A stretch of 33,932 bases of DNA, taken from NCBI GenBank assembly GCA_025964635.1, contig JAOPYP010000247.1, positions 1-33,932 of the forward strand, written 5' to 3'. The notes beneath the pieces are model-generated. The model was not told the DNA's origin. It made no database searches and saw only the letters and a program-made list of their open reading frames with translations. The stretch is from Actinomycetes bacterium (GTDB taxonomy: Bacteria; Actinomycetota; Actinomycetes; Streptosporangiales; Streptosporangiaceae). Made by a program: the position numbers and the translations under genes. Positions within the stretch are counted from its first letter, which is position 1. Each line of letters begins with the position of its first letter. Below, in pieces: positions 1-33,932 of this stretch.

Positions 1-377
1 GGGCCGGCCGGCCGGCCTTCACCTTCGCGCGCGGGCGGCCCGGCAGCGGCCGCGCGCGCCGCACGACTGTGCACCCGGCCACCGTAAGCGGGCTGTGGGT
101 GGCCGCCGTCCTCGGGCGTTATACGACGGTCCGCTGCCAGCTGGCCGCCCCGGAGGCAGTCCGTCTCATCGCGGTCGCACGGCCCGCCTGCCGGCTCGCA
201 CCCGTCACCGCCTGGCCCGCACGACGGTGACCACCCCTTCCGGCACCAACGGCTCTATCGCCGTGCCGGCCTACGGCGCCGCGAACCCGATCCGGCGGTC
301 ATCAGTACGGGCGCGCGCCCAGGGCCAGGGTGGGCAACTCGGCCATGGGCGCGCAGCTCCAGCGGGGCACCACGGGC

Positions 378-1235
378 TCAGCGGGCACCGCGGGCCCGGC
401 GGGCCACCACGGCCCGCGCGATCAGCGACAGGACGAGGATGCCCAGGATGAGAACCAGGGCGCCCGTCCAGGCCCGGGCCTGCTGGGCCGGGAACGGGGA
501 CCGTGAGTTGGCGAAGATCTCCAGGGTCAGCGCGGCCTCCGGCCCGTTGAAGGATCCCCAGCCCGCCAGCAGCTGATTGCCGAACGCGGTAAGCAGCAGC
601 GGAGCGGTCTCCCCGGCGGCGCGGGCGATGGCCAGCAGCACCCCCGTGGTGATGCCGGGCAGGGCGGTCGGGAGGATTACCGAGACGATCGTGCGCCACC
701 GGCGCACGCCGAGGGCCAGCGCGGCCTCCCGCAGCGCTCCGGGAACGAGCCGCAGCGCCTCCTCTGAGGTGCGCACGATGATCGGCAGCATCAGGATCCC
801 GAGCGCGAGGCCGCCCGCCCAGCTGGAGAAGGAGTGCGTCACCAGGACGATGGCCGTGAACACGAAGATCCCCACGAAGATGGACGGGATCCCGGTCATC
901 ACGTCGGCGAAGAACCGCACCACGGTGGCCAGCGGGCCACGGGGGTCGTACTCGGACAGGTAGACGGCCGCGAGCACCCCGATGGGCACGGACACCACCG
1001 AACCCAGCGCGACCATCTTGATCGTGCCCCGGATTCCGGCCCCGAATCCGCCCCCGCTGGCCGTCGCGACAAACGGCTCCGGCTGGGTGAAGAAACTCGC
1101 CGAGAGCTGGCCGGCCCCCTTCACGATGACATCGGCCAGGATGAAGCCGAGCGGGATGATCGCCACCAGGACCGCGACGATCATGGCTCCCGTCATGATC
1201 CGGTCCCGGCGGTGCCGGGCGGCCAGCGAGCTCAT
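378..1235 (-). CDS. pstA: Phosphate ABC transporter permease PstA
   Basis: Track ORF 378..1553 trimmed to the ATG at 1233-1235 (MSSLAARHRR...), which overlaps the pstC stop in an ATGA junction. The upstream 106 codons are Arg/Gly/Pro-rich read-through over pstC. Multi-TM permease with the loop EAALALGVRRWRTIVSVILPTALPGITTGVLLAIARAAGETAPLL typical of PstA. Gene order is pstS-pstC-pstA. Confidence 0.9.
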   Translation of the reverse strand: MSSLAARHRRDRIMTGAMIVAVLVAIIPLGFILADVIVKGAGQLSASFFTQPEPFVATASGGGFGAGIRGTIKMVALGSVVSVPIGVLAAVYLSEYDPRGPLATVVRFFADVMTGIPSIFVGIFVFTAIVLVTHSFSSWAGGLALGILMLPIIVRTSEEALRLVPGALREAALALGVRRWRTIVSVILPTALPGITTGVLLAIARAAGETAPLLLTAFGNQLLAGWGSFNGPEAALTLEIFANSRSPFPAQQARAWTGALVLILGILVLSLIARAVVARRARGAR

Positions 1236-2185
1236 GTGAGCCTCCCCCGCCGCTGGATGATGAGCCTGGCCGCGACGTTGATGACCAGGGTGATCACGAA
1301 CAGCACGACGCCCAGGGCGATGAGCGCCGCCTTGAACAGGGGCAGGCTCGCGGCCTCGTTGAACTGCAGGGCGATGTTGGCCGCGATCGTCGACCCCTGC
1401 TGGAACAGGTGCGGCGTGATCTTGTTCGGGATGCCGCCGATCAGGTAGGCGACGGCGATGGTCTCGCCCACCGCCCGCCCGAAGCCCAGCATCACCGCGG
1501 CCACCACGCCGGGGCGGGAGCGGGGCAGCACCGCGAGCCTGATCATCTCCCATCTGGTGGCGCCGAGCGCCAGCGCGGACTCGCGCTCATCGGCCGGGAC
1601 GGTCCGGAAGATCTCCCGGCTGATCGCCGAGATGATGGGGGTGATCATCAGGGCCAGGATCACCCCGGCCGTGGCGAAGTCCCGGCCCGACGCGAACTGG
1701 GAGAACAACGGGATGAAGCCGAGATGGCTGGACAGCCACTGCCAGATGGGCGTGACGAACGGGACGAGGACGAAGACCCCCCACAGCCCGTACACCACGC
1801 TCGGCACCGCAGCCAGGAGATCCACCAGGTAGCCCAGCCAGGTCCCCAGGCCCGGCGGGGCGGCCTCGGTCAGGTACAGCGCGATGAGCACCGAGACCGG
1901 GACGGCCAGCACGAGGGCGATGACCGAGGTGACGAGGGTCCCGTAGATGAAGGACAGCCCCCCGAACTGATTGACGTTCGGGTTCCAGTTGTTGGCCGTG
2001 ACGATGCTGATCCCGGAATGAGAGAAGGCCGGCCACGCCGCCCAGGTGGTCCGGATCAGCATCCCGGCCAGCAGGATCAGCACGATGCACGCGCAGGCGG
2101 CGGTCGCGAACCGGAACAGGGTGTCTGCGGGCCGCCTGGCCCTCCGGCGGCCGGCGGCCAGGCGGCCCGCAGAGAGTACGGTCAT
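1232..2185 (-). CDS. pstC: Phosphate ABC transporter permease PstC
   Basis: Full track ORF with ATG at 2183-2185. Multi-TM permease with ESALALGATRWEMIRLAVLPRSRPGVVAAVMLGFGRAVGETIAV, typical of PstC. Its stop overlaps the pstA start. Confidence 0.9.
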   Translation of the reverse strand: MTVLSAGRLAAGRRRARRPADTLFRFATAACACIVLILLAGMLIRTTWAAWPAFSHSGISIVTANNWNPNVNQFGGLSFIYGTLVTSVIALVLAVPVSVLIALYLTEAAPPGLGTWLGYLVDLLAAVPSVVYGLWGVFVLVPFVTPIWQWLSSHLGFIPLFSQFASGRDFATAGVILALMITPIISAISREIFRTVPADERESALALGATRWEMIRLAVLPRSRPGVVAAVMLGFGRAVGETIAVAYLIGGIPNKITPHLFQQGSTIAANIALQFNEAASLPLFKAALIALGVVLFVITLVINVAARLIIQRRGRLT

Positions 2186-2203
2186 GGCGCCTCGAGCCCC
2201 AGC

Positions 2204-3286
2204 TCAGTGCACGGTCTTGAGCGCGGCCAGGTCCAGCGAGACCAGCTTGGACGGCAACGGGGCATAACCAAGCTTGGGAGCCTCGCCTTGCTGGGCCGAC
2301 GCCAGGTCCCAGTGCAGCCAGGCCTTCAGCTCGCTGCCCGTGGCCGTGTTCTTCTGCTTCTGGGCGATCAGGATGTAGGTCGGGGTCACCAGGGGGTAGG
2401 CCCCGCTGGCGGAGGAGTTGACGAGGCTGAACGTCAGCTCGGTCACCTTAGTCGGGTACGTGGCGGCCGCGGACGCCGCGTTGGTGGAGGCCGTGGACGG
2501 CGCGACGAACTGGCCCGAGGCGTTCTTCATCGACGCGAACGGGATGTGCCCCTGGGTGGCGTAGCCGTACTCGACATAACCGAGGGAGCCCTTGGTCTGC
2601 TGGACGGCGGCCGCCACGCCCGAGCTGCCCGTGGCCCCGGTGCCGGTGGGGAAGCTCGGCGTCTTGCTCGCGCCGACCTGGCTCGCCCAGGTGGGGGAGA
2701 TAGCCGACAGGTAGGACGTGAAGGCGTAGGAGGTGCCGGACGAGTCCGACCGCTCCACCGGCTGGATCGCGTCCGACGGCAGCGTGACCCCGGGGTTCAG
2801 CTTCTTGATGGCCGGGTCATCCCACTTCTTGATGGTGCCGAGGTAGATGCCCGCCAGCGCGGGCCCGTCGAGTTTCAGGTTCCGGACGGCCGGCTCGTTG
2901 TAGATGATCGCTATCGCACCGATGATCATCGGGATGTGCAGCGCGATGCTCCCCACGCCGGCCTGAGCGGCCGCCTGCTCGGTGCTGGTCATCGGAGCGT
3001 CCGTGGCACCGAAGTTCACCACGCCCTGCGTGAACTCCGAGATGCCGCCGCCCGAGCCGATGGCCTGGTAGTTGATCTGGGTGCCGTGGCTCGCCTTGTA
3101 CTGGCCCGCCCATTGCTGGTACATGGGCGCTGCGAACGTCGAGCCAGCACCGTTAATGGTCGAGGAGCCCGAGCCCGTCGTCGACCCGCTGGACGAACTG
3201 CACGCGGCCCCTCCTAGCAGGATGGCCACTGCGGCGACGCCCGCGGCCACCCGGCGTGAGATGGGCCCTCCCGGCACGATCCTCAT
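2204..3286 (-). CDS. pstS: Phosphate-binding lipoprotein PstS
   Basis: Track ORF 2204..3373 trimmed to the ATG at 3284-3286, which is preceded by AGGAGGAG. Lipoprotein signal VAAVAILLGGAAC. PstS-type motifs GAGSTFAAPMYQQW and YQAIGSGGGISEF..NFGATDAPM. Confidence 0.9.
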   Translation of the reverse strand: MRIVPGGPISRRVAAGVAAVAILLGGAACSSSSGSTTGSGSSTINGAGSTFAAPMYQQWAGQYKASHGTQINYQAIGSGGGISEFTQGVVNFGATDAPMTSTEQAAAQAGVGSIALHIPMIIGAIAIIYNEPAVRNLKLDGPALAGIYLGTIKKWDDPAIKKLNPGVTLPSDAIQPVERSDSSGTSYAFTSYLSAISPTWASQVGASKTPSFPTGTGATGSSGVAAAVQQTKGSLGYVEYGYATQGHIPFASMKNASGQFVAPSTASTNAASAAATYPTKVTELTFSLVNSSASGAYPLVTPTYILIAQKQKNTATGSELKAWLHWDLASAQQGEAPKLGYAPLPSKLVSLDLAALKTVH

Positions 3287-3335
3287 GACAGCTCCTCCTG
3301 GCCTGATGGCCCATCCCGCGCCTGCCTGCGCGGCC

Positions 3336-3357
3336 GGAGTTATGGACGGGTGAATTG
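3336..3357 (-). promoter_or_regulatory. Candidate PHO-box-like repeat upstream of pstS
   Basis: The minus strand reads CAATTCACCCGTCCATAACTCC. The first 11-mer has a TTCACC core like Streptomyces PhoP direct-repeat units; the second unit is degenerate. It lies 50-70 bp upstream of the pstS ATG in the 83-bp gap after the lipoprotein gene. Confidence 0.25.
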
Positions 3358-3369
3358 GCTTGATTGCTC

Positions 3370-4476
3370 TCATCGCGGGATAAAGGCCATTCCGTGCGGG
3401 TTGTTCATGCCGACGATGATCGGGGTGATCTGCCCGCTGCCGAGGCTGACCGTGCCGACGAAGCTGATGATGGTGGAGTCATTCGGCGCCGCCGTGAGCG
3501 GAGTGCCGGTGACCCACAGATTCGAGCAGGCCGAGAACACCCCGGAGGCGTTGTCCGCGATGATCATGCAGCCATTCGGCGACGTCGGCCACACCGTGTC
3601 ATCCACCGGGGTTCCCACCGGCAGGACCTTGACCTTCTGCGAAGCCGTCCCCGGGTGGCTGATGAACAGCAGCTGCTGGTCCCCCTGGGAGTCCAGCACC
3701 AGATTGCCCTGGGGGTCGATCATCATGGAGTCCGGGTCGGTGAGGGGCATGGTGATGCTCGTGACCGGAGGATTGAGGGTGGTCCCCGTCGCGCCGCCCT
3801 TCAGCACCGGGGTCAGGGTGGCCTTGGTCCCGGAGATCGTGACCTTGTCGAGGGCCGGGAACACGTTCTTCCCGGCGCTGTTGAGCGTGGGGTTGGACGC
3901 GTCGATGAACGCCATCCCGTTCAGGAACTGGATGTCGTCGAAGCCTCCGCCGTGCGGCGTCTTCGGCAGCGTGATCTGCGTAGGGGTGCTGCTGGACGGG
4001 GTGATGGTGTAGAGCCGGGGGTTTCCGTCCTCGTTGCACATCACCCACATCTGGCCGGTGCCCGGGTCCATCCGCATGCCGTCGGTGTGGCACCCGGTCC
4101 CGGCCGCCGGACCGCCGATGCTCCACGTCTTCACCAGCGCGCCGCTGGTGGTGTACTCGCCGATCGTGCTGGACTTGTTGTCCAGGCCGTCCTTGGCCGT
4201 GATGTTCTGCCAGCCGATCCAGATCTTGCCGCCGGCGTAGACCACGCTGTCCGGATGGTTGGCCTTCGACGTAGCCGGGATGATCAGGCAGACCTTGTAC
4301 CCGCTAAGGGCGGCCACGTTCGAGACCTGCGAGGCCGATTGACAGCCGCTGCTGTTCGCTGAGGTGGTCGTGGCCGTGCCGCCCGAGCTGGCTGAGCTGC
4401 TCGAGCAGGCCGCGACCGCGAGCCCCAGGGCCGCCGTGGCCGCCGCGGCCTTGGTGAGCGTGCTGAACGTCTTCAC
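3370..4476 (-). CDS. Secreted lipoprotein of unknown function (repeat-rich, beta-propeller-like by composition)
   Basis: Track ORF 3370..4521 trimmed to the GTG at 4474-4476, which has an AAGAGG RBS 7 nt upstream. Lipobox ALGLAVAAC followed by a Ser-rich linker. Third-position GC is high throughout. No catalytic motif recognised. Confidence 0.75.
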   Translation of the reverse strand: MKTFSTLTKAAAATAALGLAVAACSSSSASSGGTATTTSANSSGCQSASQVSNVAALSGYKVCLIIPATSKANHPDSVVYAGGKIWIGWQNITAKDGLDNKSSTIGEYTTSGALVKTWSIGGPAAGTGCHTDGMRMDPGTGQMWVMCNEDGNPRLYTITPSSSTPTQITLPKTPHGGGFDDIQFLNGMAFIDASNPTLNSAGKNVFPALDKVTISGTKATLTPVLKGGATGTTLNPPVTSITMPLTDPDSMMIDPQGNLVLDSQGDQQLLFISHPGTASQKVKVLPVGTPVDDTVWPTSPNGCMIIADNASGVFSACSNLWVTGTPLTAAPNDSTIISFVGTVSLGSGQITPIIVGMNNPHGMAFIPR

Positions 4477-4510
4477 CGGAATACCTCTTTCTAGTGCCCG
4501 GCGTTCTGCT

Positions 4511-4548
4511 GAGGAGGCCAATACGTCGTGGTGCCGAGGAGGCCAATA
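4511..4548. repeat. Perfect 13-bp direct repeat GAGGAGGCCAATA x2 (4511-4523 and 4536-4548)
   Basis: Read directly from the sequence; the two copies are 25 bp apart start to start. They lie in the promoter region of the minus-strand lipoprotein gene and the far-upstream region of pstB. Confidence 0.9.
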
Positions 4549-4772
4549 AGTTCTGGGCAGGCTGAACTAGCCTCAAAGCCACGGTGTTTTCGCGGGCCGC
4601 TTTACTTATTACGTGGTCAGGTGTGGCCTGCCCGAGGCGGAAGGGGTTTATTGTGGGCCGCGCTTCCAGGGCAGCCAGTTACCGGGCTGCCCTGTGGCCA
4701 CGAGTCTTACGACACAACATGGCCGGCAGGTGAAATCCGGGACCGCTGTAGGTAAAGAAAGTACATCTAACT

Positions 4773-4789
4773 GCTACATATTCTGTAGA
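4773..4789. promoter_or_regulatory. BlaI-type operator-like palindrome GCTACAT-ATT-CTGTAGA
   Basis: The right arm is identical and the left arm matches 5/7 to the TCTACAG-N3-CTGTAGA sites at 18618, 18638 and 5870. It sits in a conspicuous A/T-rich patch (4745-4795) about 125 bp upstream of the first possible pstB start. Confidence 0.45.
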
Positions 4790-4915
4790 GGTTGCCCGAT
4801 CGAGCTGGCCAGCAGTAGTACCTGCTCCGTTAGCCTGGCGTTCGCTCAGGGTTTACCCGGGCTATTCGCCTGGGCCCGCACGGTGTCCTATTATTCGCGG
4901 TACCTGACGGCCGCG

Positions 4916-5806
4916 ATGGGGCTAGCGCAGACTGTGCGCCGTTCTGTTTTTCCGCGTGGTTTTTCTGGGAGGTTCGCGGTGGCAATCCAGCCCGGTCCCG
5001 AGGATCTGGTCCCGGTGGGCGGCGGCCCGCCTGGCCCCCGGCCAGACGGTGCCGCCGCCTTGGTGGCCTCCGGGCTGAACGCCTGGTTTGGCTCCCTCCA
5101 GGTGCTGAAGGACATTAACCTGATCGCTCAGGCGCAGTCGGTGACGGCTCTCATCGGCCCTTCCGGAAGCGGCAAGTCCACCCTGATCCGCTGCCTCAAC
5201 CGGATGCACGAGGAGGTCCGGGGCGCGAGGGTCACCGGCACGGTGCTCTTCGACGGCACCGATATCTACGCGCCCGGCACCGACCCGGTGGAAGTCCGCC
5301 GCCGCATCGGGATGGTCTTCCAGCGGCCCACCCCGTTCCCCACGATGAGCGTCCTGGACAACGCCGTGGCGGGATTGAAGCTCGGGGAGAGGCTGGGCAA
5401 GAGTGAGCTGCGCGCCCGCGGCGAGGATGCCCTCCGCAGAGCGGGCCTCTGGGACGAGGTCAAGGACCGGCTCGGCGACTCCGGGGCGGCGCTCTCCGGT
5501 GGCCAGCAGCAACGGCTGTGCATTGCCCGGGCGCTCGCCGTCCAGCCCGAGATCCTGCTCATGGACGAGCCCGCCTCCGCGCTCGACCCGGGGTCCACCC
5601 GCCGGATCGAGGAGCTGATCGAGAAGCTCAAGATCGAGTACACCGTGGTCATCGTCACCCACAACATGCAGCAGGCCACCCGGGTGGCCTCGCAGACCGT
5701 GTTCATGCTCGACGGCCAGGTCGTGGAAACCGGGCCCACCGATGTGATCTTCAGCCATCCGTCCGACAAGCGGACCGAGGACTACGTGCACGGGCGCTTC
5801 GGCTGA
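4916..5806 (+). CDS. pstB: Phosphate ABC transporter ATP-binding protein PstB (orphan, divergent from pstSCA)
   Basis: Track ORF 4613..5806 trimmed; the first 101 codons have poor codon usage. Candidate starts are ATG 4916 or GTG 5015. Walker [10 protein letters not shown], then [23 protein letters not shown], signature [14 protein letters not shown], Walker [13 protein letters not shown]-loop VTHNMQQA and C-terminal EDYVHGRFG, all characteristic of PstB. Confidence 0.85.
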
Positions 5807-5869
5807 GCCACGGCCCGGGGCCACGCACCTCCCCGGGTCACGGAACGTCCGTATAGTGTCGAGGGATGT

Positions 5870-5886
5870 TCTACAGGATCCGTAGA
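5870..5886. promoter_or_regulatory. BlaI-type operator-like palindrome TCTACAGGATCCGTAGA upstream of dedA paralog 1
   Basis: Matches the site at 18638-18654 at 15 of 17 positions. It lies 20 bp upstream of the GTG start at 5907 and just downstream of a TATAGT -10-like hexamer (5852-5857). Confidence 0.6.
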
Positions 5887-5906
5887 AGCAGGCGGGGGCC
5901 GGCCTG

Positions 5907-6530
5907 GTGAGTACCAGCCACCTCATCACCAGCTACGGCTACTGGGCCGTGTTCGTCCTCGTCGGGCTGGAGAGCCTGGGCATCCCGCTGCCCGGTGAGA
6001 CCGCCCTGATCATCGCGGGGGCCTACGCCGGCAGCACCCACAACCTGTCTCCCTGGGCCATCTTCGCCGTTGCCTCCGCGGCGGCGATCGTCGGCGACAA
6101 CATCGGCTTCTGGATCGGCGGCACGGGTGGCTACCGGCTGGCCCGCGCCTACGGGCCCAAGATCCGGCTGGACGAGCGGAAGCTGAAGATCGCCCGGTAC
6201 CTGTTCGACACCTACGGCCCTAAGGTCGTGTTCTTCGGCCGGTTCACGGCCCTGCTGCGCACCTACGCCGCGTTCCTGGCCGGCGCCAGCCGGATGAGCT
6301 GGCGCCGGTTCCTGCCCGCCAACGCCGCGGGCGGGATCGTGTGGGCCGGGATCTACACGACCGCGGCGTACCTCGCGGGTGACACGCTGCGCCGCGTGTC
6401 CGGCACCATCAGCGTGGTGCTCACCGTCGCCGGGGTGCTGGCCATCGTGGCCGGGGGGCTGTTCATCCGCCGTCAGATGCGCAAGCTCGCCCCCCGGGCC
6501 GAGGCCGCCTACCCCGGCCCGCTCGACTAA
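5907..6530 (+). CDS. dedA: DedA family membrane protein (paralog 1)
   Basis: Full track ORF with a GTG start. N-terminus ITSYGYWAVFVLVGLESLGIPLPGE and FFGRFTALLRTYAAFLAG match DedA/SNARE-associated family hallmarks. Alignable with the second DedA at 16854..17489. Confidence 0.85.
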   Translation: MSTSHLITSYGYWAVFVLVGLESLGIPLPGETALIIAGAYAGSTHNLSPWAIFAVASAAAIVGDNIGFWIGGTGGYRLARAYGPKIRLDERKLKIARYLFDTYGPKVVFFGRFTALLRTYAAFLAGASRMSWRRFLPANAAGGIVWAGIYTTAAYLAGDTLRRVSGTISVVLTVAGVLAIVAGGLFIRRQMRKLAPRAEAAYPGPLD

Positions 6531-6595
6531 TGGCCGCCCGGCCTGCCCGGCCCGCCTGCTCCGCTGGCCCCCACTGGTCCGGCGCCCCGTCCGCC

Positions 6596-6614
6596 GCTCA
6601 CATCGTGCTCACAT
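6596..6614 (+). promoter_or_regulatory. Direct repeat GCTCACAT x2 with 11-bp phasing upstream of response regulator 1
   Basis: GCTCACATCGT GCTCACATGTG at 6596-6603 and 6607-6614, the geometry expected for OmpR/PhoB-family binding. TAGCCT (6625-6630) lies 6 nt before the ATG at 6637, which suggests a leaderless or near-leaderless transcript. Confidence 0.45.
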
Positions 6615-6636
6615 GTGGGCCGCCTAGCCTGGTGTT

Positions 6637-7323
6637 ATGCGAGTTCTGGTCGTCGAGGATGAGGTGCGTACCGCGGCCTTGCTGAGGCGGGGGCTGTCCG
6701 AGGCCGGGTACAGCGTGGACGTCGCGGTGGATGGCCCGGATGCCGTGTGGCGGGCCAGCGAGTTCAGCTATGACGCCGTGGTGCTGGACGTCATGCTGCC
6801 CGGCTACGACGGCCTGGAAGTGTGCCGCAGGCTGCGCGGCCGCGGCCGCTGGGCCCCGGTGCTGATGCTGACCGCCCGGGACGACCTGGCCGCCCGGGTC
6901 CGCGGCCTGGATTCCGGAGCCGATGACTACCTGGCCAAGCCGTTCAGCTTCGATGAGCTCTTCGCCCGGCTCAGGGCCCTGATCCGGCGGGGCGCGCCCG
7001 AGCGGCCGACCCTGGTGCAATGCGGTGACCTGCGGCTGGATCCCGCTACCCGGCGGGTGTGGCGCGGCGACATAGAACTGGCGCTGTCTCCGAAGGAGTT
7101 CGCGCTGCTGGAGTTGTTCCTCCGGCATCCAGGCCACGTGCTGACCCGCACCCGGATCCTGGAGCACGTCTGGGACTTCTCCTACGACGGTGGCTCTAAC
7201 GTCGTCGACCAGTACGTCGGCTACCTGCGGCGCAAGATCGACCGGCCGTTCGGGGTCACTCAGCTGGAGACGGTCCGCGGAGTGGGCTACCGGCTGCGGG
7301 ACGCCCCGCCCGGGACGGGCTGA
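6637..7323 (+). CDS. OmpR/PhoB-family response regulator (pair 1)
   Basis: Full track ORF. Receiver domain (VVEDE, VLDVMLPGYDG, LMLTAR, KPF) plus winged-helix output (LSPKEFALLELFLRHPGHVLTR, VWDFSYDGGSNVVDQYVGYLRRKID, VRGVGYRL). Confidence 0.92.
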   Translation: MRVLVVEDEVRTAALLRRGLSEAGYSVDVAVDGPDAVWRASEFSYDAVVLDVMLPGYDGLEVCRRLRGRGRWAPVLMLTARDDLAARVRGLDSGADDYLAKPFSFDELFARLRALIRRGAPERPTLVQCGDLRLDPATRRVWRGDIELALSPKEFALLELFLRHPGHVLTRTRILEHVWDFSYDGGSNVVDQYVGYLRRKIDRPFGVTQLETVRGVGYRLRDAPPGTG

Positions 7324-7330
7324 GCCGGCC

Positions 7331-8752
7331 ATGTCGCTGCGGACGCGGCTCGCCCTGATCTTCGCGCTCGGCAGTGGCGCGCTGGTGACGGTGGCCGGGC
7401 TGGCCTTCGTGTGGCAGCTGCACACCTCGCTCAGCGCCGCGCTGGACAGCGAGCTGCGGGTGCGTGCGACCGCGCTGGCGGCCCAGCTGGCCACGGGGTC
7501 GCTGCCGACGTTCCCCCCGGCCAGCAGCAATCAGGCCGGCGGCCATGCCGGCCAGTCTCCCGCAGCGGAACAGATCAGCCAGGTTCTCAGGCCTGGCCGC
7601 GGCCCGCTGTACTCGTCGGGCCTGGAAGGCGCCGCGCCGCTGCTCTCCCCGGCCCAGCTCCGCCGCGCGGCCACGGGCCCGCTCACCGTCACCACCGTCA
7701 TCCACGGGGAGCGGCTGCGGCTGCTGGCCAGCGAGGTCCGCTTCCGCCGGCAACCGGCCATCACCGTGGTCGCGGTGCCGACCGACGTCGCTGACACCGC
7801 GCTGGCGCGGGCCCGCCTGGCCCTGGTGATCGCGGCCCCCCTCGCCGTGCTCACCGCCGGGCTGGGCGGCTGGCTGCTGACCGGTGCGGCCTTGCATCCG
7901 GTGGCCCGCATGCGGCGGCGGCTGGAGGAGATCACCGCGCGGGACACGGGCGCCCGGCTGCCGGTCCCGGGGACCGGCGACGAGATCGCCGCCCTGGCCG
8001 TCACCATGAACGGGCTGCTCGACCGGCTTCAGCAGGCCCTGGCCCGGCAGCGCGCGTTCACCGCCGATGCCGGTCACGAGCTGCGCACACCGCTGACCGC
8101 GCTCAAGGCCGAGCTGGAACTGGCGGCCCGGCCGGGCCGGTCACGCGATGCGCTGGCCGCCGCCGTGGGGGCGGCCGCCAGCGACACCGACCGGCTGATC
8201 CGGCTGGCCGAGGATCTCCTGCTGCTGGCGGGCACCGACGAAGGCACGGCTTCCCTGGTCCGGGAAAGGACCGACATCTCCAGCGAGCTGCACGCGGCCG
8301 CGCGCCGGTTCGCGACCGCGGCCGCCGGCCGGGAGGTGGCCATCTCCGTGCAGGCGAACGGGCCGCTGCCGGTCAGCGCCGACCCGGGCCGGATGCGGCA
8401 GGTGCTCGACAACCTCCTCGGCAACGCCCTCCGGCACGCCCCGCCCGGAAGCACGGTCGAGATGACCGGCCGTCCCGCCCCGGCCGTCAGGCCGGGCGGT
8501 GGGCAGCGGCGGGTGGTCGCGGTCGAGGTCCGCGATCACGGGCCGGGCTTCCCGCCCGACTTCCTCCCGCAGGCGTTCGGGCGGTTCCAGCGGGCCGACC
8601 GGGCCCGCAGCCGGGCCGATGGTGGCACGGGCCTGGGACTGGCCATCGTGGCGTCCATCGTCCGCGCGCACGGGGGGACGGCGATCGCGGGCAACGACCC
8701 AGGCGGAGGAGCCCGGATCCGGATCGAACTCCCCCTCGATTCAGGGCAGTGA
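7331..8752 (+). CDS. Sensor histidine kinase (pair 1)
   Basis: Track ORF 7190..8752 trimmed to the ATG at 7331, 8 nt after the RR stop. Two TM segments flank an extracytoplasmic domain of about 130 aa. HAMP region, H-box AGHELRTPL, N-box DNLLGNALRHAP, G1 DHGPGF and G2 GTGLGLAIV. Confidence 0.9.
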   Translation: MSLRTRLALIFALGSGALVTVAGLAFVWQLHTSLSAALDSELRVRATALAAQLATGSLPTFPPASSNQAGGHAGQSPAAEQISQVLRPGRGPLYSSGLEGAAPLLSPAQLRRAATGPLTVTTVIHGERLRLLASEVRFRRQPAITVVAVPTDVADTALARARLALVIAAPLAVLTAGLGGWLLTGAALHPVARMRRRLEEITARDTGARLPVPGTGDEIAALAVTMNGLLDRLQQALARQRAFTADAGHELRTPLTALKAELELAARPGRSRDALAAAVGAAASDTDRLIRLAEDLLLLAGTDEGTASLVRERTDISSELHAAARRFATAAAGREVAISVQANGPLPVSADPGRMRQVLDNLLGNALRHAPPGSTVEMTGRPAPAVRPGGGQRRVVAVEVRDHGPGFPPDFLPQAFGRFQRADRARSRADGGTGLGLAIVASIVRAHGGTAIAGNDPGGGARIRIELPLDSGQ

Positions 8753-8868
8753 CCAGGACAGAAGCGCCCTCATGTCAGTTCTCACATCGCTCTCAAACGG
8801 TCATTACATGGCCGGTGACGCACGCTCATCAGTGTCAGTAGGAATCACGCACTGAAAGGTGACACGTC

Positions 8869-9222
8869 ATGAGGATCACGCCAAAGATCGCCGCCTTCGC
8901 TGTCGCGGGCCTCGCCCTGGCCGCACCGGCGACCGCCATGGCCGCCAGTAACGGCGCGGCCCAGCACACCGGCGCCTCGCACTCGGTGGTGGCCAGCTCC
9001 GAGCCGGCCGGCCCGGATCACGACAGCATCCAGCAGGGCGACCAGACCAGCCCCGACACCGCGTCGGGGACGGTCAAGACGACGAGCAGCACGCCCACCC
9101 CCGAGCCGTCCTCCTCCGAAGGGGAGTCCAGCACGGGGAGCGAGTCGAGCGTCTCGGACGGCCCGGGCGGCCACGCCGACGCGTCGGGGAACGTGCAGTA
9201 CGAGTTCAACGGGGTCCAGTAA
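8869..9222 (+). CDS. Small secreted acidic Ser/Thr/Pro/Gly-rich protein, unknown function
   Basis: Full track ORF with a GAAAGGTG RBS. Sec signal MRITPKIAAFAVAGLALAAPATAMA with an AXA cleavage site. The mature part of about 90 aa is low-complexity, contains five His, and ends in GGHADASGNVQYEFNGVQ. A strong terminator follows. Confidence 0.65.
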   Translation: MRITPKIAAFAVAGLALAAPATAMAASNGAAQHTGASHSVVASSEPAGPDHDSIQQGDQTSPDTASGTVKTTSSTPTPEPSSSEGESSTGSESSVSDGPGGHADASGNVQYEFNGVQ

Positions 9223-9266
9223 CCCCGCCCCGGACTCCCGCCCGGCGCACGGCGACCGGGTAAGCC

Positions 9267-9307
9267 CAGGTGCGGGCGGCGAGCCTCAGGCTCGCCGCCC
9301 GCACCTG
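9267..9307. terminator. Bidirectional intrinsic terminator (perfect 19-bp stem)
   Basis: CAGGTGCGGGCGGCGAGCC (9267-9285), tca, GGCTCGCCGCCCGCACCTG (9289-9307). Located between the convergent genes ending at 9222 (+) and 9313 (-). Confidence 0.7.
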
Positions 9308-9312
9308 CGTGA

Positions 9313-11979
9313 TCAGAGGTCCCGCATGATGTCGGCGGCGGGCCGGCGTATCGCGCGGATGACGCTGACCCCGGTAGCCACGACGGCCCCGCAGGTCACG
9401 CCGCCCAGAGCGGCCAGATAGGCCCAGGGGACGAACAGGTGCGGTGGCGGCGGGTCGAACACCCCGGTCAGGATCTTCGTGATGATGAACGACAGTGCCC
9501 AGCCGGACAGCACACCCAGCAGGGCGCCGCCGATCGTCACGAAGACGGCCTCGCTCCACACGAACGAGGCGAGCTGGCGGGATCGTGCGCCCAGTGCGGC
9601 GGCGATCGCGAACGTGCGGCGCCGCTCGACCAGCCCGAGCGCCAGCACCAGGCCAGATGCCGCGGCCGCCAGGAGGAAGGCGAACGCCAGCTCCAGCCGG
9701 GTCAGGCCGGACAGGTCCAGCGCGGTCAGGCCGGACAGCGTGACCCTGAGCTGGGTGTTGATGTCCTGGACGACCGCCCCGGACGCCGGGCCCAGGATCC
9801 GCCGGACCTCCCGGGCCACCGCCGGGGGAGAGCCATTGGCCCGGACGAGCAGGTCCTGGTACGCCGGCGATCCGGTGGCCCGGGCCACATAAGAAGCGTT
9901 AGCGATGAAAAAGGAGTCCTTGGGTGCCGTGGGGAACTCCCGGACCACGCCCGCATAGTGGAAGGGAACGATGTGGTAGGTGTGATCCCGGGCGGACTGC
10001 ATCCGCAGCCGGAGCAGGTCACCCGGCCGGAGCTGGTAGTTGACCACGGTCTCCTGCGAGACCAGCACCGCGTCGGGATGCGCGGCCAGGGTGGCGAGCA
10101 CCCCGGCGGCGTTGCCGCCCTGGAAGAAGGCATCTGACATCGGCGTGGCCGTGCCGATGCGCGTGGGGTTGATCCCGTACAGGTCCTGCAGGTCGTTCCC
10201 GACGTACGCGAACCGGTGCATCATCGGCTGCACCGCGGCGACGCCGTTCAGCCGGCTGGTCGCGGCCAGCGCCCCCGGGGGCAGGCCGGTCGCGGCGGTG
10301 GTGGCGGCCGTCACATCCGCCCCGTTCGTGAGCTGGGCGTCGACCCGCGACTGCTGGGAGTAGGTCGTGTTGAAGATCGCCGTGGACACCGCGAACGAGG
10401 CCGTCAGCCCGATGATCATGAGACCGCGGGACAGCAGCCGCCGCTGCCGCGACATGGAGGCGGCCACCACCCCGGCCAGTTCACCCGCCAGCGGCCGGGT
10501 GGCCCGGGCCAGCAGGGGCCGCCCGCGGCTGAGGACCGCGGTGGAGATCCGCCAGGACAGCAGCGCCGCCCCGACCCAGAGCGCCAGCGGCGCCAGGAAC
10601 GTCGAGTAGTTCACCGAGATCGTCGCGACGCCTTCGGGGGCCAGCACGACCTGATACCCGCTCCGGACCGACTGCCAGAAAATGACCCCGGCCAGCGCCA
10701 GCAGCCAGACGTCCAGGTACAGCCGGGCCCACAGCGGGCGGCGGCCCCGCCCGACGACCCCGCGCGCGCCGCGTCCCGACAGGGAGCGGGCGTCCTTCCA
10801 CGCGGGGAGGCCGATGGTCAGCGCGGCCAGGATCAGCCCGGCGAGCGCCGCCACCGCGGCCCAGGCGACCGCCTGCCCCAGCGTCGAGCCGAATCGCGAG
10901 GCGCCGAACGTGAGCCGGCTGGCCAGTACGGCACCGGCCAGGCCGATGCCCGAACCGAGCACGCCGACCAGCAGGGCCTCGGCCCCGGCCAGCCCCACGA
11001 TGGTGCGTGGCGAGGCGCCCCGGATCCGCAGCAGCGCCTGCTCCCGGCGCCGCCGTTCCCCGCCCGCCGCGCCGATGACGGAGGTGAGCAGCGCGGCGAG
11101 GACCGCACCCGGCAGCCCGAGGAACAGGAACAGCAGTTCCGCGTACACCGCGTCGCCGCGGGCCGCGTCGAGCTGGGCGCTCAGGTTGTCACCGACGAGA
11201 CCGCCGCCGACCAGCTTCGCCTCGAGGTTCTTGGCCCGGGCCATGACATCCGCGAAGGCCGTCGCGGGATCGGGGGACAGGGCGGGCGACAGCTTGACGT
11301 GGTACTGGGTGGTCACCGCCGCGGGCTGGGTGCGCTGCAGCGGCGCGAACGCGGCCTGCCACTGCGCGGCCGGGAGCAGCACGACGTTGTCCGGGGGCGC
11401 CTGCGGCGCCGCCCCCGGAACCACGCCGACCGCCTGGAACATCGAGTCCGCGGCGGGCAGGTCCACGATGCCCTGGACCGGGACCCGCAGCGGCGGCAGC
11501 CCCTGCCGCCCGATGCTGATGACCGAGCCGATGGTCGCATGCAGGTTCGCGGCGGTCTGCTGGGCGAGCAGCACCCCGCTGCGCGCCCCGAGCAGGGGCC
11601 GGATCTCGCCCGGGAAGGCGCCCGCGTAGCCGGGGGGCAGGCCGAGCACCTTGCCGGGCCCGGTGGTCTGGACCGTCCCGGCGGATGAGGCGGTGATCCC
11701 GGTCGTCGGGGCGTAGCCGACCGGCACGCTCCTGACGACGCCCGGGGCGGACGCGATCGTCCGGCCGGCCGTGGCCGGATTCGTGCCGGGCGCGAGCTGA
11801 ACCTGCCAGTCCACGATCACGCCCGCGACGGCCTGCTTGGTCATGTGCGCCTTGCTCGAGGCGAAGAACGCGCCGAGTGAGCCGAGCAGGGCCACGGCGA
11901 TGGCGACCCCGATCACGGCGCCCGCCAAACGGGCCGGCCTGCGCTTGAGCAGGCCCCACAGCCAGGTCAGAGCGTACAT
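9313..11979 (-). CDS. ABC transporter permease with two fused FtsX/MacB-type modules (about 10 TM, two large extracytoplasmic domains)
   Basis: Full track ORF, 888 aa. N-terminal TM, then an extracytoplasmic domain of about 250 aa, three TM, further TM segments, a second extracytoplasmic domain of about 230 aa, and a C-terminal three-TM FtsX module. The start overlaps the stop of the upstream ATPase by 13 nt. Confidence 0.85.
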   Translation of the reverse strand: MYALTWLWGLLKRRPARLAGAVIGVAIAVALLGSLGAFFASSKAHMTKQAVAGVIVDWQVQLAPGTNPATAGRTIASAPGVVRSVPVGYAPTTGITASSAGTVQTTGPGKVLGLPPGYAGAFPGEIRPLLGARSGVLLAQQTAANLHATIGSVISIGRQGLPPLRVPVQGIVDLPAADSMFQAVGVVPGAAPQAPPDNVVLLPAAQWQAAFAPLQRTQPAAVTTQYHVKLSPALSPDPATAFADVMARAKNLEAKLVGGGLVGDNLSAQLDAARGDAVYAELLFLFLGLPGAVLAALLTSVIGAAGGERRRREQALLRIRGASPRTIVGLAGAEALLVGVLGSGIGLAGAVLASRLTFGASRFGSTLGQAVAWAAVAALAGLILAALTIGLPAWKDARSLSGRGARGVVGRGRRPLWARLYLDVWLLALAGVIFWQSVRSGYQVVLAPEGVATISVNYSTFLAPLALWVGAALLSWRISTAVLSRGRPLLARATRPLAGELAGVVAASMSRQRRLLSRGLMIIGLTASFAVSTAIFNTTYSQQSRVDAQLTNGADVTAATTAATGLPPGALAATSRLNGVAAVQPMMHRFAYVGNDLQDLYGINPTRIGTATPMSDAFFQGGNAAGVLATLAAHPDAVLVSQETVVNYQLRPGDLLRLRMQSARDHTYHIVPFHYAGVVREFPTAPKDSFFIANASYVARATGSPAYQDLLVRANGSPPAVAREVRRILGPASGAVVQDINTQLRVTLSGLTALDLSGLTRLELAFAFLLAAAASGLVLALGLVERRRTFAIAAALGARSRQLASFVWSEAVFVTIGGALLGVLSGWALSFIITKILTGVFDPPPPHLFVPWAYLAALGGVTCGAVVATGVSVIRAIRRPAADIMRDL

Positions 11980-12641
11980 GAGGTTCCCGTCTGGAGAATT
12001 CGCTCGGTCATGGTCCAGCGCAGCGGCAGCCGGTCGGCCATGGCCTGGTCGTGGGTGGCGACGACCAGCGCCGTGCCGGCCGCCTCGACGTGGCGGAACA
12101 GCACGTCCATCAGCCCCGCCGCGGCGGCGCGGTCCAGCTGCCCGGTCGGCTCGTCGGCCAGGATCAGCCGTGGTTCACCCATCAGCGCCCGGGCCATGCC
12201 GGCCCGCTGGGCCTGGCCGCCGGAGATCTCCTCGGGCAGCTTCGACGCCACCTCGGCCAGCCCGAGCTGCTCGATTAGGGCCTGGGCCGCCGCCGCGGCC
12301 GTGGCCTCCGCGGTGCCCGCGAGCAGCGCCGGCAGGGCCACGTTCTCGGCCACCGTGAGCGGGGGCAGCAGGCTGGGTCCCTGGAAGGCCAGGGCGACCG
12401 GGCCGGGCCGGAGATCCTCGGCCCGTCCGAGGGCGGGCCACTCGATGACCCCGGCCGACGGCTGGTCCAGCGCCGCGATTATGTGCAGCAGGGACGTCTT
12501 GCCGCTGCCGGACGGCCCGACCAGGGCGATGCGGTCGCCCGCGCAGATCTCGAACGTCGCGTCCGCGACCGCGACCACCGGGCGCTGGCCGTTGCCGAAC
12601 TCGCGCCGGAGCCCCTTGGCGCGCACCAGGACGTCATTCAT
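11967..12641 (-). CDS. ABC transporter ATP-binding protein (LolD/MacB-NBD type), copy B
   Basis: Full track ORF. Walker A GPSGSGKTS, Q-loop AFQGPSL, signature ISGGQAQR, Walker B LILADEPTGQLD, H-loop VVATHD. Overlaps the neighbouring genes on both sides. Confidence 0.9.
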   Translation of the reverse strand: MNDVLVRAKGLRREFGNGQRPVVAVADATFEICAGDRIALVGPSGSGKTSLLHIIAALDQPSAGVIEWPALGRAEDLRPGPVALAFQGPSLLPPLTVAENVALPALLAGTAEATAAAAAQALIEQLGLAEVASKLPEEISGGQAQRAGMARALMGEPRLILADEPTGQLDRAAAAGLMDVLFRHVEAAGTALVVATHDQAMADRLPLRWTMTERILQTGTSCTL

Positions 12642-13398
12642 CGGTGACCCTTCCGTCGACCATCCGCACGATCCGGTCGGCGGACGCGGCTACCCGCTCG
12701 CTGTGCGTCACGACCAGGACCGCTTTCCCGCGGTCCGCCCGGCCGCGCAGCAGCTCCAGTACCTGGGCCTCGGCCTGCCGGTCCACCTCACCGGTGGGCT
12801 CGTCGGCCAGCAGGACCGGCGGATCGTTAGCCATGGCCACGGCCAGGCCGGCCCGGGCGCTTTCGCCGCCGGACAGGGTGCTCGGCCGGGCCGAGGCGCG
12901 CTCTCCCAGGCCCACGTCGTCGAGCAGGGTCTGCCCGTCGGGACGGCTCCGCCCACCAGCCCCGGGGCCGCTCCAGGTCCCGGACTCTGGGTGGCCTCGC
13001 GGCTCCCCCACCGGTTCCTTCACCACCGGTTCCTTCACCACCAGGGCCTGCGCGGCCCGGATGTTCTGCACCACGCTGAGGTGCTCCAGGAGGTTGCCCG
13101 ACTGCAGCAGCATGCCGATCCACCGGGCCCGCAGCCTGGCCCGGGTGGCTTCGTCCCGCCGGCTGATCCGCTGCCCGGCGATCGTCACGTGCCCGCCGTC
13201 CGGCTCGTCCAGCCCGGCCAGGCAGGCCAGCAGGGTCGACTTCCCGCTCCCGGACGGGCCGACCACGGCGACCATCTCGCCCGCGTGCACGCTGACGGAC
13301 ACCCCGCGCAGCGCGAAGGTCTCGTCGTCACCGATGTGGTAGAAGCGGTACAGTTCGCGCCCGTCGATCAGCGGCCGGGCCTGCGCGGTTACTTCCAC
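12634..13398 (-). CDS. ABC transporter ATP-binding protein (LolD/MacB-NBD type), copy A, with a low-complexity insertion
   Basis: Track ORF 12634..13704 trimmed to the GTG at 13396-13398 (VEVTAQARPLIDGRELYRFY...), which overlaps the lipoprotein stop by 10 nt. Walker [11 protein letters not shown]-loop LLQSGNL, signature LSGGESAR, Walker B VLLADEPTGEVD, H-loop VVTHS. Confidence 0.85.
   Translation of the reverse strand: MEVTAQARPLIDGRELYRFYHIGDDETFALRGVSVSVHAGEMVAVVGPSGSGKSTLLACLAGLDEPDGGHVTIAGQRISRRDEATRARLRARWIGMLLQSGNLLEHLSVVQNIRAAQALVVKEPVVKEPVGEPRGHPESGTWSGPGAGGRSRPDGQTLLDDVGLGERASARPSTLSGGESARAGLAVAMANDPPVLLADEPTGEVDRQAEAQVLELLRGRADRGKAVLVVTHSERVAASADRIVRMVDGRVTDE
13009..13042 (-). repeat. 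In-frame 15-bp tandem duplication (about 2.3 units) encoding VVKEP-VVKEP-V inside ATPase copy A
   Basis: The plus strand reads caccggttccttcac caccggttccttcac cacc. Confidence 0.9.
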
Positions 13399-14066
13399 CG
13401 GAAACTCTCCGAGACGATGCGCCACGGATCGACGTTGTCCGACCCGACCGCGGACGACAGGTCGATGACGGCCCCCCGTCCGTGGCGGTAGAGCTCGAAC
13501 CGCTCGATCACCAGCCGGTACTGCCGTCCGGTGACCCCGTTGGGCGGGCTGTTGACCTGGTAGATGGTCTCGACCGCCGGGCCGCCGGCCAGCTTCACGG
13601 CCCGCACCGACTGCAGCCGGAAGGCCAGGGACTTGGCCTTCAGCGCCGGGACGGCGGTGGCCTGGACGGAGTGGACCGTGGGCGGGGCGGCCAGGGGCAT
13701 CCACGCGACGCTGATGGAGTTCAGGTTGCTGGTGAACGTCGAGCTGGCCGGGGTGGTCTTCCGCGACCAGCCCTCGGGCACCTTGATCAGGAGATGCCCG
13801 GGTGGCGACTGGTAGGTCACGTAGACGGTGGTGTCCGGGATGTCCCCGGGAGGGTTGCTCTCGGCGGCGACCGGGGCCTGGGAACCGCCCGGGCCCGGGC
13901 TGGAGGTGCCCGGGGTGGAGGGGGCCGGGGCGGAGGCCTTGGTGGTCCCGGCCACGGGGGTGGCGGACCCGGAGTTCCCGCAGGCGGCCAGCGCGGAGAG
14001 GAGACCCGCTGCGGTCAGGGCGATGCCCAGCCGCCGGGCCATGGGTGGGTTGCTGCTATCAGGCAT
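13389..14066 (-). CDS. Lipoprotein of unknown function (operon partner of the ABC system)
   Basis: Full track ORF; an alternative ATG lies at 14042. Lipobox LLSALAAC followed by a Pro/Ser/Thr-rich linker and a globular domain of about 140 aa. Its stop overlaps the ATPase start. Confidence 0.75.
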   Translation of the reverse strand: MPDSSNPPMARRLGIALTAAGLLSALAACGNSGSATPVAGTTKASAPAPSTPGTSSPGPGGSQAPVAAESNPPGDIPDTTVYVTYQSPPGHLLIKVPEGWSRKTTPASSTFTSNLNSISVAWMPLAAPPTVHSVQATAVPALKAKSLAFRLQSVRAVKLAGGPAVETIYQVNSPPNGVTGRQYRLVIERFELYRHGRGAVIDLSSAVGSDNVDPWRIVSESFRWK

Positions 14067-14067
14067 G

Positions 14068-14085
14068 CCCCGGTTTTTACCGGGG
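14068..14085 (-). other. Short hairpin CCCCGG-TTTTTA-CCGGGG between HK2 and the lipoprotein gene
   Basis: Read directly: 6-bp GC stem with a 6-nt A/T loop, 2 nt upstream of the first possible lipoprotein ATG. Possible attenuator or processing site. Confidence 0.3.
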
Positions 14086-14122
14086 GGCAGATGAAGCGAC
14101 GATGAAGCCGCCGCGGCCCGGA

Positions 14123-15523
14123 TCAGCCGGAGGAGGCTGAGGCGGAACTCAGGCCGGCGCTGGGAACCGGCAGACGATCGAGGGCCAGGATCATGGTGAC
14201 CCGGGCCCCGCCCGGCACGTTCTCCGCGGTGGCCCTCCCGCCGTGCGCCCGCGCTACCGCCTGGACGATGGCCAGTCCCAGCCCGGCCCCAGAGTGCGAC
14301 GTGACGTCAGTCTCACCCCGGACGAACGCCTCGAACGCCCGGGGCAGCAGGGCATCGCCGAAACCCGGTCCGGTGTTCTCCATCCGGACCGTCGCCACCT
14401 CACCGGACACGGTCGCGCCGACCCGGATCAGCCCGCCGGTCTCCGGGCCGTAGCGGATCGCGTTGTCCAGCAGGTTGTCGAGCGCCTGGCGGACCCGCAT
14501 GGGATCGACCGGGATCTCCATCGCCGGGGCGGCGCACTCGATCCGCACCCCCCGGTCCTGGGCCCGTGCCCGGTGGCCCGCGCAGGCGCGGCTGAGCAGA
14601 TCCTGCAGGGAGGTGCTCATCCGGTGGATGCGGAAGCCGCCCGCCCGGGCCCGGGACAGCACCAGCAGGTCCTCGGCCAGCCGGGCCAGCCGGTCGGTCT
14701 CCTCTGACGCGCTCCGCAAGGCCGCTTCGAGCTCCCGGGCCTCCCGGGGACGCGACAAGGTCAGGTCCAGTTCGGCCTTCAGGATGCTGAGCGGCGTCCG
14801 CAGTTCGTGGCTCGCGTCATCGAGCACGCGCTGTTCCCGGTCTCTCGCGTCCTGCAGCCGGTCGAGGAGCGAGTTCAGGGTCCGGCCCAGCCGGGCGATC
14901 TCGTCTTTCGCGGCCGGTACCGGGAGTCGCCGGCTGGGCTGGGACACCGAGATCGCGGCGGCCTCCCGGCGCATGCGCTCGACGGGCCGCAAGGCGGCCC
15001 CGGCCAGCACCCAGGCGGCCAGGCAGGCCAGGGCCAGCGCAGCCGGGCCGGCCGTCTCCAGCAGCAGCCGGAGGCTGGCCAGCGTCTGGCTGACCTCGGT
15101 CATGGCCGACCCGACCACCACGAAGAGCGGCTGCCCCTCGGTGGTCGGCAGGACGAACGCCCGGAGGACGGGGCGGCCCGGCGCCGCGGGGATGGCCATG
15201 AACTGCGGTTCGCGGATGGCCCGCAGCGCCGCAGCGGACAGGGTCGGTCCCGCGAGCCCGCGGGATATCTGCACCTGGCCGGCGGGCGTGAGGATCTGGG
15301 TCAGGCCGCCAGCCCAGCTGTCGGGTGTATCCAGGCCGGCCGGCCCGGCCCGGCCGATCCCCGAGGCGATCACCTCCGCCCGGGTCCGCAGCGCGGAATC
15401 GGCGGTCCGGACCAGCTCCGCCTGCAGCCGCGCGTACACGAAGAAGCTGAGCGCCGCGAGGATCAGGGCGATGCTCGCCGCCGAGGCCAGCGTGACCCGG
15501 ACGCGGAGCGGGACGCGCCTCAT
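14123..15523 (-). CDS. Sensor histidine kinase (pair 2)
   Basis: Full track ORF. Its ATG overlaps the RR2 stop (ATGA). Same architecture as HK1: two TM segments, extracytoplasmic domain, HAMP, H-box ASHELRTPL, N-box DNLLDNAIRYGP, G2 GAGLGLAIV. Confidence 0.9.
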   Translation of the reverse strand: MRRVPLRVRVTLASAASIALILAALSFFVYARLQAELVRTADSALRTRAEVIASGIGRAGPAGLDTPDSWAGGLTQILTPAGQVQISRGLAGPTLSAAALRAIREPQFMAIPAAPGRPVLRAFVLPTTEGQPLFVVVGSAMTEVSQTLASLRLLLETAGPAALALACLAAWVLAGAALRPVERMRREAAAISVSQPSRRLPVPAAKDEIARLGRTLNSLLDRLQDARDREQRVLDDASHELRTPLSILKAELDLTLSRPREARELEAALRSASEETDRLARLAEDLLVLSRARAGGFRIHRMSTSLQDLLSRACAGHRARAQDRGVRIECAAPAMEIPVDPMRVRQALDNLLDNAIRYGPETGGLIRVGATVSGEVATVRMENTGPGFGDALLPRAFEAFVRGETDVTSHSGAGLGLAIVQAVARAHGGRATAENVPGGARVTMILALDRLPVPSAGLSSASASSG

Positions 15524-16188
15524 GCGCGGAGCCGGTAGCCCGCGCCGCGGATGGTCTCGATCGACTGCGTGCCGAAGGGCCGGTCGATCTTGTCCCGCAG
15601 GATCCGCACGTACACGTCCACGACGTTCGAGTCACCCGCGCCCGCGAAGTCCCAGACGTGCTCCAGGAATCTCGCCCGGGAGATCACCTGGGCCGGGTGC
15701 CGCATGAAGTACTCGAGGATGGCGAATTCCTTGGCCGCCAGGCTGATCGCCGTGGTTCCCCGGCAGACCGTGCGCGCCGCGGGGTCGAGCCGGAGGTCGC
15801 CCACCGCCAGGATGGCCGGCCGCTCGCCCGGGTTGCGCCGGACCAGGGCCCTGACCCGGGCCCGGAGTTCCTCGATGCTGAACGGCTTCGTGAGGTAGTC
15901 GTCGGCGCCGACGTCCAGGCCGCGCACCCGGTCCGGGACTGCCTCGCGGGCGGTCAGCATGAGGATCGGCATCCAGCGCGCCCGTTCCCGGAGCTGCCGG
16001 CAGACGTCGAAGCCGTCGATATCCGGCAGCCCGATGTCCAGGATGACCGCGTCGAAGTCGCACTCGCTGGCCATCCACACGGCCTCGTTGCCGGTGGCCT
16101 GGACGTCGACCGCGTACCCGTCCTCACGGAACGCCCGCTGCAGCAGGGTCGCCATCTTGGCTGTGTCCTCGACGACTAGGAGGCGCAC
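15520..16188 (-). CDS. OmpR/PhoB-family response regulator (pair 2)
   Basis: Track ORF 15520..16233 trimmed to the GTG at 16186-16188, which is preceded by GGGGAGG. Roughly half of its positions are identical to RR1 by eye ([37 protein letters not shown]). Confidence 0.9.
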
Positions 16189-16404
16189 AGCCGTGCCTCC
16201 CCTGCAGTGCGTCCGCGCACGGTACTCCCTCACTCTGGCCGGCAGGCGCTGAGGTCACCGAGCGTATACACGACGGCCCGTGCGCACGGCCAGATGCGCG
16301 GAGCGCCCTCCCACGTGACCCTAGGCCGGGAACATGAGAGATTCGTGAACGGCCTTCACGGCGCCCGCCTGACCCGGCCCGGATCCTCTCTAGGATCACC
16401 AGGT

Positions 16405-16920
16405 ATGCCAGAACCGACCGCCGGGGTCGTCGAGATCTTCACGGATGGTGCGTGCTCCCCCAATCCGGGCCCGGGCGGATGGGGAGCCATCCTGCGGTAT
16501 GGCCGCCATAGCAAGGAGATCTACGGCGGGGAGCCGGCGACCACGAACAACCGGATGGAAATCATGGCGGCCATCCAGGGGCTGGAGAGCCTGACCCGGC
16601 CGTCGGCCGTGCACGTGCACACCGACAGCGAGTACCTGCGCAAGGGCATCACGCAGTGGCTGCCCACCTGGAAGCGCAATGGCTGGCAGACCACGGAGAA
16701 GAAGCCAGTCAAGAACGCCGACCTGTGGATGCGGCTGGACTCAGCGACCCGGGACCACGCCGTTCAGTGGTTCTGGGTCAAGGGTCACGCGGGACATCCG
16801 GAAAACGAGCGCGCCGACGAGCTGGCCGGCCGTGGGTCCGCGGAAGCCGCCGCTCACGACCCGGCCGCGTGCCGCCCGGACGTGTCCGCCGCCGGCTCGG
16901 CCCGGCGCGCCCGCAGGTAA
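16405..16920 (+). CDS. rnhA: Ribonuclease HI
   Basis: Track ORF 16207..16920 trimmed to the ATG at 16405. Motifs [39 protein letters not shown] and [14 protein letters not shown]. The C-terminal tail overlaps the convergent dedA. Confidence 0.9.
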
Positions 16921-17489
16921 CGCCACACGGCGATGGCCAGGGCGATCACCACGATGGCGGCGATGATGTAGGTCGGGCCCTTGAAGCCGTCGACGATCGA
17001 GTGCCAGTTGGCGCCGACCGCGTAGCCGGCGTAGGCCAGTGCCGCCGTCCAGGGGATGCAGCCGATGGTGGTGTAGATCCCGAACCGGACCGGGTCCATG
17101 TCCGCGATGCCCGCGGGCAGCGAGATGAAGGTCCGGATCACGGGCAGCAGGCGGCCGATCAGGACGGCCCGCGGGCCGTAGCGATCGAACCACGCGTTGG
17201 CCCGGTCGAGTTCGTGCTCACGGATCCGCAGCCGGGCGCCCCACCGCCGCAGCGCGGGCTGGCCGCCGTAGCGGCCCACGGCCCAGGCGACGTAGCTGCC
17301 GACGACGTTACCGAGAACGCCGGCGATGATCACGCCGGCCAGGTTGAGTTTCGTTCCGGGGACGGCCCCGGCGGCCAGCGCGCCGCCGAACGTCATGATC
17401 AGCTCGGAGGGAATCGGGATGCACGCCGACTCCAGCAGCATGAGCAGGAAGATGGCGAGGTACCCGTACGTGGCGATCAGATGCTGCAT
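16854..17489 (-). CDS. dedA: DedA family membrane protein (paralog 2), translationally coupled to uppP
   Basis: Full track ORF. Motifs [25 protein letters not shown] and [18 protein letters not shown]. Its ATG overlaps the uppP TAA (TAATG at 17487-17491). Confidence 0.85.
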
Positions 17490-18505
17490 TACTTCACCAG
17501 GCCTAGGTAGAGGACGCTGGCCACGCCAGCGATCAGGCAGTAGACCCCGAACGGGGTGAGGGTGCGGGTCCGCAGGTACCGGAGAAGAAAGCGTACCGAC
17601 AGGTACGCCCCGACGCCGGACAGCACGCTGCCGAGCAGGATCTGGCCGCGGATCCCGCTGCCGAGCGGGCCGAGCAGGTCAGGGATCTTCAGTGCGCCGG
17701 CAGCCAGGATAACCGGAGTGGCCAGCAGGAAGGCGAACCGGGCCGCATCCTCGCGGGACAGCCCGCGCGCCATGCCGGCGACCATGGTGACCCCGTCCCG
17801 GCTGATGCCGGCCAGCAGGGCCAGGATCTGCGCGGAGCCCACCACGACCGCCCGCGGGTAGCCCATCTGGGCCAGCCGCCGGTCGGCCTGGATCGCCTCA
17901 GCCTGCTCCTGCTGGCGCACCGTGCGGTCCCCGGCGCGGGCATGGGCCCCCGCCGGGCTCCGGCCCGCGGCCACGAGTTCTGGCTCGCGGGCCTGGATCA
18001 GCCCGGGGTCCCGTTCCGCGGCGATCACGGCGTCGGCGGCCCGCGAGGCCCGGCTGCGGTAGCGTTCCCCGGCGATGAGGATGACGCCGTTCACCGCGAG
18101 GAAGATGCCCGCGATGATCGGCTTGCCGAAGATCACCCGGAACGCGTGCTCGAACAGCAGGCCGACGATCCCGACCGGGATGGTGGCCAGGATGATCATC
18201 CAGGCCAGCTTCTGGTCCTCGGTGCGCACCCGGCGGTCCCGTATCGAGCTGAAGAAGCCACCGATGATCCGGATCCAGTCCCGCCAGAAGTAGATGAGGA
18301 GCGCGATCGCGGTGGCCACGTGCAGCCCGACGATGAACGCGAGATAGGGCGACTCAGTGGCGGACACGTTGAGGTCGCGGGCCCAGGACCCGCCGATGAT
18401 GGCCGGGATCAGCACGTTGTGGCCGAGGCTGGAGACCGGGAACATCTCGGAGACGCCCTGGACGAGGCCGACCACGGCCGCCTCCAGGTAAGTCAGTTGT
18501 GTCAT
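17489..18505 (-). CDS. uppP: Undecaprenyl-diphosphate phosphatase (UppP/BacA)
   Basis: Track ORF 17489..19321 trimmed to the ATG at 18503-18505 (MTQLTYLEAAVVGLVQGVSEMFPVSSLGH...) with a GAAGGG RBS. Second signature LAGISRDGVTM. Carries a hydrophilic insertion of about 60 aa mid-protein. Confidence 0.9.
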   Translation of the reverse strand: MTQLTYLEAAVVGLVQGVSEMFPVSSLGHNVLIPAIIGGSWARDLNVSATESPYLAFIVGLHVATAIALLIYFWRDWIRIIGGFFSSIRDRRVRTEDQKLAWMIILATIPVGIVGLLFEHAFRVIFGKPIIAGIFLAVNGVILIAGERYRSRASRAADAVIAAERDPGLIQAREPELVAAGRSPAGAHARAGDRTVRQQEQAEAIQADRRLAQMGYPRAVVVGSAQILALLAGISRDGVTMVAGMARGLSREDAARFAFLLATPVILAAGALKIPDLLGPLGSGIRGQILLGSVLSGVGAYLSVRFLLRYLRTRTLTPFGVYCLIAGVASVLYLGLVK

Positions 18506-18617
18506 GCCAGGCCCTTCACTGAAAGATCGATGTGGTGCTCCACGTCCCCTCACCGGCGGGATGCGCTGCTCGGCTCGCCGGGCGGGAAGCCTGGGTGGCA
18601 TACTCGAAGGCGTGGGT

Positions 18618-18654
18618 TCTACAGTAACTGTAGAGCATCTACAGGATTTGTAGA
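18618..18654. promoter_or_regulatory. Tandem BlaI-type operators TCTACAGTAACTGTAGA and TCTACAGGATTTGTAGA
   Basis: Sites at 18618-18634 (perfect 7-bp arms) and 18638-18654 (6/7), with centres 20 bp apart, in the 177-bp divergent region between uppP and the blaI-like gene. They contain the TACA/TGTA half-sites typical of BlaI/MecI/CopY operators. Confidence 0.65.
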
Positions 18655-18682
18655 TCCTATCCGAGCATGAGAGGCGGCCGGC

Positions 18683-19141
18683 GTGGGTGGTGAAGGTCCC
18701 CGGCAGGCGCCCGGCGTCGAGCGGCGGGCGGCCGGGGCGCTGGAAGCCGAGATCCTCGCGATCCTGCGCGAGGCGGACGGCCCGCTCAGCCCCGGTGAGG
18801 TCCGCCAGCGGCTCACGCCCCGGCCGCCCGCGGACGAGGGACCCCAGGGAGAGCTGTCGTACAGCACGGTGGTGACCATCGTGTCCCGGCTGCACGCCAA
18901 GGGCCTGCTGGCCCGCCAGCGGGCCGGCCGCGGGTTCACCTACACGCCGCTCGACGACGCGAGCCTGGCCGCCAGCCGCATGGCCCAGGTGCTGCTCGGC
19001 AGCGAAAACGATCACGACGCGGTGCTCAGCCGGTTCGTATCCGGGCTTTCCAGCCGGGACGCCCGGCTCCTCCGCCAGCTGCTGGCGGGGGACACCGGCG
19101 CGGCCGGCGCCGATCCACGCCCGGCCGGGGAACAGGGGTAG
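18683..19141 (+). CDS. BlaI/MecI/CopY-family transcriptional repressor
   Basis: Full track ORF with a GTG start and a GAGAGG RBS. Winged-helix pattern LEAEILAILREADGPLSPGEVRQRL...LSYSTVVTIVSRLHAKGLLARQRAGRGFTYTPL plus a C-terminal helical dimerisation region. Confidence 0.85.
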   Translation: MGGEGPRQAPGVERRAAGALEAEILAILREADGPLSPGEVRQRLTPRPPADEGPQGELSYSTVVTIVSRLHAKGLLARQRAGRGFTYTPLDDASLAASRMAQVLLGSENDHDAVLSRFVSGLSSRDARLLRQLLAGDTGAAGADPRPAGEQG

Positions 19142-19145
19142 GCAC

Positions 19146-20090
19146 ATGTGGCTGCTGTACCTGCCCCTGGTGATCCCGGCCCTGGCCGGAGCGACCGCCC
19201 GCCCGCTCGCCACCCGCCTGGAGCCGCGCCACGCGACCTGGCTGCTCACCTCCGCCGCCGTGGCCCTGGCCGCGTGCAGCATGGCCGCGCTGGCGCTGCT
19301 CGCCGCGTACGCCGCCGCCAAGGCGCCCTTCCTGGCCGCGGCCGGGGGCTACTCGCAGGAGGTCATGCGGCGCGGTGACCCGATTTCCGCGGCCGCGGGC
19401 GCGGCCGCCGCGCTGGCCCTCACCGGGGGCGCCGTGGCGGTCGCGGTGATGTTCCGCAACCGGGCCCGGGCCCTGGCCGAGTCGTACCGGCGCGCCGCCG
19501 GGCTGCAGCCCGAGGACGGCATCGTCGTCGTGCCCGGCCCGGCCATCGAGGCGTACGCGCTGCCCGGCCTGCCGGGCCGCATCGTGGTCTCGGGGCGCCT
19601 GCTCGACTGCCTGGACGACCGCCGCCGGGCCGCGCTCATCGCTCACGAGCAGGCCCATCTGGCCAGCCGGCATCATCTGTTCAGCGCCGTGGCCCGCCTC
19701 GCCGCCGCGGCCAACCCGCTGCTGATCCCGGTGGCCCGCGCGGTCGATTACACCGTGGAGCGCTGGGCTGACGAGCACGCCGCCTCCGTGACCAGCGACC
19801 GCAGGCTGGTGGCCCAGACCATCGGCCAGGTGGCCCTCCTGGCCGGGACCCGCCGCGAGCGGGTGGCCGGGATGGCCCTGGGCATCATCGGGCCGCGCGC
19901 CCCGCGGGTCTCGCTGGCCTGGGCCGGCCCCGTGCCCCGCCGCGTTGCCGCCCTGCTCACCGCACCGCCGCGGCGCCAGACCATCCTCCTCGCCGCGTGC
20001 ACGGTGATCGTCCTGATGGCCGGGGTAGCCGCCCTGCTCGCGGCCCGGGACCTGCACGCCCTGCTCGAACTCGCCCAGGGCACCCGGTAG
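19146..20090 (+). CDS. BlaR1/M56-like membrane zinc metalloprotease lacking a penicillin-binding sensor domain
   Basis: Full track ORF that starts 4 nt after the repressor stop. Four predicted TM segments, HEQAH zinc motif and a downstream ERWADE glutamate. At 314 aa there is no room for a C-terminal transpeptidase-like sensor. Confidence 0.85.
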   Translation: MWLLYLPLVIPALAGATARPLATRLEPRHATWLLTSAAVALAACSMAALALLAAYAAAKAPFLAAAGGYSQEVMRRGDPISAAAGAAAALALTGGAVAVAVMFRNRARALAESYRRAAGLQPEDGIVVVPGPAIEAYALPGLPGRIVVSGRLLDCLDDRRRAALIAHEQAHLASRHHLFSAVARLAAAANPLLIPVARAVDYTVERWADEHAASVTSDRRLVAQTIGQVALLAGTRRERVAGMALGIIGPRAPRVSLAWAGPVPRRVAALLTAPPRRQTILLAACTVIVLMAGVAALLAARDLHALLELAQGTR

Positions 20091-20120
20091 CAGGCCCGGC
20101 CCGGGCCTGACCAGGGTCAG
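20091..20120. terminator. GC-rich palindromes between convergent genes
   Basis: CAGGCCCGG-C-CCGGGCCTG (20091-20109) overlaps CTGACC-AG-GGTCAG (20107-20120), between the stops at 20090 (+) and 20165 (-). Confidence 0.35.
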
Positions 20121-20164
20121 CGACCCGCCGCGAGCGGCCGTCCAAACCGGCGCGATCGCCTGCG

Positions 20165-20938
20165 TCAGCGGATCGCCTCGAGCAGCTGGTCCGGGGTCTC
20201 GACCTGGGGCATGTGGCCGGAGTCCTTGAGCACCTCGAACCGGGCCTCCGGAATGGCGTCCGCCCAGGCGCGGCCGTACCCGGGCGTCACGATCTGGTCG
20301 CTGTCGCCCCACAGCACCAGGGTCGGGATCTCCACGGCCGCGAGGCGCCCGCGGAGCGTGGGGTCGCCGCTCATCGTCGCTCCCCCCGAGTAGGTGACGA
20401 GGGCGGCACGGTTGGCCGCCCCGATCTGCTGCGCGGCGGGCGGCAGCGTGGCGGGGTCGATGGCGAACGGTGCCGGGTCGTGGAAGCTGAGCGGGAACAC
20501 CTGGTCCATCCGCAGCGAGAAGAAGTCGGCAGGGGGGTGCTCGGGAACCTGGATGCCGACGGCGTCGATGAGGATGACCCGGCTGATGCGGGGTGAGTTG
20601 AGGATGGCCATCTCGGCGGCGATCCAGCCGCCGATTGAGTTCCCGGCCACCGTGACGTCGGCCAGGCCGAGCTGGTCCAGCAGGGCGACGTAGACCGCGG
20701 CGAGGCCACCGGCCGTGTGCAGGGCCTCAGGGCGGGAGGTGCCGCCGAAACCGGGATGGATCGGGTTGAGCACCCGGACGTGCTCGGAGGTGGCGAGCCG
20801 CCCGCCGAAGCGCGCGGTCGTGTCGGGCCCGCCGCCCCCGTGCAGCAGCAGGAACGGCTGGCCTTCGCCGTTTTCGTCGACCGTCACGTCAACGGGGCCG
20901 ATGCCGTCGGCGTTCACGGTGTAGGTGGTGGCGGTCAT
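20165..20938 (-). CDS. Alpha/beta-fold hydrolase
   Basis: Full track ORF with an AGGAGA RBS. Oxyanion LLHGGGGP, nucleophile elbow GNSIGG and C-terminal SGHMPQVE His motif. Confidence 0.85.
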   Translation of the reverse strand: MTATTYTVNADGIGPVDVTVDENGEGQPFLLLHGGGGPDTTARFGGRLATSEHVRVLNPIHPGFGGTSRPEALHTAGGLAAVYVALLDQLGLADVTVAGNSIGGWIAAEMAILNSPRISRVILIDAVGIQVPEHPPADFFSLRMDQVFPLSFHDPAPFAIDPATLPPAAQQIGAANRAALVTYSGGATMSGDPTLRGRLAAVEIPTLVLWGDSDQIVTPGYGRAWADAIPEARFEVLKDSGHMPQVETPDQLLEAIR

Positions 20939-20968
20939 GGTGTCTCCTGGGTGGTTGAGAGGGGCCGG

Positions 20969-21430
20969 TTACCGGGCGAAGCCGGTGGCGGGAACCGTGG
21001 CGTACCGGCCCATCACCTGGATGGTCGCGGCGGGGGTGAGGGCCCGGCCGCCGGCGATCATGTCGCGCAGATCCCTGAAGTACTGCACGTAGAGATCGGG
21101 CGTGAAGGTGTTGAGCAGCACGGCAGGCTCATCACCCGGGTTGGCGAACGTGTGCGGGGCGCCCGGCGGGACCATGACCAGGGTGCCCGCGGGTGCCTCG
21201 TGGGTCGTGTCCGCGACGGTGAAGCGCGCGGTCCCCGAGACGACGTAGAAGCCCTCATCGTGCCGGGCGTGCCGGTGCTGCGGCGGCCCCTCGGTGTGCG
21301 GGGCGAGCGTGATCTCGCCCATCCCGAGGCGGTGCCCGGTCGTGTGGCCATCCTCGAGGATGCGCATCTGGGTGGGTCCGAGGCGGATCACCTCGCCGCC
21401 TGCCGGCCCGACCACGGAAACCTCGGTCAT
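20969..21430 (-). CDS. Cupin-domain protein
   Basis: Track ORF 20969..21514 trimmed to the ATG at 21428-21430, which is preceded by AAGGGAG. Cupin motifs PQHRHARHDEGFYVVSG and GTLVMVPPGAPHTF. Confidence 0.8.
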   Translation of the reverse strand: MTEVSVVGPAGGEVIRLGPTQMRILEDGHTTGHRLGMGEITLAPHTEGPPQHRHARHDEGFYVVSGTARFTVADTTHEAPAGTLVMVPPGAPHTFANPGDEPAVLLNTFTPDLYVQYFRDLRDMIAGGRALTPAATIQVMGRYATVPATGFAR

Positions 21431-21541
21431 GTGCTCCCTTTCGTGAGAGTGAACTGTCATGACTATAGAGGTCTGGCATCCGTAATGCAAGCTGACTATC
21501 ATGAAGAGGGTCAACTAGCATGTGAGCTGGGGAGGGGCCGA

Positions 21542-22141
21542 ATGACCACCACCGAGGACGACACCGGGCGGGCCAACCAGAAGAAGCGCACCCGCATGGC
21601 GATCGTGGCGGCCTGCCGGGAGATCATCCGCTCGGGCTCCCCGCTGACGATGCCGGCGGTCGCCCGGGCCGCGCTGGTCTCGGAGGCGACGGCCTACCGC
21701 TACTTTCCTGACCTGCCCGCCCTGCTGAACCAGGCTTTCCCCGGCATGTGGCCCAGCCCGGCCGAGGCGCTCGCCCCGGTGGCGGATTCCGCCGATCCCG
21801 TCGAGCGGATCGCCTTCGCGTGCGAGTTCCTGCTGCGCGGCGTGCTCGCGTACCAGGGAGCGGTCCGGGCCATGATCGCGGCCACCATCACCCACCCCGA
21901 GCTGGCGTCCACCCGGCCGGGTCTCCGCTTCGGGCTGATCGATCAGGCCCTGGTCCCGCCGGACGGCACGCTAGTGGCCACGGATCCTGCGGGGCTGGCC
22001 CAGCTCAAGCGGGACCTGGCCGCGGTGGTCAGCGCGGAAGCTCTCTTCGTCCTGACCGACCTGGCCGGGCTCGCCCCTGACGATGCGGTCGCCAGTCTTG
22101 TCCGCACCGCGACGACCATCACGAAGGCCGCCCTCCAGTAG
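21542..22141 (+). CDS. TetR-family transcriptional regulator
   Basis: Track ORF 20717..22141 trimmed to the ATG at 21542, which is preceded by GGGGAGGGG. HTH region RTRMAIVAACREIIRSGSPLTMPAVARAALVSEATAYRYFPD. Divergent from the cupin-hydrolase operon. Confidence 0.85.
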   Translation: MTTTEDDTGRANQKKRTRMAIVAACREIIRSGSPLTMPAVARAALVSEATAYRYFPDLPALLNQAFPGMWPSPAEALAPVADSADPVERIAFACEFLLRGVLAYQGAVRAMIAATITHPELASTRPGLRFGLIDQALVPPDGTLVATDPAGLAQLKRDLAAVVSAEALFVLTDLAGLAPDDAVASLVRTATTITKAALQ

Positions 22142-22873
22142 GCCCGGCCGGTAGATCGGGTGCGGCAGCTCCCGCGGCGTTCCGCGGCATATTTCCCACT
22201 GGCCGGCGGGGCAGGCTGGCCGGGGAGCAGGCGGGGCGGCGTCCCGGTCCCGCGGGAGATAACGCTGGCGCCGCGCCGGCCCCCGGGCCGCCCGGGCGCC
22301 GAGGGCGGCAGCGATCAGCACGCCGGAGCCCATGACCACGAAGAACGCCGGGTAGGCGTAGAGCAGCCGCGCCGCGTGGCTGCCCAGGGCCGGCAGGTCC
22401 AGCAGCCCGGCCAGAACGAAGGCCTGCCAGGTCAGGGGGGTTTCACTGCCTGGATGCCGGTAGGCGCTGACCATGACGAGGGCCATGGCCGCACCCTCCA
22501 CGCCCAGGACGAGGCACATCGCCGTCCCGGGGGCGTGCGCGAACGGCCAGATGGCCATGACCCCCGCGGCCCCGCCGAGCAGGACCCAGCGGCCGGCGCC
22601 GAAACGCCACCCGCCGCGGGCGGCCAGCACCGCGAGTACCGCGGCCGTACCCGCCAGCTGCAGCGCCGCGAGGCTCAGCGCCGCCCACGGGGGATGCTGG
22701 GCGGCCTGGACCGCCAGCAGGACGCTGTACTCCACCGTCCAGATGAGCCAGGCGGCCGGATCAGGGTCGCTGGTCCGCCGCCAGGCGTCCCGGAGGTAGG
22801 GGATGTAGCCGGCCAGGCCGGTCAGCCCGGCCAGCAGGCCCCATGCCGCCGGGGACAGGAGGAGGTGCCTCAT
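21971..22873 (-). CDS. Integral membrane protein, unknown function, with a long non-membrane tail
   Basis: Full track ORF. About six hydrophobic segments in the first 200 aa or so (GYIPYLRDAWRRTSDPDPAAWLIWTVEY...). The last 100 aa or so are Arg/Pro/Gly-rich and overlap the 3' end of the convergent TetR gene. Confidence 0.6.
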   Translation of the reverse strand: MRHLLLSPAAWGLLAGLTGLAGYIPYLRDAWRRTSDPDPAAWLIWTVEYSVLLAVQAAQHPPWAALSLAALQLAGTAAVLAVLAARGGWRFGAGRWVLLGGAAGVMAIWPFAHAPGTAMCLVLGVEGAAMALVMVSAYRHPGSETPLTWQAFVLAGLLDLPALGSHAARLLYAYPAFFVVMGSGVLIAAALGARAARGPARRQRYLPRDRDAAPPAPRPACPAGQWEICRGTPRELPHPIYRPGLLEGGLRDGRRGADKTGDRIVRGEPGQVGQDEESFRADHRGQVPLELGQPRRIRGH

Positions 22874-23157
22874 CGGCCGACGCTCGCCTGCGCTCGCACC
22901 CGCATGGAAGGCGCCTTTCGCTCGCTGGCGGCCCGCGGTTTCCCCGCGGCCGGGAACTGCGCTCTCAGCGTGCGCCGGCCGCCCGGGCGGACATGTTGCA
23001 GCCGCCCTGACGCCTCTCTTGCCGCCCAGGTCACAGACCGGGCGGGTGGGTTCCGGGCGGGCCGCCCGTGATCGCCGGCGGTCGTGATCGCCGGGCGGCA
23101 GTAATCAGGACCGGGCCGGCCGCCACAGCGCGCCGGCCGTGCCCGGCCGTGTCCGGG

Positions 23158-26100
23158 CTACGGGGTTCCGCTGTAGGCGGGGTCGATGGCCTCGATGCGG
23201 ATCCGCGCCGACTCGGCCTCCGGCACGCCGAGCCGTTCGAAGATGTCGAGCGCCTGCCGCAGGACGATCCGCGCGGCGTCCGGGCGCCGGGTGCTCAGCG
23301 TCGTTTCCGCGATTCCCTCGAGGATTTTGGCCTCCTCGTAGGGGTCACCGATCTCCCGGGCCAGCCTGAGGGCGGTGTGGTAATGATCGAACGCCTCGCC
23401 GTACCGGCCGGAACCCCGGCTCACGCCGGCTATCCCGCGCAGTGCCGTCACCTGCTGGGACAGGTTCCCGGTCTCCCCGGCGATCGATTGTGCTTTCTCG
23501 TGGCAGACCAGCGCCTCGTCGTAGCGATCAGCGCTCTGGTAAATGGCGCCGATATCGTTGAGGACGGCCGCTTCATTGGGAAGATCGCCGATGTCATGGT
23601 AGATGGCCAGGGCGCGGCCATAAGCGGTGAGCCCGTCCTCGTAGCTGCCCTTGTAATGGTAGACAGCCCCTATGTTGTGGTACAGGATCGCCTGGTTCTG
23701 CGCCCCGCCTATCTCGCGGAATATGCCCAGCGACTGCTGGTATCTCTCGAGGGCGTCCCGGTGGTAGCCGAGATACAGCTGCATCCGGCCCAGATTGTTC
23801 AGGGTCTTCGCCTGGCCGCGCCGGTCGCCGGCCTCCTGGTAGAGCGCCAGCGCCTCGCGCAGATGCTCCATGGCGTCGGGGTAGCGCCCGAGCTGCCAGG
23901 ACGCGATCCCGGAGTGGCTCAGCGTGGTGGCCACGCCGTGCTGGTCGCCGGTGTAGTGGAACAGGATCCGTGCCTCGTGGAAATGGGCCAGGGCCTCACG
24001 GGATCGTCCCGCCCGCTGGTGGGCCATGCCGGTCTGATCGAGGGCCTCGGCCTCGCCGCGCCGGTCGGACAGTGACCGGTAGATCGCGGCCGCGTCCTCG
24101 GCCAGGGGCAGGGCCGCCTCGTAGCGGCCGGTCTGCTGGCTCACCTCGCTGAGTTCCAGGGACGCCCGGGCCGTCCTGTCCGGATCGGCGAGGTCGCGGC
24201 TGGCCTGCAAGGCCCCGGTGTGGGCCGCGATCGCCTCACCCCAGTACGCCCCGATCTCCATGAATCCGGCCAGTGCGTGGGTGAGATCCGCGCACTTCTG
24301 CTTCCATTCGTGCCGCCCCGCGTGGTGCGCCGCCTGCAGGATGTTGCGCCACTCCGCTTCCAGCCAGGCGGCCGCGTCTTCCTCGCTGCGCAGCGCGGGG
24401 CCCGCCGTCGGCGGCTGGCTGCCCGGAAGCGGAATCCGGCGCCGGAACGGATGCAGGACCTGGTCCGCCTCGGTCGCGGTATGCAGGTAGTAGTCGAGCA
24501 GCCTGCCGACGGCCTGCCGCTGCTCGGACCGGGAATCCTCCTCCGCCGCGCGCATGGCCGCGTACCCGCGGATGAGGTCGTGGAAACGGAACTGGCCGGC
24601 CGGGGCCGGGGTCAGCAGATGGTGGTCGAGCAGGGCGGCGAGGGCTGTCTCCGCGTCGGCCAGGGTGCCTCCGCCCAGGGCCGCTGCCGCCTGCACGCTG
24701 ATGTGAGCGCAGGGGCTCACGCCCAGCCGCCGGAAGAACCGCTGGTGCGCCGGTTCCAGCGCCCGGTAGGCGAGGTCGAAGGCCGACATCACCTCCGGGC
24801 TGGCCGAGCCGGCGCTGTCCAACCGGGTGGGGGACTGCGACAGTTCCTGGACCAGTTCGCCGAACCTGGGCGGATAGTCCTGCGCGAGCCTGCCCGCGGC
24901 AAGCTGGATCGCGAGCGGCAGCCGCCCGCACAGCCGGACGGCCATAGCGGCCTCCCCCTCGTCGTCGGCGGTGCCGTGGCCCGCGACCCTCTGCAGCAGC
25001 GTGATCGCGTCGTCCACCGGCAGCGCATCCAGGGTCAGCGCGCGGGCACCCACCAGGCCAGGGAACGTGCGCCGGGTGGTGATCAGGATCAGGCATTCGC
25101 CTGCCTCAGGCAGGAGCGGGCGGATCTGGTCGTGCTGGCCCGCATCGTCGAGGATCACGATGGCGCGGCGGCGGCTCAGCTGGGCCCGCAGCAGCGCGGC
25201 GCGCTCGCCGAAGGCATCGGGTAGCTGGGTGGCCGGCGCGGTCAGCATCCGGAGCAGGCGGTGCAGGGCCTCGTCAGCGTCGAGCGACGGGTGCCCGGGG
25301 TCGTGCGTATGGAGGTTGAGGTAGAACGTCCCGTCCGGGTACTGCCCGGCGACGGCCCGGGCCGCGTGGATGGCCAGCGCCGTCTTCCCCACCCCGGCCA
25401 TGCCCTCGATGACGCTGATCTGCGGGACGTCCCCCTGGTCCCGGCTGAGACCATGCTGCCGGGTGAGCAGGTCGAGTTCCTCGCCGCGGCCCACGAACTC
25501 CGCCGTCTCGGGCGGAAGCGTGTCTGGCCGCAAGATCCGGCCCTGACGCAGGCTCCCCTGACGCAGGCGGCCCGGGCGCACGGCCAGCCCGGGGTCGTGG
25601 CGCAGGATGCGCTGATGCAGTTCGGACAGCAGGGGGCCTGGTTCCGTGCCCTGCTCCTCGATGAGGCGGCCGCGGATGTCCCGGTAGAGGCTGAGGGCCT
25701 CACCCGGCCTGCCGCTGCCGTAGAGGGCCGTCATCTGGTGGGCGATGAACGCCTCATCCAGCGGGTACTGCGCCAGCAGATGGCGGAGCTCACCGACCAG
25801 GTCGGCGTGACGGCCAAGCTCCAGTTCGCACTCGATGCGCTTGAGGATCGCCGCCCGGCGTTCCTCGTCCAGGCTGTGGCGCATCCGCGCCACCCAGTCG
25901 CCGCGGATCCCCGCGAAGGCCTGGCCTCGCCAGAGCCGGGCCGCCTCACGCAGCAGCGAGGCGGCGCGCTCGCAGTCGCCGTCGGCGGCCAGCACATCCG
26001 CCTGCCGGCGCAGGCGACGGAACTGGTGCAGATCAATGGTCTCCGGGGCGACGTCGAGTTCGTAGCCGCTGTCGCGCCCCGTCAGCCGGACACTCTCGCC

Positions 26101-26331
26101 AATGGCCTGCCGTAGTGACGCCCGGAGCCTCGTGATGTAGACGGAAAGGCTCTCCCGGGCCTTTGGCGGAGGCCGCGTATCCCAGACCCGGTCAATGAGA
26201 ACGTCCGTCGGCACTAAAGTGCGCGGCGTGAGCATGAGGATAGCCAGGACGCATCGCACCCTGGTTGGCCCAAGATCACGTTGCTGCCCGGCCGACCACA
26301 GTTCAATGGGCCCGAGCACCCGAAATTCCAT
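23158..26331 (-). CDS. AfsR-like SARP regulator (OmpR-type wHTH + BTAD + NB-ARC ATPase + TPR array)
   Basis: Full track ORF, 1057 aa. N-terminus MEFRVLGPIELW...DVLIDRVWD...SLSVYITRLR, BTAD region, Walker A GMAGVGKTALA, Walker B AIVILDDA, and a C-terminal half made of repeated TPR-like units. Confidence 0.9.
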   Translation of the reverse strand: MEFRVLGPIELWSAGQQRDLGPTRVRCVLAILMLTPRTLVPTDVLIDRVWDTRPPPKARESLSVYITRLRASLRQAIGESVRLTGRDSGYELDVAPETIDLHQFRRLRRQADVLAADGDCERAASLLREAARLWRGQAFAGIRGDWVARMRHSLDEERRAAILKRIECELELGRHADLVGELRHLLAQYPLDEAFIAHQMTALYGSGRPGEALSLYRDIRGRLIEEQGTEPGPLLSELHQRILRHDPGLAVRPGRLRQGSLRQGRILRPDTLPPETAEFVGRGEELDLLTRQHGLSRDQGDVPQISVIEGMAGVGKTALAIHAARAVAGQYPDGTFYLNLHTHDPGHPSLDADEALHRLLRMLTAPATQLPDAFGERAALLRAQLSRRRAIVILDDAGQHDQIRPLLPEAGECLILITTRRTFPGLVGARALTLDALPVDDAITLLQRVAGHGTADDEGEAAMAVRLCGRLPLAIQLAAGRLAQDYPPRFGELVQELSQSPTRLDSAGSASPEVMSAFDLAYRALEPAHQRFFRRLGVSPCAHISVQAAAALGGGTLADAETALAALLDHHLLTPAPAGQFRFHDLIRGYAAMRAAEEDSRSEQRQAVGRLLDYYLHTATEADQVLHPFRRRIPLPGSQPPTAGPALRSEEDAAAWLEAEWRNILQAAHHAGRHEWKQKCADLTHALAGFMEIGAYWGEAIAAHTGALQASRDLADPDRTARASLELSEVSQQTGRYEAALPLAEDAAAIYRSLSDRRGEAEALDQTGMAHQRAGRSREALAHFHEARILFHYTGDQHGVATTLSHSGIASWQLGRYPDAMEHLREALALYQEAGDRRGQAKTLNNLGRMQLYLGYHRDALERYQQSLGIFREIGGAQNQAILYHNIGAVYHYKGSYEDGLTAYGRALAIYHDIGDLPNEAAVLNDIGAIYQSADRYDEALVCHEKAQSIAGETGNLSQQVTALRGIAGVSRGSGRYGEAFDHYHTALRLAREIGDPYEEAKILEGIAETTLSTRRPDAARIVLRQALDIFERLGVPEAESARIRIEAIDPAYSGTP

Positions 26332-26862
26332 GATCGCCCTGCGTCTTCTGGCCAGCTGCGGAACCGCCCGCAGCTGAGGCCCGAAACAGATGTAGTTGAA
26401 AATCGTTCCACGGTACTGATACCCGTAATAGGCCGTTTCACGCTAAGCCGGACCGTATTGGCGGACAGGAATGTTCACGGCCGCGGCGCGCGGTGCAATT
26501 TGTCGTGCACATTGCAGTTATCGCCGCGGTCTTCTGGCCGCCAGTGGCCGTTGTCACGTGTCACCGGTCCCGGGAGCCCGCACCGTACCAGCCATTGCTG
26601 ATGGTTTCACCAGGTGACGTCAGTCCCACGCACCACACCCGTGCGGCCTGATGTCGCGGCCTCGCGGCCCGCGGGAGATCACCGGGAGGCCTCCGGTCGC
26701 GGGCGCACCACGACGTTGATCATGCCGCGGCCGGGTCCTCCCGGCACACCCGGGGTTATCGCGTGAATTACTCCAAATGCCATATCTGGTCACGCATTGG
26801 GGTGTAGTTTCGCACTCGCAGATGGCCTGATGTCTAAGTCACCGACAAGGGGACATTCTACT

Positions 26863-27150
26863 ATGAAGAATCATAGGTCGTTAAGGCACAGCATCATGCA
26901 GGCCGGCGGGCCGGCGGGCGGTGCTCACCGTGGCCCCTCGGCGGGAATTGCGCGCCTCCGGGTGATGCGCGGAATTCTCGTTCTCGCTCTCACCCTGGGC
27001 GGTGTGGCCGCCGTCGCGCTGGCCTGGCCAGGGCATGTCAGCTCAGGTCACGCCCGGGTCGCCGTACAGCACCGCGCTCACGGTCCGGCCCGTCCGGCCG
27101 GCCTTCGCCTGACGGTGAGCAAGTCCGTCCCCAGGCCCTGGATGTATTAG
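26863..27150 (+). CDS. Hypothetical small single-pass membrane protein with an in-frame TTA codon
   Basis: Part of track ORF 26797..27150, starting at the ATG at 26863 with an AAGGGGA RBS 9 nt upstream. TTA at 26881-26883. One TM segment (GILVLALTLGGVAAVALAW). Third-position GC is atypically low, so coding status is uncertain. Confidence 0.35.
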   Translation: MKNHRSLRHSIMQAGGPAGGAHRGPSAGIARLRVMRGILVLALTLGGVAAVALAWPGHVSSGHARVAVQHRAHGPARPAGLRLTVSKSVPRPWMY

Positions 27151-27402
27151 GCCGGGATTGCTTCGGGCCGGCGGGTGAGTCGCGGCCCGCTCCATTCCTG
27201 CGAACCCGCCAGGACAGCCTGCTAAACGTCATAGTCGCCAGCTGACATTGGCGTGGCCCACCCCGTAACCGCCACTGTTCCAGGGCCGCGGATTTCGGTC
27301 ATTCCGCCGGCGGGCCGGCGTATCCGGCCGGTCCGCCGGCGGTCCCGGCCCGCGGTTCCGGCTCGCCGGCCCGGGCCGCGGCCTGACCCGGGCCTGCCCC
27401 GG

Positions 27403-27573
27403 CTAGAGAGAATCCCAGTGCGGCGGCCGGTCCCGGTAGAGGCGCTCGTCGTCGTCCGGCTCGGCGGCCTCACCCCAGCCGGCGTCGGTGTCTTCCCGGC
27501 TCTGCGCGGGCAGGACCGGTTCGTCGTCCGGGTCCGGGGAGCCAGCGGTGGCCGGCTGCTGCGGGGTATTCAT
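27403..27573 (-). CDS. Small acidic protein (56 aa), not in the ORF track
   Basis: Hand translation: MNTPQQPATAGSPDPDDEPVLPAQSREDTDAGWGEAAEPDDDERLYRDRPPHWDSL. ATG at 27571-27573 preceded by GGAAGGA. High third-position GC throughout. Stop TAG at 27403-27405. Confidence 0.55.
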   Translation of the reverse strand: MNTPQQPATAGSPDPDDEPVLPAQSREDTDAGWGEAAEPDDDERLYRDRPPHWDSL

Positions 27574-27666
27574 CAGGTCCTTCCTATCACCGCCCGCGGG
27601 GTGGCCCGGGCGTCCGCGTGATCCACCACATCCAGGTGCCGCGGCCTCAGCCCGCGAGAGACGTCT

Positions 27667-27690
27667 GGGAGAAGCTTTTCAGCTTCTTCC
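27667..27690 (-). terminator. Hairpin downstream of the DJ-1/PfpI gene
   Basis: GGGAGAAGCT-TTTC-AGCTTCTTCC: a 10-bp stem with one G-U pair, 42 nt after the stop at 27732. No U-tract, as is common in actinomycetes. Confidence 0.4.
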
Positions 27691-27731
27691 GGCTTCCACC
27701 TGGGCGGAGGCCACGATCCGCCGCGACGGGG

Positions 27732-28289
27732 TCAGCTCGCCACGCGGGCCTTGCTGAACTGCTTGACGATCGCCGGGCAGAACGCGGGCAGGTCCGCCGG
27801 TGAGCGGCTGGTGGTGAACTGGCCATCGATGCAGACTTCCTCGTCGACCGCCTCCGCGCCCGCGTTGCGCAGGTCGGTCCGCAGGCTCGGCCAGGATGTG
27901 AGCCGGTGACCGCGGACGACGCCGGCCTCGACGAGGGTCCACGGGCCGTGGCAGATTGCCGCGACCGGCTTGCCGGTGGCCACGAACTCCTTGACAAAGC
28001 GGACCGCGTTCTGGTTCATGCGCAGCAGGTCGGGGTTGACGGTGCCGCCGGGCAGCAGCAGCGCGTCGTACTCGCCGGGAGAGGCGTCCGTGACCAGCCG
28101 GTCTACCGGGAACGTTCCCGCGGAGACCAGATCGAACTGGCGGGCCTGGATCTCCCCGGTGTGGATCGACAGGAGGTCGCTGGCGGCACCGGCGCCGTAC
28201 AGCGCGCCCCGCGGCTGCTCGAGTTCGATTCGCTCGACTCCGTCGGTGGCGAGGATCGCGATCCGCATGCCCTTCAGATCGTCAGCCAT
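27732..28289 (-). CDS. DJ-1/PfpI family protein
   Basis: Track ORF 27732..28379 trimmed to the ATG at 28287-28289, which is preceded by AAGGAG. Nucleophile elbow AAICHGPW and LLLPGG motif. Confidence 0.9.
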   Translation of the reverse strand: MADDLKGMRIAILATDGVERIELEQPRGALYGAGAASDLLSIHTGEIQARQFDLVSAGTFPVDRLVTDASPGEYDALLLPGGTVNPDLLRMNQNAVRFVKEFVATGKPVAAICHGPWTLVEAGVVRGHRLTSWPSLRTDLRNAGAEAVDEEVCIDGQFTTSRSPADLPAFCPAIVKQFSKARVAS

Positions 28290-28458
28290 GTTTATCTGCT
28301 CCTTCTGGTCGCCGGCACGGGGACCGTTCGCCGTGTCCCGGGTGAGGGGAGGCCAGGCCGCTGGCGCCTCAACAGCCACGGCGGCACGCAGGTTGTCCCC
28401 GGGTACGACACTTCCCGATGGGGGAAACCGTCACATCCCCCGGACAGCTAGGTGCGGT

Positions 28459-29055
28459 CTAGCGCCCGGCGCTGGCGGTCCGCCGTGGCTGCAGGCCATC
28501 GCTGATGAGGACGGCGAGGGCGCCGGGCGGGATCAGCGTGAGGCTGGGCTCGCCGAGGAGGGGGGCCATCCCGGCGGCGATAGCCAGCAGGTGGGCGGCG
28601 GCGTCATGCTCGGGCCGGGGGTCGCCCGGGTGCTGGCTGGCCTGGGCGAGATAGCGGGCGATGATCGTGGTCATCTGCTCGTGCAGTTCCAGGGCGCGCT
28701 GCCGGATCTCCGGGTGGGCCGCGACTTCCTGGATGACGATCTTGCGGACCGGGGACGGTTCGCCGAGCACGGCGGACAGGTGCCGCCACAGCCCGGCCAC
28801 GGCCGGGCGCAGGCCGGCCTCCGGCGCCGGCGCCGGGAGGAGACCGTCCAGGAGGGTGGCCTGGTCCTCCCGGATCACGGCGAGCAGGAGCGCCATCTTC
28901 GTCTTGAAGTGGTAGAAGATCAGCCCCTGCGGGACGCGCGCTTCCGCCGCGATGAGCGCCGTGGACGTGTGGTCGAAGCCGCGCTCGGCGAACAGCCGCT
29001 CGGCCGCGGCCAGGATGCGCCCGCGGGCTGTGCGGTCGGTCTGCTCACCGCCCAT
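28459..29055 (-). CDS. TetR-family transcriptional regulator
   Basis: Full track ORF. HTH region RILAAAERLFAERGFDHTSTALIAAEARVPQGLIFYHFKTK. Lies 28 nt downstream of the FMN enzyme gene on the same strand. Confidence 0.85.
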   Translation of the reverse strand: MGGEQTDRTARGRILAAAERLFAERGFDHTSTALIAAEARVPQGLIFYHFKTKMALLLAVIREDQATLLDGLLPAPAPEAGLRPAVAGLWRHLSAVLGEPSPVRKIVIQEVAAHPEIRQRALELHEQMTTIIARYLAQASQHPGDPRPEHDAAAHLLAIAAGMAPLLGEPSLTLIPPGALAVLISDGLQPRRTASAGR

Positions 29056-29083
29056 GGGGCTGCTCCGTTCCCGCGTGATCCGC

Positions 29084-30262
29084 TCAGATCTTGCGGTCGA
29101 GTGCGAACCCGTCGGGCACGATCAGGTCGTCAGGTGACAGGTCGCGAATGGAGGCCTTGCCCAGGCCCAGCAGCGTCTCGCTGGCCCCCTGGCGCAGGAT
29201 CTCGATCACGTTGGTGACGCCCCGCTCGCCAGAGGCGGCCATGCCCCAGAGGTAGGCCCGGCCGATCATCACGGCGTGCGCGCCCAGGGCGAGGGCCTTG
29301 ACCACGTCACTGCCCCGCCGGATGCCGCCGTCCAGCAGCACCTCGATCTGGTCGCCGACCGCGTCGGCCACGCCGGGCAGGCAGCGGATGGTGGCGGGGG
29401 TGGAGTCCAGGTTGTTGCCGCCGTGGTTGGACACCGAGATGGCGGTGGCCCCGATGTCGACCGCGCGCCGCGCGTCGTCCGGCCGGGTGATGCCCTTGAT
29501 CATGAATGGGCCGCCCCACTGCTCGCGCAGCCAGGCGAGGTCCTCCCAGGTGGGAGGGGCGGACCCCATCCACTGGCCGTACGCGCCGAAGAACGTGGGG
29601 ATCTGCGCGTCGCGGGCGCCGAGGTTGGGCACGCCCAGGTCGGGCAGGGAGCCGCTGCGGATCCACCGGGCCAGGTACCCGGGCCTGACCGCGACCTGGG
29701 GCGCGTACCTCAGCATGGCCTTGAGGTCCAGCGTCTCCGGGATCCAGGGGCTGCCCCAGTCGCGGCGGGAGTCGAAGACCCAGTCCAGGGTGACGATCAG
29801 GCCCTTGGCGCCGGCCGCGCGGGCCCGCTCGGCCCGGGTCAGGATGTCCTCGCGGGTGCCCACCCAGTAGCTCTGGAACAGCAGTTTGTCGATGGCCTTC
29901 CCGACTTCCTCGACCGGCTTGGACGCGAACGACGACAGTCCCATGGCCGTGCCCGCGGCGGCCGCCGCCCGGGCCACCGCCACCTCGCCGTCGGGGTGCA
30001 CGGCCTGCACCCCGGTCGGCGAGATCAGCACCGGCAGGCTGACCGCCTGGCCCATCACGGTGGTGGCCAGGTCACGGGTCGCGGGCAGATCCGCCACGTG
30101 CGGCCGGAACCGGAGCTCGGAGAACGCGGTGACGTTGTCGTTCATCGTCACGCCGGCCTCGGCGCCGGCCACCAAGGCCAGGTAGACACCCTTCGGCAGC
30201 CGCTTCTTCGCCCGGCGCTGGGCCTCCGCGACCGTCTCGAACCAATCCCTCGTACTGGCCAT
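29084..30262 (-). CDS. FMN-dependent alpha-hydroxy-acid oxidase/dehydrogenase family enzyme (LldD/glycolate oxidase/MftD family)
   Basis: Track ORF 29084..30358 trimmed to the ATG at 30260-30262, 1 nt after the SDR stop. Motifs SPTGVQ, IKGI, SVSNHGGNNLD, DGGIRRGSDVVKALALGA and IGRAYLWG. Confidence 0.9.
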   Translation of the reverse strand: MASTRDWFETVAEAQRRAKKRLPKGVYLALVAGAEAGVTMNDNVTAFSELRFRPHVADLPATRDLATTVMGQAVSLPVLISPTGVQAVHPDGEVAVARAAAAAGTAMGLSSFASKPVEEVGKAIDKLLFQSYWVGTREDILTRAERARAAGAKGLIVTLDWVFDSRRDWGSPWIPETLDLKAMLRYAPQVAVRPGYLARWIRSGSLPDLGVPNLGARDAQIPTFFGAYGQWMGSAPPTWEDLAWLREQWGGPFMIKGITRPDDARRAVDIGATAISVSNHGGNNLDSTPATIRCLPGVADAVGDQIEVLLDGGIRRGSDVVKALALGAHAVMIGRAYLWGMAASGERGVTNVIEILRQGASETLLGLGKASIRDLSPDDLIVPDGFALDRKI

Positions 30263-30263
30263 C

Positions 30264-31079
30264 TCAGAACTCCGTAACGCCGGCGTCCGGCGCGATCTCG
30301 TGCGCGGTGATGAATTTCGATTCGTCCGAGGCGAGGAACAGCACGGTGTCCGCGACATCCTCAGGCTCGGTGCCGTCCACCGGCAGCATGTTCATGAACA
30401 TCGGGCCGAGCCGGTCGTAGCCGGCGATCGCCGCCCCGATCTCGGCCTGCATGGTCCCGGATCCCATCGGGGTGTTCACGCCGGTGGGGTGGACGCTGTT
30501 CACCCGGATATTGTGCTGGCCCAGCTCGGCCGCGAAGGCCTTGGCCATGCCCCGCACGGCGAATTTGCTGGTGGTGTACGGCACCATGAACGGCTGCACC
30601 TTGAGGCCCGCCGCCGAGCTGATCAGGATGACCGAGCCGCCGCCCGCCTCGACCAGGTGCGGGGCCCCGGCCATCACCGTGTTCCAGGTGCCGGTGATGT
30701 TCGTGCTGATCGTGTCCTCGTAGATCTGCGGGGTCACCTGATCCCACGGCTTCGGCACGCAGATCCCGGCGTTGGCCACGATGATGTCCAGCCGGCCCAG
30801 CTGCTGGACCGCGTCGTCCACGATCCCGCGCAGCCGGCCCAGGTCGCGGACATCCACGATGCCGGAGATCACCCGGCGGCCGGTCTTCTCGGCCAGGCTG
30901 ACCGTCTCGGCCAGGTCTTCCGGCGTCGCCGAGTCGTAGGGGACGCTGGGGAGCGGCGCGCACACGTCCACCACGATCACGTCGGCGCCTTCCTCAGCCA
31001 GGCGCAGCGCGTCCGCACGGCCCTGTCCCCGGGCCGCCCCTGTAATCAGCGCGACCTTGCCTGCCACCCGACCACTCAT
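30264..31079 (-). CDS. Short-chain dehydrogenase/reductase, mycofactocin-coupled-like subfamily
   Basis: Track ORF 30264..31106 with preferred start ATG 31077-31079 (MSGRVAGKVALITGAARGQGR), preceded by GGTGAGG. Catalytic YTTSK. Motifs GTWNTV and SVHPTGVNTPM. Confidence 0.85.
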   Translation of the reverse strand: MSGRVAGKVALITGAARGQGRADALRLAEEGADVIVVDVCAPLPSVPYDSATPEDLAETVSLAEKTGRRVISGIVDVRDLGRLRGIVDDAVQQLGRLDIIVANAGICVPKPWDQVTPQIYEDTISTNITGTWNTVMAGAPHLVEAGGGSVILISSAAGLKVQPFMVPYTTSKFAVRGMAKAFAAELGQHNIRVNSVHPTGVNTPMGSGTMQAEIGAAIAGYDRLGPMFMNMLPVDGTEPEDVADTVLFLASDESKFITAHEIAPDAGVTEF

Positions 31080-31134
31080 CAGCCTCACCACTTCATCCTG
31101 GGCCACATCCGCGGGCGGCGATCGCGTCGCCCTG

Positions 31135-31148
31135 ACTGAGTACTCAGT
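31135..31148. promoter_or_regulatory. Perfect 14-bp palindrome ACTGAGTACTCAGT in the SDR/TetR divergent region
   Basis: Read directly. AGTTTAG also recurs at 31146-31152 and 31194-31200. Typical of a TetR operator. Confidence 0.5.
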
Positions 31149-31252
31149 TTAGTACCATCCCAGGACGCACTAGACGACAGGTGTCCGTTAGAGCTAGTTT
31201 AGGGAAGGTGGGGGATCACGCTGCTGGCCGGGACGCCAGCCGCCGGCGTTCC

Positions 31253-31834
31253 ATGATCGATAACACGGATCCGCGCGCGGTCCGGACCCGCGAGAAGCTG
31301 ATCTGCGCCTTCAACGAGGCGGTGCTCGACTCCGATCCGAGCACGATGTCCGTCAGCGCCCTGGCCCGCGCGGCCGGCGTGAACCGCACATCGTTCTACA
31401 GTCACTTCTCCTCGCCCGAGGATCTCGCGATCCACGCGCTGAGCGAACTGTTCGACGTGGTCGGGAACGCGGACATCGTCATGCGCTCGCGGCACACCGT
31501 GTCCGGTACCGAGGCCAGCCGGCGGGCACTGCGGGACATCGCCGGCTTCGTGGAGGAGCGGCGTGCGTCGTACGCGCGGCTGCTCGGACCCGGCGCCGCA
31601 CCCCAGCTGGTGCGGGCGATCACCGAGGCCTTCACCGGGCGGACCGTCGAGGCCCTGGAGCGGATGGAGGCGCGCCCGGCCGCCGCGGACCCCGTGATCA
31701 CGGCGCGGTTCCTGGCGGGCGGCGTACTGGGCGTGATCGGCGCCTGGCTGTCCGGGCCGCCCGGCCACTGCACAACGGATGAGCTGGTCGAGGCGCTGAT
31801 CCAGTGCCTGCCGGGCTGGCTGATCGCTGACTGA
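31253..31834 (+). CDS. TetR-family transcriptional regulator
   Basis: Track ORF 31181..31834; the start is uncertain (GTG 31181, GTG 31208 or ATG 31253). HTH region REKLICAFNEAVLDSDPSTMSVSALARAAGVNRTSFYSHF. Confidence 0.8.
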   Translation: MIDNTDPRAVRTREKLICAFNEAVLDSDPSTMSVSALARAAGVNRTSFYSHFSSPEDLAIHALSELFDVVGNADIVMRSRHTVSGTEASRRALRDIAGFVEERRASYARLLGPGAAPQLVRAITEAFTGRTVEALERMEARPAAADPVITARFLAGGVLGVIGAWLSGPPGHCTTDELVEALIQCLPGWLIAD

Positions 31835-31863
31835 CCGATAACACCGAGGAAGGAAATATCCCC

Positions 31864-32718
31864 ATGGGAATGCTCGAAGGCAAAGTTGCCCTCATCACCG
31901 GCGGCTCGCGCGGCCAGGGCCGTGCCCACGCCCTCACCTGCGCCCGCGAGGGCGCCGACGTGATCATCGTCGATATCGCGGACCAGATGGACACCGTGCC
32001 GTACAAGATGGCGACCCAGGAGGACCTGGACGAGACCGTCGCCCAGGTCGAGGCGTACGACAAGCGCGCGCTGGCCATCAAGGCCGATGTCCGGGTCCAG
32101 CTGGAGCTCGACGAGGCGGTCAGCCGGGGCATCGCGGAGTTCGGGAAGATCGACATCCTCATCGCCAACGCGGGCATCTGGACCCAGGCGCCGTTCTGGG
32201 AGCTCACCGACGACCAGTGGGACGAGATGCTCGGCGTCAACCTCACCGGAGTCTGGAAGTCGGCCAAGGCCGTCACCCCGCACATGATCCAGCGGCAGAG
32301 CGGGTCCATCGTAATCACCTCGTCGACCAACGGCCTGGAAGCAGGCCTGAACTACGCGCATTACGTGGCGGCCAAGCACGGGGTCATCGGGCTGATGAAG
32401 AACATCGCGCTCGAGCTGGCGCCGTACGGGATCCGGTGCAATTCGATCAACCCGGGCGCGATCAGGACGCCGATGACCGACCACCAGGGAGCCTGGGACA
32501 TGTTCGCCGGGCATCCGGGCGGCACCGAGGCGGACATGATGGAGGGCGGCTACCACTTCGCCGCGCTCAAGGGCACCACGTTCATGGACCCGCAGGTCAT
32601 CGCGGACACCGCGCTCTATCTCAACTCCGGCCTCGCGGCCAAGGTCACCGGGGTCACGATCCCGGTCGATGCTGGCCACCTGATCCTGACCGGCGTCAAC
32701 CCCAGCCCCGTGCGCTGA
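31864..32718 (+). CDS. Short-chain dehydrogenase/reductase, mycofactocin-coupled-like subfamily
   Basis: Full track ORF with a GAGGAAGGAA RBS. Motifs GKVALITGGSRGQGR, NAGI and catalytic YVAAK. Has the long insertion after the first beta-alpha unit (IADQMDTVPYKMATQEDLDET) seen in this subfamily. Confidence 0.9.
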   Translation: MGMLEGKVALITGGSRGQGRAHALTCAREGADVIIVDIADQMDTVPYKMATQEDLDETVAQVEAYDKRALAIKADVRVQLELDEAVSRGIAEFGKIDILIANAGIWTQAPFWELTDDQWDEMLGVNLTGVWKSAKAVTPHMIQRQSGSIVITSSTNGLEAGLNYAHYVAAKHGVIGLMKNIALELAPYGIRCNSINPGAIRTPMTDHQGAWDMFAGHPGGTEADMMEGGYHFAALKGTTFMDPQVIADTALYLNSGLAAKVTGVTIPVDAGHLILTGVNPSPVR

Positions 32719-32983
32719 CCGCACCCGGCGGCCCCGGCCGTCCCGGGTGGTCTCCAGGCCCGGGCGGGCCAGCCGGAGCGCTCGCCGGGCCGCCGCGGCA
32801 CTGAATAATCCCTTCACAGTTTTATCCCTATTAAATTGTCTGTAATTATAGGTAATGAGGGCGCAGCTTTCCGGGCTTAGGCGGTATGGGGGACCTGCTT
32901 CCCAGCTGGCCGGGGCAATGTCTATATTTGGTTCTTCGTTAATAGGAATTCCGGTGCCAGCGCGGGAGAAAGATGAGCCAGCA

Positions 32984-33932
32984 ATGACCCTGAACCCCTA
33001 TATCGTCCTGGGCAGCGCCGTCGTGGGGCTGCTGGTCGGGCTGACCGGCGCGGGCGGGGGCGCCCTGATGACACCGATGCTGATCCTGCTGTTCGGGGTG
33101 AAGCCCTCCGCGGCCATCTCGAGCGACCTGGTCGCCGCCGTGCTGATGCGGCCGGTCGGCGCTGCGGTGCACCTGCGCAAGGGCACCGTCAACCTGCGCC
33201 TGGTCGGCTGGATGGTGATCGGCTCGGTGCCGATGGCGTTCGTCGGCGCTTACCTGCTGCACCGGCTCGGCGGCAGTTCCGCCCAGCAGAAGCACGTCGA
33301 GGTCTTCCTGGGTGCGGCGCTGCTGGTCGGGGCGGCCGCCATGGTCTTCCGCTACATCCTGGACCGCAGATCCGGCAACCAGCGGATCGGCACGGTGCAC
33401 AGGATCATTGTGCGCCCGGTGCCCACCATCGTGATCGGCATGATCGGTGGCGTGATCGTGGGCCTGACCTCGGTCGGCTCCGGGTCGCTGATGATCGTGC
33501 TGCTGCTGTTCCTCTACCCGATGCTCAGCGCCGGGCAGCTGGTCGGCACCGACCTGACCCAGGCGGTTCCGCTCACGGCGGCGGCCGCGCTGGGCGCCCT
33601 GATCTTCGGCACCGTCCAGTTCGGGGTGACCGCCTCGCTCGTGGTGGGAAGCGTGCCAGCCGTGCTGATCGGCTCCTACCTCTCGTCGAGGGCACCCGAT
33701 CGGTACATCAGGCCCATCATCACGTTCGTGATCTTCGCGTCGGGCCTGAAGTACGTAGGGGTCGGCACGACCGCGCTGGGCTGGATCCTCTGCGTGGTGG
33801 CCCTGGCCGGCGGGGCTTACTGGCTGGCCCGGGTCCGGCCGTGGGAGAACGGGCGCGGGCCGGGGAGCCCGGCGGACGGCCCGCCGCCCGCCGGCGTGAC
33901 CAGCGGCCCGGGCCCGGCCGATGGCCAGAGAG
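32984..33932 (+). CDS. TauE/SafE (DUF81) family anion exporter, 3'-truncated by the window end
   Basis: Not in the ORF track because there is no stop in the window. Hand translation from the ATG at 32984: MTLNPYIVLGSAVVGLLVGLTGAGGGALMTPMLILLFGVKPSAAISSDL... A second half repeat reads GLTSVGSGSLMIVLLLF. High third-position GC to the window end. Confidence 0.8.
   Translation, partial: MTLNPYIVLGSAVVGLLVGLTGAGGGALMTPMLILLFGVKPSAAISSDLVAAVLMRPVGAAVHLRKGTVNLRLVGWMVIGSVPMAFVGAYLLHRLGGSSAQQKHVEVFLGAALLVGAAAMVFRYILDRRSGNQRIGTVHRIIVRPVPTIVIGMIGGVIVGLTSVGSGSLMIVLLLFLYPMLSAGQLVGTDLTQAVPLTAAAALGALIFGTVQFGVTASLVVGSVPAVLIGSYLSSRAPDRYIRPIITFVIFASGLKYVGVGTTALGWILCVVALAGGAYWLARVRPWENGRGPGSPADGPPPAGVTSGPGPADGQR

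Follow-up and report, generated by a model that had tools for sequence, protein, structure and literature searches.

The window, by which we mean the whole 33,932-nt stretch analysed, is actinobacterial DNA of about 70% G+C. The gene dedA1 (5907..6530, plus strand) encodes a 207-aa membrane protein with a VTT/DedA domain (Pfam PF09335, 65 bits). Its NCBIfam scores, 80 bits for DedA and 55 bits for UptA (cut-off 250), are both under the curated cut-offs. The upstream neighbour is pstB (4979..5806, plus strand), which encodes a phosphate ABC transporter ATPase (TIGR00972, 351.8 bits against a cut-off of 343.2), and directly after dedA1 come a response regulator and a histidine kinase (6637-8752, plus strand). 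Further along are an FtsX/MacB-type permease with two ABC ATPases (9313-13704, minus strand) and a histidine kinase with a response regulator (14123-16233, minus strand), all identified, like the pair behind dedA1, through Pfam/NCBIfam. The other DedA paralog, dedA2 (16854..17489, minus strand), is UptA-like (PF09335, 91.7 bits; NCBIfam UptA, 141.8 bits, cut-off 250) and is the second gene of an operon begun by uppP/bacA, the undecaprenyl-diphosphate phosphatase gene (17489..18505, minus strand; PF02673, 231 bits; NF001395, 467.8 bits against a cut-off of 394). It overlaps the uppP stop codon by 1 nt at 17489, and the same overlap is found in the related loci L108-L113. DedA1 and DedA2 are 31% identical, and the arginine pair of the GRxxxxxR motif is present in both (GRFTALLR in DedA1, with R112 and R118). 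This pair corresponds to R112/R118 of B. subtilis UptA, which are reported to be important for the cellular function of that protein (PMC11474028).

Divergent from the uppP-dedA2 operon is a blaI-like repressor gene (18683..19141, plus strand), whose product has a Penicillinase_R winged helix (PF03965, 62 bits against a cut-off of 22.6) and, among solved structures, is nearest to M. tuberculosis BlaI, 2G9W (phmmer, E 6e-5). It is followed by a blaR-like gene (19146..20090, plus strand) for a 314-aa membrane zinc protease with an HEQAH motif (PF01435, Peptidase_M48, 49 bits). A protease gene stands directly downstream of blaI in all orthologous loci. The Pfam/NCBIfam search of the translation found M48 as the sole domain of the 314-aa protein and no penicillin-binding domain, and a PDB search with it gave no match. 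The protein has almost no extracytoplasmic domain.

The element of interest lies between pstB and dedA1. The 17 bp at 5870-5886 read TCTACAGGATCCGTAGA, which is an inverted repeat of the form TCTACA-GGATC-CGTAGA, here called O(dedA1) as a single operator candidate (5870..5886, with no strand assigned, as for the other operator candidates below). The left arm is perfect, and the right arm has one mismatch, a C for a T on the spacer side. The hexamer TATAGT, a candidate -10 element of a dedA1 promoter, occupies 5852..5857 on the plus strand, 12 nt upstream of the palindrome, and 20 nt separate the palindrome from the GTG start codon at 5907; the placement given in the original prediction, 20 bp before that GTG and after TATAGT, is thus correct. 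No -35 element could be recognised near the site. A consensus promoter scan called nothing promoter-like at 4400-6100 or at 18400-18800, so that it found no sigma-70-type promoter at either dedA1 or the uppP/blaI locus, and an Rfam search of 4400-6000 gave no match at E<=1.

Two further copies are arranged in tandem between uppP and blaI. Tandem operator 1 (18618..18634) is TCTACA-GTAAC-TGTAGA (TCTACAGTAACTGTAGA), and tandem operator 2 (18638..18654), 3 nt past it, is TCTACA-GGATT-TGTAGA (TCTACAGGATTTGTAGA). O(dedA1) departs from the latter at positions 11 and 12 only, in agreement with the two differences in 17 originally counted. The centres of the two operators are 20 bp apart, blaI starts 28-65 nt downstream of the sites, and these are conserved in the closely related MAG contig L001 and in L108-L113; the 3-nt gap is kept in every ortholog. 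It had been proposed that both DedA paralogs are linked to this palindrome. For dedA1 the link is direct, but for dedA2 it holds only by way of the uppP-dedA2 operon, since the tandem sites face uppP, the first gene of that operon. The fourth site, GCTACA-TATTC-TGTAGA (GCTACATATTCTGTAGA, 4773..4789), is inside the 458-nt intergenic region that leads from the pstS operon to pstB; its one mismatch is at the outermost base of the left arm. It is also found in L028, with an altered spacer (GCTACATATCATGTAGA). The 4773-4789 site had no place in the original prediction, and neither the regulator nor uppP was named there.

These four sites are far in excess of expectation for the window. The pattern TCTACAGNNNCTGTAGA with up to 3 mismatches has four matches against 0.27 expected, and none of 100 shuffled sequences reached four. 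The position weight matrix (PWM) scan that had been suggested as a check was done with a matrix built from N5 sites outside the window only, although it remains partly circular because its training sites were chosen by similarity to the window consensus; it gave 33.6 bits at 18638, 30.3 at 18618, 28.5 at 5870 and 25.0 at 4773, with 1.5 at the fifth best position. In 200 random Markov-1 windows, the best score averaged 4.7 bits with a maximum of 20.2, well short of the 28.5 bits of O(dedA1).

L001 has 91-94% nucleotide identity to the window and the same blaI-uppP intergenic design, and it helps to delimit the motif. The spacers of its tandem sites differ from those of the window (TCTACAGCAACTGTAGA and TCTACATTACTTGTAGA, in window orientation) while the arms are kept, so the conserved core is TCTACA-N5-TGTAGA. 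Alignment A3 of this intergenic region contains a further set of invariant columns, the block GTGGCATACT (18595..18604, plus strand), 13 nt before operator 1. Read on the plus strand, it offers CATACT as a candidate -10 box for blaI, with the operators just downstream; read on the minus strand, (G/C)AGTAT is a candidate -10 box for uppP, and operator 1 would cover the -35 region of that promoter. The repressor's own operon is preceded by operators for it, if they are such, and would be autoregulated. The four-gene cassette, dedA2 and uppP leftwards and blaI and protease rightwards, recurs in four or more genomic settings that are unrelated to one another (L108, L109-111, L112 and L113), and every recurrence has two palindromes exactly 3 nt apart with the GTGGCATACT block 13 nt ahead.

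For the region upstream of dedA1, orthologs were collected from 80 loci of a metagenome scan at 60-99% identity, with two more from long ENA contigs. Like the source of the window, the relatives compared are uncultured soil Streptosporangiaceae-like MAGs or metagenome contigs. All nine close orthologs (86-100% protein identity: L028-L033, L035, L113 and L114) have TCTACA-N5-CGTAGA, with CGTATA(G/T)T 12-13 nt upstream and the predicted start 14-71 nt downstream. The invariant columns of their alignment, A2, are exactly the CGTATA(G/T)T box, GTTCTACA and CGTAGAAGCA. The 5-nt spacer varies (GGATC, GAATT, AGATT, GAACT), and no alignment is possible for the DNA upstream of these columns. Only the window, L028 and L029 have pstB in front of dedA1; the promoter-operator unit is kept in the other seven (L030-L033, L035, L113 and L114), where the gene upstream may be a rhamnosidase fragment (L030), a LacI-type gene (L113) or an ABM-domain gene (L114). 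Since the site stays with dedA1 where pstB is missing, the unit belongs to dedA1 and not to pstB. The imperfect right arm, CGTAGA, may mean that affinity at this site is low. That arm is kept in all nine close orthologs and is also met in loci with a 4-nt spacer, and its conservation suggests that a weaker operator may have been selected as such.

Among dedA1 orthologs at 68-78% identity, some sites are of the N5 form and others have an N4 spacer and a length of 16 bp (TCTACA-N4-TGTAGA); the latter usually have a -10-like hexamer directly against them. Overall, a site is found within 260 nt upstream in 30 of 81 dedA1-type genes, and about 50 of the 81 have none in that interval. For some of the site-less genes, the site is instead before a ChrB_N gene that precedes them in the same operon (L036, L048, L082 and L102), others are on short contigs, and the remainder probably use a different control. 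In L001, pstB and the 5870 site are gone and little is left of dedA1, which marks dedA1 as a dispensable member of the regulon proposed below. A synteny scan of species-representative genomes, with the central FtsX permease gene as query, found wider synteny in L001 only; the other 26 loci of that scan share just the ABC transporter and two-component module with the window and have no sites.

We then consider where the palindrome occurs in related DNA generally. Allowing up to 1 mismatch, it was counted in 114 fetched loci totalling 1.04 Mb of related soil-actinobacterial DNA, and it appears 61 times, 31 times with an N4 spacer and 30 with N5, counts that are not all independent because some of the loci are near-duplicates. 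Spacers of N3, N6 and N7 gave no sites in the 1.04 Mb, and randomised sequence gave 0.1-0.3 sites per spacing class. The sites with identified flanking genes precede uppP, PAP2 phosphatase, dedA1- or dedA2-type, ChrB_N or blaI genes. Every uppP with its 5' region on the contig has a site before it (the window, L001, L036, L041, L044, L058, L082 and L108-L113), and for every such blaI gene the palindrome is upstream of the operon. The arrangements differ in detail. In L058, a site is followed by uppP and dedA1 in one operon; in L044, uppP and dedA1 diverge from a shared site; and in L088, a site precedes a PAP2 phosphatase gene (PF01569, 57 bits), which is followed by another site and dedA1. 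In L082 and L102, dedA2-blaI-blaR, ChrB_N-dedA1 and uppP each have a site of their own in front. The design of the window recurs on one contig in L113, where dedA1 has a single imperfect site and a tandem pair of perfect sites is found 4.2 kb away, between uppP-dedA2 and blaI-blaR; nothing else with up to 2 mismatches occurs within 20.6 kb.

The form of the palindrome follows the repressor. BlaI orthologs at 75-93% identity are paired with N5 sites, and those at 49-56% (L036 and L082) with N4 sites. The recognition-helix region, L(S/A)Y(S/T)TVVTI(V/L)SRLH, and the half-site are constant across the BlaI clades. The half-site centres are 11 bp apart in the N5 form or 10 bp in the N4 form, which is about one helical turn. 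TCTACA-N5-(T/C)GTAGA contains a TACA/TGTA core at 5870, 18618 and 18638, and also at 4773, where the mismatch is in an outer base; TACA/TGTA is the conserved BlaI motif in S. aureus (PMC4549145). The conserved cassette, this signature, the covariation of spacer and clade, and the closest structure, 2G9W, together point to the BlaI-like protein as the binder. We therefore think it likely that the BlaI-family repressor whose gene is at 18683-19141 uses 5870-5886 as an operator and that this site places dedA1 in an undecaprenyl-phosphate recycling regulon. As far as sequence can tell, the 61 sites, their restriction to specific gene families and the footprint of conservation support what was originally argued, namely a shared operator and a regulon as opposed to chance, and the invariance of CGTATA(G/T)T in nine orthologs likewise favours the repressor-type position after a -10-like box.

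Under this assignment, a repressor dimer would recognise the half-sites TCTACA and TGTAGA. If TATAGT is the -10 box, O(dedA1) would cover approximately +1 to +20 of the dedA1 transcript, and its occupancy would be expected to block initiation or promoter escape. A bound O(dedA1) could also obstruct read-through from pstB, which is relevant because no terminator separates the two genes. With centres 20 bp apart, the tandem operators would face the same side of the DNA and could be occupied cooperatively. By analogy to BlaR1/MecR1, an envelope signal would cause the membrane zinc protease to inactivate the repressor proteolytically, and loss of the repressor would lead to joint derepression of uppP, dedA2, dedA1 and the regulator genes. 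As output, such a regulon would have C55-PP dephosphorylated by UppP (in some relatives by a PAP2 enzyme) and C55-P returned by the DedA-type proteins. Given these outputs, the most economical guess for the signal is a disturbed C55-P/C55-PP cycle. Candidate inducers include bacitracin-like agents, which bind C55-PP, and amphomycin-like agents, which bind C55-P (PMC11474028). Only tentatively do we suggest that the 314-aa protease itself senses the membrane pool of undecaprenyl-phosphate/-pyrophosphate, or carrier-sequestering antibiotics of the bacitracin or amphomycin type from soil neighbours, and then destroys the BlaI-like repressor; we regard this as possible and somewhat doubtful.

The palindrome could also be a genuine operator that is bound by some other factor, either encoded elsewhere or a response regulator of a neighbouring two-component system. 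The BlaI-like protein was, after all, assigned as the binder from sequence, about 20 kb around each site was inspected in most genomes, and a response-regulator/histidine-kinase pair sits directly after dedA1 in L028 as it does in the window. OmpR-type regulators typically bind direct repeats and not inverted ones, whereas the palindrome is an inverted repeat, and dedA1 keeps the site in L030, L113 and L114 with no two-component system adjacent. The adjacent response regulators were rejected as binders on these two grounds. Against any other factor stand the palindrome before the operon of every blaI gene whose 5' region is available, the covariation of spacer class with BlaI clade, and the TACA/TGTA core, which is a signature of the BlaI family (PMC4549145). 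We consider binding by another factor unlikely.

Somewhat less probable again is that the BlaI-like protein does bind at dedA1 but acts there positively or neutrally, as an activator or at an auxiliary looping site. The dedA1 transcription start is an inferred one, the dedA1 site is single and imperfect, and the 4773-4789 site, 1.1 kb upstream, could in principle pair with it. The characterised BlaI/MecI/CopY proteins are repressors (PMC4549145, PMC13492132, PMC8457756), however, and in both the N5 and the N4 lineages the site is just downstream of or abutting the -10-like hexamer, which is the geometry of a repressor and not of an activator.

A role of the inverted repeat as RNA could be that of a weak terminator for pstB, which had been allowed for from the start, or that of a 3' hairpin with a stabilising effect. 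The element does lie 64 nt past the pstB stop codon, and a short stem can form. But a terminator scan of 5806-5907, the interval between pstB and dedA1, called nothing; the element is not followed by a T-run, the next bases being AGCAGGCGGGGG; and the arms are not paired with each other in the predicted fold of 5800-5910 (z-score -0.62). Moreover, dedA1 retains the element in front of it in loci that have no pstB, identical elements occur in the divergent uppP/blaI promoter region, and it is the arm sequence that is conserved, whereas a structural RNA would show compensatory change. A role as RNA is accordingly very improbable. Chance similarity, or a remnant of a dispersed repeat or mobile element with no regulatory role, is effectively refuted by the enrichment and footprint data: AT-rich 6-mers are conspicuous by eye in 70% GC DNA, but the excess over expectation is large in the pattern, PWM and 1.04-Mb counts, the spacer length is strictly restricted, and the position is fixed relative to specific gene families. 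A MITE or other dispersed repeat was rejected in particular, as similarity does not extend past about 20 bp and the flanks of the orthologs cannot be aligned.

If the palindrome is an operator for the BlaI-like repressor, we have a conserved case in which a BlaI/BlaR-type switch is apparently wired to a C55-PP phosphatase and two DedA paralogs. DedA proteins have been linked to the flipping of undecaprenyl-phosphate only recently (PMC9876793), and why genomes hold several COG0586 DedA paralogs, and how these are regulated, are open questions (PMC9881974). The 5870 copy is of value mainly because it brings a second, divergent DedA clade into the regulon, and it predicts a part in carrier recycling for the dedA1 clade. 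If the protease does sense the carrier, this would be a dedicated proteolytic homeostasis and resistance circuit for the lipid carrier in Actinobacteria, with UppP or PAP2 phosphatases and two divergent DedA paralogs as one functional unit, and the imperfect operator at dedA1 would give that gene a graded, earlier response. The operator would then also be independent genomic evidence for a role of the second DedA clade in C55-P recycling. The 17-bp operator, the regulator pair and the short list of targets could be reconstructed with reporters in Streptomyces or E. coli, and the reconstructed system would provide a route to a screen for the inducing signal.

By domain content and operator type, the regulator pair is a BlaI/BlaR-family system of the non-canonical class, the class without a penicillin-binding sensor, an assignment that follows from the M48 domain being the only one in the 314-aa protease. 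Most BlaR-like proteins belong to this class (PMC13492132). The canonical beta-lactam output is likewise not seen, the genes behind the sites in the window being uppP, dedA1, dedA2, blaI and blaR. Among the nearest described relatives are BlaI/BlaR of M. tuberculosis (Rv1846c/Rv1845c) and the related system of M. abscessus, which are likewise actinobacterial Penicillinase_R systems; Rv1846c is the protein of structure 2G9W, and the M. tuberculosis system shares autoregulation of its own operon with that proposed here. M. tuberculosis BlaI shows little sequence identity (E 6e-5, covering the C-terminal two thirds), and the reported mycobacterial targets are blaC and ATP-synthase/energy-metabolism genes (PMC12565901, PMC13492132), not uppP or dedA.

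BlaI-BlaR1 of S. aureus and B. licheniformis and MecI-MecR1 resemble the present system in having a dimeric winged-helix repressor and inverted repeats with TACA/TGTA (PMC4549145). Paired operators and an adjacent gene for a cognate HExxH membrane protease are found there as here. The sensors of those systems, however, have an extracellular penicillin-binding domain that the 314-aa protein does not, and their output is a beta-lactamase or PBP2a instead of genes for lipid-carrier recycling. The staphylococcal dyad is also tighter than the TACA-N5/N4-TGTA spacing found here. CenIR of C. difficile and BlaI_0696 of C. thermocellum are BlaIR-family systems with no beta-lactam sensor, and the genes they control belong to the cell envelope (PMC13492132). 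The sites of BlaI_0696 are inverted hexamers with 5 nt between them, set in ordered pairs for four protomers, and the protein autoregulates (PMC8457756). Both are systems of Firmicutes, with the half-site GTCTAT as opposed to TCTACA, and their regulons comprise Cwp6/CDR_0474 and unknown proteins; UppP, PAP2 or DedA genes are not reported among them. BlaI-type control of uppP, PAP2 or dedA genes was not found in the literature searched, the coverage of which was incomplete.

Other circuits are devoted to C55-P and C55-PP, among them the B. subtilis ECF sigma control of bcrC and uptA, the Bce-type modules and BcrR-bcrABD of E. faecalis. Their output is the same, in that a C55-PP phosphatase and/or a C55-P flippase is induced under envelope stress. 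They differ in the regulator: those circuits employ an ECF sigma/anti-sigma pair, a two-component system or a membrane-bound XRE activator, whereas a BlaI-type repressor controlled by proteolysis is what we propose for the uppP, dedA2 and dedA1 genes of this window.

A loose linkage of dedA1 (window 5907-6530, plus strand) to the uppP-dedA2/blaI-blaR cassette (16854-20090) is maintained across genomes. The two lie about 2.4-12.7 kb apart in the window and in the related loci L030, L113 and L114, and the genes separating them are completely different in each genome. In the window, a module at 9313-16233 is situated between the two operator-bearing loci. Its genes encode an FtsX/MacB-type permease (888 aa), a pair of ABC ATPases, and a histidine kinase paired with a response regulator. 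This module is conserved in the related loci L002-L027, with permease identities of 48-97%, and its hosts include Actinomycetota and also Spirochaetota, Desulfobacteraceae and Eubacteriales MAGs. The palindrome is absent from all of L002-L027.

A fourth strong palindrome, GCTACATATTCTGTAGA, was found in the window at 4773-4789, scoring 25 bits with a weight matrix built from N5-type sites outside the window. It falls within a 458-nt gap of lower G+C, with the minus-strand pstS-pstC-pstA operon on one side and pstB on the other. There is no obvious -10 box adjoining it. A related locus, L028, retains a counterpart with an altered spacer. Two further dips in G+C occur in the window at 26001-27000 and 32001-33000, where the value is 0.64-0.65 versus about 0.72 elsewhere.

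The closest genome relative is L001 (MAG CAWFAP010000005), at 91-94% nucleotide identity. It lacks a 1.94-kb stretch corresponding to window 4443-6384, which takes in the 5' end of an unknown gene (3370-4521), the intergenic region, pstB, the predicted operator at 5870 and most of dedA1, leaving a 43-aa C-terminal remnant of the latter. At the junction (L001 15581-15590), the alignments flanking the missing stretch share about 10 bp of L001 sequence. The stretch was either deleted in L001 or lost through misassembly.

Further elements surround the predicted dedA1 operator in relatives. A strong conserved hairpin, aacccggatgtgcacgggggccgcacatccgggtt, lies in the dedA1 leader past the operator and ahead of the start codon, about 10-45 nt 3' of the N4-type site, in L034, L037, L045, L051, L053, L070, L072 and L096; it may be an attenuator or other leader element. 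A second, weaker palindrome, TCTA(T/C)AGACAATATAGA, is located 227-255 nt upstream of the operator in L114 (9737-9753), L033 (678-694) and L035 (813-829). The L114 copy is located 24 nt 5' of a divergently oriented gene for an ABM-domain protein (9420-9713, minus strand), and a zf-CGNR gene comes after the latter.

The palindrome is also carried by other genes. A gene with a ChrB_N domain (PF20229) bears it directly 5' of dedA1 in many N4-type loci, as in L036 (4709-6004), L048 (95-763), and L082 and L102 (4582-6004 in both). In L088, the order over 4970-6001 is an N4-type palindrome, a PAP2-family phosphatase gene (5021-5761; PF01569, 57 bits, with PSGH and SRxxxxxHxxxD motifs), a second palindrome and the dedA1 ortholog. 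Since the phosphatase gene has its own palindrome and accompanies dedA1, we infer that an alternative type of undecaprenyl pyrophosphate phosphatase belongs to the same putative regulon.

Follow-up and report, generated by a model that had tools for sequence, protein, structure and literature searches.

We identified a conserved four-gene cassette, encoding a lipoprotein, two different ATPases (A and B) and a fused permease, complete copies of which occur at 41 loci across seven phyla. A literature search found no paper describing it, and we regard it as a real, widespread and unstudied gene set that specifies a MacB/YbbP-type machine with two different ATPases and a dedicated lipoprotein. In the window, meaning the whole 33,932-nucleotide stretch of DNA that was analysed, the cassette lies beside the genes of a two-component system, RR2 and HK2. 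We give about an even chance to reading the locus as the genes for an inducible, YbbAP-like asymmetric ABC machine of type VII (MacB/FtsX superfamily) that defends against envelope stress.

Gene content and distribution of the cassette

The genes at the locus are as follows:

15520-16188, minus strand: RR2, OmpR-family response regulator (222 aa; its GTG start codon is preceded by the Shine-Dalgarno sequence GGGAGG)
14123-15523, minus strand: HK2, sensor histidine kinase (466 aa)
13389-14066, minus strand: lipoprotein (225 aa; ATG at 14064-14066)
12634-13398, minus strand: ATPase A, a MacB/LolD/YbbA-type ABC ATPase (254 aa; GTG start)
11967-12641, minus strand: ATPase B, a second, distinct MacB/LolD/YbbA-type ATPase (224 aa)
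9313-11979, minus strand: fused permease (888 aa)

When the sequence was re-read, the six genes, their four overlaps and the hairpin-containing gap between HK2 and the lipoprotein gene were all found where the sequence-only reading had placed them. RR2 and HK2 overlap by 4 nt (ATGA), the lipoprotein gene and ATPase A by 10 nt, ATPases A and B by 8 nt, and ATPase B and the permease by 13 nt; the gap spans 56 nt (14067-14122). The description of the locus as a six-gene tightly coupled operon had to be revised. It is the four-gene cassette lipoprotein-A-B-permease that is conserved as a unit; depending on lineage, the two-component genes precede it on its own strand, diverge from it or follow it. 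Because the cassette has its own putative promoter in the HK2-lipoprotein gap, the six genes probably form two regulator-controlled units rather than one tight operon.

A two-component pair was located within 10 kb of the cassette in all 21 loci with enough flanking sequence. Ten of the 41 complete cassettes were plasmid-borne in cultured strains (Agrobacterium, Rhizobium, Bradyrhizobium, Rhodococcus, Mycolicibacterium, Deinococcus and Chroococcidiopsis), with conjugative plasmids among the carriers, and this plasmid carriage and the ATPase tree indicate that the cassette has moved between phyla. Within the phylum its spread is patchy (21 of 401 genomes, 19 of 249 genera), and it occurs in single-membrane and double-membrane bacteria alike.

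Permease, ATPases and lipoprotein

The permease contains two FtsX and two MacB_PCD domains (Pfam). Its AlphaFold model (pLDDT 81) has 10 helices arranged as 4+2+4 and two periplasmic domains, in agreement with the earlier estimate of about 10 transmembrane segments and two large extracytoplasmic domains. The modelled layout is:

Residues 15-52: TM1
Residues 58-264: periplasmic domain 1
Residues 265-399: TM2-4, with a coupling helix at 307-319
Residues 422-485: TM5-6 (linker)
Residues 513-552: TM7
Residues 556-748: periplasmic domain 2
Residues 756-877: TM8-10

The top structural match in Foldseek was E. coli YbbP (9ge6_A; E 2e-20, 16% identity), which aligned over the full length; LolE and BceB matched only half of the permease and ranked far behind. 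YbbAP-TesA assembles in a 2:1:1 ratio and contains two coupling helices (PMC12646458). The machine encoded here would resemble E. coli YbbAP in build and would be fully asymmetric, with two different ATPases. The two coupling-helix regions of the permease also differ from each other: the invariant residues are E313, Q314, L317, R318, R320, G321 and A322 in the first and E785, R786, R788, F790, A791, A795, G797 and A798 in the second.

Both ATPases are ABC_tran proteins (Pfam) in which Walker A, Q-loop, signature, Walker B D-E, D-loop and H-loop are all present. The signature reads LSGGESAR in ATPase A and ISGGQAQR in ATPase B, and B has a family-specific WPALG...LRP stretch. Among solved structures, A is nearest to the MacB NBD, YbbA and LolD, and B to YbbA (9ge6_B). 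Identity among orthologues was 44-93% for A and 43-95% for B, whereas A-versus-B cross-matches reached only 30-39% (tblastn). In the tree, A and B fell into two old clades (100% support) whose sub-clades match. The catalytic motifs of A were kept in 21 orthologues and in plasmid copies, as were those of B in its orthologues and plasmid copies. Both genes were present in 41 of 41 complete loci, and no cassette with a single ATPase was found among these loci. The pair of intact ATPases is thus not a local oddity, and since both co-occur with intact motifs in all 41 loci, neither appears as dispensable or as a pseudogene in relatives. From this gene content, we infer that A and B form a heterodimeric motor.

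The lipoprotein gene directly preceded ATPase A in every locus, which bears out its earlier designation as dedicated. Its product consists of a lipobox (LAAC-G), a disordered Pro/Ser/Gly-rich linker, an invariant GDIPD and a PsbP/Mog1-fold domain (about residues 78-225) with invariant PxGW and GxDNVDxW (alignment A1). No Pfam or NCBIfam family matched it. The domain was modelled by AlphaFold with pLDDT >90, and its fold is like those of LpqN and DcrB: VIA-align scores were Z 15.4 for CyanoP (2xb3), 10.8 for DcrB and 10.4 for LpqN, and a comparison with the ESM Atlas gave LpqN-family clusters at 0.94-0.95.

Regulators and putative promoter elements

RR2 carries Response_reg and Trans_reg_C domains (Pfam). 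Its nearest solved relatives are the generic OmpR-family members DrrD, M. tuberculosis PhoP and BasR, and it scored below the cut-off of every NCBIfam equivalog. HK2 carries HAMP, HisKA and HATPase_c, and its best NCBIfam match, the heavy-metal sensor kinase subfamily, reached 232 bits, under the 292.55 cut-off. The topology read from its sequence places about 120 aa outside the membrane between two hydrophobic segments, so the extracytoplasmic domain noted before was recovered; BceS, in contrast, lacks such a domain.

Regulatory and structural elements were found at the following positions:

16334-16349, minus strand: direct-repeat box TTCAC-N6-CTCAT ahead of the RR2 gene, with TAGGGT (16318-16323) after a further 10 nt
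14091-14106, minus strand: putative regulator box TTCATCGTCGCTTCAT in the HK2-lipoprotein gap, with two TTCAT (TTCAT-N6-TTCAT, 11-bp period)
14068-14085, minus strand: hairpin CCCCGG-TAAAAA-CCGGGG in the same gap, overlapping the -10-like hexamer
9267-9307, minus strand: hairpin with a perfect 19-bp stem, starting 6 nt past the permease stop codon

The box in the gap is followed by 11 nt, a -10-like TAAAAA (14074-14079), 7 nt and the lipoprotein ATG. Box and hexamer probably make up the promoter of the cassette, whose transcript would be leaderless or nearly so. In 18 of 30 loci (0.009 expected per locus), the lipoprotein gene was preceded by the same box with an N10-11 spacer and TAnnnn, and the placement of the ATG 7-8 nt past the hexamer is kept in the window and in loci L001, L002, L005, L019 and L021. 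The box upstream of RR2 is probably part of an autoregulated RR2-HK2 promoter. The pattern [TC]TCA[TCG]-N6-[TC]TCA[TCG] matched only three times in the whole window, at the RR1, RR2 and lipoprotein promoters, and other lineages have their own 11-bp-phased repeats at the corresponding places. These conserved repeats support the proposed control by an OmpR-type regulator (RR1 or RR2).

The hairpin in the gap was the sole element kept in the centroid fold, but the region had a z of only -1.2 and the hairpin was lost in the 80%-identical relative L002. We therefore rejected it as a notable fold; what is conserved there is the promoter-like element. The 106-nt stretch around the hairpin at 9267-9307 had a minimum free energy of -80.7 kcal/mol (z -7.9), and none of 200 shuffles folded equally well. 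This hairpin is probably a two-way terminator common to the permease and a convergent small secreted-protein gene.

Proposed machine and alternative readings

In the proposed machine, a single fused 10-helix permease bearing two unlike periplasmic domains would carry ATPases A and B, each present once and docked on its own coupling helix, and a single membrane-anchored PsbP/Mog1-fold lipoprotein would sit at the outer face (1:1:1:1), a composition drawn from the gene content. Conserved sequence elements suggest that HK2 would sense an extracytoplasmic envelope signal and that phosphorylated RR2 would bind the tandem TTCAT-type repeats overlapping the -35 of two promoters, its own and that in the gap. 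Overlapping stop and start codons may keep the four cassette products at a fixed ratio. By analogy with MacB, LolCDE, HrtBA, BceAB and YbbAP-TesA, the A-B dimer would bind and hydrolyse ATP and thereby move the periplasmic domains, which would pull an amphipathic or lipid-bound molecule from the outer leaflet and hand it to the lipoprotein or work on it together with the lipoprotein.

Our best guess for the role is envelope defence against stress on the membrane or a lipid carrier. The module has DedA/VTT, PAP2 or UppP genes as neighbours in the window and in loci L013, L042, L043, L045 and L049, against an expectation of about 0.3 loci per family from the gene density of G000. In Deinococcus aetherius, one box type precedes PepSY, PAP2-RR-HK, cassette and DedA genes (11 matches versus 0.11 expected); PepSY-kinase-regulator modules are published sensors of envelope and cationic stress (PMC12714742, PMC4358008). 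Such recurring DedA, PAP2/UppP and PepSY neighbours point to a role in envelope or lipid-carrier stress, although they were seen in a minority of loci only, and no TTCAT box was present upstream of the window's dedA and uppP genes. No further conserved neighbour emerged from ORF clustering of 27 metagenome-assembled loci or Pfam counts of 77 flanking ORFs, and the cassette genes did not appear in the accessible part of the supplements of an R. tropici acid-stress study. A Bce-like version, in which undecaprenyl (pyro)phosphate would be freed from an antibiotic, is conceivable but doubtful.

It is unlikely that the machine moves no cargo and transduces signal or force like FtsEX-EnvC/PcsB, with periplasmic-domain movements switching the lipoprotein, which would activate or inhibit an envelope enzyme or co-sense for the kinase as BceAB does for BceS. 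Pure mechanotransducers do exist among type VII systems (PMC5985334, PMC12646458), the PsbP/Mog1 fold serves mostly as an adaptor that binds proteins (PsbP, Mog1, Tsi3, the EagT6/SciW chaperones), the lipoprotein has no catalytic family signature in Pfam or NCBIfam, and the linkage to a two-component system is constant. However, the flanking ORFs held no conserved candidate target enzyme gene, HK2 has its own sensor domain, so a transporter as sensor is not needed, and by sequence features the nearest relatives of the lipoprotein are LpqN-type lipoproteins tied to lipid transport. The last point would suit a constitutive-type exporter for envelope biogenesis, passing an endogenous lipid, glycolipid or lipoprotein to the lipoprotein as carrier (cf. 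LolCDE-LolA, or LpqN with MmpL). According to evidence cited in a review, LpqN interacts with MmpL3 and MmpL11 and binds a trehalose-monomycolate mimic, and LolCDE and YbbAP both extract lipidic cargo. We nevertheless consider this exporter quite improbable: an accessory, inducible trait fits better than core biogenesis with the patchy spread, the plasmid carriage and transfer between phyla, the constant two-component linkage with an activator-type promoter, and the occurrence in both membrane types.

Some loci sit amid metal-handling genes, which fits a different stimulus: the kinase would respond to a metal cation, for example Cu, Fe(II) or Zn, and the machine would clear cationic compounds or envelope components that are damaged by metal or have metal bound. 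The best NCBIfam matches of RR2 and HK2 are heavy-metal subfamilies (CzcR/CusR and CusS), rhizobial loci also encode a DUF1344 protein weakly similar to CusF-like proteins, and loci in Deinococcus, Paraburkholderia and Mycolicibacterium lie beside CDF, ArsR, NRAMP, P-type ATPase and ZIP genes, the Deinococcus box type also being present at the NRAMP-type gene there. Fe(II)-sensing BqsRS uses TTAAG-N6-TTAAG, which resembles the rhizobial CTAAG(T) repeats, and most of the invariant lipoprotein residues are acidic. Yet both NCBIfam matches fall under curated cut-offs, the HK2 outside domain, as read from its sequence, lacks His, Cys and an ExxE motif, RR2 is not specifically near any metal regulator among solved structures, and most loci have no metal genes; a metal-stress module is very unlikely. 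Least probable is a departure from the A-B motor itself, with one ATPase driving and the other regulatory or structural, or with alternative homodimers under different conditions. Many heterodimeric ABC exporters do have one non-hydrolytic site, and ATPase A is unusual in its Q-loop-region sequence and in an insert in its helical subdomain. Neither A nor B has the usual marks of a degenerate site, however: Walker B Glu, H-loop His, Q-loop Gln and LSGG[QE] are kept in both in all orthologues examined, and LSGGE is the normal signature form in LolD and FtsE. The 8-nt overlap of the A and B genes favours their equal synthesis.

The insert in ATPase A is lineage-specific:

12931-13042, minus strand: low-complexity insert, about 28 aa long, within the helical subdomain

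Among the aligned sequences, those of the window, L001 and L002 alone carry it. Within it, a 15-bp tandem duplication (13003-13032) has copies that are 87% alike, and the extra VVKEP unit is missing from L001.

Layout and distribution of the cassette

The sequence-only reading had taken six minus-strand genes of the window (G+C ~72%) as one tightly coupled operon. All six genes were confirmed, together with the four overlaps of 4, 10, 8 and 13 nt and the single gap at 14067-14122, which contains a small hairpin (CCCCGG-TAAAAA-CCGGGG). The observation as a whole held and its interpretation was largely right, except that the unit is better described as a four-gene cassette (lipoprotein, ATPase A, ATPase B and fused permease) accompanied by a linked two-component system, RR2-HK2, with predicted promoters of their own.

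Genes of the cassette and its surroundings in the window
6637-8752, convergent to the permease: second two-component system, whose regulator RR1 is 60% identical to RR2
8869-9222, after the second two-component system and convergent to the permease: small secreted protein without Pfam family
9313-11979, minus: permease, 888 aa, with two FtsX and two MacB periplasmic core domains
11967-12641, minus: ATPase B (ABC_tran)
12634-13398, minus, GTG start: ATPase A (ABC_tran)
13389-14066, minus: lipoprotein, no family match (Pfam, NCBIfam)
14123-15523, minus: HK2, HAMP/HisKA/HATPase_c kinase (Pfam, NCBIfam)
15520-16188, minus: RR2, OmpR-type regulator (Pfam, NCBIfam)
16402-16920, plus: RNase H, between RR2 and a uppP-dedA pair further upstream

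A perfect hairpin with a 19-bp stem at 9267-9307, after the permease stop codon, closes the unit (z -7.9 for the stretch). It is the first of two stacked strong hairpins at 9216-9307, between the convergent permease and small secreted-protein genes. On the other flank, the RNase H gene (plus) and dedA2 (minus) converge, with their 3' ends overlapping by ~66 nt at 16854-16920. In another cassette locus, L026, an RR1-like pair lies directly after the permease on the same strand.

A permease scan of one genome per prokaryotic species recovered 27 loci, and the order lipoprotein, A, B, permease was found in every one with enough upstream DNA. With the lipoprotein profile (A1), the family was detected in 21 of 401 sampled genomes of the window's phylum, representing 19 of 249 genera; most of these carriers belonged to other classes and had small genomes. 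The extra loci from the profile scan again carried lipoprotein, A and B (11/11). A tblastn search of a plasmid collection returned 34 records in cultured, named strains, and the full cassette was present in all ten loci examined.

Plasmid-search loci examined
Rhizobial: Rhizobium tropici CIAT 899 pRtrCIAT899a; Agrobacterium fabrum 2788 pAt; Bradyrhizobium japonicum pS11L-1
Actinobacterial: Rhodococcus opacus B4 pROB01; R. jostii RHA1 pRHL1; Mycolicibacterium rufum; Streptomyces sp. N50
Other: Paraburkholderia fungorum; Chroococcidiopsis thermalis PCC 7203; Deinococcus aetherius

Altogether, 41 complete loci were found in seven phyla (Actinomycetota, Pseudomonadota, Deinococcota, Cyanobacteriota, Spirochaetota, Thermodesulfobacteriota and Bacillota), and none of the 41 was a single-ATPase version. 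The counts include L031, a locus from the unpublished genome G088, on which the conclusions do not rest. The cassette rides on conjugative plasmids, and its lipoprotein family, with ~2,650 clusters at 90% identity and 1,099 representatives at 50%, is common in soil metagenomes. The abundance in soil, the spread over seven phyla and the conjugative plasmids together suggest that the function of the cassette probably matters for survival in soil or the rhizosphere.

The permease is split over two frames and annotated as two CDS in R. tropici CIAT 899 (L040, 9799-12361) and R. opacus B4 (L042, 10926-13570), so that these two copies may be broken; a permease frame break was also seen in the metagenome-assembled loci L018 and L019. 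Intact permease copies occur in A. fabrum, M. rufum, Chroococcidiopsis, Deinococcus and Paraburkholderia. Because intact copies are present in cultured bacteria, which should be open to genetics, the question of function is testable. In the acid-stress paper on R. tropici CIAT 899, the response-regulator mutant concerns a different, chromosomal gene, and the cassette locus tags are absent from the supplements available with it.

Two ATPases, one fused permease and a PsbP-fold lipoprotein

Orthologues of ATPase A were 44-93% identical to the window's A and those of ATPase B 43-95% identical to the window's B, whereas A-versus-B cross-matches reached only 30-39%. In a maximum-likelihood tree of 65 sequences, obtained by a quick rather than a full careful search, A and B were separated by a long branch with 100% support, and the same sub-clades appeared on both sides. 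Copies from Spirochaetota, Desulfobacteraceae and Bacillota nested within actinobacterial diversity in both halves of the tree, indicating that the A-B pair moved together between phyla.

By NCBIfam and PDB comparison, both ATPases are closest to MacB, LolD, YbbA, DevA and FtsE, and so belong to the MacB/LolD/FtsE clade. Walker A, the Q-loop Gln, the Walker B Asp-Glu, the D-loop and the H-loop His were conserved in both ATPases of every orthologue examined. The signature reads LSGGE in ATPase A, a form also found in LolD and FtsE, and [IL]SGGQ in ATPase B. Many heterodimeric exporters have one degenerate ATP site, and we considered this arrangement here; it was rejected, since the catalytic Glu, H-loop His and signature are kept in both subunits. 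The heterodimeric motor proposed in the sequence-only reading can thus be divided into what was found, namely two distinct, motif-intact ATPases in 41 of 41 loci, and the pairing of A with B, which we infer from the comparative evidence that strongly supports it.

Two features of the ATPases are local. A helical-subdomain insert of ~28 residues in ATPase A is confined to the window and its two closest relatives, with an extra 15-bp tandem duplication in the window, and is lineage-specific rather than a family feature. The near-conserved C-terminal Cys of ATPase B (CTL, CTF, CSS and similar endings) comes from the overlap with the permease start at 11967-11979, where ATGT is read as TGT, and reflects overlapping coding rather than a functional motif.

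The permease was modelled with AlphaFold from a 20-sequence alignment (A2; mean pLDDT 81). In the model, periplasmic domain 1 follows helix 1, and helices 2-4, a stretch that includes a coupling helix at 307-319, lead through two linker helices to helix 7; periplasmic domain 2 then precedes helices 8-10. The type VII core, an FtsX four-helix bundle with a MacB_PCD domain between helices 1 and 2, was found in both units of the model. Systems of this type are also defined by mechanotransmission, that is, work on the outer face of the membrane without passage across it. The best Foldseek match in the PDB was YbbP (9ge6_A, E 2e-20, whole-length alignment, 16% identity); LolE (half-length) and BceB followed well behind, and MacB and HrtB were among the matches. 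In the A2 alignment, the two coupling regions were unlike in sequence and each had its own invariant residues, which would be expected if each permease half had its own ATPase.

The lipoprotein consists of a lipobox, a disordered linker, an invariant GDIPD motif and a folded domain of ~150 residues (pLDDT >90); PxGW and GxDNVDxW are also invariant. Residues ~78-225 were predicted to form a Mog1p/PsbP-like alpha/beta sandwich (Foldseek E 8e-7). VIA-align gave Z 15.4 to the cyanobacterial PsbP, CyanoP (2xb3), 13.6 to 7pi0_P, 10.8 to DcrB (6e8a) and 10.4 to LpqN (6e5d), with Z 10-13 across other PsbP proteins, a Jonesia protein, TplEi, DcrB, Apa, Mtc28, LpqN and the SciW/EagT6 chaperones. At E 0.01, no Pfam or NCBIfam family matched, including Pfam Lpp-LpqN, DcrB and PsbP. 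At the level of sequence families, the only likeness lies in language-model features, by which the ESM Atlas places the protein beside LpqN-named clusters. Relatives among the matches listed were called hypothetical wherever the source gave a name, and one plasmid copy was annotated as 'PsbP-related protein'. Like LpqN and DcrB, it is a lipoprotein with the Mog1p/PsbP fold in its C-terminal domain. LpqN, however, is a reported partner of RND-type MmpL proteins, whereas the cassette lipoprotein would partner an ABC system and has its own invariant motifs. Evidence cited in a review has LpqN interacting with MmpL3 and MmpL11, two lipid transporters, and binding a lipid mimic.

Among described systems, YbbAP-TesA of E. 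coli (PDB 9GE6-9GE8) comes closest; in this type VII transporter-lipid hydrolase complex, two copies of YbbA occupy two coupling helices (PMC12646458). Judged by the model, both have a single-chain 4+2+4 permease with two MacB-type periplasmic domains and two coupling helices; both also have separate MacB/LolD-type ATPase subunits and a dedicated extracytoplasmic partner. Among solved structures, YbbA ranks first for ATPase B and second for ATPase A. In contrast to the two copies of one ATPase in YbbAP, the cassette has two old paralogues, present in all 41 loci and falling into separate clades, and both score far below the cut-off of the NCBIfam YbbA equivalog NF007879 (157.5 and 148.3 bits versus 336). 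The partner of YbbAP is the SGNH hydrolase TesA, whereas that of the cassette is a PsbP-fold lipoprotein without a hydrolase family match. Furthermore, YbbAP has not been described with a linked two-component system or an activator-type promoter; the cassette has both, the promoter being predicted.

LolCDE shares an asymmetric transmembrane part (LolC versus LolE) and a MacB-type ATPase, and it hands lipidic cargo to a soluble or anchored acceptor, as the cassette would. For both ATPases, LolD ranks among the nearest relatives of solved structure. Its asymmetry is limited to the permeases, which are encoded by two separate genes rather than one fused gene, while LolD is a homodimer; ATPases A and B scored 163 and 155 bits against the LolD equivalog cut-off of 307.75. 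Lol is essential housekeeping machinery in double-membrane bacteria with a LolA-type acceptor fold, whereas the cassette is accessory, regulated and mobile, with a putative acceptor of PsbP-type fold.

The characterised type VII systems MacB, LolCDE, FtsEX, BceAB, HrtBA and YbbAP each use two copies of one ATPase, and none of the arrangements covered by a 2018 MacB-family review has two different ATPases (PMC5985334). No type VII system with two ATPases, or with a PsbP-type lipoprotein partner, turned up in our full-text literature search. Two distinct catalytic ATPases on a pseudo-symmetric permease provide a natural test case of how ATP sites and permease halves divide the work.

Predicted promoters and regulators

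A regulator-kinase pair lay within 10 kb of the cassette in all 21 loci with enough flank, although its position varied: upstream on the same strand as in the window, divergent (the commonest) or downstream. Upstream of the lipoprotein gene, we found the direct repeat [TC]TCA[TCG]-N6-[TC]TCA[TCG], then 10-11 nt and then a TAnnnn hexamer. Of 19 loci, counting the window, 12 had this layout, as did 6 of another 11 genomes, against an expectation of 0.009 per locus. In the 33.9-kb window the box pattern occurs only three times, each at a promoter position.

Boxes in the window
14091-14106, minus: before the lipoprotein gene, followed by TAAAAA and, 7 nt later, the ATG
16334-16349, minus: before RR2, followed by TAGGGT
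6597-6612: CTCAC-N6-CTCAC before RR1, with a likely leaderless start

The short distance from TAAAAA to the ATG suggests that the lipoprotein message is leaderless, and this spacing after the -10-like hexamer was kept in five relatives. Other lineages carry 11-bp-phased repeats of their own at the corresponding positions. In Bradyrhizobium, CTAAGT-N5-CTAAGT precedes the regulator gene as well as the lipoprotein gene (3 matches versus 0 expected); Agrobacterium and Rhizobium have CTAAG/CTAAT, and Deinococcus has TATAC-N6-TTTACC. Direct-repeat boxes are conserved at the -35 position of the predicted cassette promoter, an arrangement that, as judged from predicted sites, is typical of OmpR-family activators that overlap the -35 region. 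For the activator BqsR, published experiments report that repeats overlap the -35 region, with an 11-bp-phased box, TTAAG-N6-TTAAG, overlapping the polymerase site (PMC4358008).

The hairpin in the gap had invited an alternative, namely that it acts as an attenuator or terminator. The gap region folded no better than shuffled sequences (z -1.2) and the hairpin was not kept in L002, one of the window's two closest relatives, and the promoter reading was therefore preferred. Because the three boxes of the window lie at predicted promoters, the six genes are more aptly described as two units under regulator control, RR2-HK2 and the cassette, with possible read-through from the first into the second. 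A sigma-70 consensus scan of 8800-16700 returned no promoters, a scan that is uninformative for an actinomycete of 72% G+C. The cassette box may be bound by either RR2 or RR1, whose recognition helices differ at four positions.

The small PepSY gene that accompanies the cassette two-component system in four lineages recalls the PepSY-kinase-regulator sensors DbfQRS of V. cholerae and BqsPQRS of P. aeruginosa, and the CTAAG(T) repeats of rhizobial cassette promoters have the same phase as the BqsR box. Unlike these sensors, the window has no PepSY gene and carries a TTCAT-type box, and RR2 is not specifically close to BqsR or DbfR; orthology of RR2 with either regulator was unsupported by the ranking of PDB relatives. 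Text searches of the DbfQRS and BqsPQRS papers gave no type VII ABC system, and the papers describe responses of PepSY-kinase-regulator modules to polymyxin, membrane damage and Fe(II) (PMC12714742, PMC4358008).

Neighbouring genes and a possible role in the envelope

All-against-all clustering of ORFs from 27 metagenome loci and Pfam counts of 77 flanking ORFs revealed no further gene conserved in the majority of loci, and the dedA, uppP and blaI neighbours of the window were kept only in L001, the other closest relative (97% identical). A minority of independent lineages nevertheless add the same few kinds of envelope genes beside the module.

Envelope-related genes beside the module
DedA/VTT: window (two copies); Desulfobacteraceae MAG (four); Deinococcus; Bradyrhizobium, 5 nt after the permease
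PAP2 phosphatase: R. opacus, between regulator and lipoprotein; M. rufum, after the permease, with a box before PAP2; Deinococcus (two); Desulfobacteraceae MAG
UppP: window
PepSY: Spirochaetota, Desulfobacteraceae, Deinococcus, Paraburkholderia

In the 6.7 Mb of the genome that holds the window there are 7 DedA and 5-6 PAP2 genes; by a rough estimate from this one genome's density, ~0.3 of ~35 independent loci should have such a gene within 4 kb by chance, versus the four lineages seen per family. In D. aetherius (L045, pDAETH-3, 2864-17754), 11 matches to TATAC-N6-TTTACC, against 0.11 expected, mark a plasmid island. The box precedes the genes for PepSY, PAP2-regulator-kinase, the cassette and DedA, and also those for an NRAMP-type transporter and a second PAP2; a winged-helix gene accompanies this second PAP2 gene in the island. 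By these predicted sites, the cassette is in one regulon with the PepSY, PAP2, DedA and NRAMP-type genes.

PAP2 enzymes of the BcrC type and UppP dephosphorylate undecaprenyl pyrophosphate, and DedA proteins return the undecaprenyl carrier. In Bacillus, BcrC and UppP work alongside BceAB, and PAP2 (BcrC-type), UppP and DedA proteins act with it against bacitracin. The resemblance to BceAB-BceRS noted in the sequence-only reading extends to the type VII class, a 10-helix fused permease, a gene-coupled OmpR-type two-component system and the recurrence of PAP2-type, UppP-type and DedA genes nearby. However, the single large outside domain of BceB lies between helices 7 and 8, whereas the cassette permease has two, after helices 1 and 7, and its Foldseek match to BceB is much weaker than that to YbbP. 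BceA is a single homodimeric ATPase in place of A and B, and BceAB lacks a lipoprotein partner. BceS lacks a sensor domain and relies on the transporter, whereas HK2 has ~120 residues outside between two membrane segments; in the Agrobacterium orthologue of this kinase, Pfam 2CSK_N matched just below its gathering threshold (E 1e-4, 22.8 versus 23.2 bits).

The recurring envelope genes and PepSY modules point to an inducible role in envelope defence, and we infer that the cassette would be an inducible machine for extraction from, or defence of, the envelope; it may be relevant to how envelope-active compounds are tolerated. Of the leads to its function, the lipid-carrier cycle is the most specific. 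In the most far-reaching reading, which we consider unlikely as a whole, no type VII ABC system with an obligate heterodimeric motor would have been recognised before the cassette, which would also be a non-Firmicute counterpart of BceAB-like target protection: mobile and sensor-controlled, it would work with PAP2/UppP enzymes and DedA flippases to keep the undecaprenyl-phosphate cycle running under attack, the PsbP-fold lipoprotein serving as acceptor or clamp of the extracted complex.

Some cassette loci sit among metal-handling genes. In Rhizobium and Agrobacterium (L040/L041, 12533-14348), the permease is followed by a DUF1344 protein with a weak CusF-like match (E 3e-4), a hypothetical protein and a DUF347 membrane protein, and DUF347 also occurred twice among the flanking ORFs of other loci. 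Elsewhere in the window's genome (contig C498, 3356-4576), PAP2 and VTT/DedA domain matches fall in one open frame of 571 aa, which may encode a DedA-PAP2 fusion protein.

Follow-up and report, generated by a model that had tools for sequence, protein, structure and literature searches.

The closest described relatives of the locus analysed here are the BlaI-BlaR1 and MecI-MecR1 systems of S. aureus and B. licheniformis, in which the gene for a winged-helix repressor immediately precedes that for a four-transmembrane (TM) HExxH protease, the target operon is divergent, two CTACA/TGTAG-type dyads occupy the shared promoter, the system is autoregulated, and a conserved Phe marks the cleavage site of the repressor (PMC9834060). 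In M. tuberculosis, the protease of the actinobacterial pair BlaI (Rv1846c)/BlaR (Rv1845c) is sensor-less (PMC13492132), and the reported BlaI regulon comprises blaC, sigC, and ATP synthase genes (PMC8265638, PMC12565901). C. difficile CenIR and other sensor-less BlaIR systems form part of the same class, combining a BlaI-like repressor with an M56-like protease without a transpeptidase domain, and are likewise envelope-linked (PMC13492132). Only ~6% of M56 proteins carry a sensor domain, and the question of what the sensor-less BlaR proteins sense was raised explicitly in 2026 (PMC13492132). The window (the whole stretch of 33,932 nucleotides of contig JAOPYP010000247.1) harbors a pair of this type, which shares the gene order, the divergent operon, the paired dyads, the predicted autoregulation, and the conserved Phe of the staphylococcal systems. 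However, it lacks their penicillin-binding sensor domain, and its putative output is uppP and dedA (PAP2 genes in relatives) instead of blaZ or mecA.

Bacitracin, amphomycin-class lipopeptides, and other natural products target the lipid-carrier cycle, in which UppP, PAP2 phosphatases, and DedA flippases, the last recognised only recently, take part. In Firmicutes, genes acting on undecaprenyl phosphate and pyrophosphate (C55-P and C55-PP) are controlled by sigma-M and sigma-X (bcrC and uptA), BceRS-BceAB, and BcrR-bcrABD. The output logic of these systems is the same as that proposed here, with C55-PP phosphatases, C55-P flippases, and FtsX-type ABC transporters induced upon attack on the lipid II cycle, but the regulators are ECF sigma factors, two-component systems, and a one-component membrane regulator rather than a protease-repressor pair. 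To our knowledge, no regulator of undecaprenyl-phosphate recycling has been described in Actinobacteria, and a full-text literature search found none. The same search found no published description of a BlaI-type switch on lipid-carrier recycling genes, consistent with the initial annotation, whose author knew of no description of this wiring. The new part is the output regulon, not the absence of a sensor.

A divergent repressor-protease pair and uppP-dedA1 operon

The divergent uppP-dedA operon of the initial annotation is confirmed by domain matches to both proteins (Table 1), by a UppP score above the NCBIfam equivalog cut-off (NF001395, 467.8 bits vs 394), and by a 1-nt overlap between the dedA1 start and the uppP stop codon. 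The best NCBIfam matches of DedA1 are two UptA equivalog models, although its scores of 142 and 121 bits remain under the respective cut-offs of 250 and 300 bits. DedA1 is an UptA-like candidate undecaprenyl-phosphate flippase, a role reported for DedA proteins (PMC12561984). On the other side of a 177-bp spacer (18506-18682), the repressor and protease ORFs are both present as first placed, the protease gene starting 4 nt past the repressor stop codon.

Table 1. Coordinates of genes, operators, and promoter-like elements in the window
Feature	Position	Strand	Basis
Fourth site, GCTACATATTCTGTAGA	4773..4789	.	Palindrome searches
dedA2 promoter: TATAGT (5852-5857), 12 nt, single operator TCTACAGGATCCGTAGA (5870-5886)	5852..5886	+	
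dedA2, second DedA-family gene, unlinked	5907..6530	+	Pfam VTT_dom 1e-17
dedA1, DedA/VTT-family membrane protein, second gene of the operon after uppP	16854..17489	-	Pfam VTT_dom 6e-26
uppP (bacA), undecaprenyl-diphosphate phosphatase, 338 aa	17489..18505	-	Pfam BacA 2.2e-68, NCBIfam equivalog
Conserved block TGGCATACT, resembling an extended -10 element, 13 nt left of operator 1	18596..18604	+	Conservation
Operator 1, TCTACAGTAACTGTAGA, perfect 7-bp arms	18618..18634	.	Palindrome search, 59-locus conservation
Operator 2, TCTACAGGATTTGTAGA	18638..18654	.	Palindrome search, 59-locus conservation
TAGGAT, -10-like hexamer adjoining operator 2 (TAGCAT/TATCAT in relatives)	18654..18659	-	Conservation
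blaI-like repressor gene, 152 aa	18683..19141	+	Pfam PF03965 (Penicillinase_R) 8.3e-17
Sensor-less BlaR1-like membrane zinc protease gene, 314 aa	19146..20090	+	HEQAH, four TM, AF2 model, PDB matches

The assignment of the repressor to the BlaI/MecI family of winged-helix proteins holds. It matches Penicillinase_R at 62 bits (cut-off 22.6) over profile positions 2-114 of 115, and a profile of its own family gives full-length matches to M. tuberculosis BlaI (2G9W, 2.5e-17), which is its closest solved relative, MecI (7e-8), and S. aureus BlaI (3e-5), in addition to a match to CopR. The recognition helix LSYSTVVT..SRLH.KG and the motif AVL(S/T)RF are conserved among homologues. R117-F118, invariant in 16 diverse homologues, aligns with N101-F102 (LNF) of MecI; mapping has placed the cleavage of S. 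aureus BlaI at the same bond, and its P1' Phe hardly varies (PMC9834060). The P1 residue of the putative site is Arg here, whereas it is Asn in BlaI and MecI.

The sole NCBIfam match of the repressor is CopY/TcrY (TIGR02698), and the half-sites at this locus resemble the cop box, both of which would fit a copper-responsive repressor system of the CopY type. However, the match reaches 25 bits, far under the 122-bit cut-off, genes for a copper ATPase or chaperone are absent nearby, and the repressor contains no cysteine, so that a CopY-type C-terminal Cys-rich metal site is impossible. The lack of cysteines effectively refutes a CopY-type system, and copper control of this locus is hardly conceivable.

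The protease is, as first described, a 314-aa protein with four TM helices and a HEQAH zinc site at residues 167-171. This motif, ERWADE (205-210), and GPVPRRVAALL (261-271) show little or no variation among 77-128 homologues, and 128 sequences all share H167, E168, H171, and E205-R-W-A-D-E210. The AF2 model (pLDDT 86) contains helices at 2-24, 27-59, 82-117, and 279-312 with the protease fold lying between them, and the positive-inside rule would place the catalytic domain in the cytoplasm, between TM3 and TM4. Because the chain ends 14 residues past TM4, at residue 314, it has no sensor domain, and a Pfam search gave no PF00905 match. The absence of a penicillin-binding domain claimed by the initial annotation is therefore correct, but it is not a peculiarity of this protein, as the sensor-less state is the commonest among M56 proteins (PMC13492132). 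The only parts predicted to face outward are the 14-residue tail and the 24-residue loop EL1 (57-80), compared with 41 residues in BlaR1/MecR1; the EL1 motif (R/K)xPxxAxxGx(W/Y)S...DP is kept despite there being no sensor domain to dock to.

The earlier description of this protein as BlaR1/M56-like stands for its layout but not for its Pfam family, because it passes M48 (49 bits, cut-off 20.3) and falls under the gathering threshold of M56 (PF05569, 16.6 bits vs 31). Cultured homologues are mostly named 'M56 family metallopeptidase' by NCBI, and some 'M48'. The best PDB matches are the BlaR1 cryo-EM structures 8EXQ, 8EXS, and 8EXT (Foldseek probability 0.97-1.00, 228-235 columns), which are weak matches (E 0.05-0.17, TM 0.34-0.39) with the M48 proteins Ste24 and BepA close behind. 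These two M48 neighbours, the Pfam M48 match (8e-13), and a 'Protease HtpX' annotation on one homologue would be expected of an HtpX-like (M48) quality-control protease that is co-expressed simply as a member of the stress regulon, with a small-molecule ligand or another protease releasing the repressor. Such an arrangement is improbable, given that the top match to BlaR1 extends over ~230 columns including the TM helices, that the cleavage-site Phe is kept in the repressor, that 79 of 80 related loci have blaI 4-15 nt ahead of the protease gene, and that for ~96% of M56 proteins a BlaI-like gene is found no more than five genes away (PMC13492132). The two genes are also adjacent in all nine cultured-genome contexts.

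Operators and promoter-like elements

Two 17-bp palindromes with centres 20 bp apart are present in the spacer, as had been claimed, and they do stand out from the surrounding DNA. With up to two mismatches allowed, the palindrome pattern gives eight strand-matches at four sites in the window (the two operators, 5870-5886, and 4773-4789, the same number as noted initially), against 0.02 expected from 100 shuffles, none of which reached eight. TACA-N5-TGTA occurs three times in the window (0.00 expected). Across 975 kb of related loci, TCTAC-N5-8-GTAGA is found ~125 times, against 0.5 expected from base composition, and nearly all occurrences fall within blaI upstream regions. The half-sites of mec and cop boxes are 2 nt apart. 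The palindromes here carry the CTACA/TGTAG half-sites of the repressor family (given as TACA/TGTA in the initial annotation), but with a spacing of 5 nt.

When 59 related promoters were stacked, only four blocks were conserved, namely TGGCATACT, the two operator-arm pairs, and TA(G/T)CAT right of operator 2, while operator spacers, flanks, and the remaining intergenic DNA drift. Conservation reaches 90-99% in the arm columns and 40-70% in those of the spacers, with the reservation that close-clade loci have common ancestry and hence are not independent observations. The centres are 20 bp apart throughout the close clade, and a distant clade has 16-bp operators spaced at 19 bp. Conserved arms combined with drifting spacers support the view that the palindromes behave as operators, and the inverted TACA/TGTA repeats conserved upstream of the repressor gene are predicted to be its own-promoter binding sites.

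Nearly every stacked promoter, like the distant clade, has the TGGCATACT block in the form (G)TGGCA(T/C/G)ACT. The block is proposed to be the promoter of the blaI-protease operon, but it could act on the minus strand instead, its sequence there being GAGTAT. The TAGGAT hexamer, whose TA is ~80% conserved in the 59 promoters, is a candidate uppP promoter element; TAnnnT-like hexamers likewise flank operator 2 in the distant clade. A generic sigma-70 scan called no promoter in the spacer, TGGCATACT block included, and the promoter model therefore draws on conservation only.

A single operator also precedes the unlinked dedA2 gene, and the arrangement GTATA(G/T)T, 12 nt, TTCTACA-N5-CGTAGAA is kept in seven of seven close orthologous loci (86-99% protein identity). 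Such a site is found upstream in ~27 of 80 DedA2-like metagenome loci, and DedA2 orthologues (70-71%) sit within a blaI-divergent dedA operon in L033 and L041. Although the best NCBIfam match of DedA2 is a generic DedA model and not UptA, dedA2 is proposed to be an unlinked member of the regulon. In L081, the fourth site retains its arms with an altered spacer (GCTACATATCATGTAGA); it is without the '-10 plus 12-13 nt' geometry seen at the other sites of the window.

The operators lie at a near-constant distance from the blaI start codon (25-35 bp) and at a variable one from the uppP start codon (45-150 bp), as would be expected if they controlled the blaI-protease operon only and the adjacency of uppP-dedA were inherited synteny with no regulatory meaning. 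This pure autoregulation is very improbable in view of the same operator upstream of dedA2, both here and in its seven orthologues, and of operators elsewhere at lipid-carrier genes: L008 has a second tandem pair 85 bp upstream of a PAP2 gene, and in Actinocrinis the tandem operators follow the protease gene and precede a dedA gene downstream of it. Moreover, where the uppP ATG is 18-37 nt from the TGGCATACT block, the uppP promoter fits only within the operator region.

Lipid-carrier genes beside related pairs

The link to lipid-carrier recycling drawn in the initial annotation recurs across genera, with UppP, DedA, and/or a PAP2 (BcrC-like) phosphatase adjoining the pair in 73 of the 78 loci with upstream sequence; the other five have no such neighbour. 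UppP is the partner here and in Actinomadura (L076, L169), and PAP2 in Streptomyces coeruleorubidus, S. fildesensis, Streptosporangium subroseum, Actinoallomurus, and Kitasatospora. UppP, PAP2, and DedA, though not homologous, are isofunctional and interchangeable within one pathway, and the non-homologous C55-PP phosphatases are swapped as partners. In three of the nine cultured-genome contexts, however, the partner is an FtsX/MacB-type ABC transporter and not a C55-P gene, and the common theme of the family may therefore be general antibiotic defence.

In an alternative scenario, the same machinery would respond to general cell-wall damage (beta-lactams, peptidoglycan fragments), and its output would be a wider envelope-stress response that includes the lipid-carrier genes. 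The sensor-less pair BlaI/BlaR of M. tuberculosis, which includes the closest solved relative of the repressor, has been suggested to respond to such a signal, and a peptidoglycan fragment is reported to contribute to the inactivation of B. licheniformis BlaI (PMC3305447); the paralogous pairs that adjoin ABC transporters would also fit. This scenario nevertheless appears rather doubtful, as no beta-lactamase or PBP gene lies beside the pair, either in the window or in the loci with identified neighbours. The identified neighbours are C55-PP phosphatases, DedA proteins, or FtsX-type transporters, a set that points to antibiotics binding lipid II-cycle intermediates, not to beta-lactams.

Proposed switch and its signal

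Collectively, the locus probably encodes an autoregulated proteolytic switch of the BlaI/BlaR1 type whose output is undecaprenyl-(pyro)phosphate recycling, not a beta-lactamase. Dimers of the BlaI-like repressor would bind the two CTACA-N5-TGTAG operators, which are on the same helix face because of their 20-bp centre spacing. Since the operators lie between two facing -10-like elements, bound repressor would block both the blaI-protease and the uppP-dedA1 operons, and dedA2 would be blocked by its one operator, similarly placed relative to a -10 element. Upon an envelope signal, the four-TM zinc protease would cleave the repressor, probably at R117-F118, leading to more C55-PP phosphatase and candidate C55-P flippases. 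We infer repressor binding, repressor cleavage, the direction of regulation, and the signal, as well as derepression and the 'envelope stress' role. The most likely signal would be a disturbed lipid-carrier cycle, possibly C55-PP or C55-P that has accumulated or been sequestered at the outer leaflet, as bacitracin-like or amphomycin-like antibiotics might cause.

Lipid-carrier genes are not part of the reported M. tuberculosis BlaI regulon, and CenIR offers no clue to its input, whereas the predicted regulon here comprises one defined pathway and thereby suggests an input. Tentatively, the protease itself might be the lipid-carrier receptor, with EL1 and the amphipathic C-terminal tail reading outer-leaflet C55-PP/C55-P or antibiotic-carrier complexes and thereby setting the cleavage rate. 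It would then act in a direct homeostat of C55-P supply. If this is true, no ligand class would have been defined earlier for the ~94% of BlaR-like proteins without beta-lactam binding.

A repressor-protease system of the type known from staphylococcal penicillin resistance appears to control carrier recycling in soil actinomycetes, and its predicted single-pathway regulon provides a concrete, testable hypothesis on the input of sensor-less BlaR proteins. The system is present in cultured, genetically tractable genera, namely Streptomyces, Kitasatospora, Streptosporangium, and Actinomadura, and its operator-promoter could be used to sense antibiotics directed against the lipid II cycle, as a biosensor.

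Gene content of the locus and the repressor

The window has a G+C content of 71%, and its nearest relatives are uncultured Streptosporangiaceae from soil metagenomes. The repressor, protease, uppP-dedA operon and tandem sites described in the initial annotation were all recovered at their places in the window. UppP comprises 338 aa against 257 positions of the Pfam profile and contains an Arg/Ala/Glu-rich insert mid-protein (residues ~160-205), which is a subfamily trait, since the protein matches the 306-position NCBIfam subfamily NF001395. A SARP/BTAD-type regulator is encoded ~3 kb downstream of the protease gene, and in Actinomadura rubteroloni (related locus L169, 5018-7075) an NB-ARC/TPR protein likewise follows the protease gene. 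An Rfam search of the whole window at gathering thresholds returned no match, so no riboswitch or leader explanation was seen, and a PADLOC search for defence systems gave no meaningful match.

Features of the window (operators and the -10 element are candidates)
Feature	Position	Strand	Remarks
pstS and permease genes	1232-3373		near the 4522-4978 region, on the other strand
Long intergenic region	4522-4978		457 bp, lower GC
Fourth palindrome	4773-4789		in the long intergenic region
Orphan pstB-like ATPase gene	4979-5806		downstream of the long intergenic region
dedA2 -10 element	5852-5857		TATAGT, then 12 nt to the operator; same geometry as the uppP-blaI spacer
dedA2 operator	5870-5886		single, TTCTACAGGATCCGTAGAA; ~20 bp upstream of dedA2
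dedA2	5907-6530	+	GTG start at 5907
888-aa MacB_PCD/FtsX permease and two ABC ATPases	9313-13704	-	with 6637-8752 (+) and 14123-16233 (-)
dedA1, DedA family	16854-17489	-	1-base overlap with uppP stop codon
uppP	17489-18505	-	passes the NCBI equivalog model for undecaprenyl-diphosphate phosphatase
Operator 1	18618-18634		TCTACAGTAACTGTAGA; in the 177-bp uppP-blaI spacer
Operator 2	18638-18654		TCTACAGGATTTGTAGA; in the same spacer, 20 bp centre to centre from operator 1
blaI-like repressor	18683-19141	+	Pfam Penicillinase_R, 8e-17
Membrane protease	19146-20090	+	314 aa; starts 4 nt after the repressor ORF; HEQAH at 167-171
SARP/BTAD + NB-ARC + TPR regulator	23158-26331	-	1057 aa

A repressor profile built from 16 sequences matches M. 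tuberculosis BlaI (2G9W, 2.5e-17), MecI (7e-8) and S. aureus BlaI (3e-5), as well as B. licheniformis BlaI and CopR. The recognition helix (LSYSTVVT..SRLH.KG) and a C-terminal motif (DR.AVL(S/T)RFV..LS..D..LLR.LL) are conserved in the family, and the invariant R117-F118, the predicted cut site, pairs with N101-F102 in an alignment with MecI. Cleavage of S. aureus BlaI has been mapped to the bond equivalent to N101-F102, with an almost invariant Phe at P1' (PMC9834060). A CopY-like system is excluded, because the repressor contains no cysteine and hence no CopY-type metal site.

Candidate operators and proposed promoter geometry

At up to two mismatches, the window has four places that fit the operator pattern, where chance predicts 0.02 matches. 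Using the protease as query, 80 related loci (stretches of up to 13 kb around the matches) were gathered from species-representative genomes, and 59 promoters with the tandem motif were stacked. Only four blocks are conserved in this stack: (G)TGGCATACT, followed after 13 nt by operator 1; operators 1 and 2 themselves, separated by 3 nt; and TAGCAT, TATCAT or TAGGAT on the minus strand, adjoining operator 2. Conservation reaches 90-99% at the arm positions, 40-70% in the 5-nt inner spacers and 30-50% in the remaining intergenic DNA. Arms that are kept while spacers drift are the pattern expected of protein-binding sites, marking the palindromes as candidate operators.

A motif search of the related loci, proposed in the initial annotation as a check, returned ~125 occurrences of TCTAC-N5-8-GTAGA in 975 kb, where base composition predicts ~0.5; almost every occurrence lies upstream of blaI. 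The exact 17-bp pattern had suggested that operators are absent from loci whose proteases are ~50% identical, which direct inspection overturned: distant pairs in Streptomyces, Streptantibioticus, Actinocrinis, Actinomadura, Kitasatospora and Actinoallomurus carry 15-16-bp variants with the TCTAC/GTAGA arms of the window, in tandem and 18-19 bp apart, and retain a CATGGCA(G/C)ACT block upstream. L040, a related locus on a 3.7-kb contig, has a tandem operator pair (3576-3612) immediately after the protease gene, and the putative target would lie beyond the contig end.

The TGGCATACT block reads as an extended -10 (TGn + CATACT) directed at blaI, which would place the operators at about +5 to +45 of the blaI transcript. 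At several loci, only 18-37 nt separate this block from the uppP start codon to its left, leaving no room for a uppP promoter outside the operator region. A candidate uppP -10 is the minus-strand TAnnnT-like hexamer conserved beside operator 2; it would create two facing promoters with the operators in between. Alternatively, the TGGCATACT block on the minus strand (GAGTAT) could serve as the uppP -10, with operator 1 over its -35 region. Under both promoter readings, bound repressor would sit within the RNA polymerase footprint in both directions. A generic sigma-70 promoter and terminator scan of the spacer called nothing.

A rival explanation is pure autoregulation, in which the operators would serve the pair alone, and operators at other genes bear on it. 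At the unlinked dedA2, the -10 element and operator are kept in all seven close orthologues (86-99% identity), including two with an insertion before the start codon. TCTAC-N6/7-GTAGA occurs within ~160 bp upstream in ~27 of 80 DedA2-like metagenome loci, and in two loci (L033, L041) the DedA2 orthologue sits within the blaI-divergent dedA operon. Eight dedA2-like loci (L087, L090, L098, L104, L106, L123, L125, L149) have a different leader architecture: an operator-like site ~115 bp upstream precedes a GC-rich hairpin, AACCCGGATGTGCACGGGGGCCGCACATCCGGGTTAC, which is conserved, and the start codon comes after a further block, GGTAGCAG..GTTACATCC. The long intergenic region holding the fourth palindrome is 91% identical to related locus L081 and gave no Rfam match; it contains three 11-nt units (GTTCGCTCAGG, GTTTACCCGGG, CTATTCGCCTG), which we take to resemble PhoP PHO boxes.

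Partners of the pair across genera

The blaI gene immediately precedes the protease gene in 79 of the 80 loci. In the blaI/uppP synteny survey that had likewise been proposed, UppP, DedA and/or a PAP2 phosphatase adjoins the pair in 73 of the 78 loci with upstream sequence, a figure that overstates independence because close-clade loci have common ancestry. The neighbours are divergent uppP and dedA (38 loci), uppP only (19), dedA only (9), PAP2 only (3), dedA and PAP2 either divergent (1) or downstream (3), and none of these (5). The informative events are the rearrangements. PAP2 takes the place of UppP in Streptomyces fildesensis and a Streptantibioticus MAG, and the partner is PAP2-DedA in S. 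coeruleorubidus, DedA-PAP2 in Streptosporangium subroseum, PAP2 alone in Actinoallomurus and Kitasatospora sp. NBC_01287, and DedA-BacA in Actinomadura. In Actinocrinis, the tandem operators lie between the protease gene and a dedA downstream of it.

In related locus L008, a second tandem operator pair is located 85 bp upstream of a PAP2 gene (1791-2576, minus strand), whose best, weak NCBIfam matches are undecaprenyl-diphosphatases. This pair belongs to a second copy of the full promoter module (2660-2696; TGGCACACT and the tandem operators), which lacks a blaI on its right side; an ORF at 2653-2973 (minus strand) resembles an N-terminal transposase remnant, suggesting duplication or relocation of the module.

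UppP and PAP2/BcrC-type enzymes are non-homologous phosphatases of undecaprenyl pyrophosphate (C55-PP). DedA proteins have been reported as flippases of undecaprenyl phosphate (C55-P) (PMC12561984). The common denominator of the partners is therefore lipid-carrier recycling, and a link between regulator, operators and this regulon appears highly probable from the sequence comparisons. Of nine contexts in cultured genomes, three have another partner, an ABC ATPase together with an 850-aa MacB/FtsX permease. The operators at these loci are the same, which broadens the theme to defence against antibiotics acting on the lipid II cycle.

In Kitasatospora and S. violascens, blaI-protease pairs stand divergent to a permease and ATPase of a type that the window encodes as well. 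The window's own copy is flanked by two OmpR/HisKA two-component systems and lies near dedA2 and uppP-dedA1; no operator was found beside it. The region 6637-16233 looks like an envelope-antibiotic defence neighbourhood.

The protease, its signal and the proposed switch

In Pfam, the protease matches M48 (49 bits), its M56 score (16.6 bits) being below threshold, and most cultured homologues are named 'M56 family metallopeptidase' by NCBI. A first AlphaFold2 model from a shallow alignment (16 sequences, at least 76% identity) reached a pLDDT of 49.7 and was discarded. In the model from a 128-sequence alignment (pLDDT 86, pTM 0.84), four long predicted helices fit TM1-TM4, and TM3 and TM4 enclose a gluzincin domain. 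In PDB searches, neither the protease sequence nor a profile reached BlaR1, a weak M48 match (3C37) being the only result. The best structural matches were three S. aureus BlaR1 cryo-EM structures (probability 0.97-1.00 over ~230 columns; E-values weak, 0.05-0.17), followed by Ste24 and BepA. H167, E168, H171, ERWADE (205-210) and GPVPRRVAALL (261-271) show little or no variation among homologues, and the active site is therefore intact. A rival explanation is that the protease is simply co-expressed as part of the stress regulon.

Absence of a sensor domain is nothing unusual: a transpeptidase domain is present in only ~6% of ~15,000 M56 proteins, the architecture seen most frequently is one in which no C-terminal domain can be recognised, and 96% of M56 proteins have a BlaI-like gene nearby (PMC13492132). 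By the positive-inside rule, the only outward-facing parts are residues 57-80, the counterpart of BlaR1 EL1, and the last 14 residues. Both are conserved, EL1 with the motif (R/K)xPxxAxxGx(W/Y)S...DP, which despite the missing sensor domain fits sensing at the membrane surface.

The regulons of the sensor-less M. tuberculosis and M. abscessus BlaIR, C. difficile CenIR and P. aeruginosa PvmSR (bioRxiv 10.64898/2026.08.03.742534) reveal no signal. Here, the regulon points most economically to a disturbed carrier cycle as the input, a guess under which C55-PP or C55-P may either accumulate at the outer leaflet or be sequestered by antibiotics; for the nature of the signal, the chances are about even. 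The rival signal is general wall damage. For the bacA homologue of S. coelicolor, Hesketh 2011 reported no induction by bacitracin, vancomycin or moenomycin.

Collectively, comparative genomics supports the interpretation in the initial annotation of a proteolytic switch controlling C55-P supply. The best-supported model, which we consider reasonably likely as a whole, is BlaI/BlaR1-type proteolytic derepression with autoregulation of the pair, whose output would be C55-PP dephosphorylation and C55-P flipping. In full-text literature outside subscription journals, no BlaI/BlaR pair was found linked to uppP, bacA, bcrC/PAP2 or dedA. The machinery is known, and its lipid-carrier output is new and coherent.
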